Shown here: positions 1 to 64,000 of the stretch, one piece after another | Layout: each line of letters starts with the position of its first letter | Numbering within the stretch: the stretch's first letter is position 1 | Assembly: GCF_003018255.1 (NCBI RefSeq) | Contig: NZ_CP027440.1 | Source: Escherichia coli | GTDB taxonomy: Bacteria > Pseudomonadota > Gammaproteobacteria > Enterobacterales > Enterobacteriaceae | Reading direction: 5' to 3' (one strand) | DNA: 64,000 nucleotides | The notes under the pieces: generated by a model | Seen by the model: only the letters and a program-made list of their open reading frames with translations | What the model was told of the DNA's origin: nothing | Databases searched by the model: none | Made by a program: the position numbers and the translations under genes

Positions 1-39
1 CCTGAACAACTGGCACCTGCTGCGTCACCGGAGAACCCG

Positions 40-312
40 ATGGCGCAACATATAAAATCCCACAATTCTGAAGTCGATCCGGCCATTAAGCGGGGGCGGC
101 GTTCGCACGTATTTAAAACTGACTGGTACCAGCATCCCCCATGCACTGAAGAACAGGCCGAATGGCTGATCCAGTGTTACCGCAGGCGCGGATATGAGTT
201 TGAGAAAGCCCTCAGCCTCGATTATCGTCACTGGATAATCTCCGTCAGGCTCCCTTATTCCGAACGCCCACCGCGTCCGTCCCGCACATTCCAGCAGCGC
301 ATCTGGAGGTAA
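40..312 (+). CDS. hypothetical phage protein (nin region)
   Basis: 90-aa ORF, ATG preceded by GGAGA; lies upstream of rusA/Q in a lambdoid late-regulatory region; no family recognised. Confidence 0.4.
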   Translation: MAQHIKSHNSEVDPAIKRGRRSHVFKTDWYQHPPCTEEQAEWLIQCYRRRGYEFEKALSLDYRHWIISVRLPYSERPPRPSRTFQQRIWR

Positions 313-313
313 C

Positions 314-1363
314 GTGCGGGTATTACTTCGACCTGTTCTGGTACCGGAACTCGGTCTGGTTATCGTTAAGCCAGGCCGTGAATCAATGTCAGCATTCCAT
401 AACGGCAGAATATTGGTGGAGGCGGAACCGAAAAACATGCGCGATCTGCCGTCCGGAGTCGTTCCTGCCGTTCGCCAGCCGCTGGCAGAGGATAAAACAT
501 TACTGCCATTTTTCAGCGATGAGCGGGTTATTCGTGCAGCAGGTGGTGCAGGTGCACTGTCTGACTGGTTATTACGTCACGTGAAATCCTGCCAGTGGCC
601 ACACGGCGATTATCATCACAGCGAAACAGCCATTCACCGTTATGGTACCGGCGCGATGGTGTTGTGCTGGCACTGTGACAACCAGCTGCGCGACCAGACA
701 TCAGAATCACTCGATCAACTTGCTCAGCAGAATCTGGTTGCCTGGATGATTGATGTCATCCGTCACGCAATAAGCGGTACGCAGGAGAGGGAGTTATCGC
801 TGGCCGAATTATCCTGGTGGGCGGCCTGCAATCAGGTGGTGGATGCACTACCTGAGGCAGTAGCGCGTCGTTCGCTGGGATTACCAGCGGAAAAAATCCG
901 CTCCGTATACCGTGAGAGTGACATCGTACCGGGAGAACAGACAGCCATCAGCATACTGAAGCAGCGCACAAAAAATATTGCGCTGCCACTTCACGTCCAC
1001 CAGCAACAAAATCCACCACAGAAAAAAACGGTTGTCAGTATCGCCGTTGATCCGGAGTCTCCTGAATCGTTCATGAGGCGGCCTAAACGTCGCCGTTGGG
1101 TTAATGAGAAATACACGCGCTGGGTAAAGACACAGCCGTGTGCGTGTTGTGGTAAGCCAGCTGACGATCCGCATCACCTGATTGGTCATGGTCAGGGGGG
1201 AGTGGGAACAAAGGCCCACGATATTTTCACGCTACCGTTGTGCCGGGAGCACCACAACGAACTTCATGCAGACCCGCTGAAGTTTGAGAAAAAGTACGGC
1301 TCTCAGATTGAGTTAATTTTTCGTTTTCTTGATCACGCCTTTGCGACTGGCGTGCTCGGGTAA
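314..1363 (+). CDS. DUF968-like phage protein with C-terminal Cys/His (HNH-like) cluster
   Basis: 349-aa ORF, GTG start abutting upstream stop; C-terminus CACCGKP..DPHHLIGHGQ..CREHHNELH resembles YdfU-type proteins that sit beside rusA/Q in lambdoid prophages. Confidence 0.55.
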   Translation: MRVLLRPVLVPELGLVIVKPGRESMSAFHNGRILVEAEPKNMRDLPSGVVPAVRQPLAEDKTLLPFFSDERVIRAAGGAGALSDWLLRHVKSCQWPHGDYHHSETAIHRYGTGAMVLCWHCDNQLRDQTSESLDQLAQQNLVAWMIDVIRHAISGTQERELSLAELSWWAACNQVVDALPEAVARRSLGLPAEKIRSVYRESDIVPGEQTAISILKQRTKNIALPLHVHQQQNPPQKKTVVSIAVDPESPESFMRRPKRRRWVNEKYTRWVKTQPCACCGKPADDPHHLIGHGQGGVGTKAHDIFTLPLCREHHNELHADPLKFEKKYGSQIELIFRFLDHAFATGVLG

Positions 1364-1375
1364 AAGAGGTGACTG

Positions 1376-1738
1376 ATGCTCATAGATTTGGTTTTACCTT
1401 ACCCGCCGACGGTGAACACTTACTGGCGACGCCGTGGCAGCACATATTTTGTATCAAAAGCCGGGGAGCGTTATCGCCGGGCAGTGGCGCTTATTGTTCG
1501 CCAGCAGCGACTGAAATTAAGCCTGTCCGGACGGCTGGCAATAAAAATTATTGCAGAGCCACCGGATAAGCGCCGCCGTGACCTGGACAATATTCTGAAA
1601 GCACCGCTGGATGCGCTGACGCACGCGGGGTTGTTAATGGACGATGAGCAGTTTGATGAAATCAATATTGTACGTGGCAAGCCAGTATCTGGTGGACGGC
1701 TGGAGATAAGAATTACAGAGGTGGGTGTGCATGAATAA
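1376..1738 (+). CDS. rusA: Holliday-junction resolvase RusA
   Basis: 120-aa product of typical RusA length, with acidic DLDN motif; located immediately upstream of Q. Confidence 0.85.
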   Translation: MLIDLVLPYPPTVNTYWRRRGSTYFVSKAGERYRRAVALIVRQQRLKLSLSGRLAIKIIAEPPDKRRRDLDNILKAPLDALTHAGLLMDDEQFDEINIVRGKPVSGGRLEIRITEVGVHE

Positions 1739-2396
1739 CCAGTATTTACAGTTTGTTCGTGAGCAACTCATGATTGCCACTGCGGATCTTAGTGGGTCGA
1801 CAAAAGGCCAGCTGGAAGTCTGGCAGGAAAATGCCCTGTTCGATACAGGGCGTTACAGACGCAAAAAAATTCGTTACCGCGATGAGGTAACCGGAAAAAT
1901 GATCACGCGGGATAATCCCCCGATCCCGGGCAAACAATCACTGGCGAAAGGCTCATCAATTGCCCTGGTCAGTCCGGTTGAGTTTTCGACATCATCATGG
2001 CGACGCGCCGTTCTGTCTCTTGAAGAACATCATAAAGCCTGGCTGCTGTGGTGTTACAGCGGTAGCATTTGCTGGGAGCGTCAGATCGCGATAACGCAGT
2101 GGGCGTGGACTGAATTTAATGCTCAATCCGGTACCAGAAAAATTGCAGGAAAAACTCTGGTGCGCCTGAAGACGTTGATCTGGTTGGCGGCGCAGGCGGT
2201 AAAAGCTGAGTTTTTTGGTGGGGAAGGCTACGAATACCAGGAACTGGCGTTACTGGTGGGAGTAACAACCAAAAACTGGTCCAAGACATTTACTGGTCAC
2301 TGGGTTGCAATGAAACACATTTTTCATCGGCTGGATAGTGAAGCTTTATTGTTGGTGGAGGGAACACGTTCAAAACAAAAGGCGGCATTTTCATAG
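1731..2396 (+). CDS. Q: late-gene antiterminator Q
   Basis: ATG at 1731 overlaps the rusA stop; ~221-aa protein in the canonical Q position, followed by a promoter plus short-transcript terminator (pR'/tR'-like). Confidence 0.7.
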   Translation: MNNQYLQFVREQLMIATADLSGSTKGQLEVWQENALFDTGRYRRKKIRYRDEVTGKMITRDNPPIPGKQSLAKGSSIALVSPVEFSTSSWRRAVLSLEEHHKAWLLWCYSGSICWERQIAITQWAWTEFNAQSGTRKIAGKTLVRLKTLIWLAAQAVKAEFFGGEGYEYQELALLVGVTTKNWSKTFTGHWVAMKHIFHRLDSEALLLVEGTRSKQKAAFS

Positions 2397-2403
2397 CAAA
2401 GTA

Positions 2404-2432
2404 TTGCAAAAGTAGATAAAAAGGCATATATT
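2404..2432 (+). promoter_or_regulatory. candidate late promoter pR' (TTGCAA-17 nt-TATATT)
   Basis: Sigma70-like -35/-10 with 17-nt spacer directly downstream of the Q stop. Confidence 0.5.
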
Positions 2433-2482
2433 TCGTGTAAATCTGATATTTTGCCGTTATTATACGTGATGGCAAAGCCACT

Positions 2483-2509
2483 AAAACCCGTGACCGAGCG
2501 GGTTTTTTA
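2483..2509 (+). terminator. intrinsic terminator (tR'-like)
   Basis: 8-bp stem AAAACCCG/CGGGTTTT with 8-nt loop, followed by T-run; ~50 nt downstream of the candidate pR'. Confidence 0.6.
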
Positions 2510-2649
2510 CCCCCCAAAAAATGGCATAGACATTAAACGTGATGACGATTGTGCCAATACTTTCTCCATCAATGACGCCCCTTGACTGCATGGAATCCAA
2601 TTTGTTATGTAATGTGTGTTGATATTTTTGAGTTGTTAATGGTGTTACT

Positions 2650-3363
2650 ATGGATGACAGTGCTCTGCTCAGAAACTCTTCACTTTTTGTTGCTTATATG
2701 GGCTGTCTCGGATGGGGGAGCGCTTATTTCTATGGATGGGGTACTTCATTTTACTATGGCTTTCCATGGTGGGTTGTCGGGGCTGGTGTCGATGATGTAG
2801 CACGAAGTTTGTTTTATGCTGTGACAGTTATTGTTATATTCCTTATTGGATGGGGAGTTGGTATTGTTTTCTTTTTGGGCATAAAACAAAAGCGCAATAT
2901 ACAAAATTTGAGTTTTATCCGGCTTTTTCTCGCGATATTGCTGCTTTTTATTCCACCTGTTCTGGAGTTTTCTGTAATTCATCAGCATGTTGAGCCAGAT
3001 GTACTGATTTTCTGCGTTCTTGCTGCCTTTGCAATCACGCTTTTTGTCAGGTCTGGAAGAAGACTTGTTTCAGTCAAATGTTTTTCGGAAATGTCTGTTA
3101 TTCGCCATCACCGAATTGAGTTCATGATGGCTGGGTTTATGATTTATTTCTGGGCATTCTCTCTTATTGCCGGTTGGTACAAACCACAGTTTAAGAGGGA
3201 ATATCAGGCGGTCCACTATGAGAATGTATGGTATTACATTATTGCGCGCTATGATGATCGTCTGGTGTTATCGAAATCATACAGGAGTGGGGGTAAGAAA
3301 TTCGTTATATTTAATAGCGGAAATATTAATGATTTTGAAATTAATACTGTCAGAGTACGTTAA
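2650..3363 (+). CDS. polytopic inner-membrane protein, function unknown (cargo gene)
   Basis: 237-aa ORF with several long hydrophobic Trp/Gly/Phe-rich segments; AT-rich; first gene after pR'/tR'. Confidence 0.5.
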   Translation: MDDSALLRNSSLFVAYMGCLGWGSAYFYGWGTSFYYGFPWWVVGAGVDDVARSLFYAVTVIVIFLIGWGVGIVFFLGIKQKRNIQNLSFIRLFLAILLLFIPPVLEFSVIHQHVEPDVLIFCVLAAFAITLFVRSGRRLVSVKCFSEMSVIRHHRIEFMMAGFMIYFWAFSLIAGWYKPQFKREYQAVHYENVWYYIIARYDDRLVLSKSYRSGGKKFVIFNSGNINDFEINTVRVR

Positions 3364-3536
3364 AATTTCCTGAGTAATAAAGATTTTACTGCCCGGCATT
3401 GAGCGGCTTTTTTATGCCAGAAAAATGGTGCAGTACATAAAATGTGCAGGTGGTTATTAATACCGGTCTTTCAGCTTGCTGGCTTTTTTGACAAGAGTTA
3501 TTGGTGTGTCACGTTAACCGGAAAAGGGAAAAAGAC

Positions 3537-3734
3537 ATGCTGAAACAGCAGGATATGACAGAAACCGCCAGAGCAGTTTTTAATGAATTAAGTGCCACCG
3601 AACCGGCGACAGTCGGGGAGATTGCACAGAATACGTACCTTTCACGCGAACGCTGCCAGCTAATACTGACCCAGCTTGTTATGGCGGGTCTGGCAGACTA
3701 TCAGTTCGGTTGTTACAGACGCCTTCAGTCCTGA
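3537..3734 (+). CDS. small putative DNA-binding protein
   Basis: 65 aa from internal ATG of ORF 3501..3734; stop codon embedded in a terminator hairpin; lies upstream of the methyltransferase gene. Confidence 0.4.
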   Translation: MLKQQDMTETARAVFNELSATEPATVGEIAQNTYLSRERCQLILTQLVMAGLADYQFGCYRRLQS

Positions 3735-3746
3735 AGGCTTTTTTAT
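3721..3746 (+). terminator. intrinsic terminator
   Basis: GCCTTCAG-tcc-TGAAGGC stem-loop followed by TTTTTTAT. Confidence 0.6.
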
Positions 3747-3884
3747 TTGTGGTAAATGGGCGGCTGGTGGGGGTTAGGGGCACTCACCAGCCATCTGCTC
3801 ATGCGTCCGGATCACAAGCAAACCTCAGGCCCACTGCTTTGCGCAAAAGCAGAATGAGCCTATCAGAGACAGGCTTAATGATCC

Positions 3885-4943
3885 ATGTTTAATACTGTAA
3901 AAATATCCAGTTGTGAGTTAATCAACGCTGACTGCCTGGAATTTATCCGGTCGTTACCCGAAAATTCTGTTGACCTGATAGTCACGGACCCGCCGTACTT
4001 TAAAGTGAAGCCTGAGGGCTGGGATAACCAGTGGAAGGGCGACGATGACTACCTGAAGTGGCTGGACCTGTGTCTGGCGCAGTTCTGGCGGGTGCTGAAA
4101 CCTGCCGGAAGTCTTTACCTGTTCTGTGGCCATCGCCTGGCATCTGACATTGAAATCATGATGCGTGAACGCTTCAGTGTGCTGAACCATATTATCTGGG
4201 CAAAGCCGTCCGGACGCTGGAACGGGTGCAACAAGGAAAGCCTGCGGGCGTATTTCCCCGCCACAGAGCGCATTCTGTTCGCGGAACATTATCAGGGGCC
4301 GTATCGCCCGAAAGATGCCGGGTATGAGGCGAAGGGCAGGGCACTGAAACAGCATGTGATGGCCCCGCTGATTTCTTACTTTCGTGATGCGCGTGCTGCC
4401 CTGGGGATAACGGCAAAACAGATAGTGGATGCCACAGGAAAGAAAAACATGGTGTCGCACTGGTTCAGTGCCAGTCAGTGGCAGCTACCGAACGAAAGCG
4501 ATTATCTGAAATTACAGGCGCTGTTTGCCCGGGTGGCAGAAGAGAAGCATCAGCGGGGGGAACTGGAGAAGCCCCACCACCAGCTGCTGGAGACGTATAC
4601 TTCACTGAACCGGCAGTATGCGGAACTGCAGAGTGAATATAAGCATCTGCGGCGGTATTTTGGCGTGACGGCGCAGGTGCCGTACACGGATGTGTGGACG
4701 CATAAACCGGTGCAGTACTATCCCGGGAAACATCCGTGCGAAAAACCGGCAGAAATGCTGCAGCAGATAATCAGCGCGAGCAGTCGTCCGGGTGACCTGG
4801 TTGCAGATTTTTTCATGGGGTCGGGTTCGACAGTCAAAGCCGCGATGGCGCTGGGGCGTCGTGCAACTGGCGTTGAGCTGGAGACTGAACGTTTTGAGCA
4901 GACGGTCAGGGAAGTTCAGGATTTAGTCAGTCAGAACGGATGA
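3885..4943 (+). CDS. DNA methyltransferase (N6-adenine/N4-cytosine class, DPPY motif)
   Basis: 352-aa ORF with catalytic DPPY motif (IVTDPPY) and C-terminal AdoMet-binding FxGSGS-like motif (FFMGSGST); no adjacent restriction gene seen. Confidence 0.85.
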   Translation: MFNTVKISSCELINADCLEFIRSLPENSVDLIVTDPPYFKVKPEGWDNQWKGDDDYLKWLDLCLAQFWRVLKPAGSLYLFCGHRLASDIEIMMRERFSVLNHIIWAKPSGRWNGCNKESLRAYFPATERILFAEHYQGPYRPKDAGYEAKGRALKQHVMAPLISYFRDARAALGITAKQIVDATGKKNMVSHWFSASQWQLPNESDYLKLQALFARVAEEKHQRGELEKPHHQLLETYTSLNRQYAELQSEYKHLRRYFGVTAQVPYTDVWTHKPVQYYPGKHPCEKPAEMLQQIISASSRPGDLVADFFMGSGSTVKAAMALGRRATGVELETERFEQTVREVQDLVSQNG

Positions 4944-4983
4944 TATTGCAGGATTAGTTACGTACCGTTATTATCCTGCGACC

Positions 4984-5059
4984 GGCCCTTTAGCTCAGTG
5001 GTGAGAGCGAGCGACTCATAATCGCCAGGTCGCTGGTTCAAATCCAGCAAGGGCCACCA
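4984..5059 (+). tRNA. tRNA with CAT anticodon, ileX-like (tRNA-Ile2, lysidine) rather than Met
   Basis: 76-nt cloverleaf folded by hand: acceptor GGCCCTT/AAGGGCC, anticodon loop CTCATAA, T-loop TTCAAAT, 3' CCA encoded; close to remembered ileX sequence. Confidence 0.8.
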
Positions 5060-5068
5060 TATCACATA

Positions 5069-5145
5069 CCGCCATTAGCTCATCGGGATAGAGCGCCAGC
5101 CTTCGAAGCTGGCTGCGCGGGGTTCGAGTCCTCGATGGCGGTCCA
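5069..5145 (+). tRNA. tRNA-Arg (anticodon TCG)
   Basis: 77-nt cloverleaf: acceptor CCGCCAT/ATGGCGG, anticodon loop CTTCGAA, T-loop TTCGAGT, CCA encoded; 9 nt after the first tRNA. Confidence 0.75.
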
Positions 5146-5423
5146 TTATCTGCATTATGCGTTGTTGGTTCTGATGAGTGAATCATTGTCTTTTGAGCAA
5201 CAGGCTATCATATAAGATAGCCTCAGACTTCCTTGTTTATTCTCGCCGGATGCTTCGTAGATATTTGCAGGCATCTGTATGCAGGGGTATTATTGCGGCA
5301 TATATCATCCGGAAAAATAAAAACTACATGCTGATCCGGAGATGATAGTTACAAGTCCTCCCGGATCCCGCATATTTACTATATTTTATAGATAATTGTT
5401 CTTGTTAATATGGAGATGGATAA

Positions 5424-5852
5424 ATGTATTGCCGTGCTGTACCTGTTCTTGTTTTGATATTAGCCAGTCTGACAACTGGCTGCACAAAAGATGTATCGAC
5501 AAATAATCATGATGCTTCTCTGTATCACTCAGATAAATTAATAACGTCGCAAAAATTGAGCTCATCGGAACGTACCCCTGATGCCAGTGAAGAAATCCGG
5601 CAGTATGCCATTCAGGTCAGGAAAGCCATAGAAGAACAGTTAAAGGATGCGAGTAAGTATTCAGGAAAAGAGTGTTCACTGAGAATGTATATGGCCCCGA
5701 ATGGTCTTCTGCTACGGGTTAAAAGAGAAAGCGGTGATCCCGATTTATGTCGTGAAGCGATGAATGCAGTAAAGAATGCTGATATACCATCACCACCGTC
5801 TTCAGGAGTATATAAAGCATTTAGAAATGGCGTGCTGGATTTTAAACTCTGA
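5424..5852 (+). CDS. lipoprotein with TolA C-terminal (domain III)-like domain
   Basis: Signal peptide ending in LTTGC lipobox-like motif; C-terminal ~85 aa (GKECSLRMYMAPNGLLLRVKRESGDPDLCREAM..IPSPPSSGVYKAFRNGVLDFKL) aligns with remembered E. coli TolA C-terminus; GGAG RBS. Confidence 0.75.
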   Translation: MYCRAVPVLVLILASLTTGCTKDVSTNNHDASLYHSDKLITSQKLSSSERTPDASEEIRQYAIQVRKAIEEQLKDASKYSGKECSLRMYMAPNGLLLRVKRESGDPDLCREAMNAVKNADIPSPPSSGVYKAFRNGVLDFKL

Positions 5853-5987
5853 CAGGGGGAGAAGATTTTCTCCTGTCCTGATGATTTTGGGGCGCTGGAA
5901 AGATATTGTGCTGTGAAGTGTTAAATCCCTCACAATTCAGTAAGTTGACAGTTGCCTGTCAGACTGAGCATTTGTTAAAAAAATTTC

Positions 5988-6165
5988 GCATGGTGAATCC
6001 CCCTGTGCGGAGGGGCGACTGGTGAACGGTATGATCTCTTTGATGATCGTAAGCGAGAATACGCGGGTTTGGTGTCACCGGGCTGAACTCACCGGGAGGC
6101 ACCCGGCACCATGCTCATGGTGATACAGAAATGCGGCTTCAGCCCCTCTCCGGAGGGGCTTTCTT
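5988..6165 (+). ncRNA. candidate structured sRNA, repeat family A copy 1
   Basis: Promoter-like TTGCCT-18-TAAAAA, then 5' CAUGGUG, hairpin CCCCU-GUGCGG-AGGGG, hairpin CCGGG-AGGCA-CCCGG, 3' CACCAUG pairing back to the 5' end, and terminator GCCCCTC-TCCG-GAGGGGC plus T-run. Confidence 0.45.
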
Positions 6166-6171
6166 ATGGAC

Positions 6172-6240
6172 AAAAAAAGCCCGCGCTGGGAGACGCGGGC
6201 GGCAAGGAATAAACAATAAAACGTGAAGTAATACTTCAAC
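6172..6240 (-). ncRNA. candidate antisense sRNA, family B copy 1
   Basis: Minus-strand TTGCGC-18-TATTAT promoter (plus 6247-6276), ~70-nt transcript with internal hairpin GAAGT-ATT-ACTTC, ending at terminator GCCCGCG..CGCGGGC plus T-run. Confidence 0.45.
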
Positions 6241-6312
6241 TGGCGAATAATACCCGACAGTAATCACTCTGCGCAATAGCGTGGCCTTTTTCGAATTGCG
6301 GGCTGTAGTCTC

Positions 6313-6484
6313 CCTTCTGCCGGGTGTCCTGGTTGCAGATTTCTTCATGGGGTAGGGTTCGGCAGTTAAAGCAGCGATGGTGCTGGGGCGTCGTGCAACT
6401 GGCGTTGAGCTGGATACCGGGCGTTTTGAACAGACTGCGCAGGAAATCAGGGATGTATTTAGCGGGAGCGGTTTGCAGAAGTAA
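6313..6484 (+). pseudogene. 3' fragment of a DNA methyltransferase gene (duplicate of the 4781-4943 region, in-frame TAG)
   Basis: ~170 nt nearly collinear with the 3' end of the intact methylase gene (DLVADFFMG..GRRATGVEL..), interrupted by a stop; lacks the 5' 90% of the gene. Confidence 0.7.
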
Positions 6485-6547
6485 TCTCCCAAAATGCCAT
6501 TTTTGGAATATACTGGTATTAAGTCTTTTTGCTCAGGTTAATTCAAA

Positions 6548-7273
6548 ATGGATGTTGCCTGCTCTGTGGTCCTGATTCGCTATCCGATAGATATTTTTCT
6601 TGAAAAAGAAAAAGTTTCACTCGATGCCGGAAGTGTTATGCTTGTTGCCAGAAATATAAGAGGGCTTTTCTGTGCTTATGCCGACAGAGTGAAAATGGCA
6701 GATATAAGTAACAGCGTCGTCAATCAGTATCTGGAAAGGGAGTGTGAACTGACGGAGTATACACCGACAAAAATGCCTCTTTATTTGATGTCTGATATTT
6801 ACAATACGGAACTGGCGGAGGCTTTAATAACCCAGCATAGTGAATCCAGTGATACTTTGAAGGATTTCTCTGTTATAACCGCATTTTCATGTATCTCCTT
6901 ATTTGCAACAGACAGACGTCTGCCATTATTTTTGTCCGGTGCTGTAAATAATATCAGCTGTAAAGTAAGGGCTATAATTCAGACCGACATATCGGCAGGC
7001 TGGATGCTTGGTGTGATTGCATTACAATTGCATATGAGCGAAAGCTTGTTGAAGCGAAAACTTAAGGATGAAGGTTATAGCTTTAGTCGGTTGTTGCTGG
7101 AGGAGCGAATGCGTGTTGCTGTTAATCTTGTATGTTTCCAGCGAGAGTGTGGACAAGCGATAGCGGAAAAATGTGGTTACTCAAGTAAGTCCTACTTCAT
7201 TTCTGTATTTCACCAGTATTATGGTGCACCACCTGAGAGCTATGCATATTTGCAGAAAGCAGACGTTATCTGA
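6548..7273 (+). CDS. AraC/XylS-family transcriptional regulator (cargo gene)
   Basis: 241-aa ORF with C-terminal dual helix-turn-helix typical of AraC family (..LKDEGYSFSRLLLEERMRVA..IAEKCGYSSKSYFISVFHQYYGAPPESY); start codon uncertain. Confidence 0.7.
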   Translation: MDVACSVVLIRYPIDIFLEKEKVSLDAGSVMLVARNIRGLFCAYADRVKMADISNSVVNQYLERECELTEYTPTKMPLYLMSDIYNTELAEALITQHSESSDTLKDFSVITAFSCISLFATDRRLPLFLSGAVNNISCKVRAIIQTDISAGWMLGVIALQLHMSESLLKRKLKDEGYSFSRLLLEERMRVAVNLVCFQRECGQAIAEKCGYSSKSYFISVFHQYYGAPPESYAYLQKADVI

Positions 7274-7362
7274 TGTTTTTTCATCAGGCATATATTGATT
7301 GACTGTATTAGATATAGTCTGAATGTGTTCAGCATAAAAAGTTATAATCATTTGGTGTTTGC

Positions 7363-7641
7363 GTGAATATTGATGAGAAAATCAGATGTAGCCAACTGTT
7401 ACAGCGTATTGAAGCCGTCAATGTGGAACGAACAAAGGTCTTCAGTCGTCTGACAGTTTTATTTTGTACCCCTGATCGACGTTCAGGTCAGGAGATGGTT
7501 CTTCTGGATGTAGATGCACTTCGGAACGTCTGTGAGGAGTTCACCGCGGCTAATTCGGAGTTACTGAGTCTTGTTCAGGAGTACAACAGAATTGCAGGTA
7601 GTAACGGTTTTGATGAAATCAAAATTATATCCCGTGGATAA
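7363..7641 (+). CDS. hypothetical protein
   Basis: 92-aa ORF with GTG start 15 nt downstream of a perfect TATAAT; no family recognised; weak RBS. Confidence 0.3.
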   Translation: MNIDEKIRCSQLLQRIEAVNVERTKVFSRLTVLFCTPDRRSGQEMVLLDVDALRNVCEEFTAANSELLSLVQEYNRIAGSNGFDEIKIISRG

Positions 7642-7899
7642 AACATATCCTGTATATTTATGTTGTTACATACAGGCGCTTTTAGTATCTGCCGCACGGC
7701 AGTTGTACTTCAGAATAAGATGCTTTTGTGACTGGTGGTGTTGTATCTGGGGTTAGCCAGTAGGCAGGTTCAGAGAGTCCGGTGGTAATTATGTGTATGC
7801 AGTGGTTGTTGCTGTACCGTGGGCAAGTTCTGGAACTGGCTTCGTCCATTGTAGATGATTGTTAGCTGGATATCAGTTACCTCATGGAAATGTTAAATG

Positions 7900-25150: not shown

Positions 25151-25593
25151 TCGAAACCCTGCTGGATTTTTCGGGGCTGGAGGACATCAGCCGCGATTTG
25201 CAGCTTCTGAGTGGTGCGGAAAACAACCGGGTGCTGCGTGAGGCAACCCGGGAGGGGGCGAATGTACTGAAGGAGGAAGTTGTGTCACGGGCACCGGTGC
25301 GCAGGGGAAAACTGCGCCGTAATGTGGTGGTCCTTTCCCGGCGTTCCCGCGACGGAGGGATGGAATCCGGCGTACATATCCGCGGTGTCAATCCGGACAC
25401 CGGCAACAGCGATAACACCATGAAGGCGGATAACCCCCGCAATGCGTTTTACTGGCGGTTTGTGGAAATGGGAACCGTGAATATGCCACCGCACCCGTTT
25501 GTGCGCCCGGCGTTTGATGTGCGCAGTGAACAGGCAGCGCAGGAGGCGATTGCGCGGATGAACCGGGCCATTGATGAGGTACTGAGACGATGA
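25147..25593 (+). CDS. tail component (HK97 gp10-like)
   Basis: 148 aa, translationally coupled (overlapping stop/start) with neighbours. Confidence 0.6.
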   Translation: MIETLLDFSGLEDISRDLQLLSGAENNRVLREATREGANVLKEEVVSRAPVRRGKLRRNVVVLSRRSRDGGMESGVHIRGVNPDTGNSDNTMKADNPRNAFYWRFVEMGTVNMPPHPFVRPAFDVRSEQAAQEAIARMNRAIDEVLRR

Positions 25594-25934
25594 CGGAGGC
25601 GGATTTGTATCCTCATCTGGCGCATCTTGCCGGCGGGCAGGTGTACCCGTATGTGGTCCCCCTGCTGGATGGCAGGCCGTCGGTGGCGCTTCCGTGGGTG
25701 GTTTTCAGCCTGATTTCATCGGTGTCTGCGGACGTGATGGGCGGGCAGGCGGAGTCCTCAGTGTCGGTGCAGATAGACGTTTATGCCGGGACTGTGACGC
25801 AGGCGCGTCAGATACGTCAGGACGCCCGTGAAGCCATAATGCTGCTGGCCCCGGGAGCCGTCAGTGAAATGCAGGACTATATTCCGGAAAACCGCTGTTA
25901 CCGTGCAACCCTGGAGTTTCAGGTCACGGTGTGA
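25590..25934 (+). CDS. tail completion protein (DUF3168-like)
   Basis: 114 aa, overlapping start; followed by terminator-like hairpin before major tail gene. Confidence 0.55.
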   Translation: MTEADLYPHLAHLAGGQVYPYVVPLLDGRPSVALPWVVFSLISSVSADVMGGQAESSVSVQIDVYAGTVTQARQIRQDAREAIMLLAPGAVSEMQDYIPENRCYRATLEFQVTV

Positions 25935-26000
25935 CTTTTTCTTTTTTCCCACAAAACCCATACCCCGCCGCGTGCGGGTTTTTTATTATCAGGAGGCAGA

Positions 26001-26717
26001 ATGTCTGCTTTGTATGAACGCTCACAGCTGACGCAGGTGATGATTTCATCTGCCCCGGCGACTGCTGAAATTATGGATAAGGCGGAATATCTGCGCCTGG
26101 ACTGCACCATCAAGGAAGTCCAGTTCACCGCCGGTCAGAAACAGGATATTGATGTGACCACGCTCTGCTCCACAGAGCAGGAGAACATCAACGGTCTGGG
26201 GGCGTCGTCCGAGATTTCCATGTCGGGTAATTTTTATCTGAATCAGGCCCAGAACGCCCTGCGTGATGCTTATGACAATGACGCGTTGTATGCGTTTAAG
26301 GTGCAGTTTCCGTCCGGTAAGGGCTTTAAATTCCTGGCGGAAGTGCGTCAGCACACCTGGTCATCCGGTACCAACGGCGTGGTGGCTGCAACGTTCTCAC
26401 TGCGTCTGAAAGGCAAACCGGTGTCCTTTGTGGTACCGCTGGCGTTTGTGAAAAATCTGGATAAGACACTTACCGTGAATACCGGTGCGCTGCTGACAAT
26501 GTCAGTCAGTGCCAACGGGGGAATGCCGCCGTATAAATACGCCTGGAAGAAGGATGGTCAGCCGGTTGACGGGCAGACGACAGACACCTTCAGTAAGCCC
26601 GGTGCGCAGTCCGCTGATGCGGGGAAATATACCTGCGTGGTGACCGATTCGGCAGAGAAAGCACAGAGTGTGACGTCTGTTGAATGCACCGTGACAGTGA
26701 GCGCAGCCGCCGGATAA
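26001..26717 (+). CDS. major tail protein with C-terminal Ig-like domain
   Basis: 238 aa; C-terminal ~80 aa Ig-like (..YKYAWKKDGQPVDGQTTDTFSKPGAQSADAGKYTCVVTD..). Confidence 0.75.
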   Translation: MSALYERSQLTQVMISSAPATAEIMDKAEYLRLDCTIKEVQFTAGQKQDIDVTTLCSTEQENINGLGASSEISMSGNFYLNQAQNALRDAYDNDALYAFKVQFPSGKGFKFLAEVRQHTWSSGTNGVVAATFSLRLKGKPVSFVVPLAFVKNLDKTLTVNTGALLTMSVSANGGMPPYKYAWKKDGQPVDGQTTDTFSKPGAQSADAGKYTCVVTDSAEKAQSVTSVECTVTVSAAAG

Positions 26718-26731
26718 GGGGATGGGGCATC

Positions 26732-27106
26732 ATGAAAAAGGATCTGAAAACGCTGGCGCTGGCCAGACTGTCAGGGTTTCGTCATAAAACGGTGAAGGTG
26801 CCGGAATGGGGTAATGTCAGCGTGGTGCTGCGGGAGCCTTCGGCAGAGGCCTGGTATCTGTGGCAGGACGTGCTCAATGGTGATGGAGAGGATGACGATA
26901 CCCTGTCGGTGGTGGCGAAAACCCGCCGTAACCTGGAAGCGGATGTGACGCTGTTCTGCGATGTCCTGTGTGATACGGACCTGCAGCGGGTGTTCACTCC
27001 GGACGACCGTGAGCAGGTGCTGGCCGTCTATGGTCCGGTACATGCCCGGTTGCTGCGTCAGGCACTGGAACTGATCGCTGATGCAGGGTCGGCCAGAAAA
27101 AAGTAG
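26732..27106 (+). CDS. tail assembly chaperone (G-like)
   Basis: 124 aa from ATG with AAGGGGA RBS; ends ..AGSARKK at a slippery A AAA AAG heptamer. Confidence 0.75.
   Translation: MKKDLKTLALARLSGFRHKTVKVPEWGNVSVVLREPSAEAWYLWQDVLNGDGEDDDTLSVVAKTRRNLEADVTLFCDVLCDTDLQRVFTPDDREQVLAVYGPVHARLLRQALELIADAGSARKK
27097..27103 (+). promoter_or_regulatory. programmed -1 ribosomal frameshift site (A AAA AAG)
   Basis: Slippery heptamer in the G reading frame, 1 codon before the G stop; the -1 frame is open through to 27411. Confidence 0.6.
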
Positions 27107-27411
27107 CCCGCCCGGAAATTCGCTTTCTGATGCGACTTGCGCTCCGTCTGGGGCGCACCTTATCCGAACTGCGCCACAGCCTGAGTGCGAGCGAGGCGAT
27201 GATGTGGATGGAGTTCGACAGGATATCCCCGCTGGGTGATGAGCGCGGGGATATCCGTAATGCACAGATCGTGAAAGCGGTTTTCGGGGCACAGGGGATG
27301 AATGTTGCACTGAAGGACGCCATGCTCTGCTGGGGCGAGGATGAGGATAAACCGGAGGTGGATCCGTTTGCGGCGCTGGAAGACGCGCTGAGCTTTGCAG
27401 CACAGTCATGA
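27103..27411 (+). CDS. frameshift extension of tail assembly chaperone (GT-like fusion product)
   Basis: Frame -1 relative to G, open from the slippery site; contains ORF 27130..27411; expressed only as a fusion. Confidence 0.6.
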   Translation, partial: VARPEIRFLMRLALRLGRTLSELRHSLSASEAMMWMEFDRISPLGDERGDIRNAQIVKAVFGAQGMNVALKDAMLCWGEDEDKPEVDPFAALEDALSFAAQS

Positions 27412-27459
27412 ATGATGAGAACCGCTGAGGCGGTTTTTTTTACGCCCGGAGAAAGGTGA

Positions 27460-30400
27460 ATGGCGACGTTACGTGAACTGATTATCAAAATTTCGGCAAA
27501 TTCACAGTCATTCCAGTCGGAGATCCAGCGGGCGTCCCGTATGGGCAGTGAATATTACCGGACCCTGCAGAATGGCGGACGTCAGGCTGCTGCGGCAGCC
27601 AGGGAGCAGCGCCGGGCTCTGGCTGAGCTGAACAGCCAGTTGACGGAAATCCGCGCTTCGGCTGTCGGAATGACCGGTGCGTTTGCCGGTGCCTTTGCCA
27701 CCGGACACCTGATTTCGCTGGCGGATGAATGGAGCTCCGTGAATGCCCGTCTGAAACAGGCGTCGCAGTCATCGGATGAATTTTCGTCATCACAGAAAGT
27801 GCTGATGGATATCAGCCAGCGGACAGGCACCGCATTTTCGGATAATGCGGCCCTGTTTGCTCGTTCTGCCGCCTCAATGCGTGAATATGGTTACAGTGCT
27901 GATGATGTGCTGAAGGTGACGGAGGCCATTTCGACAGGGCTGAAAATTTCCGGTGCCAGTGCGGCAGAGGCGGGTTCGGTGATCACCCAGTTCAGCCAGG
28001 CGCTGGCACAGGGGGTATTGCGCGGCGAGGAATTTAATTCGGTCAATGAAAGTGGGGACCGGATCATTCGCGCACTGGCTGCAGGCATGGGTGTGGCCCG
28101 TAAGGATCTGAAGGCGATGGCGGACGATGGTCAACTGACGGCGGATAAAGTCGTTCCCGCGTTAATCAGCCAGCTGGGGATATTGCGTGATGAATATGCA
28201 GCCATGCCGGAAACGGTGTCTGACGGGATCACGAAGGTGGAAAACGCCTTTATGGCCTGGGTGGGCGGCGCGAATGAGGCCAGCGGAGCGACGAAAACGC
28301 TCTCCGGCGCGCTGAACGGTGTGGCCGGAAATATTGATACCGTGGCAACAGCTGCGGGTGTGCTGGTTGCTGTCGGGGTGGCCCGGTACTTTGGTAATCT
28401 GGCTTCCGGAGCGATGTCTGCCACGGCAGGACTTGTGACCGCTGCACGTAATGAAGTGGCACTGGCTGAGGCCCAGTTAAGGGGAACGCAGATTGCTACG
28501 GCGCGGGCAAGGGCAGCCGTGTACCGGGCTCAGCAGGCTGTGGCGGCAGCCCGCGGGACTGAGATGCAGATTGCGGCAGAGGCCCGTCTGGCGGTCACAC
28601 AGGAACGCCTGAACAGAAATATTGCTGCCAGAACCGCCGCCCAGAATGCGCTGAACAGTACAACGGCAGTGGGTTCTCGTCTGATGAGCGGTGCGCTGGG
28701 ACTGGTTGGAGGCGTACCCGGACTGGTGATGCTGGGAGCTGCCGCATGGTACACGCTGTACCAGAGTCAGGAACAGGCCAGGGAGTCTGCGCGCCAGTAT
28801 GCACTGACGATTGATGAAATCGCGCATAAAACGCCATCAATGTCTCTGCCTGAAGCTTCAGATAATGAAGGGCGAACACGGGAGGCGCTGACAGAGCAGA
28901 ACCGGCTGATTGATGAGCAGGCCAGCCGGGTGAAATCCCTGCAGGAAAAAATCGCCGGGTATCAGTATGTGCTGGCTAATCCGGGCTGGACGACCGGTAA
29001 CGGCTTCATGATAAACCATCTGACATCGGTGAAAACTGTAACGGAAGAGCTTGCTCAGGCAACAGAGCAGTTTGCTGTTGAGCAGTCCCGCCTGGCACAG
29101 ATGCAGGAAAAAGCGCAGTCCATTCAGGATGTGCTTGCCGGACTGGAAGAGCGCCGTGTTGTGTTAATTCGTCAGCAGGCAGCAGAGCAGAATAAAGCGT
29201 ATCAGTCACTGCTGGTCATGAACGGTCAGCATACGGAATTCAACCGCCTGCTGGGGCTGGGTAATGAACTGCTGCAACAGCGTCAGGGACTGGCGAGTGT
29301 ACCGCTGCGACTGTCACAGGCCACTCTGGATGATAAACAGCAGAGCGCCCTGAATAACACAGAGCGTCAACTGGCCCTCTCCCGGCTGAAAGGGGAAGAA
29401 AAAGAGCGTGCCCGGCTGGGGTATGCGGCGGATGACCTTGGTCTGGTGGGGGATATGTATCAGGAGGCGAGGCAGCGTTACATCCGTAATTCGATGGAAG
29501 CCTGGCGCAATAATGAGGCGAATAAACCCAAATCCCGGGGCGAAAAATCTGAGACGGAAAAAGCGGAAGACAGTTTTTCCCGTCTGCTGAAGCAGCAGAA
29601 GGAACAACTGGCACTGGCCGGGAAGAATACAGAACTGGCAAAACTGAAATACCAGACCTCGCAGGGCGAGCTGAAAACCCTGACGGAGATTCAGAAGCAG
29701 GAGCTGCTGCGCAATGCTGCCCTGATTGACCAGAAGAAAATCCGGGAGCAGTTACGGGCCCGGGAGGAGACCCTGAAAAATGATAATGCAGACGCAAGGG
29801 CATCAAATGACGCAGAGCTGCTGGGGTACGGGCAGGGTGAGCGGATCCGTGAACGGATGAGGGAGCTGCAGCAGATTCGTGACAGCTACCGCCAGAAAGA
29901 TGCGGACCTTCAGTCTCAGTATCAGGCAGGGGATATCAGTGAGGATTTTTACAGGCAGGCGCTGGCGCAGAATGCGCAGTATCTGAGTGAACGACTGAAA
30001 GAGCAGGAAGCTTTTTATGCCAGGTCGGATGAACAACGTGCGGACTGGCAGAAAGGACTGCAGGAGGGGGGCAGCAACTGGGTGGACAGCGCATCAGATT
30101 ACGCTTCACAGGCAGCACAGCTTGCGACAGACGGTATCTCAGGGATGGTAAATAACATCACGGAGATGCTGAACGGAAATAAAGTGGAATGGCGCAGCTG
30201 GGCAGCATCAATCCTGCAGGAAATATCAAAAGTTCTTATGAATGCGGCCATTGTCAACGGCATTAAGATGGCGGCAAACAGTATGTCCGGTGCAGGAGGA
30301 TTTTTCGGCAGTATAGGCAACTGGCTGGGTGGCGCGGTGGCAAATGCAAAAGGCGGCGTTTATACCTCGGCAAACCTGAGTGCATACAGTAACAGTATTG

Positions 30401-30702
30401 TGGACACGCCCACGTACTTTGCCTTTGCAAAAGGGGCAGGGCTGATGGGGGAGGCCGGACCTGAAGCCATAATGCCCCTGACCCGGGCAGCGGATGGTTC
30501 ACTCGGCGTGCGTGCGGTGGGCCGCATGAACGGCAGTGCGGGTCTGGTGTATTCTCCGGTGTACCACATCGCCATTCAGAATGACGGCGCTAACGGGCAG
30601 ATAGGGCCGGAAGCGGCGGGCACCCTTGTGCAACTGATTGACCAGCGGGTACAGGCGGTGATGTTATCCATGCGTCGTGACGGAGGAATGCTGAGTGGAT
30701 GA
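27460..30702 (+). CDS. tail tape measure protein
   Basis: 1080 aa, long helical Ala/Gln-rich protein immediately after G/GT. Confidence 0.9.
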   Translation: MATLRELIIKISANSQSFQSEIQRASRMGSEYYRTLQNGGRQAAAAAREQRRALAELNSQLTEIRASAVGMTGAFAGAFATGHLISLADEWSSVNARLKQASQSSDEFSSSQKVLMDISQRTGTAFSDNAALFARSAASMREYGYSADDVLKVTEAISTGLKISGASAAEAGSVITQFSQALAQGVLRGEEFNSVNESGDRIIRALAAGMGVARKDLKAMADDGQLTADKVVPALISQLGILRDEYAAMPETVSDGITKVENAFMAWVGGANEASGATKTLSGALNGVAGNIDTVATAAGVLVAVGVARYFGNLASGAMSATAGLVTAARNEVALAEAQLRGTQIATARARAAVYRAQQAVAAARGTEMQIAAEARLAVTQERLNRNIAARTAAQNALNSTTAVGSRLMSGALGLVGGVPGLVMLGAAAWYTLYQSQEQARESARQYALTIDEIAHKTPSMSLPEASDNEGRTREALTEQNRLIDEQASRVKSLQEKIAGYQYVLANPGWTTGNGFMINHLTSVKTVTEELAQATEQFAVEQSRLAQMQEKAQSIQDVLAGLEERRVVLIRQQAAEQNKAYQSLLVMNGQHTEFNRLLGLGNELLQQRQGLASVPLRLSQATLDDKQQSALNNTERQLALSRLKGEEKERARLGYAADDLGLVGDMYQEARQRYIRNSMEAWRNNEANKPKSRGEKSETEKAEDSFSRLLKQQKEQLALAGKNTELAKLKYQTSQGELKTLTEIQKQELLRNAALIDQKKIREQLRAREETLKNDNADARASNDAELLGYGQGERIRERMRELQQIRDSYRQKDADLQSQYQAGDISEDFYRQALAQNAQYLSERLKEQEAFYARSDEQRADWQKGLQEGGSNWVDSASDYASQAAQLATDGISGMVNNITEMLNGNKVEWRSWAASILQEISKVLMNAAIVNGIKMAANSMSGAGGFFGSIGNWLGGAVANAKGGVYTSANLSAYSNSIVDTPTYFAFAKGAGLMGEAGPEAIMPLTRAADGSLGVRAVGRMNGSAGLVYSPVYHIAIQNDGANGQIGPEAAGTLVQLIDQRVQAVMLSMRRDGGMLSG

Positions 30703-31036
30703 GATTAAGACCCTTCACTGGTGTCCCCGGGAAGGGATGCAGGTGACGGAGAAACCGTCGGTGATGACGGTGAAGTTTGGCGACGGTTATCAGCAGCGTC
30801 GTCCGGCAGGACTGAATGCGCAACTGAAGACCTTTCAGGTGGTTTTTCGGGTGACAACGGATGCTGAGCGGGAGGCACTGTCCGCGTTTCTGTCATGGCA
30901 TGGTGGTTACCGGGCTTTTTTGTGGAAGCCCCCGAAACATAACCGGACGGTCAGGGTGGTGTGCCGGGAGTGGAGTATTACGGATAACGCCCGGTACAGT
31001 GATTTCAGTTGCACGATAGAGCAGGTAGTTAGATGA
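30695..31036 (+). CDS. M: minor tail protein M
   Basis: 113 aa; ..VKFGDGYQQRRPAGLNAQLKTFQVVF..FLSWHGGYRAFLWKPP.. closely matches remembered lambda gpM. Confidence 0.85.
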   Translation: MDEIKTLHWCPREGMQVTEKPSVMTVKFGDGYQQRRPAGLNAQLKTFQVVFRVTTDAEREALSAFLSWHGGYRAFLWKPPKHNRTVRVVCREWSITDNARYSDFSCTIEQVVR

Positions 31037-31234
31037 GAATTATCCTATAAATCATTCTTTAGTGTTTAGTTGTTAATTATTTTTAATCTGTCTTGTCAGA
31101 AAGTGCGAAATCGATCTTGCATTTACATTTTGTTACGTAATATAAATTGAACTAAGAATTTGTATTAAAATATTTTAATTTTTGTTCATGACATCTGAAT
31201 GCATGAATAGTTCAGTTTAAATAAGGATTAAATC

Positions 31235-32398
31235 ATGAAAAAAATGACAGTGGCACTTTCTGCTGTAGCAGTTGCAGTGATGTTTGCTGCGGGGGCGCAG
31301 GCAGCAGAAGTTTATAATAAAGATGGTAATAAACTGGATCTTTACGGGCGTGCAACCGCTCTGCATTACTTCTCGGATGATAAAGGTAATGACGGAGATC
31401 AGACTTATGCTCGTCTCGGCTTTAAAGGCGAAACGCAGATTAATGATCAACTGACCGGATTTGGTCAGTGGGAATACCAGTTCTCTGGTAACAAAACGGA
31501 ATCTGAAGGTTCCGCGGGAAATAAAACCCGTCTGGCATTTGCAGGTCTGAGATTTGCTGATGTTGGTAGCATTGATTACGGACGTAACTACGGTATTGCT
31601 TACGATGTCGGATCATATACTGACGTACTGCCAGAGTTTGGTGGTGATGGCTGGACTCAGACCGATAACTTTATGACTGCCCGAACTTCCGGAGTTCTGA
31701 CTTACCGTAATACAGATTTCTTTGGGCTGGTTGATGGTCTGAATTTTGCGGCGCAGTATCAGGGCAAAAATGAGCGCGATGACCTCCAGAAGGCCAATGG
31801 TGATGGGTATGGTTTCTCAGCCAGCTATGAGTTTGATGGTTTTGGTTTTGTGGCTGCGTATACCAAGTCAGATCGTACCAATAAGCAGGTTCAGGGACTG
31901 AATGGTAGCAAAACTATTGAAATCAAAGATCCTTTAACTGGGGATGTGACTGAAAAAGAAGTGGTCGTTGATTCCGGCAGCGTTGCAAAAGGTAAACATG
32001 CTGAATTCTGGGGAACTGGTCTTAAATATGATGCCAATAACCTGTATCTGGCAGCAGTGTATTCAGAAACCCAGAATATGACGACCTTTGGTGATCAAGG
32101 TGTTGCGGATAAAGCTCAGAATATCGAAGCCGTTGTTCAGTATCAGTTTGATTTTGGTCTGCGTCCGTCTCTGGCCTACCTTCAGTCCCGAGGACAGGAT
32201 GTTATGGTTGGTGGTGTGAACCATGGCGATCAGGATCTGGTTAAATATATTGATGTCGGTGCGACTTATTACTTTAACAAGAATATGTCCACCCATGTTG
32301 ATTATAAAATTAACCTGATTGAGGAAAGTGAATTTACCCGGAAAGCCGGTGTTGCGACAGATAATATCGTTGCTGTGGGTATGACTTATCAGTTCTGA
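31235..32398 (+). CDS. OmpC/NmpC/Lc-family general porin (cargo gene inside tail operon)
   Basis: 387 aa, signal peptide ..[20 protein letters not shown].., C-terminal ..GMTYQF; very AT-rich upstream leader; own terminator. Confidence 0.9.
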
Positions 32399-32572
32399 TT
32401 ATTGCTGATAAGTATAATAAATACGGGCCGTCAGCCCTTACTGGCGGCCTGTATCAATGAAAACACAGTTTTCATTGGTCACTGCGATCAGCAATTGCCA
32501 TCTGGCATGTGTTGATTTAACTTTCTGTTATTACCTTTATTGGTTTTATTTTAAATTGGACTTTTATTGTTC

Positions 32573-32596
32573 GGGGCGCGGTTGCGCCCCTTTTTT
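32573..32596 (+). terminator. intrinsic terminator downstream of porin gene
   Basis: GGGGCGC-GGTT-GCGCCCC followed by TTTTTT. Confidence 0.65.
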
Positions 32597-32608
32597 ATGG
32601 GCGGATAT

Positions 32609-33307
32609 ATGCAGGATATTCACGAAGAAAGCCTGAACGAGTCGGTTAAGTCAGAGCAGTCACCGCGGGTGGTGCTCTGGGAAATCGACCTGACGGTGCA
32701 GGGCGGTGAGCGGTATTTTTTCTGCAATGAGCTGAATGAAAAAGGGGAGCCGGTGACCTGGCAGGGGCGTGAATATCAGGCGTACCCGATTGAGGGGAGT
32801 GGCTTTGAGATGAACGGAAAGGGCAGCAGTGCCCGCCCGTCGCTGACAGTGTCCAATCTTTTCGGCCTTGTCACCGGGATGGCGGAGGATTTGCAGAGCC
32901 TGGTGGGGGCCACGGTGGTCCGTCGCCGGGTGTATGCGCGTTTTCTGGATGCGGTGAACTTTGTGGCAGGCAATCCTGAGGCAGACCCGGAGCAGGAGCT
33001 GACGGACCGCTGGGTGGTGGAGCAGATGTCAGCGCTGACGGCCATGACGGCCTCGTTTGTGCTGGCGACACCGACGGAGACGGACGGTGCGCTGTTTCCC
33101 GGTCGCATCATGCTGGCGAACACCTGTATGTGGGATTACCGGGGCGATGAATGCGGGTATAACGGTCCGGCAGTGGCGGATGAGTTCGACAACCCCACCA
33201 CGGATATCCGGAAGGACAGATGCAGTAAATGCATGCGCGGGTGTGAGATGCGCGGCATGGTGGCTAATTTCGGCGGTTTCCTTTCCATTAATAAACTTTC
33301 GCAGTAA
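32609..33307 (+). CDS. L: minor tail protein L
   Basis: 232 aa from MQDIHEESLNE..; near-collinear with remembered lambda gpL (..VVLWEIDLT..GERYFFCNE..NEKGEPVTWQGR..GGFLSINKLSQ). Confidence 0.9.
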   Translation: MQDIHEESLNESVKSEQSPRVVLWEIDLTVQGGERYFFCNELNEKGEPVTWQGREYQAYPIEGSGFEMNGKGSSARPSLTVSNLFGLVTGMAEDLQSLVGATVVRRRVYARFLDAVNFVAGNPEADPEQELTDRWVVEQMSALTAMTASFVLATPTETDGALFPGRIMLANTCMWDYRGDECGYNGPAVADEFDNPTTDIRKDRCSKCMRGCEMRGMVANFGGFLSINKLSQ

Positions 33308-33317
33308 ATCCCGTTTT

Positions 33318-34061
33318 ATGACACAGACTGAATCAGCGATTCTGGCGCATGCCCGGCGGTGTGCGCCAGCGGAGTCGTGCGGCTTCGTGATAAGCACCCC
33401 GGAGGGGGAGCGGTACCAGCCCTGCGTGAATATCTCCGCAGAGCCGGAGGCGTATTTTCGTATTGCACCGGAAGACTGGCTGCAGGCACAGATGCAGGGG
33501 GAGATTGTGGCGCTGGTCCACAGTCATCCCGGTGGTCTGCCCTGGCTGAGCGAGGCGGACCGGCGGCTGCAGATAAAGAGTGCCCTGCCCTGGTGGCTGG
33601 TCTGTCGGGGTGAAATTCACCGGTTCCGCTGTGTGCCGCACCTGACCGGACGGCGCTTTGAACACGGTGTGACGGACTGTTACACCCTGTTCCGGGATGC
33701 ATACCATCTGGCGGGGATAACGCTGCCGGATTTTCATCGCGAGGATGACTGGTGGCGCAACGGCCAGAACCTGTACCTGGACAATATGGAGGCCACTGGC
33801 TTTTGCCGGGTGTCCCTGTCCTCTGCACAGGCAGGCGATATCCTGCTGTGCTGCTTTGGCGCATCGGTGCCGAATCATGCCGCCATTTACTGTGGCAACG
33901 GTGAGCTGCTTCACCATATACCTGAACAACTGAGTAAACGGGAGAGGTATTCTGAAAAATGGCAACGACGAACGCATTCTGTCTGGCGTCACCGCCACTG
34001 GTCCGCATCTGCCTTCACGGGGATTTACAACGATTTGGTCGCCGCATCAGTCTGTATGTGA
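33318..34061 (+). CDS. K: tail assembly protein K (NlpC/P60 + JAB/MPN)
   Basis: MTQTESAILAHARRCAPAESCGF.. near-identical to remembered lambda gpK; upstream part of ORF 33057 is not coding. Confidence 0.9.
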   Translation: MTQTESAILAHARRCAPAESCGFVISTPEGERYQPCVNISAEPEAYFRIAPEDWLQAQMQGEIVALVHSHPGGLPWLSEADRRLQIKSALPWWLVCRGEIHRFRCVPHLTGRRFEHGVTDCYTLFRDAYHLAGITLPDFHREDDWWRNGQNLYLDNMEATGFCRVSLSSAQAGDILLCCFGASVPNHAAIYCGNGELLHHIPEQLSKRERYSEKWQRRTHSVWRHRHWSASAFTGIYNDLVAASVCM

Positions 34062-34603
34062 ACACGGCAGCGGAGGCCATCCGTGCCCTGTCGCAGCAGG
34101 TGCCGGGATTCCGCTGTCAGATGAACGAAGGCTGGTACCAGATACGTATTGCCGGTGAGGATACCGCGCCGGACCAGATATCGCCCCGACTGCATGAGCC
34201 ACTGAACCCGGGGGATGTCATTCATCTGGTTCCCCGGGCAGAAGGTGCCAAAAGTGGCGGAGTGTTTCAGGCCGTGCTTGGCGTTGCGCTGGTTGCGGCA
34301 GCTATCTGGATGCCGGGTATCGGTATTGCAGCCAGCAACATCATGTTTTCCATGGGCTCTGCAATGGCACTGGGTGGTGTGGCCCAGATGCTGGCCCCGA
34401 AGGCAAAGACGCCGGAGTACAAAAGCACGGATAACGGCAGACAGAACACGTATTTTTCGTCACTGGACAACATGATTGCTCAGGGGAATCCGGTGCCGGT
34501 GCCTTACGGTGAAATGCTGGTTGGTTCACGACGGATATCCCAGGACATCAGCACCCGTGATGAGGGCGGTGACGGGAAAGTGGTGGTTATCGGGCGGGGA
34601 TGA
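33959..34603 (+). CDS. I: tail assembly protein I
   Basis: 214 aa; ..RICLHGDLQRFGRRI..AKSGGVFQ..GGVAQMLAPKA..NTYFSSLDNM..GEMLVGSR.. matches remembered lambda gpI; overlaps K 3' end. Confidence 0.9.
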   Translation: MATTNAFCLASPPLVRICLHGDLQRFGRRISLYVNTAAEAIRALSQQVPGFRCQMNEGWYQIRIAGEDTAPDQISPRLHEPLNPGDVIHLVPRAEGAKSGGVFQAVLGVALVAAAIWMPGIGIAASNIMFSMGSAMALGGVAQMLAPKAKTPEYKSTDNGRQNTYFSSLDNMIAQGNPVPVPYGEMLVGSRRISQDISTRDEGGDGKVVVIGRG

Positions 34604-35450
34604 AAAAAAATCCCGCAGTGTTCGGCGCCTGCGGGAAGAGATACGAAGATTAACTTTAAGGAATTTTTCATTATTCTGGCAGATGAACTGTAACGCAGCG
34701 TGATTATGAGCACTACAGTCAGTGTGCGGAAATGTGAATAAACTCAGAATTTTTATTCACCGGAAGAGGATTGCCGGATATCGGTGGCAGAGGACAGAAG
34801 GCATCATGCCGGGTTCAGGGGATAAAAAAATCCCGCAGAACTCCGTGCTGCGGGAAGAGAACGATGTTGACTAACCTGTTGGCGTTTTATTTTTATTGAC
34901 CCGCAGAAACTGTAACCTGCCGGAATGCACTCTGCCACGGAGAATGACGGAAAATGTGAAGAAAATCAGAGTTTTTATTTATCCCGTGCATTCGTCTCTG
35001 GCGACAGAGTGGCGTCAGTAATGTCCGTGATACTGAGGGGGGAATTAAAAAATCTCCCGTAATACACCTGGATATTGACGGGAGAAACGAATAGTCACCT
35101 TAAGGAGTAGTTTTGATTATTGCCTGTAATCAGCGGGCGAATTGTAACGTATGGTGATTATGAGTGCCACAGGTAATTTGCAGAAATGTGAATAAATTCA
35201 GAATTTTTATTCACAGGAAGGGGCTGCGGGATATTGGTGGCAGAGGACAGAAAATATCAGGCCGGGTTTAAGGGATAAAAAAATCCCGCAGAGTTAGCGG
35301 AGCTGCGGGAAATAAACGATGAAGATTAACGTTATGGAGTTATTTTTCAGGCATCAAAAAAGTAACGCAGCGTCATTATTGCGGCTACAGGCAATTTGCA
35401 GAAATGTGAAGAATTTCAGAAATTTTATTCCGTCATGACACAGGCACCCT
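34604..35450. repeat. array of four ~210-230-bp repeat units between tail genes I and J
   Basis: Each unit: A-run plus hairpin (TCCCGCAG..CTGCGGGA or TCTCCCGT..ACGGGAGA), which is a minus-strand intrinsic terminator; GATTATGAG box (minus-strand CATAAT); palindrome GTGAATAAA-N7-TTTATTCAC; units 1 and 3 best conserved. Confidence 0.8.
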
Positions 35451-35513
35451 CCGGGGTGCCTGTTGTTTTTGGGCATAAACAGATTCAGACATCAGACAGG
35501 AGAGGGGGACAGA

Positions 35514-38500
35514 GTGGGTAAAGGGGGCGGCAAGGGGCACACACCGCGTGAGGCGAAGGACAATCTCAAATCCACGCAGATGATGAGCGTGATTGATGCC
35601 ATCGGTGAGGGACCGGTGGAAGGCCCGGTGAAGGGACTGCAGAGTATTCTGGTGAACAAAACCCCGCTGACGGACACGGACGGTAATCCCGTGATACACG
35701 GTGTGACCGCCGTCTGGCGTGCCGGGGAGCAGGAGCAGACACCGCCGGAAGGCTTTGAGTCCTCCGGGGCGGAAACCGCACTGGGTGTGGAGGTGACGAA
35801 GGCAAAGCCGGTGACGCGCACCATCACGTCAGCGAACATTGACCGTCTGCGGGTCACCTTCGGGGTGCAGTCACTGGTGGAGACCAGCTCAAAGGGTGAC
35901 CGTAATCCCTCTTCTGTCCGGCTGCTGATTCAGCTTGAGCGTAACGGTAACTGGGGGACGGAGAAGGATGTCACCATTAACGGCAAGACCACCTCGCAGT
36001 ACCTGACGTCGGTGATTCTGAATAATCTCCCTGAGCGCCCCTTTAACATCCGGATGGTCAGGGTGACGGCGGACAGTACCACGGACCAGCTGCAGAACAG
36101 AACGCTGTGGTCGTCATACACCGAAATCATCGATGTGAAACAGTGCTACCCGAACACGGCCATTGTGGGGCTGCAGGTGGATGCGGAGCAGTTCGGTGGC
36201 CAGCAGATGGTGGTGAACTACCATATCCGCGGCCGCATCATTCAGGTGCCGTCAAACTATGACCCGGAAAAACGCACCTACAGCGGTATCTGGGACGGGA
36301 GTCTGAAACCGGCATACAGCAATAACCCGGCCTGGTGCCTGTGGGACATGCTGACCCACCCGCGCTACGGCATGGGAAAACGCCTGGGGGCGGCGGATGT
36401 GGACAAGTGGGCACTGTATGCCATCGGGCAGTACTGTGACCAGACGGTCCCGGATGGTTTCGGGGGCACAGAGCCGCGGATGACTTTCAATGCGTACCTG
36501 TCACAGCAGCGTAAGGTCTGGGATGTCCTGGGGGATTTCTGCTCGGCGATGCGCTGTATGCCGGTATGGAACGGCCAGACGCTGACGTTCGTTCAGGACC
36601 GTCCGTCGGATGTGGTGTGGCCGTACACCAACAGCGATGTGGTGGTGGATGATAACGGCGTGGGGTTCCGCTACAGCTTCAGTGCCCTGAAGGACCGGCA
36701 CACGGCGGTGGAGGTGAATTACACCGACCCGCAGAACGGCTGGCAGACTTCCACGGAACTGGTGGAAGACCCGGACGCCATCCTGCGCTACGGGCGCAAC
36801 CTGCTGAAGATGGACGCGTTCGGCTGTACCAGCCGCGGTCAGGCTCACCGTGCCGGACTGTGGGTGATAAAGACCGAACTGCTGGAAACGCAGACGGTGG
36901 ATTTCACGCTCGGGTCTCAGGGGCTGCGGCACACGCCCGGTGACATCATTGAAATCTGTGATAACGACTATGCCGGGACCCTGACCGGCGGACGCATCCT
37001 GTCCATTGATGCCGCCAGCCGCACACTGACGCTGGACCGTGAGGTGACACTGCCTGAGACAGGTACATCGACGGTGAACCTGATTAACGGCAGCGGTAAG
37101 CCGGTGCGCGTGGACATCACTGCACACCCCGCCCCTGACCGGATACAGGTCAGCGTCCTGCCTGATGGCGTGGCGACATACGGTGTGTGGGGACTCTCCC
37201 TGCCGTCACTGCGTCGTCGCCTGTTCCGCTGTGTTTCCATCCGGGAAAACACGGACGGCACCTTTGCCATCACGGCGGTGCAGCACGTACCGGAAAAAGA
37301 AGCCATTGTGGATAACGGGGCCCGCTTTGAGCCTATGTCCGGTTCACTGAACAGCGTCATCCCGCCGGCGGTGCAGCACCTCACGCTGGAGGTGAGCGCC
37401 TCAGACGGCCAGTATCTGGCGCTGGCGAAATGGGACACGCCGCGGGTGGTGAAGGGCGTGCGCTTCAGTCTGCGCCTGACCAGCGGAAACGGTGAAAACA
37501 GCCGCCTGGTGACCAGCGCCATCACGGCGGACACGGAGTACCGTTTCAGTGGCCTGCCGCTCGGGGAATACACCCTGACGGTCAGGGCGATAAACAGCTA
37601 CGGCCAGCAGGGCGAACCTGCCACCACCACATTCCGGATTAATGCACCGGCGGCACCGGCCAGCATTGAACTGACGCCGGGGTATTTTCAGATAACGGTG
37701 GTCCCGCATCCTGCGGTGTATGACCCGACGGTACAGTCTGAATTCTGGTTCTCAGAAAAACGCATCACGGACACGGCACAGGTGGAAACCTCTGCCCGTT
37801 ATCTGGGGACAGGCAGTCAGTGGAGTGTCTCCGGCCCGCACATTAAGCCCGGGAAGGATTTCTGGTTTTATGTGCGCAGCGTCAACCTGGTGGGGAAATC
37901 TGCGTTTGTGGAGGCCAGCGGGCAGGCCAGCAATGATGGTGAAGGGTATCTGGAAATTTTCCGTGGGCTGATAGATGAGGCGCAGCTGGGGAAGGCACTG
38001 AAAGAGCGTATTGATGCGTCAGCCCTGCGTACTGATGTCACGCAACTGGAAGAAGATATCCGCCAGCGACTGGAGACGGATGTTGCGGAAGTGACCCGAA
38101 AAATCGGGGAGGCGGAAAACAGCCTCACGCAGCTGGTTGCGAAAAAGAATGAGGACCAGACGCTGGCCATCGCGCAGGTGAGTCAGCAGGTGGACCGGGT
38201 GAGCAGTGAAATCACACAGACAGTCAGCCAGAGCACGGAGGAAAACGCCAGGCAGATAGCGCAGGTCCGCCAGTACGTGGATGACAAAGGGAGTGAAATC
38301 ACCTCGACCACGGATAAAAAGCTGGAAGACCAGAGCGCGACCATACAGCAGATACAGCAGGTCCAGTCAGACACGAATGATGAGCTGGCTGCGCTGTACA
38401 TGCTGAAGGTGCAGAAAACGAAAAACGGCATTCCGTATGTTGCCGGTATTGGTGCGGGGATTGAGGATGCTGATGGCCAGACGCTGAGCAATATTCTGCT

Positions 38501-39200
38501 GCAGGCGGACCGTATCGCAATGATTACCCCGGAGAACGGCAACACCACGCCGCTGTTTGTGGCACAGGGGAATCAGCTGTTCATGAACGACGTGTTCCTG
38601 AAGCGACTGTTTGCGGTGAGTATCACGTCATCCGGCAATCCCCCGACGTTTTCCCTGACGCCGGACGGCAGGCTGACGGCCCGCAATGCGGATATCAGCG
38701 GACATATCAGTGCGAACTCGGGCACGCTCAATAATGTCGTGATAGCGGAGAACTGTACGATAAATGGCACGCTGAAAGCGGAGAACATTATTGGTGATCT
38801 GGTGAAATGTGCAGGGGTGGCTTTTCCGGTGGATGGTAGTTACCTTGCGAACGGTACACGGACGCTGACGGTGTATGACGATCACAGCTTTGACCGGCAG
38901 ATTATAATCCCGCCGATAATCTATGTCGGGTCAAAACAGGAATCCCGCACCAGTAATGACATCTGGACAGAGTGCTTCCTGCATGTTGATCAGAACGGAC
39001 GCCGGATTTATTCAGGCAGGTCAGTGGCAGAGCCGGGAATTTTCAGCGGGATCATCGATATGCCAGCTGGCGGTGGTCATATCACCCTGAGTTTTACCGT
39101 GAGCTCACGGCGTCAGAATAACAGTTGGGGCAGTTCACGAATCAGTAACCTTCAGGCGATAGTGGTGAAGAAAAACAGCGCGGGGATCAGCATCCGCTGA
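35514..39200 (+). CDS. J: central tail fibre / host-specificity protein J
   Basis: GTG start ([20 protein letters not shown]..) after GGAGAGGGGGA RBS; collinear with remembered lambda J for most of its length, with an extra coiled-coil-like insertion (~38.0-38.4 kb). Confidence 0.9.
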
Positions 39201-39398
39201 ACATCGCGCCCCGGGATTGCCGGAAGGAGACAAAAACCGTACAGTATGCGCGGGTGCCTTTGGCTGATGGCCGGAGGGAACACCTGAAGGCCGGATGTGA
39301 AAAGGCCCCGGACAAAACATTCATGTTTAACCCGAGGCCTGACCATTCATCCTAAGCAAGTGAAAGGTTAGCGCCTCTCCGTAAAAGGAGCAAGCGTT

Positions 39399-39539
39399 AT
39401 GTCGCAAAAACCGTTAAAAACCACCGTGATTTGTATCACGGTAGTGCTCATTATCTGGATCACCCACACTTCACTGTGCGAGTTCCGGTTCCGGATAGCG
39501 GGCGCGGAGATTGCGGCGTTCTTACAGTGTAAGCGGTAA
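39399..39539 (+). CDS. Hok/Gef-family type I toxin (46 aa)
   Basis: MSQKPLKTTVICITVVLIIWITHTSLCEFRFRIAGAEIAAFLQCKR: N-terminal TM helix and conserved SLCE..R...EIAAF motif; AAAGGAG RBS; below ORF-track size cutoff. Confidence 0.7.
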   Translation: MSQKPLKTTVICITVVLIIWITHTSLCEFRFRIAGAEIAAFLQCKR

Positions 39540-39636
39540 GAAACCGTGGCGGGGGAGTGTACCTTCCCCGCCGACCGGTTGCTGAGGGTGATCAGCCGGA
39601 TGGCACCTTTTTAACATCAATAAATCACAAATTTTA

Positions 39637-39670
39637 CCGCAGGCCGGGAAACCGGTCCTGCGGTTTTTTT
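39637..39670 (+). terminator. intrinsic terminator after hok-like locus
   Basis: CCGCAGGCCGG-GAAA-CCGGTCCTGCGG followed by TTTTTTT. Confidence 0.55.
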
Positions 39671-39683
39671 ATGGAGGAAATCC

Positions 39684-40952
39684 ATGGCAGTCAGAATATC
39701 GGGTGTGCTGAAGGACGGGGCCGGTAAGCCGGTACCGGGATGCACGATAGAGCTGAAAGCGCGACGCACAACGGAGACGGTGATTGTCACCACGGTGGCG
39801 TATGGTCAGCCGGGGGAAACCGGCAGTTACAGTATGGATGTTGAGCCGGGTCTGTACCGGGTGACGCTGAACACGGAAGGGTACGCGCCGTCATATGTGG
39901 GTGACATTCTGGTGAAGGCGGACTCTGCACCGGGAACGCTGAATAAATTTCTGATGGACCTGGAGGACGCACAGTATTACCCGAAAGCCCTTGCAGAGCT
40001 GGAAGCGGTGGCCGCGGAAATCCTGAAACGTGCGGAAGCGTCAGCGGCGAGTGCAGAGGAAGCGAAGAAACGGGCAGAGAATGCGCGGGGACCGAAGGGG
40101 GATAAGGGAGACACCGGGCCACAGGGTATTCCCGGGCCAAAAGGCGATACCGGCGAGCGTGGGCCAAAGGGTGAGCGTGGTGAGGCAGGCCCACAGGGGG
40201 TACAGGGGCCACGGGGTGAAACCGGACCCGTGGGACCGCAAGGAGAGGCGGGTATTCAGGGGCCTGCTGGTCCTGCGGGCCCGCGAGGTGAAACCGGAGC
40301 CAGAGGCGAAAAAGGAGAGCCGGGAGATCCCGGAGGACCTCCGGGACCAAAAGGTGACACTGGCCCCAGAGGGGAGCCGGGGCCTCAGGGCCCGGCAGGT
40401 CCGAGGGGACCTGCCGGAGAGAGAGGGCCGCAAGGATTGCAGGGTGTGGCAGGGGAGAGAGGCGATACAGGTCCGGCTGGCCCACAGGGTATACCTGGAC
40501 CTCCGGGGCCAACAGGTAGCGTCGGTCCTAAGGGGGAAAAAGGCGAGCCTGGTGATCGAGGTCCACAGGGTGCTACCGGCCCCAGAGGACCACAAGGGGA
40601 AAAAGGGGATAAAGGTGACCCCGGCCCGGCAGGCCCTGCCGGTGAGCGGGGGCCGAAAGGTGATACCGGGCCGACGGGCCCCGCAGGGAAGGATGGCGCA
40701 GATTCACAGGCGAACAGAGTGCGTATCAGCGAGAAAACAGAAGTCACCTCCAGCACAGTCGTTTTCCCCTCTTTTTATGGCGGTGCGCAGGGGGAAAATG
40801 CAGCCCCTGAGGGCGCTGTGATTCTGAATATCAGGACGGCTCCGGTATCACTGACGAACGGCAATTTAGGGGCAGCCTGTGTCACCGCTGTCACTTACGG
40901 CTTCCTTCAGGTTCATGATGGCAGCCAGTGGGTTACGGTGGAACATGAATAA
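39684..40952 (+). CDS. side tail fibre protein with collagen-like Gly-X-Y region
   Basis: N-terminus [26 protein letters not shown].. like lambda Stf; ~200 residues of uninterrupted G-X-Y triplets (nt ~40080-40700); short C-terminal domain. Confidence 0.8.
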
Positions 40953-41020
40953 CATGATTTTTCCGGGTGCGGAAAGCTTAAACGGGTACCCCGTCCTGAA
41001 TATTCGTATGAGGAGAAGAA

Positions 41021-41692
41021 ATGAATCTTAAAAATCTGCAACGTTATACTCCTGAGAAGTCGGATGTTCCGGGGGCAATGTACCTGAAGGCAGAGGATGG
41101 CCGTGACTGGTATGAAAGCCAGTCGTCATTTAAGGCGGATACGCTGAAGCTGGTTTATGACAGCGAAGGCATAATCACGAGTATCAGTAAGGATGTGTCG
41201 ATGCTGTGGCCAGTGGGACAGAGTGTGGTGGAGGTTGAGGATACAGAAGAAAACCGCAAAGCTGATATCTCCGGGCGCTGGAAGTTTGACGGGGAAAAAG
41301 TCGTTGATACTCTGACCGCGGAGAAAGCGCGCGGGATGAAGGGCGATGAAATAAACGCGTGGCGTAATGCGATGGAGGCGGCGAACTACACGTTTGAGCA
41401 CAATGGCCGGAAATGGGACTACGGAAAGTCAACGCAGACGCGTCTTGAGCCATCGGTGGCGGCAGCGAAAGCGGGGAAACTGCCGGAGGCGTTTTTCTGG
41501 ACGGATGCGGAAAACAATGATGTACAGGTGACAGCAGAAGAGCTTATTGCGCTGAGTGAAGCGGCAGAGCAGGCGATGTTCAGCAAAGGGATGGAAATCC
41601 ACATTCGCCAGCGCACCATGAAGAAGGACCTGGAATCGCTGAGCAGTGCGGATGAGATCCTGGTATACAGGGTTGGCTGGGCACAGGAATAA
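41021..41692 (+). CDS. tail fibre assembly protein
   Basis: 223 aa; N-terminus MNLKNLQRYTPEK..DGRDWYES..ADTLKLVYDSEGIITSI.. resembles Tfa-family chaperones. Confidence 0.7.
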   Translation: MNLKNLQRYTPEKSDVPGAMYLKAEDGRDWYESQSSFKADTLKLVYDSEGIITSISKDVSMLWPVGQSVVEVEDTEENRKADISGRWKFDGEKVVDTLTAEKARGMKGDEINAWRNAMEAANYTFEHNGRKWDYGKSTQTRLEPSVAAAKAGKLPEAFFWTDAENNDVQVTAEELIALSEAAEQAMFSKGMEIHIRQRTMKKDLESLSSADEILVYRVGWAQE

Positions 41693-42099
41693 CAGACAAA
41701 AAGATGGGGGACCATCACCTCCCCCATGAACTGCGTTGATTATGTCATTATTGTGAAGATATACACTATGCCGGGTAAATAGTGCCACGGAAAAGTTAAT
41801 TCCGGAAGTGACGGAACTCTCATTTTTCGTGCATCCTGTTGATATGGATGATTTTTCAGATTTTCGGAAGTCCGTATTTTTTCCCAGACATTTTGAAGCG
41901 TTTGCTTAATGAACGTATGTGCAGGCTCTTTATCTACGGCTCTTAAAATTGAGAGTCTATCATTGCTGGAGCCTGTGACAATTACGTCCAGGAAGAACTG
42001 CATAACCTGGATGATTTACGCTCAATCAGAGAGAGGGCGATTAGCGGCAATCACGCTTGATAAAATTAACCCCAGTGATCATCCGGGGTTTTGCAATCA

Positions 42100-42660
42100 T
42101 TAAAACCGCATCAACCGTTCTACCAGTTGTTCTTTACGGGCAACGATCCAGCCGTGTTGCTCCAGATAAAATTTAAACCGCTCCAGAGTGCATACCATCG
42201 CATCGGCGGGGACTTTTTCTGTGAACTCTACCTGACCGTGTTTATCAAAGTGGATCAGTAATGCGCATCCATCATTTGGGGTGGGGGAGTTTTGTGTTGC
42301 TGGTGGTTGTTTATGGCTGAAATAACAGTCTTCCAGTTTTTCGAACACTTCCCACGCCTGATCGGTTTCGAGCATTTTTGCATGGCGGGCAGCGCCACGT
42401 TCTGTCCAGAGGATAAGGGAGCGGGCATTTTTACCAACTAACCCGATTGTTTCGGGTCTGTTCTTAAACTCGCGTAATTCGTTTTTTTCAATTTTAAAGT
42501 AATGCTTTCCTACCACGAATCGCGTCGTGTTGTTCAGAAAGTTATCAGAAATGTTTTTGATTTTTGTTCCGTATAACTGCGCCAGAAGTTCAGTTGTAAT
42601 AACGGGGATCTGGTTGTGGGTGATTGCAGGAAGAGTGTCGACAGAAATTTGAGTGGTCAT
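42100..42660 (-). CDS. ORF6N/KilA-N-like DNA-binding protein (putative antirepressor-like regulator)
   Basis: 186 aa from ATG at 42660 with GGAG RBS; N-terminal ..ITHNQIPVITTELLAQLYGTKIKNISDNFLNNTTRFVVGKHYFKIEKNELREF..; last prophage gene before attR, antisense to late genes. Confidence 0.5.
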   Translation of the reverse strand: MTTQISVDTLPAITHNQIPVITTELLAQLYGTKIKNISDNFLNNTTRFVVGKHYFKIEKNELREFKNRPETIGLVGKNARSLILWTERGAARHAKMLETDQAWEVFEKLEDCYFSHKQPPATQNSPTPNDGCALLIHFDKHGQVEFTEKVPADAMVCTLERFKFYLEQHGWIVARKEQLVERLMRF

Positions 42661-43130
42661 AACGATAACTCCGTACATTTGAAAATTATCGCCACCTTCA
42701 GGTTCCAATCATCATGGTGGCGAACTGTGCGGGGTTGGAACTACCGGGTACGGAAACCGGCGAGCCTTTCGGCTCCCCCACACAGCCCGCCATAAATCGC
42801 GAATGTGACTGTGCAAACGATATGAAAAAAGACGCGGGCGCGTCTCATATCGCTCCGTAAACATCCGGGGTTCCAATCCCGACGCCAGATTTTGCTGACG
42901 CGTTGGAAATATAGCCCCGGAGGATAAAAACTGTCAACGGGTAAAAAAATTTCCGTTATCAGGAATGTATAAAATTAAAGCAATCGAGCAAAAAAACTCT
43001 CTGCAAAACTAAAAAAGATCTCAATAAAATCAGGCAGTTAAAAACACGGAAAAACGGTATAAAAAAGCATCTCAAAATCCTGTTTTTTCTTTCAGATACA
43101 ATATGTTATTGCATTTTTTAAAACCTGCCA

Positions 43131-43247
43131 GTCTGGTACATGGATATTGATACCACTGCCAATTATAAACTGGGCGGTGCACAGCAACACGATAGCGTAC
43201 GCCTCGATCCGTGGGTGTTTATGTTCTCAGCAGGATATCGTTTTTAA
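43131..43247 (+). other. ompW: ompW 3'-end fragment (..VWYMDIDTTANYKLGGAQQHDSVRLDPWVFMFSAGYRF*), probable attR / integration-site remnant
   Basis: In-frame translation matches remembered OmpW C-terminus only from ~43131 onward; upstream DNA is phage-like; next gene is yciE as in the E. coli ompW neighbourhood. Confidence 0.55.
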
Positions 43248-43305
43248 TTCCGCACAAAAATGACCCCGTAATTACGGGGTCAATAAGGACATGGTATAAA
43301 GGGTA

Positions 43306-43812
43306 TTATTTCTTCGCTTCTACGCCATCAGTTTCAGAGCGAATTAAGAATTTCTCAGTTGTTTGCGGAATATGCTGAATTAGCCAGTCGGCCATGTGCT
43401 TTTCATCATTTAAAATCGCTTCGATAATCGGAATTGAGGCTGTATCACCGGCATTTTTTGCTGCTGCTAAGAGTGAGGTATAACAGGCGATTTCAAATTG
43501 CTCGAAGACATATCCGCTAATAGAGCCTTTGACTATTTCATCAGAAGGGAATATACCACCGATTGACTGCCCAAGTGCAGCCATTTTACTCATGGAATCT
43601 TTAATGACTGAACGTGAAATGTCATTACGATCAAGAATAGTTTCCAGTTGAACAATCTGGTTTTTGGTTTCACTAAGATGTTGTTCAATACGAGCGCGTA
43701 GTTCAGGATAATTATCTATACGACTGGCCATGGATTCAAGCATTGATTCGGCTTGCTTTTCCATTGCGTGGGCGTCACGTAACCAGTCATGATAATGTTC
43801 AATACGATTCAT
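43306..43812 (-). CDS. yciE: ferritin-like stress protein YciE
   Basis: 168 aa matching remembered YciE; conserved ompW-yciEFG-trp neighbourhood. Confidence 0.8.
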   Translation of the reverse strand: MNRIEHYHDWLRDAHAMEKQAESMLESMASRIDNYPELRARIEQHLSETKNQIVQLETILDRNDISRSVIKDSMSKMAALGQSIGGIFPSDEIVKGSISGYVFEQFEIACYTSLLAAAKNAGDTASIPIIEAILNDEKHMADWLIQHIPQTTEKFLIRSETDGVEAKK

Positions 43813-43857
43813 GAAAATGTCCTCTTTATAAAATGACTAAAAGTTAAAGTTCATATT

Positions 43858-44358
43858 TCAGGCTTTATTTTCGGCTTTCTTATTTACGTTATTAAGGGCC
43901 AGATCAGTCAATTTGATGTCGGTGGCCTTTTCTTCTTCCAGGGGCTCTTTCAGAAGCTTCGCTGCTTTACGATAACCTAATTGTTCAGCCAGCGTCGCTA
44001 ATGTCCCGTAACTGGCAATCTCATAATGCTCGACTTTCTGTGCTGCGGCAATCAGTGCGGCATCACGCACTTCGTTTTTCTCGGTACTTTCGATGACCTC
44101 ATTAGCTTCTTCAATAAGACCTTCCATTGCCACACATTTCATGCGCTTAATTTTCAGATTCGATTCTGATTCCACAACTTGATCAATACGTTCAATCTGT
44201 CCATATGTTTCCTCGAGGTGCGCATGAAAAGCCTGACTTAATTTTTCGTTTGATGTTGCTCTTGCGAGTTTTGCCAGTGCCCGGGTTAATTGTTTTTCTG
44301 CGCTGTAGGTATCTGAAAGCAGGTGAATAAATACATCTTCAATGGTCTTCATATTCAT
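43858..44358 (-). CDS. yciF: ferritin-like stress protein YciF
   Basis: 166 aa from MNMKTIEDVFIHLL..; synteny with yciE/yciG. Confidence 0.8.
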   Translation of the reverse strand: MNMKTIEDVFIHLLSDTYSAEKQLTRALAKLARATSNEKLSQAFHAHLEETYGQIERIDQVVESESNLKIKRMKCVAMEGLIEEANEVIESTEKNEVRDAALIAAAQKVEHYEIASYGTLATLAEQLGYRKAAKLLKEPLEEEKATDIKLTDLALNNVNKKAENKA

Positions 44359-44443
44359 ATTTTTCTCCAGTGAAATCACTGCGAGCCATACGGCCCGCAG
44401 ATGCAATTATCTTTATCAGCTGATATTAATAATTAACGGTGAA

Positions 44444-44623
44444 TCAGGATTTGCCTGATTTATTACCACCGCTTTGTTGACCGCCTTTTTTACCCGCTTC
44501 AGATGCGCGTTGCGGATCATTTTTAAAATTACCGCCGCTATGCTGACCGCCTTTACGGCCAGCGTCGGATGCCTTTTCACGGTCTTCGGCGAAATTTCCT
44601 GAACCACCACGATGTTCGGCCAT
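44444..44623 (-). CDS. yciG: small Gly-rich stress protein YciG
   Basis: 59 aa from MAEHRGGSGNFAEDREKASDAGRKGG.. with repeated basic Gly-rich motifs. Confidence 0.7.
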   Translation of the reverse strand: MAEHRGGSGNFAEDREKASDAGRKGGQHSGGNFKNDPQRASEAGKKGGQQSGGNKSGKS

Positions 44624-45003
44624 GTTATTTCTCCCGTTGCGTTGCATTGTTTCATTAATATGAGTGTTGTGTGTCGACACTCATTAAAATTAGTCGCTAA
44701 TGAAAATTAGTCAAATTAAGCGCAACGAGAAAAAAGAGGGAAAATATATTATGAGGAACATTCTGGATATATTAACAATTGCCTGAGGAATAAGTGACTT
44801 AGAGAAAATTATTGATTTTACTGGTGTTATGTTGCGGGATTAATTTGTTTGATTATATTACTGTTGGGCGGAAAAAAGACGTAAGTTGACGTTCGACAGG
44901 GGCAAGCGAAACGGTAAAAAGATAAATAATAAATGAATTTAGGATTTTTCCAGCTTCGTTAAAGAAAGTTAAAATGCCGCCAGCGGAACTGGCGGCTGTG
45001 GGA

Positions 45004-45810
45004 TTAACTGCGCGTCGCCGCTTTCATCGGTTGTACAAAAGCTTTCAGTGCCGCCAGCATTTTCTCTGGCTCATTAATATGTTGCTCGATGATTTTAACA
45101 ATGGCTGAACCTGAAATCGCGCCTGCAGCTCCTGCATCAATCGCTGCTTTGACCTGATCCGGGGCGGAAATACCAAATCCCTGCAATGGAGGTGCAGCGT
45201 TGTACTCTTTCAGCTTCGCAACCAGATGATCGAGGGGTAACGCGGCGCGGTTTTCTGCGCCGGTCACGCCCGCACGTGACAATAAATAGGTGTATCCACG
45301 ACCGTAGGAGGCTATCTGGCGCAGCAAATCATCGTCGGCATTCGGCGGGCAAATAAAGATAGGTGCGACATTATGACGCAACGCGGCCTGGCGGAAGGGA
45401 GCGGACTCTTCCACTGGCACATCGGCAACCAGCACCGAATCGACGCCGACTTTCTCGCACTGGGCATAAAACTCATCAATGCCTTTGTTAAACACCAGGT
45501 TGGCATACATCAAAAGGCCGATGGGAATGGTCGGGTGCTTCTGGCGAATCAGTGCCAGCATCTCAAAGCACTGTGCCGGGGTCACACCTGCCGCAAAGGC
45601 ACGCAGTGTGGCGTTTTGAATCGTCGGGCCATCCGCCAGTGGGTCGGAGAAGGGGATACCTAACTCCAGCGCGTCAGCACCGGCTTCAATTAGCGTGTCG
45701 ATAATTTTCAGCGACTGCTCAATGCCCGGATCACCGAGCGTGACGAAAGGAACGAATGCGCCTTCTTTGCGCTCCTTCAACTGGGCAAACAGAGATTCGT
45801 AGCGTTCCAT
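45004..45810 (-). CDS. trpA: tryptophan synthase alpha chain
   Basis: 268 aa, [28 protein letters not shown]..; last gene of trp operon. Confidence 0.95.
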
Positions 45811-47003
45811 CAGATTTCCCCTCGTGCTTTCAAAATATCGTGAACGGTGAAGATGTCTTTATCGCCGCGACCGGAAAGGTTAACCACCAGTAGCTGCTCT
45901 TTTTCCGGGTTTTCGCGCATCATTTTCAGCGCATGGGCCAGGGCGTGGGAGGACTCCAGCGCCGGGATAATCCCTTCGTGCAGGCAGAGCGTTTTGAAGG
46001 CTTCCAGTGCTTCATCATCGGTAATTGACACGTAATCAGCGCGTCCAGTGCTGTTAAGATACGCGTGTTGTGGGCCGACAGACGGGAAATCCAGTCCGGC
46101 GGAGATGGAGTAAGATTCTTCAATCTGTCCGTCTTCGGTTTGCATCATCGGCGCTTTCATACCGAAATAGATGCCCACGCGACCGTGTTTTAACGGTGCG
46201 CCGTGCTCGCCAGTTTCGATACCGTGACCGCCTGGTTCGACACCAATCAGGCCGACGTTGGTTTCATTGATGAAATCAGCAAACATGCCGATGGCATTCG
46301 AACCGCCGCCAACACAGGCGATAACCGCATCCGGCAGGCGACCTTCTCTTTCCAGAATCTGCGCTTTCGTTTCTTCGCCAATCATTCGCTGAAACTCACG
46401 CACAATGGTCGGGTAAGGATGCGGGCCAGCCGCGGTGCCCAGCATATAGTGCGCGGTTTCATAACTGCCGGACCAGTCGCGTAGCGCCTCATTACAGGCA
46501 TCTTTCAGCGTCGCGGAACCGCTATGCACCGGGATCACTTCCGCACCCATTAAGCGCATACGAAAAACGTTAGGCGACTGGCGCTCGACGTCTTTGGCAC
46601 CCATATAAATGCGACATTTCAGGCCGAGCAGGGCGCTGGCAAGGGCCGACGCCACGCCATGCTGACCGGCTCCGGTTTCGGCGATGATTTCCGTTTTTCC
46701 CATCCGCTTCGCCAGCAACGCCTGGCCGAGCACCTGGTTGGTTTTATGCGCGCCGCCGTGCAGCAAATCTTCGCGCTTCAGATACAGCGTGGTGTTCGTG
46801 CCAGCCGTAATGTTCTGGCATTTGGTCAGTGCGGTTGGACGCCCGGCATAGTTTTTCAGCAGGTCGTTGAACTGGGCCTGAAATTCAGGATCTTTTTGCG
46901 CGCTGACAAAAGCTTCTTCCAGCTGGCGCAGAGCAGGCATCAGGATTTGTGGCACGTACATGCCGCCAAACTCACCAAAATACGGGTTAAGTAATGTTGT
47001 CAT
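45810..47003 (-). CDS. trpB: tryptophan synthase beta chain
   Basis: 397 aa, [21 protein letters not shown].., PLP-binding motifs; 1-nt overlap with trpA start. Confidence 0.95.
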
Positions 47004-47014
47004 TGTTCCTTTCC

Positions 47015-48376
47015 TTAATATGCGCGCAGCGTCTGGAAAACCGAGGCCAAAAGACGTGCGTCTTTGATGCCCGGTTGCGACTCTACAGCAGAATTAAAAT
47101 CAAGTCCGGCGCAGCCGGTTTGTGCCGCTTCCACGCAGTTATCTGCGCCTAAGCCCCCCGCCAGCAGAACGTTGCCAAGCGATTGACCGTTTAACAGTGA
47201 CCAGTCGAAACGTTGCCCGCTTCCACCCTGGCCGTTGTCGAAAACATATTTATCAACGTGCTGAAGCTCGCGGGCGGGCAGGGTTTCACCGACGCTTAAT
47301 GCTTTCCAGATGGCAACGTTTTCAGGCAGCGCACCACGCAGCGTATCGATATACAGCTGATCTTCATTACCATGCAGTTGCACTGCTGCCAGCGATAACA
47401 CCTTAGCTTTGTCCACCACATCGGCAATATCGTGATTGCGGAACACGCCAACATACTGCAACGGTGCCGCAGCCATCACTTCCTGCGCCTGTTCAACGTT
47501 GACGCAACGCGGTGATGTCGCAACAAAAATCAACCCACCGTAAATCGCGCCCGCGTCATAAGCTGCTTTAGCATCTTGCCCACGCGTCAGGCCACATACT
47601 TTATTCTCACCCAGCAACACCCGGCGCACGGCGGCGTTCAAATCGTCATGGGCCATCAACGCCGAACCAATCAGAAAACCGTTAGCGAAGTGGCTTAACT
47701 CGCGCACCTGAGCGTAAGTATTGATGCCGGATTCGCTGATTACCGTCACGTTGTGCCCCAGTTTCGGCGCAAGCTCGCGGGTACGGTTGAGATCAATCGA
47801 CAAATCACGCAGATCGCGGTTGTTGATGCCAACGACCTTTGCCCCCAATGCAATGGCACGCTCCAGTTCCTCTTCATTACTGACTTCGGTCAGCACACCC
47901 ATCTCCAGACTGTGGGCGACGGCAGCAAGCTGGCGATATTGTTCGTCATCCAGTACTGAAAGCATTAATAAGCAGGCATCGGCCTGGTAATAGCGCGCCA
48001 GATAGATCTGGTAAGGATCGATAATGAAGTCTTTACATAAAATCGGCTGCGGGGCGATTTGGCTGACGATGGGGAGGAAATCAAAGCTCCCCTGAAAATA
48101 TTTCTCATCAGTCAGCACCGAAATTGCCGAAGCGTAATGTTTATAAATGGCGGCAATGCGTGCCGGATCGAAATCATCACGGATCACGCCTTTTGACGGC
48201 GACGCTTTTTTACACTCCAGAATAAACGCCGTGCGTGCGCCCTGAAGTGCATCATAAAAATGTCGCGTGCTCGGCTGAACCTCATTCTGAAAACTGGCCA
48301 GCGGTTGCTGCTGTTTGCGGGTTTCTACCCAAATCGCCTTGTCTGCGACGATTTTCGCTAAAACGGTTTGCATCAT
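47015..48376 (-). CDS. trpC: bifunctional indole-3-glycerol-phosphate synthase / PRA isomerase
   Basis: 453 aa, [18 protein letters not shown].. Confidence 0.95.
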
Positions 48377-49972
48377 TTACCCTCGTGCCGCCAGTGCGGT
48401 GACTCTGTCGTAAGCGGAACCACTGCGCAGTACCTCAAGAACGGTTTGCGCATTGGCTTGCAGATCTTCATGGCCATGCAGGCGCATTAACATGGCGACA
48501 TTCGCCGCGACGGCTGCTTCGTGAGCGGCGTCGCCTTTACCTTGTAACAAGCGTGTTAAAATGTCACGGTTTTCTTCCGGTGTTCCGCCTGCCAGTTGCT
48601 CCTGGTGGTAGGGTGTCAGGCCAAAATCTTCAGCGGTCAATTGATAGCTCTTAATTTCACCGTCATGCAGTTCGGCAACGATTGTCGGCGCGTGTAATGA
48701 AACTTCATCCATCCCGCCACTGTGCACTACCGCAGCGCGTTGATACCCCAGCACGCGCAAGGTTTCGGCAATCGGTAGCACCAGTTCCGGACTATAAACA
48801 CCAATTAACGCCAGCGGCGGATGCGCCGGGTTAATCAATGGCCCCAGCACATTGAACAGGGTGCGGGTTTTCAGTTGCTGGCGAACCGGCATCGCGTGGC
48901 GGAATCCGGTGTGATATTTCGGCGCAAAGAGGAAACAGACGCCTAACTCATCCAGCGCCTGGCGCGATTTATCGGCGTTCATATCAAGATTAATACCGAA
49001 TGCCGCCAGCAGATCCGACGAACCGGATTTACTGGAGACGCTACGGTTGCCGTGTTTCGCCACTTTCAGCCCACAGGCCGCGGCGACAAACGCACTGGCG
49101 GTAGAAATATTGATACTGTTACTGCCGTCACCACCGGTACCGACGATATCGGCAAACAGATAATCAGGGCGCGGGAACGGCGCAGCATTTTCCAGAAGGG
49201 CAGTTGCTGCCCCGGCGATTTCGTTCGGGTGCTCGCCACGAATTTTCATGCTTACCAGAGCCGCCGCGAGCTGTTCTGGCTTCAGCTCGCCACGCACCAC
49301 CGCTGAAAACAGCTGGTGGCTTTCTTGCTGGCTAAGCGTCTGCGCCTGATACAGTTTTTCCAGAATCGGTTGCAGCGTGTTAGTCGGTTCCAGTTTCTGC
49401 TGCGCCCAGGCCAATGTTTGTTCCAGCAGGCGAGCGCCCTGGGTAGTAAGAATGGATTCCGGATGGAACTGGAATCCACAAACGCGATCTGCATCGTGAC
49501 GCACCGCCATCACCATGCCATTAAAATGGGCGTTGATGGTTAAACCGGCCGGAATGTTACTGCCAACCAGCGAGTGATAACGCGCCACTGGCAGCGGGTT
49601 TGTTAATCCGGCAAACATCGCCTGACCGTCATGTTCAATGCTGGAGGCTTTACCGTGAAGAATTTCGCCCGCCTGACCGACATAGCCCCCGTAAGCTTCG
49701 ACAATTGCCTGATGTCCGAGGCAAATGCCAATAATTGGCAGCTTGCCACGCAAGCGGGTGAGGAGTTCCGGCATACAACCGGCTTCGCTCGGCACACCGG
49801 GGCCAGGAGAAAGCATCAGCACCGGATTGCTCATCGTCGCCAGGCGTTCAATTAAGGTCTGCGCCGGAACATGGTTGCGGTAAATCACCACGTTATGACC
49901 ATTGCTGCGCAACTGATCTGCCAGGTTGTACGTAAAAGAGTCGATATTATCGAGCAGCAGAATGTCAGCCAT
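48377..49972 (-). CDS. trpD: anthranilate synthase component II / anthranilate phosphoribosyltransferase
   Basis: 531 aa, glutamine amidotransferase N-domain plus PRT domain; overlaps trpE stop. Confidence 0.95.
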
Positions 49973-51534
49973 CAGAACGTCTCCTGTGCATGATGCGCGG
50001 TGGCAATAGCGCGCAGTACAGCGCGGGCTTTATTACGGGTTTCGTCGGCTTCCGACTGCGGAACAGAATCAAGGACTACGCCAGCACCGGCTTGCACGGT
50101 GGCGATACCGTTTTCCACCAGCGCCGAGCGGATCACAATGCAGGTGTCGAGATCGCCATGCGCGGTAAAATAACCTACCGCGCCGCCGTAGCTGCCGCGT
50201 CGACGACCTTCTGCTTCGGCAATTAACTGCATAGCGCGCACTTTCGGCGCACCGCTTAATGTCCCCATATTCATACAGGCGCGGTAAGCGTGCAGGGCGT
50301 CGAGATCGTGGCGCAGCTCACCGACCACGCGGGAGACGAGGTGCATCACATAAGAATAACGGTCAACTTTGGTGAGATCGGCGACGTAGCGACTACCGGG
50401 AGTGCAAATACGCGCCAGGTCATTACGGGCGAGATCCACTAGCATCAGATGTTCAGAAAGCTCTTTATGATCGGTACGCATTTCCAGTTCGATGCGGCTG
50501 TCGAGGTCTCTGTCCAGTGAACCATCGGCACGACGACCGCGTGGACGTGTTCCGGCAATCGGGTAGATCTCAATCTGGCGGCTGGTGGCGTCATACTTGA
50601 GCGAACTTTCCGGCGACGCGCCAAACAGGGTGAAATCATTATCCTGCATAAAAAACATGTACGGGCTGGGATTACTCTTTTTCAGCACGTAATAGGCCGC
50701 CAGCGGTGACGGGCAGGGCAGAGAGAAACGGCGAGATGGCACCACCTGGAAAATTTCTCCGGCGCGAATCGCTTTTTGCAGCGAACGCACTACGCCACCG
50801 AACTCTTCATCACTCTGGTTACATTCACAACGCATATGCGGCACGGAAACCACCGGCAGCGGCGGCGCGGCTTCGGTCAGTTGCTGACGTAGTTCGTTCA
50901 GGCGAGCAGTGAGACGTTGTTTTTCTTCTTCATTCGGAGCAAACAGGCTGGCCTGAATACGGGTGCTTTTTTTCTGATGGTCAATCACCATCAGCGTTTC
51001 AGCGAGATAAAAACAGAAATCAGGACAGTTATTTTCCGCTGCCAGTTGTGGTAAATCTTCAAATCCCGCCACAAGGTCATAAGAGAACAGACCGCCGAAG
51101 AACATTGCTTCTCGTTCTTCATTCGGTACATTCAACAGACTCTGCAATAAGCGGAAAGCGTCAAAAACCGAAAGGGAGCATAAGCGAGCGTCTTCATCCA
51201 GCAGTGGACTGACAGGGGGGAAGCGCAGCACACGGCAGTTTGGTGATTGTTCATTTTCCACACCCGCAGGCAGGGCGTTATCCAGTAGTGCCAGCAGGGC
51301 TTCGCCATTGCCGGAAAGTGCCTGGATTGTGACAGTGTCACCTAAAGCTGTAATGCGCAGCGCACTGTCTACCAGCAGCAGGCTTTTTAAATCATCTTTG
51401 CTGTCGATATCTGCGGATTCCAGTAGCAGCGTTGCTGGACGATCCTCACACAACTGGTGAAAAAGCGCGGTGGGATTGTCGCGATAAGCGCCTTCGCAGG
51501 TTAGCAGTTCGAGAGTCGGTTTTTGTGTTTGCAT
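49972..51534 (-). CDS. trpE: anthranilate synthase component I
   Basis: 520 aa, [28 protein letters not shown].. Confidence 0.95.
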
Positions 51535-51555
51535 TGTTATTCTCTAATTTTGTTC

Positions 51556-51582
51556 AAAAAAAAGCCCGCTCATTAGGCGGGC
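51556..51582 (-). terminator. trp attenuator terminator
   Basis: Minus-strand AGCCCGCCTAATGAGCGGGCT hairpin followed by T8, between trpL and trpE. Confidence 0.85.
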
Positions 51583-51625
51583 TGGGTATCTGATTGCTTT
51601 ACGCATGGTGAATACACTGCCCGTT

Positions 51626-51670
51626 TCAGGAAGTGCGCCACCAACCTTTCAGTACGAAAATTGCTTTCAT
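51626..51670 (-). CDS. trpL: trp operon leader peptide ([14 protein letters not shown])
   Basis: 14-codon ORF with tandem Trp codons read directly from the minus strand. Confidence 0.85.
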
Positions 51671-51696
51671 TGTCGATACCCTTTTTACGTGAACTT

Positions 51697-51732
51697 GCGT
51701 ACTAGTTAACTAGTTCGATGATTAATTGTCAA
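51697..51732 (-). promoter_or_regulatory. trp promoter and TrpR operator
   Basis: Minus-strand TTGACAATTAATCATCGAACTAGTTAACTAGTACGCAAG: -35 TTGACA, -10 TTAACT and the palindromic operator. Confidence 0.85.
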
Positions 51733-51807
51733 CAGCTCATTTCAGAATATTTGCCAGAACCGTTATGATGTCGGCGCAAAAAACATTATCCAGAACGGGA
51801 GTGCGCC

Positions 51808-52689
51808 TTGAGCGACACGAATTACGCAGTGATTTACGACCTGCACAGCCATACCACAGCTTCCGATGGCTGCCTGACGCCAGAAGCATTGGTGCACCGT
51901 GCAGTCGAGATGCGCGTCGGCACCCTGGCGATCACCGACCATGACACCACAGCTGCAATCGCGCCAGCAAGAGAGGAAATTTCACGTTCGGGACTGGCGC
52001 TGAATCTTATACCCGGCGTGGAAATTTCCACGGTCTGGGAAAATCATGAAATTCATATTGTCGGGCTGAATATTGATATTACTCATCCGCTAATGTGTGA
52101 GTTCCTCGCGCAGCAGACAGAACGGCGCAATCAGCGGGCGCAGGTGATTGCCGAAAGACTTGAAAAAGCGCAAATACCTGGGGCGCTGGAAGGCGCACAA
52201 CGACTGGCGCAGGGCGGCGCAGTGACGCGCGGTCATTTTGCGCGTTTCCTTGTTGAGTGCGGCAAAGCCAGTTCAATGGCGGATGTCTTTAAAAAGTATC
52301 TGGCGCGCGGGAAAACCGGATACGTTCCGCCACAGTGGTGTACAATAGAACAAGCTATTGATGTCATTCATCATTCTGGCGGTAAGGCGGTGCTAGCTCA
52401 TCCTGGGCGGTACAATCTTAGTGCTAAATGGCTGAAAAGATTGGTTGCGCATTTTGCCGAACACCACGGCGACGCGATGGAAGTCGCGCAGTGCCAGCAA
52501 TCGCCCAATGAACGCACCCAGCTGGCGACACTTGCGCGTCAGCATCATTTATGGGCATCACAAGGATCTGATTTTCATCAGCCATGCCCGTGGATCGAAC
52601 TGGGTCGTAAACTCTGGCTGCCCGCAGGCGTTGAAGGCGTCTGGCAGCTATGGGAACAGCCGCAGAACACCACAGAGAGGGAATTATGA
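51808..52689 (+). CDS. yciV: PHP-family phosphoesterase YciV (TrpH)
   Basis: 293 aa, TTG start after GGAG; MSDTNYAVIYDLHSHTTASDG.. PHP-domain His motifs. Confidence 0.8.
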   Translation: MSDTNYAVIYDLHSHTTASDGCLTPEALVHRAVEMRVGTLAITDHDTTAAIAPAREEISRSGLALNLIPGVEISTVWENHEIHIVGLNIDITHPLMCEFLAQQTERRNQRAQVIAERLEKAQIPGALEGAQRLAQGGAVTRGHFARFLVECGKASSMADVFKKYLARGKTGYVPPQWCTIEQAIDVIHHSGGKAVLAHPGRYNLSAKWLKRLVAHFAEHHGDAMEVAQCQQSPNERTQLATLARQHHLWASQGSDFHQPCPWIELGRKLWLPAGVEGVWQLWEQPQNTTEREL

Positions 52690-53306
52690 GCCAGTTTTTT
52701 TATATTCATCCTGATAATCCGCAGCAACGTCTGATCAACCAAGCGGTGGAGATCGTGCGTAAAGGCGGGGTGATTGTTTATCCAACCGATTCCGGCTATG
52801 CGCTCGGCTGTAAAATTGAAGATAAAAACGCCATGGAGCGTATTTGTCGAATTCGCCAGCTGCCGGACGGTCACAACTTTACCCTGATGTGTCGCGATCT
52901 TTCTGAGCTCTCGACCTATTCATTCGTGGATAACGTTGCGTTTCGTTTGATGAAAAACAACACGCCGGGCAACTACACCTTCATCCTGAAAGGGACGAAG
53001 GAGGTGCCACGCCGTCTGTTGCAGGAAAAACGCAAAACCATCGGTATGCGTGTGCCTTCTAACCCGATTGCGCAGGCGTTGCTTGAAGCACTGGGCGAAC
53101 CGATGCTTTCCACTTCGCTAATGCTGCCAGGCAGCGAATTTACCGAATCCGATCCGGAAGAAATTAAAGACCGTCTGGAAAAACAGGTGGACTTGATTAT
53201 TCACGGCGGCTATCTCGGGCAGAAACCAACAACGGTTATTGATCTTACTGATGATACGCCGGTCGTGGTGCGTGAAGGCGTAGGTGATGTGAAGCCTTTC
53301 TTATAA
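52686..53306 (+). CDS. yciO: YrdC/Sua5-family protein YciO
   Basis: 206 aa from MSQFFYIHPDNPQQR..; ATGA overlap with yciV. Confidence 0.8.
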   Translation: MSQFFYIHPDNPQQRLINQAVEIVRKGGVIVYPTDSGYALGCKIEDKNAMERICRIRQLPDGHNFTLMCRDLSELSTYSFVDNVAFRLMKNNTPGNYTFILKGTKEVPRRLLQEKRKTIGMRVPSNPIAQALLEALGEPMLSTSLMLPGSEFTESDPEEIKDRLEKQVDLIIHGGYLGQKPTTVIDLTDDTPVVVREGVGDVKPFL

Positions 53307-53333
53307 CAAATTGCGTTCCACGGATGGAAGACT

Positions 53334-55229
53334 ATGGCAGGGATATATCGCTGCATTTTGCTGTTGATAGTTGGGCTTTTTTTCTCTTCGTTGAGTTATC
53401 CGAAAAACACGGAGATCCCTTTTTATGAAGAAGGGATCTCGCTCTTTGATGTTGAAGCCACTCTGCAACTGGATGGGGTGCTCGACATCAAAGAAAATAT
53501 TCATTTTCAGGCGCGAAATCAGCAGATTAAGCATGGATTTTATCGTGATTTACCACGACTCTGGATGCAGCCTGATGGGGACGCTGCACTGCTGAACTAT
53601 CATATTGTTGGCGTCACCCGTGATGGTGTTCCTGAACCCTGGCATCTTGACTGGCATATCGGTTTAATGAGTATCGTCGTGGGCGATAAACAACGTTTCT
53701 TGCCTCAAGGTGACTATCATTATCAAATTCATTATCAGGTTAAAAATGCTTTCCTGCGTGAGGGAGATTCTGATCTGTTAATCTGGAACGTGACCGGTAA
53801 CAAGTGGCCGTTTGAAATCTATAAGACCCGATTTTCTCTCCAGTTGCCTGATATTGCGGGTAATCCATTTAGCGAAATTGATCTCTTTACTGGAGAAGAG
53901 GGCGACACATATCGAAATGGCCGCATCCTTGAGGACGGAAGAATTGAATCCCGCGATCCGTTTTATCGTGAAGACTTCACGGTCCTCTATCGCTGGCCTC
54001 ACGCTTTACTTGGTAATGCCCCGGCACCACAAACGACGAATATTTTCAGCCATCTTCTTTTACCCTCCACGTCATCGTTGTTAATTTGGTTTCCGTGTCT
54101 ATTCCTGGTTTGTGGATGGTTATATCTCTGGAAGCGCAGGCCGCAATTTACGCCGGTAGATGTGATTGAAACCGATGTCATTCCGCCAGATTACACGCCC
54201 GGCATGTTACGTCTCGATGCGAAGCTGGTTTACGACGATAAAGGTTTTTGTGCCGATATCGTAAATCTGATTGTGAAAGGAAAAGTTCATCTGGAAGATC
54301 AGTATGACAAGAACCAGCAAATCCTGATTCGTGTTAATGAAGGCGCGACCAGAAATAATGCGGTATTACTGCCCGCAGAGCAGTTATTACTGGAAGCGTT
54401 ATTTCGTAAAGGCGATAAGGTCGTTCTTACGGGGAGACGCAACAGAGTCTTACGCAGTGCATTTTTACGGATGCAGAAATTTTATCTGCCGCGTAAAAAG
54501 TCTTCGTTTTACCGACCTGATACGTTTTTGCAATGGGGCGGAATGGCAATATTGGCGGTCATTCTCTACGGTAACCTGAGTCCCGTAGGCTGGGCAGGAA
54601 TGAGTCTGGTGGGCGATATGTTTATTATGATCTGCTGGCTTCTTCCTTTTTTATTTTGTTCCCTTGAGCTTTTGTTTGCCCGCGATGATGACAAGCCTTG
54701 CGTTAATCGTGTAATCATCACTTTGTTTTTACCACTGATTTGTTCAGGTGTGGCCTTCTATTCTCTCTATATCAATGTCGGAGATGTATTCTTTTACTGG
54801 TATATGCCAGCGGGTTATTTTAGCGCTGTTTTCCTGACCGGTTATCTCACTGGCATAGGGTATATTTTTCTGCCAAAGTTTACCCAAACTGGGCAGCAAC
54901 GTTATGCCCACGGTGAAGCTATCGTTAACTATCTTGCGCGTAAAGAGGCGGCAACACACAGTGGGCGGCGGCGGAAAGGGGAAACACGGAAACTGGATTA
55001 CGCGTTGTTAGGTTGGGCGGTCTCGGCAAACCTTGGCAGAGAATGGGCAGCACGTATCACCCCATCACTCACAGCGGCTGTTAGCGACCCGGAAATTGCC
55101 CGTAGTGGCGTTTTATTCTCATTGCAGACGCACCTGAGTTGCGGGGCCTATACCAGTTTGTTGGGGCGGAGCTATTCCGGTGGTGGTGCTGGTGGCGGTG
55201 CAGGTGGCGGAGGCGGCGGTGGCTGGTAA
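53334..55229 (+). CDS. yciQ: membrane protein YciQ
   Basis: 631 aa, N-terminal signal/TM and several C-terminal TM segments, Gly-rich tail; synteny. Confidence 0.65.
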   Translation: MAGIYRCILLLIVGLFFSSLSYPKNTEIPFYEEGISLFDVEATLQLDGVLDIKENIHFQARNQQIKHGFYRDLPRLWMQPDGDAALLNYHIVGVTRDGVPEPWHLDWHIGLMSIVVGDKQRFLPQGDYHYQIHYQVKNAFLREGDSDLLIWNVTGNKWPFEIYKTRFSLQLPDIAGNPFSEIDLFTGEEGDTYRNGRILEDGRIESRDPFYREDFTVLYRWPHALLGNAPAPQTTNIFSHLLLPSTSSLLIWFPCLFLVCGWLYLWKRRPQFTPVDVIETDVIPPDYTPGMLRLDAKLVYDDKGFCADIVNLIVKGKVHLEDQYDKNQQILIRVNEGATRNNAVLLPAEQLLLEALFRKGDKVVLTGRRNRVLRSAFLRMQKFYLPRKKSSFYRPDTFLQWGGMAILAVILYGNLSPVGWAGMSLVGDMFIMICWLLPFLFCSLELLFARDDDKPCVNRVIITLFLPLICSGVAFYSLYINVGDVFFYWYMPAGYFSAVFLTGYLTGIGYIFLPKFTQTGQQRYAHGEAIVNYLARKEAATHSGRRRKGETRKLDYALLGWAVSANLGREWAARITPSLTAAVSDPEIARSGVLFSLQTHLSCGAYTSLLGRSYSGGGAGGGAGGGGGGGW

Positions 55230-55439
55230 TCAAGCTGATGTTAATCGAAACAAGCTTTAACCATAAAGATAGTGTAGTATGTTGCGCCTCAAAGCCAGGC
55301 CGATAAACGTCGAGTCGTTTACTTAAGGCCTGAAGAGTTCAAACAGACTTTACTATCAGTGAGTCAGATGTAGGTTCTGACTCACTGTTGCACAAAAGCA
55401 TATCAGACGCCTGGGAAGGCGACACCAAAAGGAAGCTCT

Positions 55440-56315
55440 ATGAGCGAAAAGCTACAGAAAGTGCTGGCGCGTGCCGGCCACGGTTCTCGCCGTGAAATCG
55501 AATCTATTATTGAAGCCGGTCGTGTGAGTGTTGATGGCAAAATTGCTAAACTCGGCGATCGTGTTGAAATTACCCCTGGATTGAAAATCCGTATCGATGG
55601 TCACCTGATTTCGGTACGTGAGTCCGCTGAACAAATTTGTCGCGTTCTGGCCTATTACAAACCGGAAGGTGAGTTGTGTACCCGTAACGATCCGGAAGGG
55701 CGTCCAACGGTGTTTGACCGTCTGCCAAAGCTGCGTGGCGCACGCTGGATTGCCGTAGGTCGTCTGGACGTTAACACCTGTGGTCTGCTGCTGTTCACCA
55801 CCGACGGTGAACTGGCAAACCGTTTAATGCATCCAAGCCGTGAAGTTGAACGTGAATATGCCGTGCGTGTATTTGGTCAGGTTGACGACGCGAAACTGCG
55901 TGATTTGAGTCGTGGCGTGCAGCTGGAAGATGGTCCGGCAGCCTTTAAAACCATCAAGTTCAGCGGCGGCGAAGGGATCAACCAGTGGTACAACGTAACT
56001 CTGACCGAAGGCCGTAACCGTGAAGTTCGTCGTCTTTGGGAAGCGGTTGGTGTGCAGGTAAGCCGCCTGATCCGTGTTCGTTACGGTGATATCCCACTGC
56101 CGAAAGGTCTGCCACGCGGTGGCTGGACGGAGCTGGATCTCGCCCAGACTAACTATCTGCGCGAACTGGTGGAGCTACCGCCAGAAACCAGCTCTAAAGT
56201 CGCTGTAGAAAAAGACCGTCGTCGTATGAAGGCGAATCAGATTCGTCGAGCGGTTAAGCGTCACAGTCAGGTGAGCGGCGGTCGTCGTTCTGGCGGACGT
56301 AATAATAACGGTTAA
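55440..56315 (+). CDS. rluB: 23S rRNA pseudouridine synthase RluB
   Basis: 291 aa, S4 domain plus pseudouridine synthase core, basic Arg/Gly-rich C-terminus. Confidence 0.85.
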
Positions 56316-56484
56316 TTTAAGATAAGTATAAAATAAAGGCCCTGCGGGGCCTTTTCTTCATTTGAAGCATGATAAATAGTCGCAGTATTTTAATTTAATT
56401 TCATACTTGCTTATGAATAATACCCGGAAATAGCCACATTACTATTTAATTATCTGAGATAAACTCAACGTCAAGAGGTGGGTT

Positions 56485-57486
56485 ATGATTAGATATAGTG
56501 GAATATTTCTATCGCTGTTAATGCTTTCAGGTTGTGCAACCGAAGCATTGAAAAACGAACAAGCTGAAACTGTTATTACTGCGGGTAACAAAGCAGTAGC
56601 GGCGAATGCAAGTTTCTTTAAACAATACTATGCTTCTCGTGAAAACTTCCTTGTTAATTTCTACGCGACTAATCCGGATTGTGCCCTGCGACCTGATTAT
56701 ACCATTGATATAGGCGGTGATGGGAATGGCGGAAAATTATGCCAGCGTTCAGGGCCAAATACAAAACAAGTACAATTAGTCCCTTTCGAGAAAGAAAAAT
56801 TACTGGCTTCAATGGAAGTCATTAATAGCATGAGCGCTTATGTGGAACTTCTGACAAAGGATATGGCAACTACGGAAAGTCAGCAAGTGGCATTACTTAA
56901 ACAGGCTCTGGATCACGCAAACAACGCACAAACACTACTTGGTGTTTCACATAGCAAAGATTTAGCTCAATCTGCAGCAGCGGTTAAAGATTTGGTAAAT
57001 TATTTCAATGAGTTATATATAATTAAAGTCAATTCTGGAAAAATAGGCAAAACGGTAGATGAAAACTGGGTAAGACTTATAAAAAACATGACTGTTTTGC
57101 GTAATGATATTTATACAAAAGGCGATAAGATTGAAAATTATACCTTTGCGAATGTACATAATAATATGATTTATTATAATGCGGTATCTAAAAACTCTAA
57201 GAATACAGAGTTTAACACTCTGAAAAACAGGAAGGAGTTTCTAAGTTCAGTAATCAATGTGAATGAAACCAGACTACAGGCATCGGCACCTGCCATGCCT
57301 GCGATTGAGGCTTTGAATGCCTTTATAGATAAGGGTGATTATCTGAAAAGCTTATACGTTAATAAAACACGCACGGCAGCTGAACAAAAAAGATTAAATG
57401 AAATATTACGCGCACAGGTCATTAGTGGGTTAAAGGCGTCTGAGGGGCTGGCAAAATTACTTATTGCCAGCGGAATAATGTTATAG
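56485..57486 (+). CDS. lipoprotein of unknown function (AT-rich islet)
   Basis: 333 aa, MIRYSGIFLSLLMLSGC lipobox, GAGGTGG RBS; Asn/Lys-rich, very AT-rich compared with flanking rluB/btuR. Confidence 0.6.
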   Translation: MIRYSGIFLSLLMLSGCATEALKNEQAETVITAGNKAVAANASFFKQYYASRENFLVNFYATNPDCALRPDYTIDIGGDGNGGKLCQRSGPNTKQVQLVPFEKEKLLASMEVINSMSAYVELLTKDMATTESQQVALLKQALDHANNAQTLLGVSHSKDLAQSAAAVKDLVNYFNELYIIKVNSGKIGKTVDENWVRLIKNMTVLRNDIYTKGDKIENYTFANVHNNMIYYNAVSKNSKNTEFNTLKNRKEFLSSVINVNETRLQASAPAMPAIEALNAFIDKGDYLKSLYVNKTRTAAEQKRLNEILRAQVISGLKASEGLAKLLIASGIML

Positions 57487-57496
57487 GAGGCTTTTT

Positions 57497-57805
57497 ATGA
57501 ACGATGTGCAAAACCGTAGAATACTGGCATTACTTGATATGCTGTATAATACTTTGGGTAATAAAACCACATGTAATGTTTGTCATAAATATTTTATCCT
57601 TATCCTCACGGTGATGAACAATCTGACGATTAACTACGGTACTGAAACTTCGCCAGAGTTAAGCGGAATCAGTTATGAAGATGCCAATGCGTTAATTACT
57701 GAACTGATATTATTTATTGAAGATGTTGACGCTGAGAATCATGAAGCATATCAGGGACATTTGAATGAGATTACACGTATTCTGAATTTCGCTATTGCCG
57801 CTTGA
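57497..57805 (+). CDS. small acidic cytoplasmic protein (islet partner gene)
   Basis: 102 aa, starts 10 nt after the lipoprotein stop with GGAGG RBS (operon-like); no family recognised. Confidence 0.5.
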   Translation: MNDVQNRRILALLDMLYNTLGNKTTCNVCHKYFILILTVMNNLTINYGTETSPELSGISYEDANALITELILFIEDVDAENHEAYQGHLNEITRILNFAIAA

Positions 57806-57819
57806 ATATAATCATGATT

Positions 57820-57855
57820 AAAGCACCTCAAGAGGCTTCTTTTGAGGTGCTTTCA
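57820..57855. terminator. bidirectional intrinsic terminator between islet and btuR
   Basis: AAGCACCTCAA-GAGGCTTC-TTTTGAGGTGCTT perfect 11-bp stem with A/T runs on both sides. Confidence 0.6.
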
Positions 57856-57856
57856 C

Positions 57857-58447
57857 TTAGTAGTCAATCCCTATCTGCGCTTTTACACCGGCATCAAACG
57901 CATGTTTCACGGGGCGTAATTCACTCACCGTATCCGCCAGTTCAAGAATATCCCGATGACAGCCTCGACCCGTGATAATCACCGTCTGTTGATGTGGACG
58001 TTCATTTAACGCCTGCACCACTTCTTCCAGTGGCAAATAGTCATACGCCACCATATACGTCAGTTCATCGAGCAAAACCATATCCAGTGAAGGATCGGCC
58101 AGCATTCGTTTGGCATGTTGCCAGACTTCACGGCAGGCCGCGGTATCAGATTCGCGATTTTGTGTATCCCAGGTAAAGCCCGTTGCCATCACCTGAAACT
58201 CAACGCCATGTGGCTCCAGTAGATTGCGCTCGCCATTAGGCCAGGTGCCTTTAATAAACTGCACGATACCCACTTTTTTGCCATGGCCTACTGCACGAGT
58301 TGCCGTACCAAATGCCGCGGTGGTTTTGCCTTTTCCATTGCCGGTAAAGACGATGATAATACCGCGCTCATCCTGGGCCTGGGCCACACGAGCATCGACT
58401 TTTTCTTTCACTCGCTGCTGACGCTGTTGGTAGCGTTCATCACTCAT
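57857..58447 (-). CDS. btuR: cob(I)alamin adenosyltransferase
   Basis: 196 aa with P-loop GNGKGKTTAA; overlaps yciK stop. Confidence 0.9.
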   Translation of the reverse strand: MSDERYQQRQQRVKEKVDARVAQAQDERGIIIVFTGNGKGKTTAAFGTATRAVGHGKKVGIVQFIKGTWPNGERNLLEPHGVEFQVMATGFTWDTQNRESDTAACREVWQHAKRMLADPSLDMVLLDELTYMVAYDYLPLEEVVQALNERPHQQTVIITGRGCHRDILELADTVSELRPVKHAFDAGVKAQIGIDY

Positions 58448-59202
58448 TGGGAAATTCCTGGTTTACGGCCCGGTTGGGCGTCAAAGGTCATGCCGGTTTT
58501 ACGGCGGCTGTCATCGCCCATCAGCCAGAGGTAGAGCGGCATGATATCAGCGGGTGTTTTAAGTTTCTGTGGATCTTCGGTCGGGAAGGCGCTGGCACGC
58601 ATTGCGGTGCGCGTACCGCCTGGGTTAATGCAGTTGACGCGCAGGCGCTGCTGATATTCATCGGCCAGTACCTGCATCATCCCTTCGGTGGCAAATTTCG
58701 ACGCTGCATATGCGCCCCAGTTGGCTCGTCCCTGACGTCCAACGCTTGATGAAGTAAAGACCAGTGAACCGGCGTCCGATTTGAGTAATAAAGGAAGCAG
58801 TGCCTGGGTGAGCATAAAGGTGGCATTAACGTTGACCTGCATGACGTCCTGCCAGACCTGCGGATTTTGTTCGCTCATAGGGCAAACATCGCCGAGCAAT
58901 CCGGCATTATGCAAAACACCATCCAGACGCGGATAATTAACGGCAATGCGCTGTGCCAGTTGTTGGCAATCTTCGGACGTGCAGGTCAGCAAATCGAGAA
59001 TAAACCACTGTGGCTGACGTCCAGTTTCTTCGTTTATGTGGCTGGCTACCTGACGTAATTTTTCTTCATTACGGCCCAACAGAATCACTGTCGCACCATA
59101 GCGTGCATACGTCATCGCGGCTTCACGGCCAATACCATCGCTGGCTCCCGTCACCAGGATAATGCGATCATTGAGTAAATCTTGTTTTGGCTGGTAATGC
59201 AT
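58444..59202 (-). CDS. yciK: short-chain dehydrogenase/reductase YciK
   Basis: 252 aa, TGASDGIG NAD(P)-binding motif and YxxxK active site. Confidence 0.8.
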   Translation of the reverse strand: MHYQPKQDLLNDRIILVTGASDGIGREAAMTYARYGATVILLGRNEEKLRQVASHINEETGRQPQWFILDLLTCTSEDCQQLAQRIAVNYPRLDGVLHNAGLLGDVCPMSEQNPQVWQDVMQVNVNATFMLTQALLPLLLKSDAGSLVFTSSSVGRQGRANWGAYAASKFATEGMMQVLADEYQQRLRVNCINPGGTRTAMRASAFPTEDPQKLKTPADIMPLYLWLMGDDSRRKTGMTFDAQPGRKPGISQ

Positions 59203-59421
59203 GGCTACTCCTCAACGACGTTGTCTGTCGCGCTGCCAGTGTACTTTATGACTTTGGGGCTTTATGCCTGAAACAGAAGGGCATTTCAATCAGCCTGGGG
59301 CGATAACACCGCAAAATGGATACTTTGTCATACTTTCGCTGCAATAACATCTCTGCGAGACGGCTTAACATGCCTGTTGTAAACTGTGAGCCAAAGCGTT
59401 GTTTAACCAAGGTGGGGACTC

Positions 59422-60471
59422 GTGGAATTGTTGTCTGAATATGGTTTGTTTTTGGCGAAAATCGTTACCGTTGTGCTAGCGATTGCGGCGATTGCCGCCA
59501 TTATTGTCAATGTTGCTCAACGTAATAAACGCCAGCGTGGCGAGTTACGGGTCAACAATCTCAGCGAACAGTATAAGGAGATGAAAGAAGAACTGGCCGC
59601 GGCGCTGATGGACACTCATCAGCAAAAACAGTGGCATAAAGCGCAGAAGAAAAAGCACAAGCAAGAAGCGAAAGCAGCAAAAGCGAAAGCCAAACTGGGC
59701 GAGGTGGCAACTGACAGTAAACCCCGCGTCTGGGTGCTGGATTTTAAAGGCAGCATGGACGCCCATGAAGTGAACTCGCTACGTGAAGAGATAACGGCGG
59801 TACTCGCAGCATTCAAACCGCAGGATCAGGTTGTGCTACGTCTGGAAAGCCCTGGTGGCATGGTGCATGGTTACGGGTTGGCGGCTTCGCAGTTGCAGCG
59901 TCTGCGTGATAAAAACATTCCTTTAACTGTTACGGTAGACAAAGTCGCTGCCAGCGGCGGTTACATGATGGCCTGTGTGGCGGACAAAATTGTTTCCGCA
60001 CCGTTTGCTATTGTGGGTTCCATTGGCGTGGTGGCGCAAATGCCCAACTTTAACCGCTTCCTGAAAAGCAAAGATATTGATATCGAACTGCACACCGCTG
60101 GGCAGTATAAGCGCACGCTGACCTTGCTGGGTGAAAACACCGAAGAAGGGCGGGAGAAATTCCGCGAAGAGCTGAACGAAACGCATCAGTTATTTAAAGA
60201 TTTTGTGAAGCGTATGCGTCCGTCTCTGAATATTGATCAGGTGGCAACGGGTGAACACTGGTACGGACAACAGGCGGTAGAGAAAGGCTTGGTTGATGAA
60301 ATCAACACCAGTGATGAAGTTATTCTTAGCCTGATGGAAGGCCGTGAAGTGGTCAATGTACGCTATATGCAGCGTAAACGACTCATTGACCGATTCACCG
60401 GCAGCGCGGCAGAGAGCGCCGATCGATTGTTGTTACGCTGGTGGCAGCGGGGGCAAAAGCCATTGATGTAA
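59422..60471 (+). CDS. sohB: inner-membrane peptidase SohB (S49 family)
   Basis: 349 aa, GTG start, MELLSEYGLFLAKIVTVVLAIAAIAAI.. TM then ClpP/S49-like domain. Confidence 0.85.
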   Translation: MELLSEYGLFLAKIVTVVLAIAAIAAIIVNVAQRNKRQRGELRVNNLSEQYKEMKEELAAALMDTHQQKQWHKAQKKKHKQEAKAAKAKAKLGEVATDSKPRVWVLDFKGSMDAHEVNSLREEITAVLAAFKPQDQVVLRLESPGGMVHGYGLAASQLQRLRDKNIPLTVTVDKVAASGGYMMACVADKIVSAPFAIVGSIGVVAQMPNFNRFLKSKDIDIELHTAGQYKRTLTLLGENTEEGREKFREELNETHQLFKDFVKRMRPSLNIDQVATGEHWYGQQAVEKGLVDEINTSDEVILSLMEGREVVNVRYMQRKRLIDRFTGSAAESADRLLLRWWQRGQKPLM

Positions 60472-60506
60472 AAGACAAACGCGAGGGTAAGACCTCGCGT
60501 TTTGCT

Positions 60507-60758
60507 TTAATCAACCAGGTGATATTTTTCTGAAAGCACATGGGCCAGGTGTTTGAACATATTAAACACCGCGGTGCTTTTGGCTGTTGGCAATCCTTGT
60601 TCATCTAAAAAGTAGTCGCCGGTAAATACCAGCACGCCATTACGCTGCGTGACGCCGGTGGCTTCAATCCCTGCGAGCGTATCCTCATGCTCACGAATGA
60701 TTTTGTTGGCCTCTTTCAACAGCGTCTCGCGGTCGATGGGTTGTGTCTCTTTGTTCAT
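60507..60758 (-). CDS. yciN: YciN
   Basis: 83 aa, conserved position between sohB and topA. Confidence 0.7.
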
Positions 60759-61137
60759 TATTTACTCCTTAAACAAGGACATTAGTCTACGCCAGGCATG
60801 GCTTGCAGACAAATATACCACGCTGGTGGCAAGAGCGCCTTACTGGCAACTTTGGATTTTGCATGCTAATAAAGTTGCGTATCGGATTTTATCAGGTACA
60901 GTGTGACGCTTTCGTCAATCTGGCAATAGATTTGCTTGACATTCGACCAAAATTCCGTCGTGCTATAGCGCCTGTAGGCCAAGACCTGTTAACTCAGTCA
61001 CCTGAATTTTCGTGAACAGAGTCACGACAAGGGGTTGATATCCGCAGAGAGCGAGTCCATATCGGTAACTCGTTGCCAGTGGAAGGTTTATCAACGTGCG
61101 ACGCATTCCTGGAAGAATCAAATTAGGTAAGGTGAAT

Positions 61138-63735
61138 ATGGGTAAAGCTCTTGTCATCGTTGAGTCCCCGGCAAAAGCCAAAACGATCAACAAGTATCTG
61201 GGTAGTGACTACGTGGTGAAATCCAGCGTCGGTCACATCCGCGATTTGCCGACCAGTGGCTCAGCTGCCAAAAAGAGTGCCGACTCTACCTCCACCAAGA
61301 CGGCTAAAAAGCCTAAAAAGGATGAACGTGGCGCTCTCGTCAACCGTATGGGGGTTGACCCGTGGCACAATTGGGAGGCGCACTATGAAGTGTTGCCTGG
61401 TAAAGAGAAGGTCGTCTCTGAACTGAAACAACTGGCTGAAAAAGCCGACCACATCTATCTCGCAACCGACCTTGACCGCGAAGGGGAAGCCATTGCATGG
61501 CACCTGCGGGAAGTGATTGGTGGTGATGATGCGCGCTATAGCCGAGTGGTGTTTAACGAAATTACTAAAAACGCGATCCGCCAGGCATTTAACAAACCGG
61601 GTGAGCTGAATATTGATCGTGTTAATGCCCAGCAGGCGCGTCGCTTTATGGACCGCGTGGTGGGGTATATGGTTTCGCCGCTTCTATGGAAAAAGATCGC
61701 TCGTGGTCTGTCTGCCGGTCGTGTGCAGTCGGTGGCGGTCCGCCTGGTGGTCGAGCGTGAGCGTGAAATTAAAGCGTTCGTACCGGAAGAGTTCTGGGAA
61801 GTCGATGCCAGCACGACCACGCCATCTGGTGAAGCGTTGGCGTTGCAGGTGACTCATCAGAACGACAAACCGTTCCGTCCGGTCAACAAAGAACAAACTC
61901 AGGCTGCGGTAAGTCTGCTGGAAAAAGCGCGCTACAGCGTGCTGGAACGTGAAGACAAACCGACAACCAGTAAACCTGGCGCTCCTTTTATTACCTCTAC
62001 GCTGCAACAAGCTGCCAGCACCCGTCTTGGTTTTGGCGTGAAAAAAACCATGATGATGGCGCAGCGTTTGTATGAAGCAGGCTATATCACTTACATGCGT
62101 ACCGACTCCACCAACCTGAGTCAGGACGCGGTAAATATGGTTCGCGGTTATATCAGCGATAATTTTGGTAAGAAATATCTGCCGGAAAGTCCGAATCAGT
62201 ACGCCAGCAAAGAAAACTCACAGGAAGCGCACGAAGCGATTCGTCCTTCTGACGTCAATGTGATGGCGGAATCGTTGAAGGATATGGAAGCAGATGCGCA
62301 GAAACTGTACCAGTTAATCTGGCGTCAGTTCGTAGCCTGCCAGATGACCCCAGCGAAATATGACTCCACGACGCTGACCGTTGGTGCGGGCGATTTCCGC
62401 CTGAAAGCACGCGGTCGTATTTTGCGCTTTGATGGCTGGACGAAAGTGATGCCTGCACTGCGTAAAGGCGATGAAGATCGTATCTTACCGGCAGTCGATA
62501 AAGGCGATGCTCTGACGCTCGTTGAACTGACACCAGCTCAGCACTTTACTAAGCCGCCAGCCCGTTTCAGTGAAGCATCGCTGGTTAAAGAACTGGAAAA
62601 ACGTGGTATCGGTCGTCCGTCTACCTATGCGTCGATCATTTCGACCATTCAGGATCGTGGCTATGTGCGAGTAGAAAATCGTCGTTTCTATGCGGAAAAA
62701 ATGGGCGAAATCGTCACCGATCGCCTTGAAGAAAATTTCCGTGAGTTAATGAACTACGACTTCACCGCGCAGATGGAAAACAGCCTCGACCAGGTGGCAA
62801 ATCACGAAGCAGAGTGGAAAACTGTACTGGATCACTTCTTCTCGGATTTCACCCAGCAGTTAGATAAAGCTGAAAAAGATCCGGAAGAGGGTGGTATGCG
62901 CCCGAACCAGATGGTTCTGACCAGCATTGACTGCCCGACTTGTGGTCGCAAAATGGGGATTCGCACAGCGAGCACCGGGGTATTCCTTGGCTGTTCTGGC
63001 TATGCGCTGCCGCCGAAAGAGCGTTGCAAAACCACCATTAACCTGGTGCCGGAAAACGAAGTGCTGAACGTGCTGGAAGGCGAAGACGCTGAAACCAATG
63101 CGCTGCGCGCAAAACGTCGTTGCCCGAAATGCGGCACGGCGATGGACAGCTATCTCATCGATCCGAAACGTAAGTTGCATGTCTGTGGTAATAACCCAAC
63201 CTGCGACGGTTACGAGATCGAAGAGGGCGAATTCCGCATTAAAGGTTATGACGGCCCGATCGTTGAGTGTGAAAAATGTGGCTCTGAAATGCACCTGAAA
63301 ATGGGGCGTTTCGGTAAATACATGGCCTGCACTAACGAAGAGTGTAAAAACACACGTAAGATTTTACGTAACGGCGAAGTGGCACCACCGAAGGAAGATC
63401 CGGTGCCATTACCGGAGCTGCCGTGCGAAAAATCAGATGCCTATTTCGTGCTGCGTGACGGTGCTGCCGGTGTGTTCCTGGCGGCCAATACCTTCCCGAA
63501 ATCGCGTGAAACACGTGCGCCATTGGTGGAAGAACTTTATCGCTTCCGCGACCGTCTGCCGGAAAAACTGCGTTATCTGGCCGATGCGCCACAGCAGGAT
63601 CCGGAAGGTAATAAGACCATGGTTCGCTTTAGCCGTAAAACCAAACAGCAATATGTCTCTTCGGAAAAAGACGGAAAGGCGACTGGCTGGTCAGCATTTT
63701 ATGTTGATGGCAAATGGGTTGAAGGGAAAAAATAA
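61138..63735 (+). CDS. topA: DNA topoisomerase I
   Basis: 865 aa from [22 protein letters not shown]..; Toprim and catalytic core, C-terminal zinc-ribbon repeats (CPTCG, CPKCG, CEKCG). Confidence 0.95.
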
Positions 63736-63944
63736 CCTTTAATTCTGTCAGGTTTTTATAAACAAAGGGTCGCGAAAGCGGCCCTTTTTTATTGCATATT
63801 ATTTTTTCTTCACACCTATACACTAAGGCTATAAATGATATAGTGGTTATAGTTAGCACCTTTTTTATTATTAAATCGTATTAGTCACCCGCCAGGTGTG
63901 ACGAAAAAACGATGTTCTGATGGCGTCTAAGTGGATGGTTTAAC

Positions 63945-64000
63945 ATGAAATTACAACAACTTCGCTATATTGTTGAGGTGGTCAATCATAACCTGAATGT
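63945..64000 (+). CDS. cysB: LysR-family regulator CysB (5' end only; continues beyond window)
   Basis: MKLQQLRYIVEVVNHNLN.. start of CysB immediately downstream of topA. Confidence 0.8.
   Translation, partial: MKLQQLRYIVEVVNHNLN

Follow-up and report, generated by a model that had tools for sequence, protein, structure and literature searches.

A TfpB/STM1630-family membrane-protein gene in a probable mobile cassette behind the Q-controlled late switch of a lambdoid prophage of Escherichia coli

In the window analyzed here (a stretch of 64,000 nucleotides from Escherichia coli contig NZ_CP027440.1, assembly GCF_003018255.1), the late switch of a lambdoid prophage is followed by a gene for a 237-residue protein that, as judged by its sequence relationships, belongs to the TfpB/STM1630 family (PF27470; PHROG_1521), and we consider it very likely that this gene is part of a discrete cassette and that its product resides in the membrane. 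The explanation that we favor as a whole, tentatively and with a confidence just short of an even balance, is that of a mobile accessory cassette whose product acts as an envelope factor to the benefit of the bacterial host. The arrangement itself is not new, as it represents another cargo cassette in a slot already known for stx. About 22% of complete E. coli genomes contain members of the family, the median being 2 copies per carrier; the family occurs in O157:H7, in phage 434 and beside toxin genes. With a fixed first place after the late switch behind four Q types, a nearly invariant motif predicted to face the periplasm, and relatives in a Salmonella virulence regulon and a Moraxella pilin switch, it offers a tractable target for how lambdoid prophages affect the host envelope.

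A first-pass annotation had proposed a pR'/short transcript/tR' arrangement directly after Q, and each of these elements was found in place (Table 1). The Q protein, of 221 residues when counted from the ATG at 1731 (an in-frame GTG also occurs at 1725), falls within the phage 82 family by its match to PF06323 (E = 4e-89) and is 76% identical to the Q82-like Q of phage 434; it bears no sequence relation to any solved structure, solved Q structures including those of Q21 and Q-lambda. Directly 3' of Q, the hexamers and 17-nt spacer that had been described as a sigma-70-like promoter are present and match the consensus at 9 of 12 positions, a match that alone is not above chance (5 sites in 3 kb vs. 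3.9 expected). The 50-nt block around this candidate pR' is kept beside Q82-type Q genes in phage 434 and other E. coli prophages and also in Enterobacter, Klebsiella and Salmonella Gifsy-1 phages, and a -10-like TGATATT (2444-2450), which would bear on a sigma-dependent promoter-proximal pause and on Q loading, is conserved. The strong intrinsic terminator expected ~50 nt further on likewise exists: the stem of tR' (2483-2506) begins 51 nt past the -10 hexamer, and none of 200 shuffled sequences was as stable as its hairpin (-11.9 kcal/mol, z = -3.67), which the pattern scan missed because A/U pairs carry the stem into the T run. Upstream of the terminator hairpin, the predicted short transcript contains another hairpin of 12 bp (2449-2477), and the 72-nt two-hairpin unit (2439-2510) folds at -24.1 kcal/mol (z = -4.5). 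StxS is a short RNA produced by termination of a phage late-promoter transcript (PMC7547250), and the layout predicted here would resemble those of StxS and IsrJ, with a constitutive late promoter, a ~70-nt two-hairpin RNA and an intrinsic terminator directly after Q. The short transcript matches the Rfam isrJ model below threshold (20 bits at E = 0.8, where the gathering score is 37), and 14 nt at its 5' end are identical. The promoter block is common to Gifsy-1, where isrJ presumably maps to the site of this shared block.

Table 1. Features of the late switch, the cassette and the adjoining late genes (positions in the window)
Feature	Position	Strand	Details
Late-gene antiterminator Q, Q82 type	1731..2396	+	PF06323, PHROG_304, RefSeq 'bacteriophage antitermination protein Q'
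Putative pR'-type late promoter	2404..2432	+	TTGCAA (2404-2409), 17-nt spacer, TATATT (2427-2432)
Predicted short terminated pR' transcript, IsrJ-like	2436..2508	+	two hairpins
Intrinsic terminator tR'	2483..2508	+	AAAACCCG-loop-CGGGUUUU, then U run
Terminator-linker, left copy (repeat D1)	2487..2520	+	homology on to ~2555
Conserved cassette leader	2511..2649	+	TTAAACGTGATGACGATTGTG at 2533-2553, and more
Candidate cassette promoter	2582..2611	+	-35 TTGACT (2582-2587), 18-nt spacer, extended -10 TGtTATGTA (2603-2611)
TfpB/STM1630-family inner-membrane protein gene, 237 aa	2650..3363	+	PHROG_1521, PF27470 homologues, PGAP name 'STM1630 family protein' (WP_000342737.1)
In-frame 24-nt tandem duplication within the gene	2710..2757	+	repeat D3, encodes GWGSAYFY / GWGTSFYY
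Terminator-linker, right copy (repeat D1)	3389..3425	+	decayed hairpin + U run
Next late-leader gene, 65 aa	3537..3734	+	PHROG_331; directly after tR' in cassette-less relatives
DNA methyltransferase, next late-leader cargo	3885..4943	+	PHROG_67, PHROG_6025, RefSeq annotation

The membrane-protein gene had been described as lying directly under Q-dependent late transcription, and while it is indeed the first gene after the switch, this description missed an apparently mobile cassette that has a leader and a promoter-like element of its own and takes tR' along with it. In an empty-site relative (L048), the same Q, pR' and tR' are joined straight to the 65-aa gene, and in a three-way alignment the window contains an extra 905-nt unit bounded by the direct repeat D1 (2487-2520 and 3392-3425, 74% identical and spaced 905 nt apart), the right copy of which aligns to the intact tR' of L048. 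In the PPompW phages that do not carry the cassette gene, Q, pR' and tR' are followed directly by tRNA genes. Presence or absence between such collinear relatives with sharp boundaries is a feature of morons, as is a base composition deviating from that of the flanking phage genes (GC 39.8%, with GC3 36.6%, vs. 49% for Q and 54% for the methyltransferase; 51.7% for the window). The right-hand hairpin (3389-3425) has kept its U run and folds at only -4.3 kcal/mol (z = 0.11); given this decay of the downstream terminator copy, the unit answers only in part to the classical picture of a moron.

The leader is kept in 46 unique upstream regions with differing upstream genes, and its TTAAACGTGATGACGATTGTG motif occurs nowhere else in the window. 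TTGACT and TGnTATGTA each show at least 90% conservation over these 46 sequences, with a variable spacer, and we infer from this pattern that TTGACT-N18-TGnTATGTA may be the cassette's own promoter; its -10 hexamer is weak (TATGTA), and the consensus scan did not call it because the final -10 base is A, not T. Terminator, ~140-nt leader and promoter-like element are conserved jointly even behind an anti-repressor, an IS element or a Q remnant, and a tR'-like hairpin is found ahead of the gene in almost every context, irrespective of what is upstream.

The linkage to Q is recurrent among viral loci. In 67 of 79 viral contigs, which are not independent since many are near-identical E. coli prophages, a homologue begins 237-282 nt after a Q gene, the latter being of the Q82 type in 46, lambda-like (273 aa) in 14, lambda Q in 6 and PHROG_753 in 1; the distance is 456 nt in 5 further viral contigs. 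The position had been likened to that of stx, and this comparison held, as the slot in the late leader is the same and homologues adjoin toxin genes, one directly after stx1B of stx1AB (L075) and one directly before a CtxA-like toxin gene (L069). Known cargo of lambdoid late operons includes stx in 933W-type phages, and known morons include HK97 gp15 and lambda bor/lom. Our gene is comparable in being an extra gene of deviant base composition, missing from close relatives, that lies between Q/tR' and the lysis genes and would be co-transcribed late upon Q antitermination. It differs in that the product is an inner-membrane protein rather than a toxin or outer-membrane protein, and in that the promoter and terminator of the cassette are putative, with the terminator copy decayed.

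As for the gene itself, the open reading frame at 2650-3363 is a real gene under purifying selection. Of 83 related loci, 82 have an undisrupted copy, and the overall dN/dS of 0.157 drops to 0.047 in residues 1-57. Compared with the N-terminus, the middle and C-terminal parts evolve ~5 times faster (dN/dS of 0.23-0.25 vs. 0.05), with no region of the gene above 1. The duplicated GWGSAYFY / GWGTSFYY forms the core of the most conserved motif, its residues being invariant or nearly so in the alignments, and between E. coli and Yersinia the N-terminal motif as a whole hardly varies. W40, W41, D48 and R52 are invariant. The small overlapping ORFs at 2451-2585 and 2582-2800 were discounted, as they run through the terminator or share sequence with the conserved frame.

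The claim that the protein has no recognisable family proved wrong. It matches PHROG_1521 over residues 17-237 (E = 2.6e-85); all 104 homologues carry a precomputed PF27470 (TfpB) assignment, among them the nearest cluster representatives (95-97% identical); and an identical protein, WP_000342737.1, is named 'STM1630 family protein' by RefSeq/PGAP. Identity to Salmonella STM1630 is 47% over the full length, and to Moraxella bovis TfpB 29% over residues 10-232 (~95% of the length; BLASTP E = 2e-27). The architecture common to the family, comprising an N-terminal aromatic/Gly motif, five transmembrane (TM) helices and a ~55-aa C-terminal beta domain, is found here as well. Direct scans of the protein and 43 aligned members against Pfam-A releases that do not contain the PF27470 model returned noise only, and the NCBIfam release scanned, also without a model for the family, gave no match to the protein. 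Literature searches for TfpB retrieved unrelated uses of the acronym only, and queries with accessions and family identifiers returned nothing. Members at 23-100% identity come almost entirely from animal-associated Enterobacteriaceae, Pasteurellaceae, Neisseriaceae and Moraxellaceae and mostly occupy non-phage chromosomal sites; some remote members are found in cargo positions of mobile elements, beside SRAP, umuDC or a P2-like prophage.

The earlier description of an AT-rich polytopic membrane protein is borne out by its composition and by structure prediction. Hydropathy indicates at least four hydrophobic spans, and the AlphaFold2 model (pLDDT 81.8, pTM 0.76), built on an alignment that included remote homologues (a shallow alignment had given a pLDDT of 65), shows five TM helices and a C-terminal 5-strand beta domain. 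Searches with this model returned uncharacterised family members only in AFDB50 (TM-scores of 0.8-0.9), no significant match among the viral structures of BFVD and no match among solved structures; the PDB likewise yielded nothing when searched by sequence, whether with the protein or with its profile. Because the loops at 78-90 and 134-156 are positively charged, the charge bias together with the model predicts a cytoplasmic N-terminus, five TM helices and a periplasmic ~55-aa C-terminal beta domain, the net positive charge of which is unusual for a periplasmic domain; residues 45, 112 and 237 would lie on the outer side of the membrane and residues 85 and 145 on the inner side. On this predicted topology, the most constrained parts, namely the duplicated GWG-x-x-aromatic motif, the YGFPWW loop and the start of TM2, would lie at the periplasmic face.

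Very probably, the first place in the late operon that Q controls in this lambdoid prophage is taken by a moron-type accessory cassette, made up of tR' with its linker, a ~140-nt leader containing a promoter-like element, the gene and a second terminator-linker that has decayed. In the lysogen, the gene would be expressed at a low level from the sigma-70-like element of the cassette and by leakage through tR', whereas strong expression would follow induction, when RNA polymerase modified by Q passes from pR' through tR'. We think it fairly probable that the gene is transcribed in both ways, since a cassette that brings its own leader and promoter-like element, and tR' itself, probably does not have Q read-through as its sole mode of expression. 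Homologous recombination at the repeated terminator-linker may move the cassette among phages, which could account for its place directly after Q genes of differing types.

The product, in our preferred reading, would be a lysogenic-conversion envelope factor at the periplasmic face of the inner membrane that aids the bacterial host in animals. Such a benefit to the host seems possible, if somewhat short of probable, and we propose it because STM1630 groups with virulence genes, family members are almost all animal-associated and the prophage slot is shared with toxin genes. STM1630 of Salmonella Typhimurium, from which the NCBI family takes its name, has the same length and architecture and carries PF27470; in contrast to the phage copy, it is a chromosomal gene flanked by steB and sseJ, outside any prophage late operon, and its upstream region is unrelated to the leader of the phage cassette. 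In transcription profiling it groups with SPI-2/PhoP-type virulence genes (PMC2639726), and attenuation of STM1630 mutants in calves and chickens has been reported (PMC6785131 S1 Text). The gene was also picked for macrophage assays from RNA-seq data, and its deletion had no effect on macrophage replication or growth in LB. Since STM1630 is regulated via a different upstream region, what it does in Salmonella may not apply to the phage copies. A benefit to the host is also made less likely by the strong linkage to Q/tR', which could mean a role in lytic growth rather than in the lysogen.

The main rival is superinfection exclusion or defence, which we regard as rather unlikely; exclusion or abortive infection had been among the roles suggested in the first-pass annotation. 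In this scenario, the inner-membrane protein would block entry of an incoming phage genome at the periplasmic face, with the lysogen protected via the cassette's own promoter and the induced cell via Q read-through. HK97 gp15, P22 SieA and T4 Imm block genome entry of incoming phages, and inner-membrane proteins of the exclusion type are common prophage cargo. A prophage-borne polytopic inner-membrane protein with conserved surfaces predicted to be periplasmic, in an accessory cassette with its own promoter-like element, would suit such a function, as would the faster evolution of its middle and C-terminal parts and the cargo positions of remote family members in mobile elements. Against it stand the lack of a match to any PADLOC model (the best being AbiC at E = 0.24) and of structural similarity to a viral or solved protein, so that neither route connects it to a known anti-phage defence or exclusion protein; furthermore, dN/dS nowhere exceeds 1, and many homologues stand alone on the chromosome and do not belong to prophages, with the copy in Salmonella being co-regulated with virulence genes. 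An improbable further reading is that phage TfpB copies constitute a new class of Q-switched inner-membrane effector, in which the coupling to tR' across four Q types is functional. The invariant periplasm-facing aromatic/Gly motif would then bind a conserved membrane-anchored partner (a pilin or pseudopilin, a phage-entry component or a lipid-linked precursor), thereby remodeling the cell surface or closing an entry route, and the tR' coupling, instead of being a by-product of recombination, would keep expression at leak level in lysogens and raise it in a burst upon induction.

A link to type IV pili is suggested by the Moraxella relatives. TfpB of M. bovis and M. lacunata, the name-giver of PF27470, shares the N-terminal motif SS-x-x-x-AY...W-x-x-AY-x-YGWG...YG[FY]PWW...ARSL and the C-terminal motif YYIL...IL, and its gene lies directly after the expressed pilin gene within the invertible segment that is controlled by the adjacent piv. 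One could therefore postulate an accessory factor for a membrane-anchored subunit of a surface structure (type IV pilin or pseudopilin), with the phage copy modulating or disabling such a machine in E. coli; the similarity to M. bovis TfpB and the anchoring of pilins in the inner membrane with periplasmic domains, which would fit the predicted active face, are consistent with it. We nevertheless judge this decidedly improbable, as no pilin gene lies near the E. coli members, no pilin signature was seen within 5 kb of the non-Moraxella loci scanned (Salmonella, other enterobacteria, Pasteurellaceae, Neisseriaceae), and literature searches found no paper on TfpB itself. Pilin linkage as a property of the whole family was rejected, as it holds only in Moraxella, and for this reason it was not used for family assignment. 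That this is not a lysis gene, as had been claimed from the sequence, is supported by the holin and lysozyme genes ~9 kb downstream (at about 11.8-12.9 kb of the window) and by the lack of any match to a holin family. A modulator of lysis timing (holin, antiholin or other membrane-integrity regulator), the role named first in the first-pass annotation, expressed early in late transcription, as a membrane protein encoded by the first gene of the late transcript might be, is very unlikely in view of a complete lysis cassette (class II holin, lysozyme, spanin) at that downstream site, also in relatives without this gene, and of a protein of 237 residues with five TM helices and a beta domain unlike known holin classes, which matches no holin, antiholin or spanin family. 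Holins and antiholins would be of ~60-150 aa with one to four TM helices, encoded next to an endolysin and recognized by family models; no homologue is annotated as either, and this identity was rejected on size, context and non-phage homologues. The chromosomal homologues in Salmonella, Pasteurellaceae, Neisseria and Moraxella argue more broadly against a role specific to lysis. Equally hard to credit is a selectively neutral hitch-hiker that persists only through efficient recombination of the repeated terminator-linker into the Q-proximal slot: its boundaries are repeated homologous sequences and relatives without the gene show it to be dispensable, but strong purifying selection, intact copies nearly throughout, the frequency of the family in E. 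coli genomes and the near invariance of the N-terminal motif speak against neutrality. The suggestion of a transporter was rejected, with support from neither fold nor family.

Phage 434 carries a related arrangement in which CPT_434_68, a 'putative membrane protein' (OL657226) for which a literature search on the phage record found no paper, is 56% identical to our protein over the full length. The order of Q82-type Q, promoter, terminator and membrane-protein gene is the same, as is the upstream element TTGAC-N17/18-TTATG. Downstream the two differ, with DUF3927/TciB, a NanS esterase and a holin in phage 434 and the 65-aa gene, the methyltransferase, tRNAs, a TolA-like gene and an AraC-type gene in the window. 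A gene identical to CPT_434_68 is also present in prophages of O157:H7.

Our analysis revealed that the late operon of the lambdoid prophage within which the window begins is headed by a mobile cassette carrying a conserved, selected inner-membrane protein gene. The reading frame, which encodes a hydrophobic product, is a real gene; it is intact in 82 of 83 related loci with a full-length match, the single truncated copy adjoins an IS element, and mean pairwise dN/dS is 0.157. Its composition (39.8% GC vs. 49-54% in neighbouring genes) bears out the first-pass annotation, which had described an AT-rich gene for a 237-aa membrane protein; the accompanying claim that this protein has no recognisable family has to be given up, as it matches PHROG_1521 (E = 2.6e-85), Pfam PF27470 (named TfpB) is found on all 104 homologues recovered, and the identical protein is called "STM1630 family protein" in the newest RefSeq annotations. 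Direct Pfam-A and NCBIfam scans were empty because the copies scanned lacked the PF27470/STM1630 model. With 72 representatives at 50% identity in 1.84 billion proteins, the family is small; its members at 23-100% identity are found in Enterobacteriaceae, Pasteurellaceae, Neisseriaceae and Moraxellaceae, all of them unnamed in the source databases. One homologue (P0069), 47% identical to the cassette protein, can be equated with STM1630 since it adjoins sseJ in Salmonella. What the window carries is one more member of this catalogued family. A remote branch (loci L090-L092, 5276-6741; L094, 5262-6711), 15-18% identical and with a weak PF27470 match, always follows an SRAP/YedK-type gene; the L094 copy adjoins umuDC and P2-like tail genes.

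The AlphaFold2 model, based on an alignment including remote homologues, is confident (mean pLDDT 81.8, pTM 0.76) and comprises five long helices (residues 5-36, 47-81, 88-111, 116-136 and 155-181), followed by a beta domain of five strands (184-235). Positive charge in two loops, 78-90 and 134-156, leads us to place both in the cytoplasm; on the periplasmic side, the model would then have the loop at 37-46 (YGFPWWVVGAG), the outer part (half) of helix 1 and the C-terminal domain, and the parts so placed are the most conserved ones. dN/dS stands at 0.047 for residues 1-57 and at 0.23-0.25 in the middle and C-terminal regions. Down to 41% overall identity, members keep the motif GWGSAYFY-GWGTSFYY-GFPWW...DD-x-ARSLF invariant or almost so. 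Its core (GWGSAYFY / GWGTSFYY) is encoded by a 24-nt in-frame tandem duplication (repeat D3); duplication of an 8-residue unit within the protein gave rise to the most conserved motif of the family.

Both a sigma70-like promoter after Q (TTGCAA-17-TATATT) and a strong intrinsic terminator about 50 nt beyond it had been proposed in the first-pass annotation, and both are present: the consensus scan located the predicted late promoter pR', and the stem of the terminator tR', followed by a U run, lies 51 nt past the -10 hexamer. The bare promoter consensus match is not above chance (5 sites vs. 3.9 expected in 3 kb); the promoter block is conserved beside Q82-type Q genes in phage 434 and other E. 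coli prophages, as well as in Enterobacter, Klebsiella and Salmonella Gifsy-1 phages. The tR' hairpin (-11.9 kcal/mol, z = -3.67, with 0 of 200 shuffles as stable) was overlooked by the pattern scan because its A/U pairs extend into the T tract. Combined with a 12-bp hairpin upstream, it forms a 72-nt unit (z = -4.5), and there is a sub-threshold Rfam match here to the Salmonella Hfq-binding sRNA IsrJ (20 bits vs. a gathering score of 37), the 14-nt 5' ends of the two being identical. In Gifsy-1, the shared promoter block lies downstream of the Q82-type Q gene, between STM2616 and a tRNA-Arg gene, and we take isrJ to map to this site. Based on the IsrJ match and the Gifsy-1 promoter block, the 72-nt unit is best read as a short terminated pR' transcript, analogous to StxS, the corresponding RNA of Stx phages (PMC7547250); by the same analogy, IsrJ may simply be a terminated late-promoter RNA of Q82-type phages.

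The viral-contig scan yielded 80 loci, 79 of them with enough upstream sequence for position counts. In 67 of the 79, the gene starts 237-282 nt past the Q stop codon, a figure that, like the counts by Q type, gives prevalence and not independent events, as many of these loci are near-identical E. coli prophages. The upstream Q genes fall into four sequence types and three PHROG families, namely Q82-type (46 loci), a lambda-like 273-aa Q (14 loci), lambda Q itself (6 loci) and PHROG_753 (1 locus, with 5 more at 456 nt). A 68% identical homologue lies immediately downstream of stx1A/stx1B (locus L075, 4540-6711) and an 80% identical one directly before the gene for a CtxA-like ADP-ribosyltransferase toxin (locus L069, 6001-7968); one copy each follows an anti-repressor gene, an IS element and, downstream of a methyltransferase, a truncated Q. 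Alignment of the 190 nt 5' of the gene (46 unique upstream regions) showed that the terminator hairpin and the conserved leader TTAAACGTGATGRCGATTGTG travel with the gene regardless of the sequence further upstream, as does a promoter-like element (TTGACT, 18 nt, TGtTATGTA); both promoter-like blocks are at least 90% conserved in these regions and the spacer between them varies. In addition, tR' and its first ~30-60 downstream bases recur after the gene (repeat D1; 74% identity, spacing 905 nt), with the second terminator copy decayed (-4.3 kcal/mol, z = 0.11). In the relative L048, the same Q, pR' and tR' are joined straight to the 65-aa gene (PHROG_331), the sequence past tR' matching the window's second D1 copy, and in PPompW phages Q, pR' and tR' are followed directly by tRNA genes. 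The repeat and these two arrangements show that the cassette gene is inserted or deleted as one unit, flanked by copies of the terminator-linker, which offer it an easy way of recombining into the position next to Q.

Accessory genes in the lambdoid late-operon leader are a known type of arrangement, and the locus organisation is ordinary; the slot that holds stx in Stx phages holds a TfpB/STM1630-family gene here. In the searchable literature, we found no description of the near-constant placement after Q genes of different types, of tR' and leader moving with the gene, or of anything linking the phage genes with STM1630 and Moraxella TfpB. We believe that the locus merits experiment because the family is so widespread yet completely uncharacterised. 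By sensitive DNA search, the gene occurs in 1,196 of 5,426 complete E. coli genomes (22%), at a median of two places per carrier genome, and the Q82-type Q module in 1,391 genomes. The O157:H7 copy sits in a 434-like late region (LpxR, YlcG, Q, cassette gene, DUF3927, holin); within the phage collection, the gene was found only in phages 434 and 2B8, at the same position in both. Prophages of STEC strains from cattle and humans, including O43, O104:H21 and O22:H8, are 100% identical to the one in the window, and that of O113:H21 matches it at 99.9%. The Q protein encoded here (Pfam PF06323, E = 4e-89) shares 76% identity with the Q82-like antiterminator of phage 434; by sequence, no relation was found to solved structures, which for Q include Q21 and Q-lambda.

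Features of the late region and of the remainder of the window
Feature	Coordinates	Strand	Remark
DUF968/NinG-like gene	314-1363		
rusA	1376-1738		
Q gene	1731-2396		phage 82 family
pR'	2404-2432		
IsrJ-like match	2436-2508	+	
12-bp hairpin	2449-2477		
tR'	2483-2508		stem 2483-2506
Repeat D1	2487-2520, 3392-3425		
Cassette gene	2650-3363	+	
Repeat D3	2710-2757	+	
65-aa gene	3537-3734	+	PHROG_331
Terminator-like hairpin	3721-3738		at 65-aa gene
DNA methyltransferase gene	3885-4943		
Two tRNA genes			after DNA methyltransferase gene
TolA-C-terminal-like gene	5424-5852	+	142 aa, after tRNA genes
STnc100 copies	5959-6171, 7931-8126, 8190-8399, 8460-8659, 8721-8910	+	Rfam RF02076
AraC/YdeO-like regulator gene	6548-7273	+	
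NanS-type esterase gene			downstream of AraC/YdeO-like regulator gene
Lysis cassette			~9 kb downstream of cassette gene
C4 antisense RNA and isrK	42713-42901, 51556-51649	-	

After induction, Q-modified polymerase from pR' would read through tR' into the gene, and from this architecture we would expect strong cassette expression; in the lysogen, low expression would come from the promoter-like element and from any leakage past tR'. We tentatively favor a function as a lysogenic-conversion envelope factor that acts where the inner membrane faces the periplasm. We lean this way because transcription profiling groups STM1630, the only relative studied, with virulence genes of the SPI-2/PhoP type (PMC2639726), because RNA-seq data led to its choice for macrophage assays, because its transposon mutants are reported to show attenuation in calves and chickens (PMC6785131 S1 Text), because family members at 23-100% identity are carried by nearly exclusively animal-associated bacteria, mostly at non-phage chromosomal sites, and because the prophage slot also holds toxin genes. 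Against an envelope factor, STM1630 gave no macrophage or growth phenotype upon deletion, and the gene's close ties to Q and tR' could reflect a role in lytic growth.

The main rival, superinfection exclusion, would suit an inner-membrane protein of prophage origin whose active face is periplasmic and whose distal parts evolve faster, but nothing speaks positively for it and we consider it rather unlikely. More doubtful still is an accessory role for a pilin or pseudopilin, which draws on the Moraxella context only: in M. lacunata and M. bovis, the homologue (29% identical to the cassette protein, E = 2e-27) directly follows the expressed type IV pilin gene, within the invertible pilin segment beside piv. 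As this linkage is confined to Moraxella, the name TfpB is no functional assignment for the family. The TfpB of M. lacunata NCTC10359 (locus L115, 4971-5558) is truncated at 195 aa, and that of M. bovis (locus L111, 491-1276) has 261 aa. A role in lysis timing is disfavoured and would greatly surprise us, given the size and architecture of the protein, the complete lysis cassette elsewhere and the existence of non-phage homologues.

Past the cassette, the product of the 65-aa gene weakly matches winged-helix-type regions in defence-associated proteins; its gene directly follows tR' in cassette-free relatives and always precedes the DNA methyltransferase gene. The TolA-like protein, whose C-terminal part matches TIGR02794 (75.9 bits, above cut-off), could be a decoy against Tol-dependent colicins or filamentous phages; the position of its gene, right after phage tRNA genes, is where Stx phages carry stx. 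The AraC-family regulator, likewise cargo of the late leader, is closest to YdeO and GadX, below equivalog cut-offs, and resembles the prophage-encoded Psr regulators of EHEC. The late-operon leader contains five ~200-nt copies of the STnc100 sRNA family (119-172 bits), and four of these form a tandem array just ahead of the NanS-type esterase gene. The P1/P7-type immunity RNAs C4 and isrK, together with a Trp operon leader further on, indicate that the window also spans a second immunity-type module and a chromosomal flank near trp.

Follow-up and report, generated by a model that had tools for sequence, protein, structure and literature searches.

A predicted lipoprotein that copies TolA domain III, encoded in the stx slot of an Escherichia coli prophage: a candidate decoy for Tol-dependent bacteriocins and phages

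The window analyzed here is a stretch of 64,000 nucleotides of Escherichia coli DNA (contig NZ_CP027440.1), in which a lambdoid prophage carries, at 5424-5852 on the plus strand, a gene for a protein of 142 amino acids. The open reading frame and the translation quoted for it in the original prediction are the same as those that we obtained, and the identical gene is named "tolA" by PGAP (WP_000271628.1). The gene and its surroundings comprise the following features.

1731-2396, plus strand: antiterminator Q gene (PGAP annotation of a near-identical locus; list of open reading frames).
2404-2432, plus strand: candidate late promoter pR', TTGCAA-17-TATATT, beginning 8 nt past the Q stop codon.
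About 2483-2509, 3' of the candidate pR': hairpin with a T-run, read by eye.
4984-5145, plus strand: two tRNA genes (CAT anticodon, tRNA-Ile according to PGAP; Arg-TCG), just upstream of the gene under study.
5264-5293, plus strand: weak sigma-70-like site, TTTGCA-18-TATTAT, matching at 9/12 positions, which is chance level for the region.
5412-5415, plus strand: GGAG resembling a Shine-Dalgarno sequence, 8 nt upstream of the start codon, read from the sequence.
5424-5852, plus strand: coding sequence of the TolA domain III lipoprotein, 142 aa, ATG start, stop codon at 5850-5852.
5424-5483, plus strand: predicted signal peptide with lipobox L-T-T-G-C (PROSITE-type lipobox pattern).
5484-5579, plus strand: predicted disordered tether, residues 21-52 (pLDDT below 50 for residues 1-50).
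5580-5849, plus strand: TolA domain III, residues 53-142, with the disulfide cysteines C84 and C109.
5832-5846, plus strand: beta3 strand V-L-D-F-K, corresponding by alignment to P416-K420 of TolA.
5959-6171, plus strand: first of five STnc100 (RF02076) elements, with a terminator-like hairpin at 6141-6160.
16087-16419, plus strand: lipoprotein with a TonB C-terminal domain and the lipobox LVMGC, after the lysis genes (E ~3e-16).

The arrangement of the locus is that of phage 933W. The annotation of 933W shows a layout analogous to the Q gene, pR'-like site and hairpin found here, the tRNA pair corresponds to the ileZ and argN tRNAs that precede stx, and an STnc100 element comes after stxB. 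The order of pR'-like site, tRNAs, cargo, STnc100 element, nanS-p and lysis genes is thus shared, in agreement with the earlier proposal that the gene sits in the slot where Stx phages carry stx. Since the pR'-like site directly follows Q, the gene would be placed in the Q-dependent late transcript. We considered whether STnc100 might be the leader of pR', which would leave the gene outside the late operon, and rejected this possibility because in 933W the element lies after stxB, distant from the annotated pR'. No terminator was identified immediately downstream of the gene; a hairpin at 5853-5877 is no better than shuffled sequences (z = -1.06) and lacks a T-run. The G+C content is 37-43% across 5100-5900 versus 50-57% on both flanks, a shift in composition as expected of lambdoid "moron" cargo genes. 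Holin, endolysin and spanin genes are also present in the prophage.

The protein was proposed to be a lipoprotein, and its N-terminus agrees with this assignment. The stretch MYCRAVPVLVLILASLTTG, followed by C, matches the PROSITE-type lipobox pattern, and the PS51257-type match MYCRAVPVLVLILASLTTGC places a lipobox of the form [LVI][ASTVI][GAS]C at the close of a hydrophobic signal peptide. Cys20 (5481-5483) is predicted to carry the lipid and to start the mature protein, with Thr following at position +2. The lipobox Cys is invariant across all lineages of the family in three alignments, one of 15 sequences and another of six. Asp is found at position +2 in none of the 54 predicted lipoproteins of the family, and since the Lol-avoidance signal is therefore missing, sorting to the outer membrane is expected. 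From sequence, we thus predict that the 5424-5852 protein is lipidated and located in the outer membrane. The tether that would follow the lipid anchor is ~32 residues long, compared to a median of 26 residues among the lipoproteins of the family.

The remainder of the protein is homologous to E. coli TolA domain III (residues ~325-421; structures 1S62, 3QDP, 1TOL and 3QDR) and is predicted to have the same fold. Residues 54-141 align with TolA 333-420 over 88 residues without a gap, and 45 of 89 positions (51%) are identical. A PDB sequence search returned 1s62, 3qdp, 2x9a, 1tol and 9k49 at E values of 2.8e-25 to 8e-24, and the protein hits the Pfam family PF06519 ("TolA C-terminal") with an E value of 1.5e-22. 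In the AlphaFold2 model of the 142-amino-acid protein, residues 52-141 have pLDDT values above 90, and the best Foldseek match of this model is 3qdr_A, E. coli TolAIII, with a target TM-score of 0.91 and an rmsd of 1.4 Å. The likeness to the TolA C terminus, which had been proposed earlier, is thus supported by the alignment (E ~3e-25) as well as by the structure prediction, and judging by these comparisons it far exceeds chance.

Domain I of TolA, the N-terminal transmembrane anchor that couples to TolQR, is replaced by a 19-residue signal peptide and the lipobox Cys, and the long helical domain II that spans the periplasm is missing from a protein of 142 amino acids in which residues 21-52 are predicted to be disordered. 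The NCBIfam model PRK09510 covers the protein only at model positions 298-386 of 387 and scores 102.1, below its cutoff of 213. With the model TIGR02794, "tolA_full", the score of 75.9 exceeds the cutoff of 59.45 through the C-terminal model positions 262-361 of 362 only, and this pass on the C terminus alone accounts for the label "cell envelope integrity protein TolA" in PGAP. Since domains I and II are absent, the protein is not a TolA orthologue despite that name. Besides, the gene is AT-rich and borne by a lambdoid prophage, unlike tolA, which belongs to the tol-pal operon (ybgC-tolQRA-tolB-pal-cpoB). The TolA-III domain evolves under purifying selection, with dN/dS values of 0.23-0.30, and the tether is more relaxed (0.41-0.89).

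The beta3 strand through which TolA domain III binds several of its partners is retained. TolB, the N1 domain of g3p and colicin N all bind beta3 of TolA by beta-strand addition with the involvement of D418 and K420, and a proline at either of these positions abolishes the binding of all three (PMC4339652). L417, D418, F419 and K420 of TolA are identical in the 5424-5852 protein according to the alignment, both disulfide cysteines of TolA are kept, and beta3 is conserved in 53 lipoprotein-type relatives at least as well as in 55 full-length TolAs. Three residues of TolA that contact colicin A are altered, K368 to Tyr, D377 to Arg and P380 to Arg. When the domain was modeled by AlphaFold2 as a fusion with the TolB N-terminal peptide, the peptide formed a beta-strand at low confidence (pLDDT values of ~50-70), in an uncontrolled prediction from which the partner strand is unreadable.

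The gene had been treated as a singular find; it is in fact a member of a large family for which annotations already exist, albeit under the wrong name. Megablast matched 894 of 5,426 complete E. coli genomes, so that relatives occur in at least 16% of them, and since only these genomes were matched, the gene and the tolA of the host share no similarity at the nucleotide level. Relatives are also present on 63 IMG/VR contigs, and in all 63 of these loci with identifiable flanking genes its position is on the late strand, with Q on one side and the holin gene on the other. Members of the mEp460 lineage have it 1.2 kb upstream of the holin gene, in a cassette with a 10/12 promoter match containing a perfect TATAAT 30 bp upstream of the gene and with a terminator-like hairpin before the holin gene, a layout that reads as that of a moron. 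In addition, homologues reside on 1,326 plasmids without phage lysis genes; the carriers include IncR, IncF and pO157-type plasmids, which account for hundreds of homologues, and at least one lipoprotein TolA-III gene lies in an ordinary chromosomal neighborhood, also with no lysis genes nearby. The lineages are many and deep, and a lipobox is found in 47 of 75 short cluster representatives. Our neighbor-joining tree is crude and supports only that the lipoprotein forms are diverse and mostly apart from the long TolAs. The PHROGs database gives a single match, phrog_5772, of "unknown function" (E = 1e-57), and a PADLOC search with the 5424-5852 protein gave no hit.

TolA and TonB have in common that colicins and phages use both of them for import. 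The 16087-16419 gene of the same prophage had been described as coding for a lipoprotein with the TonB domain, and this description holds, both for its lipobox and for its TonB C-terminal domain. The pairing is repeated on a 10-kb cloacin-type bacteriocin plasmid, where a lipoprotein TolA-III gene is immediately followed by one for a TonB C-terminal domain with a signal peptide; this plasmid also bears a release or lysis gene. The partner of the IncR homologue is a secreted thioredoxin-fold CxxC protein rather than the product of a bacteriocin gene. In full-text literature searches, no work on the function of TolA-III lipoproteins from phages or plasmids came up, and there were only two passing mentions, one of the Cronobacter prophage gene ESA_03048 (PMC2833190) and one of "TolA and TonB family proteins" on a Klebsiella cloacin plasmid (PMC10269471). 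A paper on ciprofloxacin treatment of EDL933 lists a "TolA" gene of CP-933O as induced 32-fold, but its own table calls the product a tail fiber protein, which makes the value unusable for expression.

Our current working hypothesis, which we regard as evenly balanced between being right and being wrong, is that the 5424-5852 product is an unenergized decoy, tethered to the outer membrane and directed against group A bacteriocins and Tol-dependent filamentous phages. Signal peptidase II would cut the pre-lipoprotein at Cys20, and the disordered tether of ~32 residues would hold a disulfide-bonded copy of TolA-III in the periplasm, just beneath the outer membrane. There, the beta3 edge strand of the copy (LDFK) would capture ligands as real TolA does, namely the N terminus of TolB, the N1 domain of g3p and the translocation domain of colicin N. 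Since domains I and II are absent, the copy would have no connection to the TolQR motor, and a bound ligand would therefore stay at the outer membrane in a complex without energy. The carrier cell would gain tolerance to Tol-dependent (group A) bacteriocins and to Tol-dependent filamentous phages, and its companion with the TonB domain, encoded in the same prophage, would have an equivalent role against Ton-dependent agents. That the protein binds these ligands, is expressed in the lysogen and protects its carrier is our inference.

Several comparative findings render the decoy idea more plausible: the intact beta3 strand, the lack of Asp at position +2, the carriage of homologues by non-lytic plasmids, the pairing of TolA and TonB domains, and the transcription signals of the mEp460 lineage. 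The TolA-III homology, the conserved lipobox Cys and the purifying selection also count in its favor. Laboratory experiments speak to the same principle, an uncoupled copy of a ligand-binding domain placed in the periplasm. Periplasmic TolA-III and TonB C-terminal fragments, associated with the names of Levengood-Freyermuth (in 1993) and Bouveret (in 2002), reportedly made cells tolerant to the corresponding colicins and phages, with some tol-like leakiness. These fragments were soluble, overproduced and artificial, whereas the 5424-5852 gene is natural, borne by a mobile element and under purifying selection, and its product has a predicted lipid anchor in the outer membrane. The affinities of TolA also count in favor of a decoy, as they favor invaders, with values of 1 µM for colicin N versus ~40 µM for TolB (PMC4339652).

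Other observations count against the decoy. The gene lies downstream of a pR'-like site and would be cotranscribed with the late genes, and protecting a cell that is close to lysis would be of little use. Signals of its own are poor in this prophage, with a promoter-like site at chance level and a hairpin after the stop codon that is not significant. Three colicin A contact residues (K368, D377 and P380) are altered, and a copy able to bind TolB would disturb the host Tol-Pal system as well. Further points against it are the low confidence of the fusion model with the TolB peptide and the lack of a functional label from PHROGs and PADLOC.

Phages are known to block the import route of their rivals with small outer membrane lipoproteins that face the periplasm, such as Cor of phi80, N15 and mEp167 and Llp of T5, which bind and plug the outer membrane receptor FhuA. 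The 5424-5852 product is likewise predicted to be a small phage-encoded lipoprotein of the outer membrane, yet by the PHROGs and PADLOC searches it has no sequence relation to Cor or Llp, and it mimics the periplasmic tip of an energy transducer instead of plugging a receptor. The immunity conferred by g3p of Ff phages blocks the same contact, in which a strand of the ligand meets beta3 of TolA-III, and shields the cell from colicin A as well as from filamentous phage: g3p-N1 in the periplasm led to colicin A resistance and a 4-log fall in phage uptake, for which sequestration of TolA was proposed (PMC10424213). With g3p, the cell's own TolA is filled up by a ligand copy; the decoy proposed here would work in reverse, with a copy of TolA soaking up the ligand. 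Finally, the gene is comparable to the lambdoid morons Bor and Lom and to stx, all being late-region cargo with a G+C content shifted from that of the flanks, and it takes the exact slot of stx2AB in 933W, although its product belongs to a protein family unrelated to any of the three. Bor differs in being a moron with documented lysogen-specific expression.

We extend the decoy hypothesis, more tentatively and with somewhat more doubt than belief, to the proposal that exported, motor-less copies of TolA-III and of the TonB C terminus on mobile elements of Enterobacterales represent a general and so far unrecognized immunity strategy. Just beneath the outer membrane, such decoys would catch bacteriocins of groups A and B, as well as Tol- or Ton-dependent phages, by their translocation epitopes. 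The copies are found on carriers that include lambdoid prophages, pO157, plasmids of the IncR type and small bacteriocin plasmids. TolA and TonB are the two gateways into enterobacteria for colicins, klebicins and several phages, and decoys of either would constitute a new natural mode of tolerance to bacteriocins and phages, distinct from receptor loss, from receptor plugging by proteins like Cor and Llp, and from cognate immunity proteins. This tolerance would spread horizontally with Stx-type prophages, pO157 and Klebsiella resistance plasmids, which would bear on therapies based on bacteriocins and phages. Since about one-sixth of the complete genomes of E. coli and over 1,300 plasmids contain related genes, the general strategy could also explain part of the broad, unexplained multicolicin tolerance of natural isolates.

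The late position of the gene lends itself to another explanation, the main competitor of the decoy although we consider it unlikely, namely that the protein is a late-phase antagonist of Tol-Pal. The tethered TolA-III would take the N terminus of TolB and block the TolA-TolB contact before lysis, and the resulting tol-like outer membrane, leaky and vesiculating, would aid lysis or the release of virions or outer membrane vesicles. Cells in which TolA and TolB lose the beta3 contact do show the complete tol phenotype, including leakage from the periplasm (PMC4339652). The late-strand position between Q and holin in all 63 IMG/VR loci with identifiable flanks, the distance of only 1.2 kb to the holin gene in the mEp460 lineage, the pR'-like site directly after Q, as annotated in 933W, and the release or lysis gene on the bacteriocin plasmid all fit this explanation. 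On the other hand, no lysis genes lie near hundreds of homologues on plasmids of the IncR, IncF and pO157 types or near at least one chromosomal homologue, the mEp460-type cassette has promoter-like and terminator-like signals of its own, and the phage already possesses holin, endolysin and spanin genes. Moreover, the TonB C-terminal-domain partner has no obvious part in weakening the envelope, and the binding of TolA to TolB is weak (~40 µM). If antagonism of Tol-Pal were nevertheless the function, the stx slot would harbor a new accessory factor for lysis or vesiculation.

Slightly less probable still, in our opinion, is that the protein modulates the host envelope at steady state. It would act in lysogens and plasmid carriers, for instance by tuning the mobilization of Pal, vesicle production or envelope stress signaling, and would provide a gain in fitness or virulence unrelated to colicins and phages. 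The occurrence of lipoprotein TolA-III genes in ordinary chromosomal neighborhoods, the many deep lineages with a lipobox in 47 of the 75 short representatives, and the association of the IncR version with a thioredoxin-fold CxxC protein instead of a bacteriocin gene are compatible with such a role. However, envelope modulation leaves unexplained the joint carriage of TolA-III and TonB C-terminal copies and the enrichment on mobile elements of the colicin-rich Enterobacteriaceae.

Two last possibilities are that a piece of tolA was captured and has no function, or that the gene codes for a genuine TolA, as suggested by its name in PGAP and the TIGR02794 score (75.9 against 59.45). Both are effectively refuted by the restriction of that match to model positions 262-361 of 362 and the low PRK09510 score (102 against 213), by the length of 142 aa with a lipoprotein signal peptide in place of the membrane anchor and no domain II, by the location in a prophage instead of the tol-pal operon, by the dN/dS of 0.23-0.30 in the domain, by the G+C content of 37-43% against 50-57% in the flanks, by the lack of nucleotide-level similarity to host tolA in the Megablast search, and by the conserved lipobox, which a dead fragment is not expected to gain. 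If the decoy idea is right, a widespread error in the databases would be corrected, namely the label "cell envelope integrity protein TolA" that PGAP gives to these lipoproteins of 120-145 aa.

The open reading frame under study lies in a lambdoid prophage.

5424..5852, + strand: TolA-III lipoprotein coding sequence, 142 aa, ATG start, GGAG 8 nt upstream

The translation from which the original prediction had proposed a mimic of TolA domain III is an exact match to the product of this frame, and the proposal is borne out at the levels of sequence and modelled structure. A sequence search of the PDB matched all E. coli TolA domain III entries (1s62, 3qdp, 2x9a, 1tol, 9k49 and others) with E values of 2.8e-25 to 1.3e-23, pairing residues 54-141 of the phage protein with TolA 333-420 without a gap; 45 of 89 positions are identical to TolA domain III. 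Pfam assigned the protein to PF06519 (TolA C-terminal, E = 1.5e-22) and, weakly, also to TonB_2. An AlphaFold2 model computed from the family alignment is disordered over residues 1-50 and confident over 52-141 (pLDDT > 90), with the topology helix, two strands, helix, short helix, strand. Its top Foldseek match is E. coli TolAIII (3qdr_A; target TM-score 0.91, rmsd 1.4 A), with TolA domains from Vibrio and Pseudomonas, as well as TonB domains, ranking below, so that alignment and structure prediction both recover the TolA-III fold. The likeness far exceeds chance, and the domain belongs to the TolA-III family.

The whole protein is not a TolA. TolA domains I and II have no counterpart anywhere in its 142 residues, and both NCBIfam TolA models match it over their final 90-100 positions only, PRK09510 scoring 102, below its cutoff of 213, and TIGR02794 scoring 75.9, above its cutoff of 59.45. 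The passing score with TIGR02794 accounts for the name that PGAP gives to the identical gene (WP_000271628.1), "tolA: cell envelope integrity protein TolA". A dead tolA fragment, like a true TolA, is ruled out by domain architecture, the added lipobox, base composition, purifying selection and context. The family corresponds to phrog_5772 in PHROGs, with its function listed as unknown, and PADLOC returned no match for the lipoprotein. The gene is already known as a sequence, with annotations in hundreds of genomes and brief mentions in two papers; full-text searches found no functional study of phage or plasmid TolA-III lipoproteins.

The N-terminal 20 residues, MYCRAVPVLVLILASLTTG/C, fit the PROSITE-type lipobox rule. 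According to the "+2 rule", E. coli lipoproteins with Asp at +2 are retained in the inner membrane. Since Asp occurs at +2 in 0 of 54 predicted lipoproteins of this TolA-III kind, an outer-membrane location is predicted from sequence for the phage protein; among the same 54, the median tether between Cys and domain is 26 residues long. Within E. coli, the family comprises three lineages with a mutual identity of 65-70%, all of which retain the lipobox Cys, Thr at +2, the C-terminal VLDFK and the cysteines C84 and C109, equivalent to those of the TolA-III disulfide. Among these lineages, dN/dS is 0.23-0.30 in the domain and 0.41-0.89 in the tether.

A near-identical annotated locus in strain OkiPb01697 is a lambdoid prophage, in which the TolA-III gene is preceded, in order, by Q, two hypothetical genes, a DNA methyltransferase gene and two tRNAs, and followed by a methyltransferase fragment, an HTH (AraC-type) gene and a SASA esterase gene (nanS-p); beyond nanS-p lie holin, lysozyme and spanin genes, then Rha, "TonB family protein", HNH and terminase genes. 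In the window, the promoter-like TTGCAA-17-TATATT begins 8 nt past the Q stop codon, and a hairpin with a T-run is seen in the sequence downstream, mirroring the annotated layout of pR', qut and terminator in the Stx phage 933W. The order in 933W is pR', tRNAs, stxAB, an STnc100 element and nanS-p; that in the window is the pR'-like site, tRNAs, the TolA-III gene, STnc100 (5959-6171) and, farther along, nanS-p. Given this agreement, the TolA-III gene sits precisely in the stx slot, as had been proposed, and, with the pR'-like site, it should be part of a predicted Q-dependent late transcript. Signals for a promoter and terminator of its own are weak in the window, and the gene lies in a G+C trough (37-43% versus 50-57% in the flanks). 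Other features of the region are as follows.

4984-5059, + strand: tRNA with CAT anticodon, called Met by ARAGORN and, for an identical gene, tRNA-Ile by PGAP, like ileZ of 933W
5959-6171, 7931-8126, 8190-8399, 8460-8659 and 8721-8910, + strand: five copies of the STnc100 sRNA (RF02076), 120-172 bits
6548-7273, + strand: AraC-family regulator, 241 aa (Pfam HTH_18, 6e-12; HTH_AraC)

The STnc100 copies, four of the five in tandem, lie between the TolA-like gene and nanS-p, and a terminator-like hairpin closes at least the first. STnc100 also follows stxB in 933W, and it flanks cargo genes in mEp460 as well as in a Salmonella prophage; cargo cassettes may be exchanged at boundaries that this element marks. 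The tRNAs, the TolA-like gene and the first STnc100 copy look like a block inserted via recombination of two phage modules. The 3' end of the methyltransferase gene (4788-4939) recurs downstream of the TolA-like gene at 6320-6471 with 82% identity, a copy that PGAP names a methyltransferase pseudogene fragment. The AraC-family regulator occupies a second low-G+C stretch within the cargo region; it may be one of the AraC-like regulators that prophages are known to carry in EHEC. The CAT anticodon of 933W ileZ is presumably modified to read AUA.

Adding 279 to a residue number of the phage protein gives the corresponding TolA residue. TolA beta3 (A415-K420) accepts an added strand from TolB, g3p-N1 and colicin N; either substitution, D418P or K420P, eliminates binding of all three and causes a full tol phenotype (PMC4339652). 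The phage protein has the same L, D, F and K as TolA in this strand. The colicin A site, on the side opposite beta3 (L375-P380, K368, K379 and K396; PMC3365938), is partly retained, with K379 and K396 kept and K368, D377 and P380 replaced by Tyr, Arg and Arg, respectively. When the domain was modelled as a fusion with the TolB N-terminal peptide (AlphaFold2, uncontrolled), the peptide formed a beta-strand with a pLDDT of only ~50-70.

Periplasmic TolA-III or TonB fragments reportedly confer tolerance to the corresponding colicins, as Levengood-Freyermuth in 1993 and Bouveret in 2002 are said to have found. We see an even chance that the phage lipoprotein is likewise a decoy, directed against imported agents. 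A TolA tip on the wrong membrane, devoid of shaft and motor anchor, would bind ligands and transmit no force, and it would be located where colicin translocation domains leave porins and where g3p arrives. Known TolA affinities (1 uM for colicin N, ~40 uM for TolB; PMC4339652) favour invaders over the host partner. Periplasmic g3p-N1, proposed to sequester TolA, protects from colicin A and phage (PMC10424213), in what amounts to the published reverse experiment of the proposed decoy. The phage gene would then be a natural, horizontally mobile counterpart of the laboratory TolA-III decoy, with a putative mechanism.

Comparison speaks most strongly for a decoy through the homologues on non-lytic plasmids, the association with a bacteriocin plasmid and the repeated company of a TonB mimic. 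By tblastn, relatives occur on 1,326 plasmids (672 from Klebsiella, 549 from Escherichia), of which we inspected three types of context: IncR-type, pO157 and 10-kb ColRNAI. The features concerned are listed here together with the TonB-domain gene of the window.

6406-7435 of L007 (IncR plasmid pKp-CTX-M): secreted thioredoxin-fold protein, then the commonest plasmid version, a 144-aa lipoprotein
762-1495 of L009 (ColRNAI plasmid, K. pneumoniae NZ_CP043584): 123-aa TolA-III lipoprotein, then a TonB C-terminal domain with signal peptide
16087-16419 of the window, + strand: TonB C-terminal-domain lipoprotein, 110 aa, lipobox LVMGC, PDB TonB match with E about 3e-16

The IncR-type gene lies directly 3' of a gene for a secreted thioredoxin-fold protein (CxxC; CVYC motif), which may serve the disulfide of the TolA-III domain. 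The ColRNAI plasmid carries genes for a cloacin-like bacteriocin, immunity and release; its TonB-domain gene overlaps the TolA-III stop codon, and the pair is divergent from the bacteriocin operon. Such a pair on a Klebsiella cloacin plasmid has been noted merely as "TolA and TonB family proteins" (PMC10269471). The lipobox and the TonB match confirm the companion that had been predicted in the prophage; placed after the lysis genes, in the position of bor in lambda, it has relatives in phage 21, Stx1a phages and a Klebsiella phage. The pairing is thus common to the prophage and the bacteriocin plasmid, and TolA and TonB have little in common beyond being both import routes used by colicins and phages.

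The same TonB partner, as well as the plasmid and chromosomal homologues, argues against a role in which TolB capture shuts off Tol-Pal late in infection and weakens the outer membrane; we consider this unlikely, even though a place in the late transcript adjoining the lysis genes supports it. That the lipoprotein is a steady-state, invader-independent envelope modulator seems slightly less likely still. As a decoy, the lipoprotein would resemble Cor and Llp, phage outer-membrane lipoproteins that block an import route, given its predicted location; however, their sequences are unrelated to it, and they plug a receptor, whereas it would act by mimicry.

The lineage of the window is present at full length in 122 of 5,426 complete E. 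coli genomes (megablast), and the mEp460-type cassette in 776. In IMG/VR, 63 contigs carry the gene, which in every case with informative flanks is encoded on the late strand and lies between Q and the holin gene. The corresponding slot of a Salmonella lambdoid prophage contains a lipoprotein of 42% identity. When 1.8 billion cluster representatives were searched exhaustively, 303 relatives were found; among the 150 matches listed, a lipobox is present in 47 of 75 short relatives (100-200 aa) and in 3 of 59 long, true-TolA-like ones. The short lipoproteins split into many deep branches on a crude tree, most of them separate from the long TolAs. Two loci bear on the range of the family.

6001-6429 and 6580-6975 of L002 (phage mEp460_ev081): tandem TolA-III lipoproteins
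8001-8408 of L005 (JGI metagenome contig): P0052, 135-aa TolA-III lipoprotein

The second gene of the mEp460 lineage, a divergent paralogue that follows the first, recurs on pO157 as WP_001453090 and ends GFDMRG, not LDFKP; the two copies may differ in ligand specificity. A promoter match (10/12, with a perfect TATAAT) and a terminator-like hairpin, the latter immediately ahead of the holin gene, flank the pair. P0052 has ordinary chromosomal neighbours (ClC channel, OpuA-type ABC transporter); within 8 kb of it, genes of phages or plasmids are absent, and the family therefore extends beyond mobile elements. A mosaic allele in four IMG/VR contigs (L028-L031, ~6001-6423) joins the N-terminal two thirds of the window lineage to the C-terminal third of lineage b, indicating intragenic recombination. 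Variants of 156-163 aa (P0019-P0029, P0036) carry a frameshift just before beta3 and end ...PAPLRRKYIKYFKMGCWILNP..., so that some gene copies are decaying or the short contigs contain sequencing errors.

Follow-up and report, generated by a model that had tools for sequence, protein, structure and literature searches.

A methylase gene remnant ahead of a prophage AraC-family regulator points to the joining of two lambdoid cargo regions

The cargo region of a lambdoid prophage in Escherichia coli (contig NZ_CP027440.1) contains an AraC-family regulator gene that is preceded by the dead 3′ end of a phage DNA methyltransferase gene. With a probability that we put at roughly 0.7, this block arose when two related lambdoid (pro)phage genomes crossed over once, out of register and illegitimately, in the cargo that lies between the antiterminator gene Q and the lysis genes. 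The block is part of the 64,000-nucleotide stretch of DNA analyzed here (the window). One parent, phage A, would have carried a methylase gene, tRNA-Ile/Arg, a TolA-like gene, STnc100, and a leader followed by nanS-p, while the other, phage B, would have carried a methylase gene, an AraC-like regulator gene, a 92-codon open reading frame (ORF92), an STnc100 array, and a leader followed by nanS-p. The nanS-p leader of A, cut 62 nt short of the start codon, would have been fused to approximately codon 298 of the methylase gene of B, giving a recombinant that runs from the whole A cargo through a dead 165-nt methylase tail into the whole B cargo (Table 1). Joining of the two cargos in this way would account for the presence of two diverged versions each of the methylase 3′ end, STnc100, and the leader. 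A double crossover, with one illegitimate event and one homologous event downstream, is indistinguishable from a single crossover.

Table 1 Features of the cargo region, with positions in the window.
Feature	Position	Strand	Basis and remarks
Q (antiterminator)	1725-2396		ORF list; annotation in relatives
Resident intact DNA methyltransferase, 352 aa, "phage A" copy	3885-4943	+	ORF; NCBIfam adenine-specific methyltransferase matches; annotation in relatives
tRNA, CAT anticodon	4984-5059	+	ARAGORN, Rfam; named tRNA-Ile by PGAP in relatives
tRNA-Arg(TCG)	5069-5145	+	ARAGORN, Rfam, PGAP annotation
TolA C-terminal-domain-like protein, 142 aa	5424-5852	+	NCBIfam TolA over residues 54-142; PHROG 5772
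STnc100 unit 1	5959-6171	+	Rfam RF02076, 172 bits; terminator hairpin 6141-6160
nanS-p leader remnant, A side of junction	6172-6321	+	Homology to L002/L004 leaders
Methylase 3′ pseudogene	6322-6484	+	~codons 298-355 of a 355-codon allele; alignments, PGAP pseudogene call
Methylase-to-AraC spacer	6485-6547	+	Three-way and six-way alignments
Segment absent in AraC-less form (L010, L033, L038)	6510-7798		Deletion junction GGAAT/GCAGTGG, ~2 nt microhomology
AraC/XylS-family regulator, 241 aa, intact	6548-7273	+	Identical to WP_000382066.1
ORF92, 92-codon gene, GTG start	7363-7641	+	PHROG 2873; same-length homologues
Stretch between ORF92 and STnc100 array	7642-7886		Weak hairpin 7689-7702
Four tandem STnc100 units	7887-8910	+	Units 2-5 at 7931-8126, 8190-8399, 8460-8659, 8721-8910, each with ~45 nt upstream repeat; Rfam and self-BLAST register
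B-side nanS-p leader and nanS-p/SASA-family esterase gene (9138-11102)	8911-11102	+	ORF; annotation in relatives

The methylase remnant

The sequence ahead of the regulator gene corresponds to the final ~55 codons, about 165 nt, of a phage N6/N4 DNA methyltransferase (Pfam PF01555). The initial annotation of this DNA described a ~170-nt near-duplicate of the resident methylase gene at 6313-6484; the methylase origin of this sequence is borne out, but it starts at 6320-6322 and the near-duplication does not extend beyond the first 116 nt. In a self-BLAST search, positions 6320-6435 align with 4788-4903 in the intact methylase gene with 89.7% identity over 116 nt (E = 1.8e-39), while the last ~48 nt of the remnant encode a C-terminal tail unlike that of the resident gene, which marks it as a different allele. 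The tail ends in ELDTGRFEQTAQEIRDVFSGSGLQK, also given as the DTGRFEQTAQEIRDVFSGSGLQK tail. The remnant allele has C at 6343, T at 6367, and A at 6373. Identity of the remnant to Stx-phage methylase genes is at most 91.4%. Dating the event by counting substitutions between the remnant and the resident gene, for which the initial annotation had proposed this alignment, was rejected, since each represents an allele of its own and comes from a different phage.

Translated in the methylase frame, the remnant reads PGVLVADFFMG, a stop, GSAVKAAMVLGRRATGVELDTGRFEQTAQEIRDVFSGSGLQK, and the natural stop codon of the gene at 6482-6484. The internal stop, which had been noticed at the outset, is an in-frame TAG at 6353-6355 that takes the place of the first serine in the FxGxG motif (FFMG-stop-GS). 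The resident methylase, a PF01555-type protein, has DPPY at residues 35-38 and FxGxG near its C terminus; the remnant starts at about codon 298 and has no counterpart of the DPPY motif. Neither an intact FxGxG nor an open frame, as a working methyltransferase would have, is found in the remnant. PGAP lists it in near-identical RefSeq genomes as a pseudogene ([quoted passage not shown]). It is an already annotated pseudogene from which enzymatic activity is not expected, because the catalytic half with DPPY is absent and a stop lies in the AdoMet motif. Among carriers, variable sites are densest in the remnant, reaching 6.7 per 100 nt in 6322-6381, and in the lineage that lacks the AraC gene the remnant is the most diverged of the A-side and junction-side segments (93.9% identity). 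On its sequence, the remnant appears to decay neutrally.

The left junction

The left junction lies at 6321/6322, where the nanS-p leader is fused to methylase codon ~298 with ~2 nt of microhomology (TTCTGCC/GGGTG). On the A side, homology to the nanS-p leader of an Stx2a phage ends at 6321, and methylase homology begins at 6320-6322. Positions 6150-6331 are 94% identical to 5223-5404 in the Stx2a phage L002, and likewise to L004; in the Stx2a phage the same leader runs on for 62 nt to the ATG of nanS-p (yjhS, which starts at position 5466 in L002).

RNA-like repeats had been seen on both sides of the block, and these are now identified as STnc100 (RF02076), with one unit upstream at 5959-6171 and four downstream within 7931-8910. 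All five matches, at 119-172 bits, exceed the gathering score of 47, and each covers model positions 1-206. Under the proposed crossover, units would be found on both flanks because both parental phages carry them upstream of nanS-p. The B-side leader together with the unit 5 sequence before it (8669-9025) shows 68% identity to the stretch that comprises unit 1 and the A-side leader (5907-6276). The further proposal in the initial annotation, that the repeats themselves recombined, does not fit the left junction, which is a non-homologous join ~150 nt 3′ of STnc100 unit 1, within the nanS-p leader and outside any repeat.

The same junction and the same TAG are present in all 23 scar-bearing copies inspected, including 10 of 10 IMG/VR copies of the remnant allele, and the scar therefore has a single origin. 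Of 5,426 complete genomes, ~88 match the scar. In a comparison of AraC-positive scar loci, the core at 4944-7886 is, segment by segment, at least 98.3% identical; in the outer flanks, methylase and nanS-p, carriers differ by up to 4-6%.

Prophages with the parental layouts

Both parental layouts occur in sequenced E. coli. Prophage L048 has the A layout, with methylase, tRNAs, TolA-like gene, STnc100, and nanS-p, and lacks the scar. The order methylase, AraC, ORF92 is found in prophages L029 and L042-L046, which have an intact 349-aa methylase, an 86-nt spacer, an AraC homologue (64% amino acid identity), and an ORF92 homologue (62%). These prophages are colinear with the window over two BLAST alignments, 6330-7235 and 7363-7659, at ~70% nucleotide identity, spacer included. 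The spacer at 6485-6547 falls within a single alignment (6330-7235 with 4778-5688 of L029) and is homologous to the spacer of these prophages, not to the methylase-to-tRNA spacer. The initial annotation had suggested looking for prophages in which a methylase gene directly precedes the AraC gene, and L029 and L042-L046 answer that description. Its view that a piece of the donor methylase gene arrived with the AraC module agrees with this colinearity and with the tail that differs from the resident one. L045 has a second, independent truncation, in which methylase residues 162-349 are kept ahead of the AraC homologue.

Only one complete genome, SMBL (L030), has an intact methylase gene followed by the identical AraC gene. 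The tail of this methylase is identical to that of the remnant. Compared with window positions 6320-7900, SMBL shows 12 differences, 7 of which are clustered in the 55 nt at 6327-6381, where it carries the resident-type allele; its methylase gene is thus chimeric, and its states at polymorphic sites differ from the ancestral remnant allele. For this reason we do not take SMBL as proof of the donor. SMBL could be a parent altered by later recombination, or it could have arisen secondarily, when the two methylase copies recombined. A "pure" parent B, with both the remnant allele and a near-identical AraC gene, was not found, and a query with the repaired 58-aa remnant returned mainly short partial proteins at contig ends, with the best matches to SMBL-type sequence.

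The wider cargo region of Stx phages (Q, methylase, tRNAs, stx, STnc100, nanS-p, and lysis genes) has the same gene order and flanks as the window. The window differs in having no stx, whose slot in the Stx2a phage layout is filled by the TolA-like gene, and in having the segment from methylase tail to nanS-p twice, in two versions.

Alternative origins of the block

The scar is found without AraC and ORF92 in nine complete genomes and two IMG/VR contigs, which could represent the older state. In that case a 1,289-bp AraC-ORF92 cassette would have been inserted past the dead tail in an L010-like ancestor, and the remnant would not have traveled with the regulator. With only ~2 nt of microhomology, the indel junction gives no indication of direction. 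However, L010 keeps 25 nt past the methylase stop that match the methylase-to-AraC type of spacer; these 25 nt are contiguous with the equivalent of 6510-6547 in L029, L042-L046, and L030, and homology continues unbroken across the breakpoint in one alignment. An insertion would need to have landed by chance exactly where it restored the ancestral colinearity, which makes this order of events improbable. From the spacer homology we infer instead that AraC and ORF92 were lost later in those nine genomes.

Exchange through the repeats deserves the same scrutiny, since STnc100 units do stand on both flanks and the contrast between the near-identical core and the more variable outer flanks makes later spread by homologous exchange in the flanks plausible. 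Under this explanation a ready-made cassette of methylase tail, AraC, and ORF92 was swapped into the STnc100 array by homologous recombination between flanking repeats. The foreign left boundary is neither in nor next to a repeat, however, as ~150 nt of nanS-p leader intervene before the abrupt join, and STnc100 unit 1, only 70-79% identical to units 2-5, would be a poor substrate. Such a swap would also not explain how, in the donor, a methylase tail and a nanS-p leader became adjacent, no donor with STnc100, leader, methylase tail, and AraC was found in another background, and all copies share one junction; we give a repeat-mediated swap little credence. Least probable is that the 3′ end of the resident methylase gene was duplicated locally, in tandem, and then diverged, with AraC as unrelated cargo. 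In its favor, 116 nt are 89.7% identical to the resident gene, which lies 1.5 kb upstream in the same orientation. Yet the final 48 nt and the spacer that follows mismatch the resident locus and match the methylase-to-AraC layout elsewhere, and the resident methylases of different carriers are 85-91% identical to the remnant while the remnant itself is nearly invariant. Prophage L011, moreover, has the remnant and AraC without an intact methylase gene. The differing tails and the L011 locus indicate that the remnant was not copied from the resident gene, and the allele and context data effectively refute duplication. An illegitimate crossover between phages A and B remains the reading that we prefer.

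The AraC-family regulator and ORF92

As the initial annotation stated, the remnant is followed directly by an AraC-family regulator gene (6548-7273) and a 92-aa ORF (7363-7641), located between Q and the nanS-p and holin genes, which is the Q-to-lysis cargo region of a lambdoid prophage. The regulator has a C-terminal dual helix-turn-helix, with a Pfam HTH_18 match at residues 158-232 (E = 5.9e-12) and two HTH_AraC matches. Its best NCBIfam matches are YdeO (NF007407) and GadX (NF007432), both under the equivalog cut-offs: the YdeO profile is matched over its full length by residues 1-230 (E = 1.4e-34; 119.8 bits against a cut-off of 348), and the GadX profile in its C-terminal half (92.6 bits against a cut-off of 500). 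Identity to homologues is 58-64% overall and 58-59% to two AraC proteins of O157:H7 prophages, which fall in a different cluster at 90% identity. These two O157:H7 proteins are 91% identical to each other, and one is encoded near a PerC/Pch-family gene; 91% identity is likewise reported between PsrA and PsrB (PMC10877973). The stretch of EDL933 at the approximate O-island coordinates holds another prophage and no AraC gene. A scan of GTDB species representatives with an alignment of four AraC homologues returned no relatives, and the family is thus apparently limited to accessory prophages of E. coli.

ORF92 has homologues of equal length in L029 and L042 (62% amino acid identity), L031 (64%), and L005 (60%). 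It belongs to PHROG 2873, has no Pfam match, and is left unannotated by PGAP in the close relatives inspected (L001, L008, L009, and L011). With dN/dS of 0.17-0.22 for the regulator gene and 0.23-0.30 for ORF92, both genes are intact and under purifying selection. Weak hairpins at 6269-6284 and 7689-7702 lie on either side of the pair. TerB and DUF3927 remnants, both of which follow ORF92 in relatives, were sought in 7661-7886 with nothing significant found.

Discussion

In the Hendrix-type model of phage mosaicism, lambdoid genomes are assembled by infrequent illegitimate joins and then by homologous exchange in the flanks that they share, and they carry add-on genes, or morons. The locus described here resembles this model in its abrupt junction with ~2 nt of microhomology, in the truncated gene at the joint, and in its low-GC add-on cargo genes with weak hairpins on either side, with no essential difference. 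It is ordinary prophage mosaicism.

The closest described counterparts of the regulator are PsrA, PsrB, and PatE, AraC-like regulators that prophages encode in E. coli O157:H7 (Tree et al, 2011; Bender et al, 2012; Yang et al, 2015; described in PMC10877973 and PMC8565820). AppY, PsrB, and PatE all act on gadE and hdeAB (PMC10057817). The regulator in the window shares with PsrA, PsrB, and PatE a length of ~240 aa, the C-terminal AraC dual helix-turn-helix, the position in the Q-to-lysis cargo region, and 58-59% identity to proteins of O157:H7 that are probably of the PsrA/PsrB type. It also shares their low GC content, its cargo genes having 38-43% against 50-57% in the flanks. In O157:H7, however, the gene occupies the methylase slot directly before the tRNAs and has no methylase remnant, whereas in the window it follows the tRNAs, TolA-like gene, and STnc100, behind the remnant. 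YdeO, GadX, and AppY are AraC-family activators of the GAD/AR2 acid-resistance system, encoded on the chromosome or in the DLP12 prophage; the full-length YdeO and C-terminal GadX profile matches score far under the equivalog cut-offs, so that the regulator is a relative and not an orthologue. On the strength of the ~58% identity to O157:H7 prophage regulators and the below-cut-off YdeO and GadX matches, the regulator probably activates host acid-resistance promoters of the gadE/hdeAB type. It may likewise act on host secretion regulons, which the initial annotation named as a further target of prophage-borne AraC-like regulators. A site for PatE and PsrB is reported at -132 to -45 in the hdeA promoter.

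The retained tail and spacer (~6382-6547) may serve the psr-like regulator gene as promoter, operator, or 5′ leader, although we think this unlikely. If true, it would explain why the methylase 3′ end was kept in two independent truncations, in this lineage and in L045, and why substitutions among carriers cluster in the first 60 nt of the remnant. A promoter scan found no sigma-70-like promoter on the plus strand upstream of 6548. Named carriers are mostly of serotypes O91:H21, O113:H21, O104:H21, O22:H8, and O178:H19, which we take to be LEE-negative STEC; if they are, the selected function cannot be repression of LEE type III secretion. With a cis-regulatory tail, the regulator would stay expressed and wired to the GAD acid-resistance regulon in these serotypes, to which the LEE-repressing role known from O157:H7 would presumably not apply.

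The practical value of the locus is modest. It provides a traceable case of cargo stacking, with both parental layouts, as well as two derivatives, surviving among sequenced E. coli. It also draws attention to WP_000382066.1, an uncharacterized Psr/PatE-like regulator in ~1.5% of complete E. coli genomes, as a candidate for prophage control of acid resistance in food-borne STEC strains.

The methylase fragment and its prophage setting

The window opens with 12 kb of lambdoid prophage, a late-regulatory and cargo region whose architecture is that of Stx-converting phages except that a TolA-like gene stands here in place of stx. Among complete genomes, the closest (99.5–100% identity) come from non-O157 E. 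coli, 05-3629 and OkiPb01697 among them. Self-BLAST, profile searches and Rfam recovered the elements named in the initial annotation, a methylase fragment, an AraC ORF, a 92-codon ORF (ORF92) and flanking repeats, which are STnc100 units. The fragment had been described as a near-duplicate of ~170 nt beginning at 6313; its methylase homology is real, but it starts at 6320–6322, and its final ~48 nt depart from the resident gene and specify another tail. Positions 6320–6435 align with 4788–4903 of the resident methylase (89.7% identity over 116 nt, E = 1.8e-39). In the methylase frame the fragment reads PGVLVADFFMG-stop-GSAVKAAMVLGRRATGVELDTGRFEQTAQEIRDVFSGSGLQK-stop, with a TAG at 6353–6355 interrupting the FxGxG motif. 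Because the DPPY half is missing and the stop is premature, the fragment cannot encode an enzyme. It is an ordinary pseudogene at a mosaic joint, and PGAP has already labelled its counterparts in RefSeq relatives as pseudogenes of a methyltransferase.

Features of the prophage region, in window coordinates
Feature	Position	Remark
DUF968	314–1363	
RusA	1376–1738	
Antiterminator Q	1725–2396	
Membrane protein, then 65–77-aa protein		Between Q and methyltransferase
DNA methyltransferase (resident methylase)	3885–4943	352 aa
Two tRNAs	4984–5145	
TolA-C-terminal-like gene	5424–5852	
STnc100 sRNA, single unit	5959–6171	
Methylase fragment	6322–6484	Pseudogene
AraC-family regulator	6548–7273	241 aa, WP_000382066.1
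ORF92	7363–7641	
STnc100, four further units	7931–8910	3' of fragment–AraC–ORF92 block
nanS-p esterase gene	9138–11102	Followed by holin/lysis genes

The TolA-like gene occupies exactly the stx position of Stx phages. Its 142-aa product matches the TolA C-terminal domain only (residues 54–142; PHROG 5772), and the PGAP name "cell envelope integrity protein TolA" is an overstatement. The tRNA at 4984–5059 is Met (CAT) according to ARAGORN and tRNA-Ile according to PGAP in relatives; the latter would fit a lysidine-modified ileZ-type phage tRNA. Of the five STnc100 (RF02076) units, one stands alone and four lie in tandem with a period of ~260–270 nt. Near-identical relatives differ in their copy number: AraC and nanS-p lie 1,595 nt apart in strain 05-3629 and 1,865 nt apart in the window, and one AraC-less locus (L010) has two units downstream. 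GC-rich minus-strand hairpins with T-runs (6179–6200 and 8918–8940) lie just past the terminators of the first and last units, so these sites could terminate transcription in both directions. Some carriers have insertion sequences in the cargo region, among them RM14516 (L001 10159–12471), with ISEc8 (IS66-family) between the STnc100 array and nanS-p, and RM10410 (H14/H224), with an ISVsa5 (IS4-like) element inside the region matched to the AraC block; the RM10410 match ends near window position 7246, still within the 3' end of the AraC gene and not beyond it. Further along, Rfam placed adjoining C4 antisense and isrK RNAs at 42713–42901 and a tryptophan operon leader at 51556–51649 (minus strand), and the window therefore probably extends past the prophage and into chromosomal sequence around trp.

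The fragment is a remnant of the regulator's own upstream methylase

A search for prophages with a methylase directly before the AraC gene found this arrangement in an IMG/VR contig (L029) and in several E. coli draft genomes (L042–L046). Their order is Q, a 65-aa protein, an intact 349-aa methylase, an 86-nt spacer, an AraC homologue, an ORF92 homologue, TerB, DUF3927 and holin, with amino acid identities to the window of 84% (methylase), 64% (AraC) and 62% (ORF92). A single BLAST alignment runs colinearly through methylase tail, spacer and regulator gene (6330–7235, 69.5% identity), and a second covers 7363–7659. The 63-nt spacer at 6485–6547 aligns to the methylase-to-AraC spacer of these prophages and not to the resident methylase-to-tRNA spacer. 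From this colinearity and spacer match, the fragment is best read as what is left of the methylase that natively preceded the regulator, not as a copy of the resident gene, which supports the earlier proposal of a recombination scar carrying a piece of a donor methylase. One prophage (L011) has the fragment and AraC with no intact methylase. In L045 the methylase before the AraC homologue is cut elsewhere, with residues 162–349 kept behind a glycosyltransferase gene, and is an independent truncation of the same kind; in this one draft genome (L045 3745–6000), the first 161 codons at the 5' end have given way to an IS1 remnant and a glycosyltransferase gene of family 2.

A non-homologous join as the proposed founding event

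The initial annotation had attributed the import to recombination between the flanking repeats, and the left junction does not support this for the founding event. Sequence to the left of the fragment (6150–6321) is 94% identical to the STnc100–nanS-p interval of an Stx2a phage and an O157 prophage, and in the Stx2a phage the same leader runs 62 nt further, to the nanS-p start codon. With leader homology up to 6321 and ~2 nt of microhomology at the join (...CTCCCTTCTGCC to GGGTGTCCTGGTTGCAG...), the left boundary is thus a non-homologous join within the nanS-p leader, ~150 nt beyond the terminator of the first STnc100 unit, not a crossover in a repeat. We propose two lambdoid parents: parent A would have carried methylase, tRNAs, TolA-like gene, STnc100, leader and nanS-p, and parent B methylase, AraC, ORF92, STnc100 array, leader and nanS-p. 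One out-of-register crossover between them would give exactly the gene order seen, and would explain why methylase tail, STnc100 and leader each occur twice in diverged versions; the first STnc100 unit and its leader share just 68–79% identity with their downstream counterparts. The A layout without the scar was found in one prophage (L048), and at least 80% of the TolA–STnc100 segment is covered in 122 genomes versus 88 scar carriers (~34 more).

The scar has a single junction and a later history

Every scar-bearing locus inspected and all fragment-allele copies in IMG/VR (10 contigs) share one junction and one TAG, so the scar has a single origin. Scar matches are present in 88 of 5,426 complete E. 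coli genomes; AraC and ORF92 accompany the scar at ≥99.2% nucleotide identity in 79 of these and are absent from nine. The AraC-less form (L010, L033, L038) lacks window positions 6510–7798, with the junction GGAAT/GCAGTGG. Because 25 nt from the start of the methylase-to-AraC spacer are still present, this form is interpreted as a deletion derivative. Among the AraC-positive scar loci compared, the core (4944–7886) is ≥98.3% identical per segment, and differences reach 4–6% in the methylase and nanS-p flanks outside it; once formed, the composite seems to be maintained and transferred as one unit. Variable sites among carriers are densest in the fragment's first 60 nt (6.7 per 100 nt, versus 0.8 in AraC and 0 in ORF92). 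In the AraC-less lineage, among the segments on the A side and at the junction, it is the fragment that has diverged furthest, at 93.9%. Both patterns fit neutral decay.

Two further arrangements bear on exchange between methylase copies. In strain SMBL and an IMG/VR contig (L015), an intact 355-aa methylase directly precedes the identical regulator, and tRNAs, TolA-like gene and first STnc100 unit are all absent. The SMBL locus (NZ_CP061914.1 2108179–2110035) is the only such arrangement among the 5,426 complete genomes. It differs from window 6320–7900 by 12 substitutions, seven of them within 6327–6381, where its methylase has the resident-type allele; downstream it has the fragment allele, which makes the gene a chimera. 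SMBL and the ancestral fragment allele differ at three polymorphic synonymous sites. Two histories would account for SMBL: it may carry a B-type phage with a methylase altered by exchange with a different allele, or the composite's two methylase copies may have recombined homologously, with loss of the A cargo between them. A scar variant on one 4.9-kb E. coli draft contig (protein P0069) has a fragment without the stop codon, giving a 67-aa ORF (MAFFELRAVVSLLPGDLVADFFMGSGST...ELETERFEQTAQEIRDVFSGSGLQK) whose reading frame passes from nanS-p leader to methylase tail. Because its middle matches the intact-gene allele, gene conversion between two methylase copies is suggested, and such exchange seems to occur.

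The regulator probably belongs to a known family of prophage regulators

The AraC ORF is intact and contains an HTH_18 domain; its best profile matches, YdeO and GadX, are below cut-off. All carrier loci inspected have an undisrupted copy, the protein is 100% identical in four, and dN/dS against homologues is 0.17–0.22. ORF92 (PHROG 2873, dN/dS 0.23–0.30; no match in a Pfam search) keeps its 92 codons and GTG start in four lineages. The AraC–ORF92 segment has a GC content of 38–43%, versus 50–57% for the methylase and fragment. A scan upstream of the regulator found no sigma-70 consensus promoter; the gene might be expressed from a non-consensus promoter within remnant or spacer, or by late transcription that depends on Q. 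ORF92 is under purifying selection, and at least four prophage lineages conserve it. PGAP annotates it in O139:H1 (WP_001017777.1) but passes over it in the close relatives that were inspected; without AraC, it follows tRNAs in Qin-like prophages (L005) and the methylase in L031.

Our literature search found no mention of the regulator protein, which is an uncharacterised, probable member of a known prophage-regulator family. O157:H7 prophage proteins are 58–59% identical to it, with genes in the methylase slot, directly before the tRNAs. Two of these homologues are 91% identical to each other, as is reported for PsrA and PsrB (PMC10877973), and may be that pair; one lies near a PerC/Pch-family gene. 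The literature describes PsrA and PsrB as raising gadE and yhiF expression and repressing type III secretion, and PsrB and PatE as binding the hdeA promoter and activating acid resistance (PMC10877973, PMC8565820, PMC4456613). AppY, also a prophage AraC-type regulator, has gadE among its targets (PMC10057817). By analogy with these proteins, the most likely action of the window's regulator is to switch on GAD/AR2-type promoters. Most named carriers are of serotypes considered LEE-negative (O91:H21, O113:H21, O104:H21, O22:H8 and O178:H19); if they are, LEE repression could not be the regulator's selected role. The locus shows cargo stacking in a well-resolved form, and the regulator is a candidate for non-O157 Shiga-toxin-producing strains.

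Follow-up and report, generated by a model that had tools for sequence, protein, structure and literature searches.

A prophage porin gene with an IpeX-like 3' region at the M/L tail-gene junction: a candidate 'porin-swap' cassette of Escherichia coli

Many coliphages and colicins use porins as their main receptors, and beta-lactams enter the cell mainly through them. Phage-borne general porins are Lc of phage PA-2 and NmpC of the cryptic prophage DLP12. IpeX, the 3' UTR RNA of lc/nmpC, lowers OmpC and OmpF (PMC5069750, PMC8065619). Morons are understood here in the sense of Juhala and Hendrix, as summarised in PMC3594210; the founding moron, HK97 gene 15, belongs to the tail operon (PMC3594210). 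The porin cassette described below lies in a window of 64,000 nucleotides of Escherichia coli contig NZ_CP027440.1 (assembly GCF_003018255.1). Coordinates refer to this window, and all features named are on the + strand.

The cassette is of low GC, 1.57 kb in length (31037–32608), and located exactly at the junction of tail genes M and L of a lambda-like prophage. It consists of a 198-nt AT-rich leader, an intact porin gene of 387 aa, and a 210-nt 3' region, terminator included. GC is 0.237 in the leader, 0.448 in the coding sequence, 0.405 in the 3' region and 0.415 in the whole cassette, against 0.553 in M and 0.585 in L. The left flank encodes minor tail protein M (30695–31036; phrog_14, E 2e-39), the right flank minor tail protein L (32609–33307; TIGR01600, E 2e-114); a sequence-only reading of the window, which had placed a complete OmpC/NmpC-like porin gene between M and L, is thus confirmed. 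In 151 phage records, BP-4795 and PPompW included, M and L are contiguous, with a TGATG stop/start overlap. When aligned with the M/L junctions of these two phages, the carrier loses homology at about 31028–31036 and regains it at the L ATG (32609); the last two to three codons of M and its TGA stop (31034–31036) are unlike those of the uninterrupted phages. Translational coupling of L to M is lost in the carrier. Inserted DNA of deviating composition and an own factor-independent terminator are both seen, as in morons. The site, earlier called unusual, is new for porin genes, and no description of a porin gene between M and L was found in the literature; it is not unusual for morons (HK97 gene 15) and recurs in about 2% of E. 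coli genomes. The C-terminus of J was considered as a clue to the receptor and set aside: it is 98.5% identical only to that of phage 1720a-02 and 50–66% identical to all others (lambda, 434 and Gifsy-1 included), which allows no conclusion.

The porin gene (31235–32398) encodes a general porin of the OmpC/OmpD/NmpC type. The product scores 504.9 bits with the NCBIfam OmpC subfamily model NF007841 (cut-off 484) and matches solved OmpC, PhoE and OmpF chains with E 1e-131 to 1e-118 (OmpC chain 3upg, E 9e-131). PF00267 and PF13609 are carried by its close homologues. The signal peptide comprises residues 1–23 (31235–31303), ends in AQA and is followed by AEVYNK; residue 24 is where the alignment with mature PDB porin chains starts. 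The L3 constriction motif PEFGG is present (LPEFGGD, residues 132–138). The C-terminus is TYQF, with C-terminal Phe. By the curated family models, the signal peptide, the L3 motif and the C-terminal Phe, the product is an enterobacterial general porin. Its AlphaFold2 model is of low confidence (mean pLDDT 58.7), with a strand pattern compatible with a 16-strand barrel; the porin fold is expected from about 60% identity to solved porins.

The porin forms a separate clade, specific to the M/L junction, with 67% aa identity to Lc/NmpC. All alleles are intact (14/14). The barrel, outside loop L5, shows a dN/dS of 0.06 at a dS of about 0.9, i.e. strong purifying selection. L5 is a hypervariable surface loop between strands 9 and 10 (residues 216–252; 31880–31990), delimited by allele comparison and the low-confidence model. 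Its aligned segment is about 7–37 residues long across the 14 alleles. About 30 residues are without counterpart in solved OmpC or OmpF. The dN of L5 is 0.31 vs 0.05 outside it, and there is evidence of segment exchange. Annotation by PGAP as 'porin OmpC' conceals that this is a distinct prophage lineage, and leaves its putatively regulatory RNA region unannotated.

The 3' region extends from the porin stop to the start of L (32399–32608) and is conserved, structured (folding z −7.0) and IpeX-like. It was absent from the sequence-only reading and is the most informative part of the cassette. Hairpin 1 (32421–32454) has 14 bp, a 6-nt loop and four pairs with compensatory changes; hairpin 2 (32455–32477) has 10 bp, a 3-nt loop and likewise four such pairs; hairpin 3 (32486–32517) has seven outer bp, a variable insert and one compensatory pair. 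A predicted unpaired seed segment with antisense matches follows (32517–32540), and then an intrinsic terminator, GGGGCGC-GGTT-GCGCCCC-T6, with a 7-bp G-C-rich stem (32573–32596). The terminator is invariant in 14 variants. Its stem ends 18 nt, and its U tract 12 nt, before the L ATG. An intrinsic terminator had been noted from the sequence earlier; it is present, but not directly after the gene, beginning 175 nt past the stop codon. In the alignment, 99.2% of helix cells are paired and nine pairs carry compensatory changes, against 37–46% paired in slid controls. RNAalifold independently gives the same helices and leaves the seed unpaired. Many pairs are G-U, which identifies the + strand RNA as the folded molecule. 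An Rfam search over 30000–36000 gave nothing relevant. Species-representative genomes were scanned with GGTCACTGCNATCNGCNATT; the 33 matches were all by chance and in unrelated taxa.

The cassette is probably a 'porin-swap' moron, by which a phage porin would be made and host OmpC/OmpF silenced; from the sequence comparisons, a probability of about 0.55 is assigned to this reading. The principal rival, considered rather unlikely, is a plain porin moron, with a gene that is expressed and of use, 3' hairpins that just stabilise and terminate the mRNA, no regulation of host OmpC and OmpF in trans, and antisense matches that arise by chance in AU-rich sequence. Stable 3' hairpins are indeed common mRNA-stabilising elements. 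Against this reading stands the unpaired segment, which forms no helix and is yet better conserved than any other part of the UTR, TTATTACCTT being invariant. The p-distance of the 3' region is 0.17 vs 0.44 at 4-fold sites, an evolution about 2.6 times slower.

Two parts of the seed segment are antisense to host porin mRNAs. Positions 32517–32531 (UUAACUUUCUGUUAU) match ompC from −19 to −5 in a 15-bp helix with the Shine-Dalgarno sequence, a length reached by 9/1000 shuffles. Positions 32528–32540 (UUAUUACCUUUAU) match ompF from −16 to −4 in a 13–14-bp helix with the Shine-Dalgarno sequence; a helix of this length in AU-rich RNA is moderately significant at most (10–72/1000 shuffles), and being marginally better than shuffles it suits coincidence as well. 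Targets were tested by contiguous-helix and seed-restricted methods, with negative-control targets; duplexfold of the whole UTR with target TIRs was abandoned as unspecific, the cassette's own TIR scoring equally. The dG of the seed duplex is −26.6 for ompC and −18.7 for ompF, and −9 to −13 for ompA, ompX, lamB, the cassette's own porin and L. The corresponding segment of PA-2 IpeX gives −26.7 (ompC) and −18.6 (ompF) vs −6 to −16 for other targets. The predicted target profile thus equals that of IpeX, the ompA negative included, which argues against coincidence; according to the abstract of the original study, IpeX is reportedly without effect on OmpA. Of 5426 E. coli genomes, 5364 have the ompC target region and 5079 the ompF target region at 99% identity or more. 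A second allele type (L004-like) is without the ompC Shine-Dalgarno seed; its pairing falls on the ompC start codon, with a score reached by 83–134/1000 shuffles.

Comparison with IpeX itself bears on both readings. A covariance model of the cassette 3' region matches the lc/nmpC 3' UTR over its full length in 8/8 loci (28–38 bits, E 2e-6 to 3e-4; next match, E 0.33) and gives nothing downstream of those chromosomal ompD-type genes that were tested. When run against its own hairpins in antisense, the model reaches up to 31 bits, level with the lc UTR scores; part of the score may reflect a generic 'hairpins plus terminator' architecture, as the plain moron would have it. By blastn and nhmmer, no IpeX similarity of the 3' region was found apart from the terminator (nhmmer profile vs lc, ompC and ompF loci, terminator E 0.02), and this too is in keeping with the plain moron. 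Against it, the cassette seed region aligns with the IpeX seed region, with a score reached by 9/3000 shuffles.

Under the preferred 'porin-swap' reading, the AT-rich leader with its ompC-like OmpR box would drive transcription of a functional general porin in the lysogen. The transcript would stop at the strong terminator before L, leaving the tail genes silent. The 3' UTR, within the mRNA or processed to a small RNA of about 85–200 nt, would expose the seed as a single strand flanked by hairpin 3 and the terminator. Pairing of this seed with host ompC and ompF mRNAs at their Shine-Dalgarno regions would, as with IpeX, lower OmpC and OmpF, an activity predicted from in silico structure and complementarity. 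The surface would show, on balance, the phage porin with hypervariable L5 instead of OmpC and OmpF. Phage and colicin receptors would be removed with OmpC and OmpF, and permeability could change. The earlier suggestion that the porin may replace or down-regulate host porins gains in silico support from the IpeX-like 3' region and the ompC/ompF antisense seeds. In lytic growth, Q-modified polymerase would read through the cassette terminator. Dependence of L–J expression on Q-mediated readthrough is plausible, because a gene for a Q-like late antiterminator is present in the same prophage (1725–2396; phrog_304, E 5e-105; the orthologue is called antitermination protein Q by PGAP).

More tentatively, the cassette may represent a second, independently positioned 'porin-swap' family, a tail-operon cassette with a replacement porin of exchangeable L5 and a dual-seed 3' UTR sRNA (IpeX-like anti-ompC, MicF-like anti-ompF) that silences both host porins. 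If it does, lysogens would gain a new surface that protects them from porin-dependent phages, from colicins and possibly from antibodies, and L5 diversity would be the record of an arms race on a phage-supplied porin.

The leader (31037–31234) is presumed to be the promoter/regulatory region and is kept with the cassette in all alleles. Among 18 distinct aligned leaders the p-distance is 0.245, whereas the 4-fold sites of these cassettes reach 0.44. An OmpR-box-like sequence, CTTGCATTTACATTTTG (31116–31141), has 17 nt identical to the C1 OmpR-box region of K-12 ompC; its TTTACAT is invariant in 18/18 leaders, and the score of its match to ompC is reached by 2/1000 shuffles. The best match of a leader-profile nhmmer search is the ompC OmpR box, at a non-significant E of 0.56; similarity of the leader to lc and ompC is not significant by nhmmer. 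The OmpR-box-like sequence is suggestive only. A candidate weak promoter, read from the sequence and compared with the ompC promoter, has −35 TTGTTC, an 18-nt spacer and −10 AATAGT (31182–31211). Its distance to the OmpR-like box is that in ompC. A consensus promoter scan of the leader was negative for sigma-70-like sites on the + strand and missed this candidate too. The Shine-Dalgarno sequence of the porin gene, AAGGA (31223–31227), is invariant in all leaders.

The result of the promoter scan would suit a porin that acts mainly in the lytic cycle, as a bulk product of the Q-dependent late transcript which decorates debris or vesicles, or changes permeability before lysis, and not in lysogenic conversion. 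So would the strand of the gene, which is that of the tail genes, Lc/NmpC-type genes being antisense to late transcription. Such a role is improbable: mere co-transcription would require neither the terminator dedicated to the cassette nor its 198-nt leader, which is conserved and has an OmpR-like box, and the gene stays intact in decayed prophage remnants whose tape-measure gene and L are pseudogenes and which are incapable of late transcripts or tails.

The same M-porin-L arrangement is found in 90 complete E. coli genomes, and the cassette 3' region in 110/5426; the frequency of the arrangement is about 2% of complete E. coli genomes. Loci of IMG/VR with a porin at least 85% identical are all situated between M and L (31/31) and comprise three lineages of M, whose identity to M of the window is 99%, 81% and 49%. 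One Citrobacter contig, of Citrobacter farmeri, has the same arrangement. No sequenced phage isolate in the phage collection carries the cassette, and neither the leader nor the 3' region had a blastn match (word 11) among 50,697 phage records. Carrier strains are many from cattle, beef or human sources, several of them STEC-named, and some are mouse strains. RM9387, RM10809-3 (O22:H8), FWSEC0010 (O113:H21) and OkiPb01682 are examples of lysogens. An assembly chimera with a host porin locus, raised in the sequence-only reading as what might undo its claim, is ruled out by 90–110 independent complete genomes and 31 viral contigs. An artefact or decaying passenger, i.e. such a chimera or an accidentally acquired host gene now degenerating, has the unusual position in its favour and nothing else, and is refuted by distribution and selection data: identical junctions in all these genomes and contigs, clean boundaries at the M stop and L start, the porin dN/dS of 0.06, and nearest chromosomal porins merely 58–70% identical.

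If the 'porin-swap' reading is right, OmpC/OmpF would be exchanged for a surface-variable phage porin by a mobile cassette that about 2% of complete E. coli genomes carry. Host range in phage therapy, colicin sensitivity, antibiotic permeability and serology would be affected. The IpeX mechanism, so far little studied, would also gain a second natural case, and the clear base-pairing seeds of the cassette would open it to direct tests.

Among known systems, chromosomal OmpC/OmpF/OmpD share with the cassette porin the family, signal peptide, PEFGG, C-terminal Phe and an ompC-like OmpR box in the leader. They differ in sequence (58–70% identity) and in context, the cassette being that of a prophage; the chromosomal ompD-type genes tested are without a comparable 3' UTR. 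Morons (HK97 gene 15; lambda lom and bor) are alike in insertion between genes adjacent in relatives, deviating GC, own terminator, envelope-bound product and presumed benefit to the lysogen. They are unlike in cargo, the cassette carrying a full-size porin and a putatively regulatory 3' UTR, not a small membrane protein, and having a promoter that is a candidate. MicF (RF00033) is alike in that the cassette seed UUAUUACC(U/G)UCAU is antisense to the ompF ribosome-binding site, the seed segment resembles MicF nt 10–34, and the seed-to-terminator distance is about 80 nt; it is unlike in that micF is an independent gene divergent from ompC and the cassette element lies within a 3' UTR. Membership in the MicF family is rejected: MicF is the top Rfam match of the L004 allele, far below the gathering score (26.6 bits vs 79), and the 3' region of the window allele has no MicF match at E<=10. 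The prophage sRNA svsR (PMC12247714) sits in the 3' end of cI, targets lamB and is unrelated.

The closest relatives are Lc, NmpC and their IpeX. The cassette porin is likewise a phage-borne general porin of the OmpD/NmpC branch. In both, the long 3' UTR has three hairpins, an AU-rich stretch that stays unpaired, and a GGGGCG...CGCCCC terminator; both have a 15-bp seed against the ompC Shine-Dalgarno sequence and the same predicted target profile. The cassette porin is not in the Lc/NmpC clade, nor at the Lc/NmpC position: all Lc/NmpC genes examined are located between Q and the lysis genes, antisense to late transcription, and 49/49 Lc-type viral loci are without M and L, whereas 31/31 cassette-clade loci are between M and L, on the late strand. 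The flanks are without BLAST-detectable similarity to those of Lc/NmpC. The cassette porin has, unlike Lc/NmpC, the extra hypervariable L5 loop, and its 3' region has, unlike IpeX, the additional MicF-like anti-ompF seed. The cassette is predicted to be a relocated, diverged cousin of the phage Lc/NmpC-IpeX system.

The porin gene is complete (31235–32398, + strand; 387 aa) and of the OmpC family. It scores 504.9 bits against the curated NCBIfam OmpC subfamily (cut-off 484) and matches the solved OmpC, PhoE and OmpF structures (E 1e-131 to 1e-118). Mature solved chains start at its residue 24, so residues 1–23 correspond to a signal peptide. The L3 motif LPEFGGD is present, and the C-terminus is TYQF. 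Flanked upstream by minor tail protein M (30695–31036; phrog_14) and downstream by minor tail protein L (32609–33307; TIGR01600, E 2e-114), with the tape-measure gene farther upstream and K, I and J farther downstream. GC content is 0.55–0.59 in M and L, 0.237 in the 198-nt leader, 0.448 in the porin CDS and 0.405 in the 3' region. The sequence-only reading, a complete porin between M and L with signal peptide, terminal YQF and an AT-rich leader of about 200 bp, is thus confirmed. The gene's own terminator, also proposed there, is a strong GGGGCGC-GGTT-GCGCCCC-U6 hairpin (32573–32596); its position required correction, 175 nt beyond the stop codon.

The window prophage lies at the ompW/trp locus and carries an integrase, a Q-like antiterminator, lysis genes and complete head and tail modules. 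The place where Stx phages carry stx, past Q and two tRNA genes (4984–5145), has ORFs for a TolA C-terminal-domain-like protein (5424–5852, 142 aa) and an AraC/YdeO/GadX-like regulator (6548–7273, 241 aa); no stx gene is seen in the annotated twin record. The gap between tail genes I and J (34604–35462) is about 860 bp, lower in GC and ORF-poor, as against about 250 bp in relatives. It consists of 3–4 direct-repeat copies with a unit of about 220–230 nt (85-nt cores at 34685, 35139 and 35357) and has no Rfam match.

The cassette (31037–32608) is a clean, recurrent insertion. Matching M and L flanks are contiguous in 151 phage records. BP-4795 and PPompW have a TGATG in which the stop of M overlaps the start of L. 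Breakpoints by alignment are ~31028–31036 on the left and exactly the L ATG on the right. Insertion therefore removes the TGATG translational coupling of M and L, and the sequence preceding L in the window, GGGCGGA, is contributed by the cassette. An identical M-porin-L stretch occurs in 90 of 5426 complete E. coli genomes, labelled 'porin OmpC' by PGAP; the 3' region alone occurs in 110 of 5426 and is never annotated. Many listed carrier strains are of cattle, beef or human origin, several STEC-named. An assembly chimera with a host porin locus, raised as the alternative, is not compatible with the clean breaks and the 90 genomes. The cassette is found at up to two places per complete E. coli genome. 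Three separate prophage contigs of one source genome (IMGVR_UViG_643348545_000008, _000009 and _000013; loci L036–L038) each have the same 85%-type porin allele between M and L, indicating that several copies per genome are possible.

The porin is only 67% identical to the known phage porins (Lc of PA-2, NmpC, 'OmpD' of many lambdoid phages). Its clade is restricted to the M/L junction. Among 80 porin loci in IMG/VR, 31 have at least 85% identity, and all 31 lie between M and L, covering three M lineages (99%, 81% and 49% identical to the window M). None of the 49 Lc/NmpC-type loci has M or L nearby; those inspected are encoded on the opposite strand, in the interval from Q to the holin gene. 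Further alleles (78–93% identity), likewise one Citrobacter farmeri contig, have the same M/L context.

Locus L008 (3630–3800; lambda-type tail, 853-aa tape measure, 109-aa M) has fragments ahead of the cassette: a degenerate duplicate of the first ~70 nt of L and an M 3'-end piece from the other tail lineage. This suggests that recombination through the flanks carries the cassette from one phage to another. At loci L100 (NZ_CP116169.1) and L009–L012 it is carried by a decayed prophage remnant adjoining IS66, a Rop-family gene and a T6SS Tle1-like effector gene; there the tape-measure and L genes have decayed to pseudogenes, and a 373-aa porin allele, leader and 3' region are intact. In another cassette-bearing prophage (L098, NZ_CP155555.1) a second insertion (4438–6462) between L and K encodes a ClpP-like protease, an Arc-family regulator, a YlcI/YnfO protein and a frameshifted P22AR-domain gene, making the next tail junction a cargo site as well.

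Protein and both non-coding parts of the cassette are under purifying selection. Outside one loop the mature porin has dN 0.053 and dS 0.88 (ratio 0.06; 14 distinct alleles). Residues 216–252 have dN 0.31 and range in length from a few to about 37 residues (14 alleles); about 30 of these residues are without counterpart in solved porins. In an AlphaFold2 model of low confidence, the order of strands puts this hypervariable segment between strands 9 and 10, probably as extracellular loop L5. In some allele pairs the segment is far more diverged than the remainder of the gene (window vs L024: dS 1.0 for the loop, 0.12 for the rest), which points to segment exchange. Conservation of the non-coding parts is well above neutral expectation, with mean p-distances of 0.17 (3' region) and 0.245 (leader) compared with 0.44 for 4-fold degenerate sites within these cassettes.

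The 3' region folds far better than shuffles (z = -7.0). Hairpins 1 (32421–32454), 2 (32455–32477) and 3 (32486–32517), all + strand, precede the terminator. Across 14 distinct variants, 99.2% of cells in the three hairpins and terminator are paired (slid controls 37–46%), with compensatory double changes at 9 pairs (36 cells). RNAalifold independently gives the same helices, with the stretch from hairpin 3 to the terminator unpaired. Read from the other strand, the frequent G-U pairs would turn into A-C mismatches, which identifies the + strand RNA as the folded species. RNAalifold also draws a 4-bp long-range helix (columns 84–87 with 206–209 of A5, the 3'-region alignment; window ~32482–32485 with 32601–32604), joining the invariant CUGC after hairpin 2 to the GGCGG-type sequence of the L ribosome-binding site; this helix lacks compensatory changes and may be a chance pairing.

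The unpaired segment is highly conserved and contains two overlapping candidate seeds, complementary to the ompC and ompF ribosome-binding sites. The anti-ompC seed, UUAACUUUCUGUUAU (32517–32531), is predicted to form a contiguous 15-bp helix with K-12 ompC -19..-5, SD included (13 Watson-Crick and 2 G-U pairs; length reached by 9/1000 dinucleotide shuffles). The anti-ompF seed, UUAUUACCUUUAU (32528–32540), would form 13 bp with ompF -16..-4 (63/1000 shuffles). In the second, L004-like allele type the ompF helix is 14 bp (10–18/1000); the ompC-SD seed is absent, and pairing at the ompC start codon instead is not significant. At the equivalent place the PA-2 IpeX region has AACCUUCUGUUAUAU, with a 15-bp helix to ompC -21..-7 (0/1000). 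Duplex energies restricted to the seed (kcal/mol; window seed, then PA-2 IpeX segment) are -26.6 and -26.7 for the ompC TIR, -18.7 and -18.6 for ompF, -9.4 and -9.6 for ompA, -13.0 and -7.6 for ompX, -11.8 and -8.0 for lamB, -8.9 and -6.1 for the window porin's own TIR, and -9.3 and -16.0 for tail L. Of 5426 E. coli genomes, 5364 carry the ompC target region and 5079 the ompF one at 99% identity or more. Action of the seed (32517–32540) on both ribosome-binding sites is a testable prediction.

Homology of the 3' UTR with IpeX is only partly supported. A covariance model built from the M/L-type 3' region matches the lc/nmpC 3' UTR full length, directly after the stop codon, at 8 of 8 loci tested (28–38 bits; E 2e-6 to 3e-4, rough values from a short calibration; next best E 0.33). 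It has no match 3' of chromosomal ompD-type genes of Salmonella and Citrobacter koseri. For comparison with the 28–38 bits of the lc/nmpC UTRs, the model gives up to 31 bits on the antisense of its own hairpins. Comparison of the cassette and lc 3' UTRs by sequence only finds similarity at the terminator alone. With terminators removed, the best alignment of the cassette and PA-2 UTRs falls at the seed (AACTTTCTGT--TATTA-CCTTTATT in the window, AACCTTCTGTTATATATTACCCTTTATT in PA-2; 9/3000 shuffles reach the score). The model also matches weakly at 63705–63804 of the window (+ strand, 18.3 bits, E 0.038). Membership in the MicF family is rejected: Rfam MicF is the top match for the L004 allele with 26.6 bits (gathering score 79), and the window allele has no match. 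MicF likeness is confined to the seed, the anti-ompF part of which resembles MicF nt 10–34 (10/2000 shuffles).

Control signals in the leader are suggestive only. An OmpR-box-like CTTGCATTTACATTTTG (31116–31132) has 17 nt identical to the K-12 ompC OmpR C1-box region (score reached by 2/1000 shuffles), and TTTACAT is invariant across 18 leader variants. A weak TTGTTC-18-AATAGT is as far from the box as the -35/-10 of ompC; the consensus promoter scan gives no + strand site in the leader. The cassette leader and lc have in common AATAGTTCA, which immediately precedes the porin SD. Leader similarities by nhmmer have E 0.56 and 9.8.

Cassette anatomy, recurrence, confinement of the porin clade to the M/L junction, purifying selection on protein and non-coding parts, RNA helices with covariation, complementarity to the two ribosome-binding sites and the parallel with IpeX are direct observations. 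In lysogens the cassette would be transcribed from the leader, possibly under OmpR control, and transcription would stop before L; in the lytic cycle Q-dependent readthrough may follow, a Q-like gene being present. The 3' UTR RNA would repress ompC and ompF. Benefit may be receptor replacement against phages or colicins, changed permeability, or antigenic variation via L5. RefSeq annotates the gene solely as 'porin OmpC' and leaves the 3' region without annotation; a literature search found no paper on a porin at the M/L junction.

Transcription of IpeX starts at the porin promoter, on the porin mRNA itself; processing then yields a 167-nt RNA that represses ompC and ompF (PMC12197685, PMC5069750, PMC8065619). 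The PA-2 lc 3' UTR, which contains IpeX, has the same layout as the cassette: three hairpins, AU-rich spacer and GGGGCG...CGCCCC terminator. By this analogy the cassette is predicted to work like the Lc/NmpC-IpeX module, from which it differs in two defining features, porin clade and genomic position/orientation. With a putative promoter, it fits the definition of a moron, the founding example of which, HK97 gene 15, is likewise a tail-operon gene (PMC3594210).

Follow-up and report, generated by a model that had tools for sequence, protein, structure and literature searches.

In the stretch of Escherichia coli DNA analyzed here (64,000 nucleotides of contig NZ_CP027440.1, referred to as the window), the prophage tail genes I and J are separated by an array of four related units. 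With a probability that we put at roughly 75%, this array is a prophage small-RNA gene from the family of EcOnc22, EcOnc23, EcOnc24, and PasB, repeated in tandem as four copies that have diverged. That the copies are small-RNA genes follows from their relatives EcOnc22 and PasB, which are experimentally established. By sequence comparison, all four units are members of the EcOnc22/PasB family.

Four minus-strand units in the gap between I and J

The tail assembly gene I (33959–34603, plus strand) ends with the stop codon TGA at 34601–34603, and the tail tip and host specificity gene J (35514–39200, plus strand) starts with GTG at 35514. Both assignments were taken from the list of open reading frames and from the PGAP annotation of NZ_CP027373.1, a 100% identical genome in which J starts at the same GTG. 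The I–J gap is 910 bp long (34604–35513). A repeat search identified a four-copy family within it, whose members are spaced 222, 232, and 218 bp apart, as well as longer families of two copies that recur at a period of ~454 bp. All four ~220-bp units lie on the minus strand, opposite to I and J. They share 62–74% identity with each other, and it is because of this low identity between copies that the array is overlooked by Tandem Repeats Finder. An nhmmer profile of the RNA part, made from relatives in other genomes and excluding the units of the window, matched the window exactly four times, each time on the minus strand (unit 1, 34604–34696, E 2e-19; unit 2, 34824–34916, E 5e-10; unit 3, 35048–35117, E 2e-5; unit 4, 35277–35368, E 4e-16). 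The conserved 28-nt box pattern also gave four matches, compared with 0.01 expected by chance. Rfam release 15 contained nothing overlapping 34604–35513, neither at gathering thresholds nor even at E values up to 1.

On the tail-gene strand, the terminator scan also detected a hairpin with T tract at 35440–35473 (10 pairs, seven of them GC, then TGTTTTT), just 5′ of the ribosome-binding site of J and outside any unit. The I–J gap of phage lambda, 60 bp in length, holds only an analogous hairpin, and relatives show a compensatory variant (C-G to T-A). This hairpin is an ancestral feature of the I–J junction, common to phage lambda.

Anatomy of the units

Read along the minus strand, a unit begins with the box TCTGA-N6-TCACATTT, followed after 24 nt by the −10 hexamer and, after a further ~8 nt, by a conserved GCGUUA. 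3′ of GCGUUA come a U-rich stretch, a variable A-rich stretch, the conserved ACUCCUUAA and GUUAAUCUUC, a short variable spacer, and the terminator. The motifs ACUCCUUAA and UUAAUCUUC are conserved within an unstructured RNA body. In all four units, the terminator hairpin is followed by 6–8 U; its stem is UCCCGCAG/CUGCGGGA in units 1, 2, and 4, and CUCCCGU.../...ACGGGAG in unit 3. When 25 diverse members of the family were aligned and folded with RNAalifold, the terminator hairpin was the sole predicted structure, with two pairs in which both sides change; in single-sequence folds, the first ~60 nt were weakly structured. Such a layout, as modeled, is the usual one for an Hfq-dependent base-pairing RNA. 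Placing the 5′ end by the −10 box predicts an RNA of 91 nt, which fits the ~85 nt of EcOnc22; the start of PasB in RNA-seq lies ~15 nt downstream of that predicted from its TATAAT box.

Unit 1 encodes a predicted RNA of ~93 nt (type G; 34604–34696, minus strand; types are explained below). Its terminator (34604–34636) folds into an 8-bp GC stem with a U run behind it, and this U tail directly adjoins the stop codon of I, touching only its last base. The promoter region (34703–34760) comprises the −10 box CATAAT (34703–34708), the CRP-like box TCTGA-N6-TCACA (34733–34748), and a perfect palindrome, GTGAATAAA-N9-TTTATTCAC (34734–34760). Unit 3 is built alike: a predicted RNA of ~104 nt (type J; 35047–35150, minus strand), a terminator at 35047–35084 that forms a 13-bp hairpin with compensatory pairs and a U run, and a promoter region (35157–35214) with CATAAT (35157–35162), the CRP-like box (35187–35202), and again the perfect palindrome (35188–35214). 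Unit 4 (type C; 35277–35368, minus strand) was delimited by the profile and by alignment with the unit of the Sakai prophage Sp15; it has a hairpin and T run at 35277–35310 and a promoter region (35375–35420) with the −10 box AATAAT (35375–35380) and the CRP-like box (35405–35420). Its predicted 5′ end (35368) is 146 nt away from the start of J. Judging by these features, units 1, 3, and 4 look functional and are candidates for active genes.

Unit 2 is a small-RNA-like copy (type E; 34824–34918, minus strand) similar to type D, a common single-copy type. It has a terminator (34824–34855, hairpin then T run) and an intact box TCTGA-N6-TCACA (34955–34970). Comparison with the related type D and type K units indicated that its promoter (34925–34970) is a remnant, with GTGCAT (34925–34930) in place of their TATCAT, and in the RNA body the conserved motifs CUCC and UUAAUCUUC differ from those of the family. 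Because the −10 box and both conserved body motifs are lost, unit 2 is probably a decaying copy.

The array had first been noticed in a reading of the letters alone (the sequence-only reading), and the observation is confirmed. Its four related units were recovered both as repeat families and by the profile from which the window was excluded, and its observation that the terminator stem varies while the pairing is preserved is borne out by the compensatory pairs of unit 3 (CTCCCGT...ACGGGAG). The extra DNA between I and J is real, but its extent had been underestimated (~850 bp, ending at 35450, instead of 910 bp, extending to 35513). CATAAT, assigned to every unit, is present in units 1 and 3, but unit 4 has AATAAT and unit 2 GTGCAT. 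Units 2 and 4 had both been called decayed; this probably holds for unit 2 but not for unit 4, which is 96% identical to the detected EcOnc22.

A conserved promoter box that resembles a CRP site

The promoter element that the family conserves is TCTGA-N6-TCACATTT; neither the four units nor that of Sp15 depart from it, and its 6-nt spacer varies. To avoid circularity in counting it, 37 distinct units were chosen by their terminator and RNA body only. The box was retained in 31 of them (30 with TCTGA, one with TATGA); in the other six, the entire promoter has been swapped for unrelated DNA. All four window units carry it at identical spacing, with the −10 hexamer 24 nt downstream. The hexamer itself is acceptable in units 1, 3, and 4 (CATAAT, CATAAT, and AATAAT, respectively) and reads GTGCAT in unit 2.

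The sequence-only reading had instead pointed to a 9-bp inverted repeat as the operator of each unit. The repeat (GTGAATAAA/TTTATTCAC) is real, but its spacer is 9 nt rather than the 7 nt given, and a perfect copy exists in units 1 and 3 alone. Among 216 fetched loci, it was absent from other unit types and occurred only in copies of the types of units 1 and 3. Being confined to two array-specific types, it finds no support as the operator of every unit; the element kept across the family is TCTGA-N6-TCACATTT. Nor did it mark a regulon when searched for this purpose, since no further copy was found in the window.

The CRP-binding site, 22 bp long, has the consensus AAATGTGA-N6-TCACATTT, compared here as TGTGA-N6-TCACA-TTT. 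The units read TCTGA-N6-TCACA-TTT, so that one half-site and the flank are perfect and the other half-site agrees at four of five positions; the box with its TTT flank matches 13 of the 16 specified positions. A point against CRP is that the site is centered, in all four units, 32 nt before the −10 hexamer (counted to its first base), which places it at about −44.5 if a standard start site is assumed and, on the same assumption, off the canonical class II position of −41.5. PasB has a near-consensus promoter (TTCACA, 16 bp, TATAAT). The −35 regions of units 1, 3, and 4 are weak, and these poor −35 regions make dependence on an activator more plausible for these three units. Circumstantial evidence in favor of CRP comes from EPEC, where PasB was higher in the “non-activating” condition, and Spot 42, which is repressed by CRP, was fivefold higher in the “activating” condition. 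Judged by its sequence, the promoter box is most likely a site for a CRP-type activator, but control by CRP is treated as a hypothesis, one that is testable and concerns the timing of RNA synthesis. Two other candidate elements upstream of the box were considered and rejected: an ArgR box (TGAATAAAAATTCT), which is a single ARG-like box in a region not conserved across the family, and an UP element in the AT-rich part, which is not conserved across the family either.

Relatives detected experimentally

EcOnc22, EcOnc23, and EcOnc24 are encoded in the prophages Sp15, Sp14, and Sp11, respectively, of O157:H7 Sakai, where they are homologous RNAs that gave Hfq-CRAC peaks (Table S2 of Tree et al, 2014, PMC4104026). 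On northern blots, they are ~85 nt in length and destabilized in a Δhfq strain (PMC4104026); the targets of EcOnc22 are listed as unknown. Over the RNA, unit 4 is 96% identical to EcOnc22, and units 1–3 are 59–73% identical to it. In the current Sakai record, the I–J gap of Sp15 (2902691–2902930) contains a single unit nearly identical to unit 4. Published chimeric reads from RNase E-CLASH assign GCCTGAAAAATAACTCCATAACGTTAATCTTCA to EcOnc22 at the old coordinates 2902717–2902749. This string sits within the Sp15 unit, which fixes the position of EcOnc22 in the I–J gap. It lies ~128 nt higher in the current Sakai record (length 5,498,578), which equals the 128-bp difference between the two versions of the record. 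The CLASH hybrids themselves amount to one or two reads for EcOnc22 and EcOnc23, with weak p-values. The northern probe published for EcOnc22/23/24 is very similar to the plus strand of the Sp15 unit, but did not match it within three mismatches. EcOnc22 shares with the window units the I–J position, the strand opposite to the tail genes, the promoter box, and the terminator. In contrast to the four heterogeneous units in 910 bp found in the window, Sp15, the one EcOnc copy examined, has a single unit in a 240-bp gap.

The other relative, PasB, comes from prophage PP6 of EPEC E2348/69 (NC_011601, 1466343–1466261, minus strand; Table S6 of Pearl Mizrahi et al, 2021, PMC8550237). In that genome, it is located between I (ending at 1466255) and gpJ (starting at 1466496), and its sequence is that of a homologous unit, 57–75% identical to the units of the window. 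PasB was verified by northern blotting, and loss of hfq lowers its level 100-fold (log2 −6.8); RIL-seq gave 37 partners for it (PMC8550237). It corresponds to the window units in locus, strand, box, −10 hexamer, an unstructured body containing ACUCCUU and AUCUUCAU, and a CCCGCAG terminator; it differs from units 1, 3, and 4 in its near-consensus promoter. The proposal of the sequence-only reading that the units are small-RNA genes transcribed against the tail operon is supported by the 96% identity of unit 4 to EcOnc22, itself an Hfq-crosslinked RNA placed in the I–J gap by the chimeric reads, and by the same place and strand of PasB.

A connection between the two RNAs is made neither in the PasB table (PMC8550237) nor in a 2026 survey of Pas RNAs (the preprint of Zhu, Shabalina and Storz). 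The former gives EHEC homologues for PasA and PasD1 and none for PasB; the latter describes PasB as the least diverse Pas RNA, typically with one variant per genome, and does not report tandem arrays. The literature holds no published function for the EcOnc22 or PasB RNAs, and Rfam has no model for them. The sequences of PasA, PasC, and PasD are unrelated to the units. HnrS (EcOnc10–12), considered because it is multicopy and located in late genes, was rejected: its Sakai coordinates are ~5 kb from AgvB and away from I–J, and it measures 66 nt.

Distribution and origin of the arrays

At least one matching place is present in 802 of 5426 complete E. coli genomes (median 3, maximum 9). The four-unit array is found in 78 of the 5426, invariably with its units in one order and mostly in non-O157 Shiga-toxin producers and bovine isolates, and most other carrier genomes have one unit in a ~240-bp gap. 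Single units also predominate among the IMG/VR loci, with 161 loci (plus 18 at contig ends) having one unit, 5–6 having two, one having three, and 8–9 having four. Clustering of the RNA bodies at 88% identity yielded at least 14 types, designated by letters. From the J side to the I side, the array of the window reads C-J-E-G, as do nine of nine four-unit arrays; other orders encountered were N-K-A, N-K-C, I-A, I-C, and C-E. Three of the types, G, J, and E, occurred inside arrays only. Wherever the ends of I and J could be located by tblastn (65 loci), every unit or array was in the I–J gap (65 of 65), and the I and J alleles flanking the units range from 67 to 100% in protein identity.

When a stringent two-motif pattern was searched in one genome per species, E. 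albertii was the only species outside E. coli with true homologues; two further contigs look like contamination or mis-binning. This outcome agrees with the published restriction of PasB to Escherichia/Shigella. The ~454-bp periodicity of the array reveals duplication of a two-unit block, and units 1 and 3 are 82–88% identical in their promoter and upstream parts, units 2 and 4 74%. The array most likely arose via duplication of such a block, together with recombination among prophages.

Expression and proposed mode of action

In an uninduced EPEC lysogen, RNA-seq baseMean values were 482–1082 for pasB, compared with 5 for I and 15 for J (PMC8550237). The RIL-seq partners of PasB in one condition included ler, perB, bfpB, bfpI, ftsZ, galE, and rplX (PMC8550237). 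Chimeras of PasB with I or J were absent from the RIL-seq tables, which are derived from uninduced cells. A seed search of PasB against fragments of ler, ftsZ, and galE found at best 8 nt (ler), a length that 8.7% of shuffles reach, so that the match is not significant. When the four RNA bodies were scanned by duplex energy against both strands of the 64-kb window (8395 windows), there was no outlier beyond z ≈ −5, and the initiation region of J was unremarkable.

By analogy with the relatives, each unit would be an autonomous, moron-like transcription unit composed of a sigma-70 promoter, an RNA of ~90–100 nt, and a Rho-independent terminator. Synthesis of the RNAs would take place in lysogens with silent tail genes, and the RNAs would associate with Hfq and base-pair in trans with mRNAs of the host and of virulence genes. 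Units 1, 3, and 4 may each yield RNA in the lysogen, adding both dosage and sequence variants of a trans regulator. Since the small-RNA genes point against the late operon, their one-way terminators would be unable to stop late transcription, and during lytic growth late transcription would probably occlude the small-RNA promoters. The portal gene is frameshifted here. Taken together, the data analyzed here favor an RNA that acts in trans during lysogeny. The sequence-only reading had thought of tail- or receptor-related regulation, or of exclusion; the available data lend this no support, given that the RNAs are confined to the spacer, that PasB is abundant in EPEC lysogens whose I and J genes are nearly silent, and that the partners recorded for PasB are host and virulence mRNAs.

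Alternative explanations

An unlikely explanation, albeit one with evidence of its own, is an action in cis on the late operon, either by the RNAs or by their promoters, through which expression of J and of the genes that follow it would be reduced or uncoupled during lytic growth. This could happen by pairing of the antisense RNA with the I–J spacer of the late mRNA and subsequent cleavage by RNase III, or by transcription running head-on from as many as four promoters. Lying antisense, each RNA necessarily complements the late transcript in full, and all locatable units are in the I–J gap and on the opposite strand whatever the I and J alleles (67–100% identity). Such strict confinement could reflect a cis function invisible to methods that record trans interactions in lysogens; because the interactomes were recorded in uninduced cultures with silent I and J genes, an effect in cis would have escaped notice. 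However, the RNAs are located wholly within the spacer and overlap neither a coding sequence nor a ribosome-binding site, the element is lacking in lambda and many other phages, and its fixed position can also be accounted for if it entered once as a moron and was then inherited along with the tail module. A related idea, which we regard as quite improbable, is that the I–J junction is a cassette site at which small-RNA genes of a single family accumulate and are reshuffled, and that multi-unit arrays are an RNA-based defense against related phages: an RNA antisense to the I–J spacer of a competitor may cause the tail-gene mRNA of superinfecting or co-resident relatives to be cut. At least 14 sequence types exist, and arrays have one to four units. 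Against the idea, every carrier phage would then target itself, and the array-specific types do not closely resemble those of any single-unit phage.

Two further explanations dispense with a role for the RNA altogether. Four conserved 16-bp boxes and two perfect 27-bp palindromes within 700 bp could be seen as an array of protein-binding sites, either operators or a decoy. Very little weight is given to this, since the center of the box is always 32 nt from the −10 hexamer and followed by a conserved RNA body and terminator, the relatives make stable Hfq-bound RNA, most carriers have a single unit, and the palindrome is missing from almost all members of the family. The second, that the units are remnants of one or more degraded protein-coding genes between I and J, was named by the sequence-only reading as something that would refute it; put to the test, it gave a negative result. 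Short ORFs (30–50 codons) do occur on both strands of the array. Nevertheless, none of the nine ORFs tested matched a PHROG family (best E 0.1), only 23% of the pairwise indels among 32 distinct homologous units are multiples of three, and any reading frame would shift because the length of the T run varies among units; this explanation deserves next to no credence.

Comparison with known systems and significance

Elements of this kind were described in 2014 and 2021, and the advance is incremental in this respect; the four-copy array is an unreported arrangement. Three further points appear new: the union of EcOnc22 and PasB in one larger I–J-junction family with at least 14 types at 88% identity, the heterotypic tandem arrays of two to four genes, and the CRP-like box that, as aligned, the promoter-bearing members have in common. 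Shiga-toxin-producing and enteropathogenic E. coli often carry the family. As PasB was found joined to ler, master regulator of the LEE virulence island, the regulation of virulence could be affected by how many copies and which variants are present.

None of the four predicted RNAs overlaps the coding or initiation region of a target, the feature by which cis-encoded antisense RNAs are recognized. Among known systems, the anti-sRNAs AgvB and AsxR of EHEC prophages bear comparison with the units. They, too, are prophage-encoded, Hfq-bound RNAs with a fixed, moron-type position in lambdoid prophages, and they form families of related, non-identical copies. In contrast to the units, they are situated downstream of PR′, measure 51–60 nt, and show no sequence similarity to them. 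Head-to-tail paralogous small-RNA genes with terminators of their own, as in the array, are known from STnc100, OmrA/OmrB, and PrrF1/PrrF2. These are unrelated in sequence, and the I–J units are far more diverged (58–73% identity between units), one of them being apparently dead. Five copies of STnc100 are present in the window itself (5959–8910), but on the other strand and in a different prophage module from the I–J array.

The units can also be set beside the morons of lambdoid late operons, a concept introduced by Juhala et al (2000), as presented in a paper citing that work. Like a moron insertion, a unit is an autonomous assembly of promoter, gene, and terminator between two late genes. 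Unlike the usual moron, its cargo is non-coding, it is oriented against the operon, and in the window it has been multiplied four times.

Disrupted units in relatives

In one relative, the unit, a member of the small-RNA gene family of the I-J gap, is interrupted just past its CRP-like promoter box by an IS-type transposase gene (locus L100, near 5754, minus strand). In another group of relatives (loci L133, L134, L141, L143, and L176), the RNA body and the terminator were kept while the promoter had been swapped for unrelated DNA, the junction lying right at the predicted start site.

PasB, the Hfq-dependent relative of the units in EPEC E2348/69, has among its RIL-seq fragments one for ftsZ that spans the translation-initiation region of this gene (ftsA-ftsZ junction of E2348/69, 111363-111505 in L215), the region on which the prophage RNA DicF classically acts. 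Pairing between PasB and this ftsZ fragment was looked for, and none that was convincing was found.

Genetic surroundings of the array

Directly upstream of the J ribosome-binding site, on the strand of the tail genes (plus), lies a strong hairpin of 10 pairs followed by TGTTTTT (35440-35473), in which a compensatory change from C-G to T-A was observed among relatives. The 60-bp I-J gap of lambda contains an analogous hairpin and T tract, and the element looks like a terminator within the late operon. Between tail genes M and L, the operon carries a protein-coding moron, a gene for an OmpC-type porin of 387 aa (31235-32398, plus strand). Immediately 3′ of J, a gene of the Hok/Gef toxin family follows (39399-39539, plus strand); no Sok RNA was detected at the Rfam gathering score.

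The portal gene (window up to 24467; L210, 1-1908) is annotated as frameshifted in the 100% identical genome NZ_CP027373.1; therefore, the prophage may be defective and its RNA array nonetheless intact. A truncated ompW gene (43122-43247) marks the end of the prophage, next to yciEFG and the trp operon with its Trp leader (51556-51649).

Other small RNAs of the prophage

The prophage carries a second tandem small-RNA array, consisting of five copies of STnc100 (5959-8910, plus strand; Rfam, 119-172 bits), which come after tRNA genes (4984-5142). STnc100 is related to PasD, according to the 2026 Pas preprint (Zhu, Shabalina and Storz). On the minus strand, two further small RNAs, a C4 antisense RNA scoring 79 bits and IsrK scoring 73 bits (together 42713-42901), are located directly upstream of an ORF6N-domain gene (42100-42660), a layout resembling both the antirepressor control region of P1/P7 and the isrK locus of Gifsy-1.

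Follow-up and report, generated by a model that had tools for sequence, protein, structure and literature searches.

A collagen-like side tail fibre in a lambdoid Escherichia coli prophage, with natural length alleles and an uncatalogued C-terminal domain

The window, a stretch of 64,000 nucleotides from Escherichia coli, carries a gene for a phage fibre with a long collagen-like shaft. We are largely confident that the observations are best explained, as a whole, by a side tail fibre of the EPclP class with a collagen rod, which is occasionally resized in frame and which exchanges its C-terminal module. Judged from its sequence the fibre belongs to the EPclPs, a protein class described in 2012 (Ghosh et al., PLoS One 7:e37872; PMC3368898), and its architecture is closest to the EPclC/D variants that lack PCoil. 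What is new here is the uncatalogued tip domain and the existence of natural alleles with shorter shafts. A first-pass annotation of this DNA had already named the gene as a side tail fibre, which the matches described below support, and had left the published class unrecognised.

A GGAGG ribosome-binding site lies 7 nt ahead of the reading frame, and the protein matches the PHROG family of tail fiber proteins phrog_366 with an E-value of 6.8e-116. All close matches of the gene are chromosomal and come from E. coli, where 56 near-full-length copies are annotated as 'prophage tail fiber N-terminal domain-containing protein'. The full window allele is absent from all records of a collection of 50,697 phages, so it is unseen on a virion; a look-up by exact sequence, run for the window protein and for three of its alleles, gave no cluster in the collection searched. 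The same N-terminal module and the start of the collagen are present in the isolated phages 1720a-02 and PhiR5/PhiR12. The features of the gene and its surroundings are collected in Table 1.

Table 1. Features of the fibre gene, its length alleles and its downstream neighbour (positions are those of the window)
Feature	Position	Strand	Basis or remark
Side tail fibre gene, EPcl-type collagen-like prophage fibre	39684..40952	+	422 aa plus stop; PF08400 + PF01391; phrog_366
Stf-type collar (virion attachment) domain, aa 1-91	39684..39956	+	phmmer to PDB 9e7m/9mgh
Linker aa 92-101 and Ala/Glu-rich helical segment aa 102-135	39957..40088	+	alignment to lambda Stf 92-129
Collagen segment 1, 28 Gly-X-Y triplets, aa 136-219	40089..40340	+	pattern search; PF01391
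GDPGGPPG, aa 214-221, one-residue register break	40323..40346	+	translation; published interruption form
Collagen segment 2, 40 Gly-X-Y triplets, aa 221-340	40344..40703	+	pattern search
162 nt (18 triplets) missing in EH53 (L005)	40397..40558	+	allele comparison
81 nt (9 triplets) missing in isolate 07-4299 (L001)	40401..40481	+	junction in imperfect repeat CCGGC[A/T]GG[T/C]CC
G4 run within tract; G3 in strain JNE151685	40405..40408	+	alignment
81 nt (9 triplets) missing in 00-3076 (L003) and UC4224 (L004)	40479..40559	+	junction repeat GG[C/T]CCACAGGGT
63 nt (7 triplets) missing in 2013C-4282 (L002)	40533..40595	+	exact 11-nt flanking direct repeat GGGGAAAAAGG
Sole real tandem stretch, period 9, 2.4 copies, GEK-GDK-GD	40594..40615	+	Tandem Repeats Finder
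Small all-beta C-terminal domain, aa 341-422	40704..40949	+	putative trimerisation or tip domain, remotely PfC-like
Downstream partner gene, 223 aa, N-half like tail-fibre assembly protein, C-half DUF4376	41021..41692	+	PF14301, E 6.5e-17

The N-terminus of the protein is that of a lambda-type side tail fibre, as had been proposed from the letters alone. The phage_tail_N domain (PF08400) covers aa 1-134 over the full length of the profile (E 1.8e-42; 145 bits, with the cut-off at 26.6), and lambda orf-401/Stf is 52% identical to the protein over aa 1-129. Past aa 129 there is no similarity to lambda Stf, and a Pfam search gave no match to PF03406. In a phmmer search aa 1-91 matched the solved chain of Ur-lambda gpStfN (PDB 9e7m/9mgh, 'Tail fiber protein') with an E-value of 3.3e-30. 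According to the Ur-lambda paper, gpStfN is present in 12 copies and makes the collar where gpV meets gpM. The boundaries of the linker and helix were taken by inference from the description of the lambda structure, and the helical segment that follows the linker is probably a trimeric coiled coil.

A prophage occupies ompW, and the gene is part of its right end, where gpJ precedes it and a Tfa-like gene follows. The host element is a lambdoid prophage of the HK97-head/lambda-tail type in a Shiga-toxin-type E. coli lineage. Directly upstream of the fibre gene there is a hok/sok locus with a terminator-like hairpin, so that expression of the fibre would require late transcription to read through. 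In the interval from J to the fibre gene Rfam gave nothing at the gathering threshold, and a permissive search gave a sub-threshold match to sok. The downstream protein scores 19.8 bits on Caudo_TAP (PF02413), which is under the cut-off of 22.1. It matches phrog_11571 over its full length, and its aa 1-107 match phrog_136 ('tail fiber assembly protein') with an E-value of 4.8e-37. The C-terminal 120 aa of this protein are nearly invariant across prophages whose fibres have differing C-termini.

The collagen-like tract begins right where PF08400 ends. A pattern search of the translation places it at aa 136-340 (nt 40089-40703), comprising 205 residues or 68 triplets, and it is the only tract of this kind in the window. 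Given the 8.6% glycine of the neighbouring J protein, the chance of such a tract is about -72 as log10 P. The first-pass annotation had placed some 200 residues of uninterrupted triplets at about 40080-40700; the length and the place stand, but the tract is interrupted by an extra proline (aa 220) within the GDPGGPPG block, which divides it into 28 + 40 triplets. This break is a possible kink or hinge. The same block is common to an unrelated EPclD-type fibre (H35, L013), with about 85% DNA identity. The annotation had also called the tract unusually long. That is true in comparison with EPclA, where the collagen has 63-144 aa, but not in comparison with the 322 aa of Stx2-86_gp21 (PMC3368898) or with the 107 triplets of the relative L013. 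The use of glycine codons in the tract is almost even.

The EPclPs comprise EPclA to EPclD and have, where a collagen domain is long or comes first, a single conserved interruption of the form G-X-P-G-G-P-X-G (PMC3368898). The window gene has the tail-fibre position in an E. coli lambdoid prophage that is typical of these proteins, and its product has PfN (PF08400) at the N-terminus and a single interruption of the conserved form. The published preferences of the triplets are Pro 48% and D/E 36% at X, and K/R 31% at Y (PMC3368898). In the window tract the X positions are 46% Pro and 37% Asp/Glu, and the Y positions are 34% K/R, 16% A, 16% Q and 15% T; as in the class, it contains no Cys, Phe, His, Trp or Tyr. 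PCoil, a coiled coil of low complexity that measures about 88-116 aa, lies between PfN and Col in EPclA/B/D and is usually absent from EPclC (PMC3368898). It is absent from the window protein, in which the collagen begins at aa 136 directly after PF08400.

The EPclC/D proteins P-EibA ORF-401 and Stx2-86_gp21 resemble the window protein in having PfN, no long PCoil, one interruption, the same X/Y preferences, a C-terminus other than PfC and a lambdoid prophage as their home. P-EibA ORF-401 is 83.5% identical to it over aa 1-182. P-EibA has two collagen domains with Pf2 between them, whereas the window protein has one continuous tract (84+1+120 aa) and no Pf2 repeat. EPclA (ECs2717 of O157:H7 Sakai) shares with the window protein PfN, with an N-terminal identity of about 59%, as well as a small C-terminal beta domain and a collagen, which in the window protein would likewise be a triple helix. 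It differs in its 116-aa PCoil and in its shorter collagen, and its PfC matches PF06820 with an E-value of 1e-36, which the window C-terminus does not. Within the class it is for EPclA alone that experiment (CD, AUC, EM) has demonstrated a trimer and a true collagen triple helix; PfC was shown to be the trimerisation module, and the trimer is dumbbell-shaped and about 50-62 nm long (PMC3368898).

The C-terminus of the window protein is, as had been noted, a short domain (82 aa, nt 40704-40949), and it belongs to a subtype that is absent from the 2012 catalogue of Ghosh et al., from Pfam and from PHROGs. It gave no match in Pfam at E <= 10, PF06820 included, no match in PHROGs, and nothing in a BLASTP comparison with EPclA PfC. 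A direct hhalign comparison of the window type with the canonical PfC gave a probability of 0.4%. A word-index search with the domain returned E. coli fragments only, and an exhaustive phmmer search of 1.84 billion representatives yielded a single genuine relative besides one spurious hit, a repeat protein.

A possible remote relationship to PfC runs through an intermediate group. Comparison of the very shallow profiles (Neff 1.3) gave 89.5% between the window type and the 1720a-02 type (E 2e-6, 69 columns) and 89.3% between the 1720a-02 type and PfC (E 2e-6, 68 columns). None of 200 column shuffles reached the observed profile score. The alignment is collinear, R, G, LQ and W being invariant in it, and a joint profile recovers both groups, every member being from Escherichia. 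The domain stands directly after the last Gly-X-Y triplet, as a PfC-like domain would. These comparisons suggest that it is a remote relative of the PfC trimerisation domain, linked to it transitively. An AF2 monomer model of the domain has moderate confidence (pLDDT 73), and the predicted fold resembles phage fibre tips. A complete subgroup of putatively PfC-like fibre tips escapes both Pfam and PHROGs.

The side tail fibre of lambda (Ur-lambda) has the same collar, linker and beginning of a helical shaft, and the genes are in the same order: J, a small moron, stf and a tfa-like gene. The moron slot holds lom in lambda and hok/sok in the window prophage. Beyond the common part lambda Stf has a 292-residue coiled coil, then a hinge and an OmpC-binding distal domain of gp37-like type, whereas the window protein has a collagen shaft and an unrelated 82-aa tip. 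The receptor can therefore not be inferred from lambda.

The triplet DNA had been described as internally repetitive, so that fibre length could change by slippage or recombination. The description holds weakly: the tract contains 28 repeated 9-mers, against 0-7 in blocks of gene J of equal size, but there is neither a tandem array nor an excess over what the protein requires. Synonymous-codon shuffles that encode the same protein yield 25.6 +/- 8.1 repeated 9-mers, which places the observed number in the middle of the null distribution; codon choice was seen neither to damp nor to raise the repetitiveness of the DNA. Tandem Repeats Finder reported two 22-nt stretches of period 9 in the gene and nothing more. 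The longest exact direct repeat in the tract is 12 nt, and the dispersed repeats show 60-75% identity. These searches led us to abandon the notion of a classical tandem repeat prone to slippage. Since there is no array, and the repetitiveness is that which the protein requires, length change is probably rare and not a high-frequency switch.

Length change itself is backed by the comparison of alleles and not by the repetitiveness of the DNA. In complete E. coli genomes, genes that are 98-99.5% identical differ in frame by -63 nt, by -81 nt in either of two segments, by -162 nt and by +9 nt, and short direct repeats are found at the endpoints of the changes (Table 1). The added 9-nt unit is in UC4224, it duplicates GDK and maps at 40594. 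In strain JNE151685 the change of a G4 run to G3 makes the gene a frameshifted pseudogene. Collagen lengths vary in multiples of 3 aa among copies of EPclA as well (PMC3368898).

Other relatives have the common N-terminal module and part of the tract, and then unrelated C-termini. Among these are Gp53-like_C in L004, L005 and L011, an S74-type chaperone end in L013, and Pf2 together with a second collagen and other tips in L007, L009 and L012. The mosaic breakpoints to other C-termini lie at query positions 444, 524 and 980, each of them within the tract. Together the natural alleles and the breakpoints in the tract demonstrate both length change and the swapping of modules. The first-pass annotation had suggested that fibre length could vary host range; the exchange of C-terminal modules is what the data display more directly.

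By homology, three chains would form one fibre, and the trimer, the triple helix and the place on the virion are all assigned to the window protein in this way. If assembly follows Ur-lambda, aa 1-91 of each chain would be the collar, with twelve copies forming a ring around the tail at the junction of the major tail protein and gpM, which would give four fibres per virion. The 10-residue linker and a helical segment of roughly 33 residues would join the three chains. With the characterised EPclA as a guide, the 68 triplets may form a triple helix about 59 nm long, in which the GGP-P register break, 24 nm from the start of the helix, is a likely flexible point. The 82-residue beta domain may nucleate trimerisation and form the tip, which would either bind the receptor itself or dock the downstream DUF4376/Tfa-like protein. 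Per codon a collagen rod gives about twice the length that a coiled coil does, and here it would take the place of both the long coiled coil in lambda Stf and PCoil in EPclA. The DNA of the rod is rich in short direct repeats in register, 9-12 nt long, which permit occasional microhomology-mediated deletion or duplication in frame, in 9-nt units, and which act as crossover points for swaps of the C-terminal module. Comparison of the natural alleles shows both processes.

The length variants may be neutral, the tract serving as a passive spacer or recombination linker while specificity comes wholly from the C-terminal module and the downstream chaperone/adhesin. The balance tips slightly towards this reading. 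It agrees with the switch of relatives to unrelated C-termini at breakpoints in collagen DNA, with a similar view of modularity by Ghosh et al. (PMC3368898) and with the citation of collagen-like repeats as recombination hotspots in Streptococcus thermophilus phages. It leaves unexplained the fairly narrow band of rod lengths (50-68 triplets) in the allele group. It is also compatible with the EPclP-class fibre of rare resizing and module exchange, which already includes it.

The tract could also be a contingency-type length device, with frequent resizing as a selected host-range mechanism for reaching through layers of O-antigen or capsule. Genes that are otherwise 98-99.5% identical differ by no fewer than four distinct in-frame deletions and by a 9-nt duplication, all of which keep the Gly-X-Y register. 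There is also a precedent in the Guarani virophage, where host-range expansion goes together with the loss of 81 nt from a collagen-like gene; the loss is equal in size to two of the deletions among the window-gene alleles. In the antireceptors of S. thermophilus phages and in ORF8 of the Guarani/Sputnik virophages, as in the window gene, repeats that encode Gly-X-Y are sites of deletion or module exchange. However, those proteins are unrelated, they have true 27-nt tandem units, and their link to host range was tested by experiment, whereas the window DNA has no tandem units. With no array, no exact repeat longer than 12 nt and a repetitiveness equal to that of synonymous shuffles, the tract does not look like such a device. 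A single length is kept by 43 intact copies among the 56 near-full-length ones, indicating that change is rare, and purifying selection on a functional collagen explains the keeping of register equally well. We regard frequent, selected resizing as unlikely.

A slightly more doubtful idea is that the 82-aa domain is a mere trimerising docking knob and the downstream DUF4376 protein is the adhesin, with the rod as an evolvable ruler whose deletions in register would tune the distance of the adhesin from the tail and hence the types of surface polysaccharide that can be penetrated. If it were true, rod length would be a heritable host-range parameter in relatives of Shiga-toxin phages.

Long-read data had been named as a means of exposing the tract length as an assembly artefact, and 43 other complete genomes have a fibre gene of exactly 1269 nt, as in the window. 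This agreement among finished genomes rules out such an artefact. That the length results from assembly or annotation, or that the gene is a decaying remnant, is scarcely credible: G+C-rich repetitive DNA can be mis-assembled, one relative is frameshifted in a G-run and several defective copies are listed by Ghosh et al. (PMC3368898), but the reading frame is intact, the 1269-nt genomes were finished independently and the DNA has no long repeats that could confuse assemblers.

The BclA protein in the PDB (1wck) is a weak sequence match, to the collagen part only. In Bacillus anthracis a strain-variable number of triplets in BclA sets the length of surface filaments, and a trimerising C-terminal beta domain caps the rod. 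BclA is a glycosylated exosporium protein with true GPT-rich tandem repeats and a TNF-like C-terminal domain, and it is not phage-borne. A bacterial surface or secreted collagen mimic acting as an adhesin or virulence factor, like BclA or streptococcal Scl, would fit the presence of the protein in Shiga-toxin-producing lineages and the adhesive role of other bacterial collagen-like proteins, but it is highly improbable and was rejected on the Stf collar domain that binds the tail, an N-terminus that on inspection is not signal peptide-like, and the position in the tail operon between gpJ and the Tfa-like gene.

Collagen-coding DNA also holds a lesson for annotation, in that lengthy spurious ORFs arise in three frames besides the true one. 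Of the five non-coding frames, three are free of stops across the 615-nt tract because T makes up only 9% of its bases. The spurious antisense ORFs that the first reading had pointed out are present (241, 184 and 123 aa), a sense off-frame ORF of 263 aa also overlaps the gene, and a Pfam search gave no match for any of these. A further lesson is that in-register length alleles and G-run frameshifts in finished genomes are not to be taken for assembly errors.

The current understanding of these proteins is unchanged, and the class described in 2012 gains a single further architecture together with a few natural alleles. Such fibres set which E. coli cells lambdoid prophages adsorb to, relatives of Shiga-toxin phages included, and they therefore bear on the spread of virulence genes.

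The gene at 39684..40952 (+ strand) encodes a side tail fibre of the EPcl type with a collagen shaft; its identification as a fibre is correct. The ORF is intact (422 amino acids) and has a GGAGG ribosome-binding site 7 nt 5' of its ATG. The lambda Stf-like N-terminal anchor described in the first-pass annotation is borne out by a Pfam match to the prophage tail fibre N-terminal domain (PF08400, amino acids 1-134, E 1.8e-42), by 52% identity to lambda orf-401/Stf over amino acids 1-129, and by a match of amino acids 1-91 to the solved chain 9e7m/9mgh (E 3e-30). This chain comes from a study of Ur-lambda, in which the collar domain (residues 1-91) is built of beta-sheet plus helix and encircles the gpV/gpM junction in twelve copies. 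A flexible linker (residues 92-101) leads to a trimeric coiled-coil shaft from residue 102, and each virion carries four trimeric fibres (PMC12617516). Whereas the Ur-lambda shaft is a coiled coil, the helical part of the window protein is only about 33 residues long (102-135) and is followed directly by collagen (PF01391, also matched by Pfam).

The collagen tract comprises 205 residues (68 triplets) and lies where it had been placed, at nt 40089-40703. It is not uninterrupted, as had been supposed, because one extra proline at residue 220, inside the motif GDPGGPPG, shifts the register. The chance of 68 glycines at fixed positions is about 1e-72, given 8.6% glycine in the neighbouring J protein, and no second Gly-X-Y tract of this kind is found elsewhere in the 64-kb window. 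G+C makes up 68% of the tract DNA and T only 9%. Over the 615 nt of the tract, three of the five non-coding frames lack stop codons, which accounts for the overlapping ORFs in antisense (241, 184 and 123 amino acids) and in sense but off-frame (263 amino acids); none has a Pfam match, and the antisense ORFs had rightly been suspected of being spurious. In lambda (NC_001416; L010 1248-1868, - strand) orf206b is still annotated, antisense inside the low-complexity part of orf-401; it is probably a spurious ORF of the same sort.

Collagen-like prophage proteins of enterohaemorrhagic E. coli (EPclA-D, "EHEC prophage collagen-like proteins") were described by Ghosh et al. 2012 (PMC3368898). They start with PfN (PF08400), which is followed by Col, with or without a PCoil in between, and they end in PfC (PF06820) or a different C-terminus. 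Both PfC and PCoil serve as trimerisation modules. Collagen domains have lengths of 27 to 322 residues, copies differing by multiples of three residues. The X positions are rich in Pro and Asp/Glu, the Y positions in Lys/Arg/Ala/Gln/Thr. Experiments showed EPclA to form a thermostable trimer, a dumbbell-shaped collagen triple helix about 50-62 nm long (PMC3368898). The GDPGGPPG of the window protein exactly matches the interruption motif published for EPclPs (G-X-P-G-G-P-X-G). Its composition (X: Pro 46%, D/E 37%; Y: K/R 34%, A 16%, Q 16%, T 15%) agrees with the published values (Pro 48%, D/E 36%, K/R 31%; PMC3368898). PCoil and canonical PfC are absent, as is typical for EPclC/D (PMC3368898), and P-EibA ORF-401, the EPclC example of that paper, is 83.5% identical over amino acids 1-182. 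The tract had been called unusually long. It does exceed the collagen of EPclA (63-144 residues), but is well below the 322 residues of Stx2-86_gp21, of which the fibre at retrieved locus L013 is a 107-triplet relative. A rise of 0.286 nm per residue would make the rod about 59 nm long, and the shaft including the short coil is of the same order as PCoil plus Col in EPclA. The long collagen may simply make up for the missing PCoil.

The first-pass annotation also described the triplet DNA as internally repetitive. It contains 28 repeated 9-mers, compared with 0-7 in blocks of the same size from gene J, but synonymous-codon shuffles of the fibre protein give 25.6 +/- 8.1. Tandem Repeats Finder detects only two 22-nt stretches of period 9, the dispersed repeats are 60-75% identical at spacings that are multiples of 9 nt, and no exact direct repeat is longer than 12 nt, the length of the longest. 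All four Gly codons are used almost equally. The tract DNA is therefore precisely as repetitive as a Gly-X-Y protein demands and is not a slippage-prone array.

Length alleles nevertheless exist, as the proposed comparison of tract length among related prophages shows. In a megablast search of 5,426 complete E. coli genomes, with alleles sorted by matched length, the fibre gene was found in 192, with 56 matches near full length. These have the length of the window's gene (1269 nt) and are intact (43 genomes), or are shorter by 81 nt (11 genomes), 63 nt (one) or 1 nt, a frameshift (one). Four further genomes share nt 1-980, that part being 72 or 162 nt shorter. Five variant alleles were retrieved (table). 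The segments missing from short alleles are not tandem copies of flanking sequence. The window therefore carries the long form, from which the other alleles derive by deletion, unless recombination between the latter rebuilt it. Surviving length changes come only in multiples of 9 nt, as would be expected from purifying selection acting on any functional triple helix. The proposal that length changes by slippage or recombination thus holds in part: recombination within the tract is demonstrable, but the changes, though real, are evidently infrequent, microhomology-type events at short in-register matches rather than products of a repetitive array.

In many relatives an identity of 84-98% extends over the first 444, 524 or 980 nt, beyond which the sequences part; all three breakpoints fall within collagen-coding DNA. 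Past the breakpoint, L004, L005 and L011 have a Gp53-like_C receptor-binding end and an extra small Tfa, while L007, L009 and L012 have a Pf2 repeat, a second collagen domain and other tips. The block around the interruption is about 85% identical in DNA to the L013 fibre, so collagen blocks are swapped between otherwise unrelated fibre genes. The L013 fibre (1551-3572, E. coli CFSAN027350), 673 residues long, carries the GDPGGPPG interruption in a Gly-X-Y tract of 48+59 triplets; its N-terminus is unrelated, and its C-terminal end is S74-type, resembling an intramolecular chaperone. The breakpoints and the common block show the tract to act as a crossover linker, an interpretation offered earlier for EPclPs (PMC3368898) and for S. 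thermophilus phage antireceptors. That tract length affects host range, as the first-pass annotation proposed, is no more than a possibility for this fibre; direct precedent comes only from outside bacteria-infecting phages, namely from the Guarani virophage, whose collagen-like ORF8 lost 81 nt.

The 82-residue C-terminus (amino acids 341-422) has no match in Pfam, even at E <= 10, or in PHROGs. When 1.84 billion representative proteins were searched exhaustively with phmmer, a single true relative emerged (P0005), which is 56% identical and likewise sits after a collagen tract. By eye, the pattern '...GAVI..I...VTY..LQV..DGSQW.TV' is common to this C-terminus and that of the phage 1720a-02 fibre, which in turn resembles EPclA PfC. 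Profile-profile comparison links the window type to the 1720a-02/P0075 type (89.5%, E 2e-6, 69 columns) and the 1720a-02 type to canonical PfC (89.3%, E 2e-6, 68 columns); no link appears when the window type is compared directly with canonical PfC (0.4%). The observed score (34.1) was not attained in any of 200 column-shuffled controls (mean 10.6, maximum 19.8). Merging the sequences gives an alignment that is collinear along its whole length and in which R, G, LQ and W are invariant; its profile recovers window-type, intermediate and PF06820 proteins together, all from Escherichia; collagen precedes the domain in matches with more N-terminal sequence. The C-terminus is probably a remote, uncatalogued branch of PfC-like fibre-end domains. 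Because the profiles are very shallow and the structure model is a monomer, we do not assign it to PF06820, and regard a relationship at superfamily level as likely, not proven.

According to the annotation of near-identical regions, a lambdoid prophage inserted in ompW carries the fibre gene close to its right end. The gene order is gpJ, hok/sok, fibre, DUF4376 gene, ORF6N antirepressor-like ORF with C4/isrK (a P1/P7-style immunity module), and then yciE/F/G and the trp operon, whose leader is detected by Rfam. In lambda and sister prophages lom occupies the slot of hok/sok. The DUF4376 protein is two-part, with a Tfa-like N-terminal half (phrog_136, E 5e-37). In a comparison with L001, L004, L007, L009, L011 and L012, its C-terminal ~120 residues hardly vary between prophages with quite different fibre ends, and its N-terminal ~100 residues occur in at least two unrelated versions. 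The same fibre allele is found in other strains in a prophage beside tRNA-Ser/hyaA (L006), so the fibre module moves between prophages at different sites. No record of a 50,697-phage collection has the full window-type allele; the isolated phages 1720a-02 and PhiR5/PhiR12 have the same N-terminal module and collagen start. A complete porin gene lies within the tail gene cluster. Since OmpC is the receptor of lambda Stf, this phage-borne OmpC paralogue, a neighbour of a Stf-type fibre, could be a moron that serves receptor replacement or exclusion.

Features of the window and of variant fibre alleles (window positions)
Feature	Position	Strand	Remark
tRNA-Met	4984-5059	+	tRNA/STnc100 region 4984-8910
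tRNA-Arg	5069-5145	+
STnc100 sRNA (Rfam), five full-length copies	5959-6171, 7931-8126, 8190-8399, 8460-8659, 8721-8910		last four in tandem, ~265 nt apart
Porin	31235-32398	+	387 aa; PF00267, E 5e-143; 'porin OmpC' in strain 05-3629
gpJ	35463-39200
hok/sok type I toxin-antitoxin locus	39252-39676	+
sok RNA match	39252-39410		51 bits, under Rfam gathering score 59 (E 1.6e-10)
Hok/Gef ORF	39399-39539		46 aa; PF01848, E 6e-11
Terminator-like hairpin with T-run	39645-39660		just 5' of fibre start codon
Collagen segment 1	40089-40340	+	aa 136-219; 28 triplets, Gly each third residue (translation)
Collagen segment 2	40344-40703	+	aa 221-340; 40 triplets, Gly each third residue (translation)
Interruption block	40193-40366
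Absent from L001 (07-4299)	40401-40481		9 triplets; imperfect repeat CCGGC[A/T]GG[T/C]CC
Absent from L003 (00-3076), L004 (UC4224)	40479-40559		9 triplets, other than those of L001; repeat GG[C/T]CCACAGGGT
Absent from L002 (2013C-4282)	40533-40595		7 triplets; exact 11-nt direct repeat GGGGAAAAAGG
Absent from L005 (EH53)	40397-40558		18 triplets; 6-nt exact microhomology AGGTCC
Additional 9-nt GDK unit in L004	40594		sole TRF tandem-repeat spot
G3 for G4 in strain JNE151685	40405-40408		annotated frameshifted
DUF4376 gene	41021-41692	+
Immunity module	42100-42901	-	prophage right end
ORF6N antirepressor-like ORF	42100-42708	-	PF10543, E 2e-20
C4 antisense RNA	42713-42797	-	with isrK, directly upstream of ORF6N ORF
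isrK	42825-42901	-	with C4, directly upstream of ORF6N ORF
ompW insertion site, with yciE/F/G and trp operon (Trp leader) following	~43120-43250 and 51556-51649	-	ompW remnant annotated in near-identical region of strain 05-3629

The class of collagen-shafted fibres is already published, and one member is characterised biochemically. The present fibre adds modestly to it: a subgroup of PfC-like tips missing from Pfam and PHROGs is recognised, natural deletion, duplication and frameshift alleles are mapped, and a long collagen may replace the missing coiled coil.
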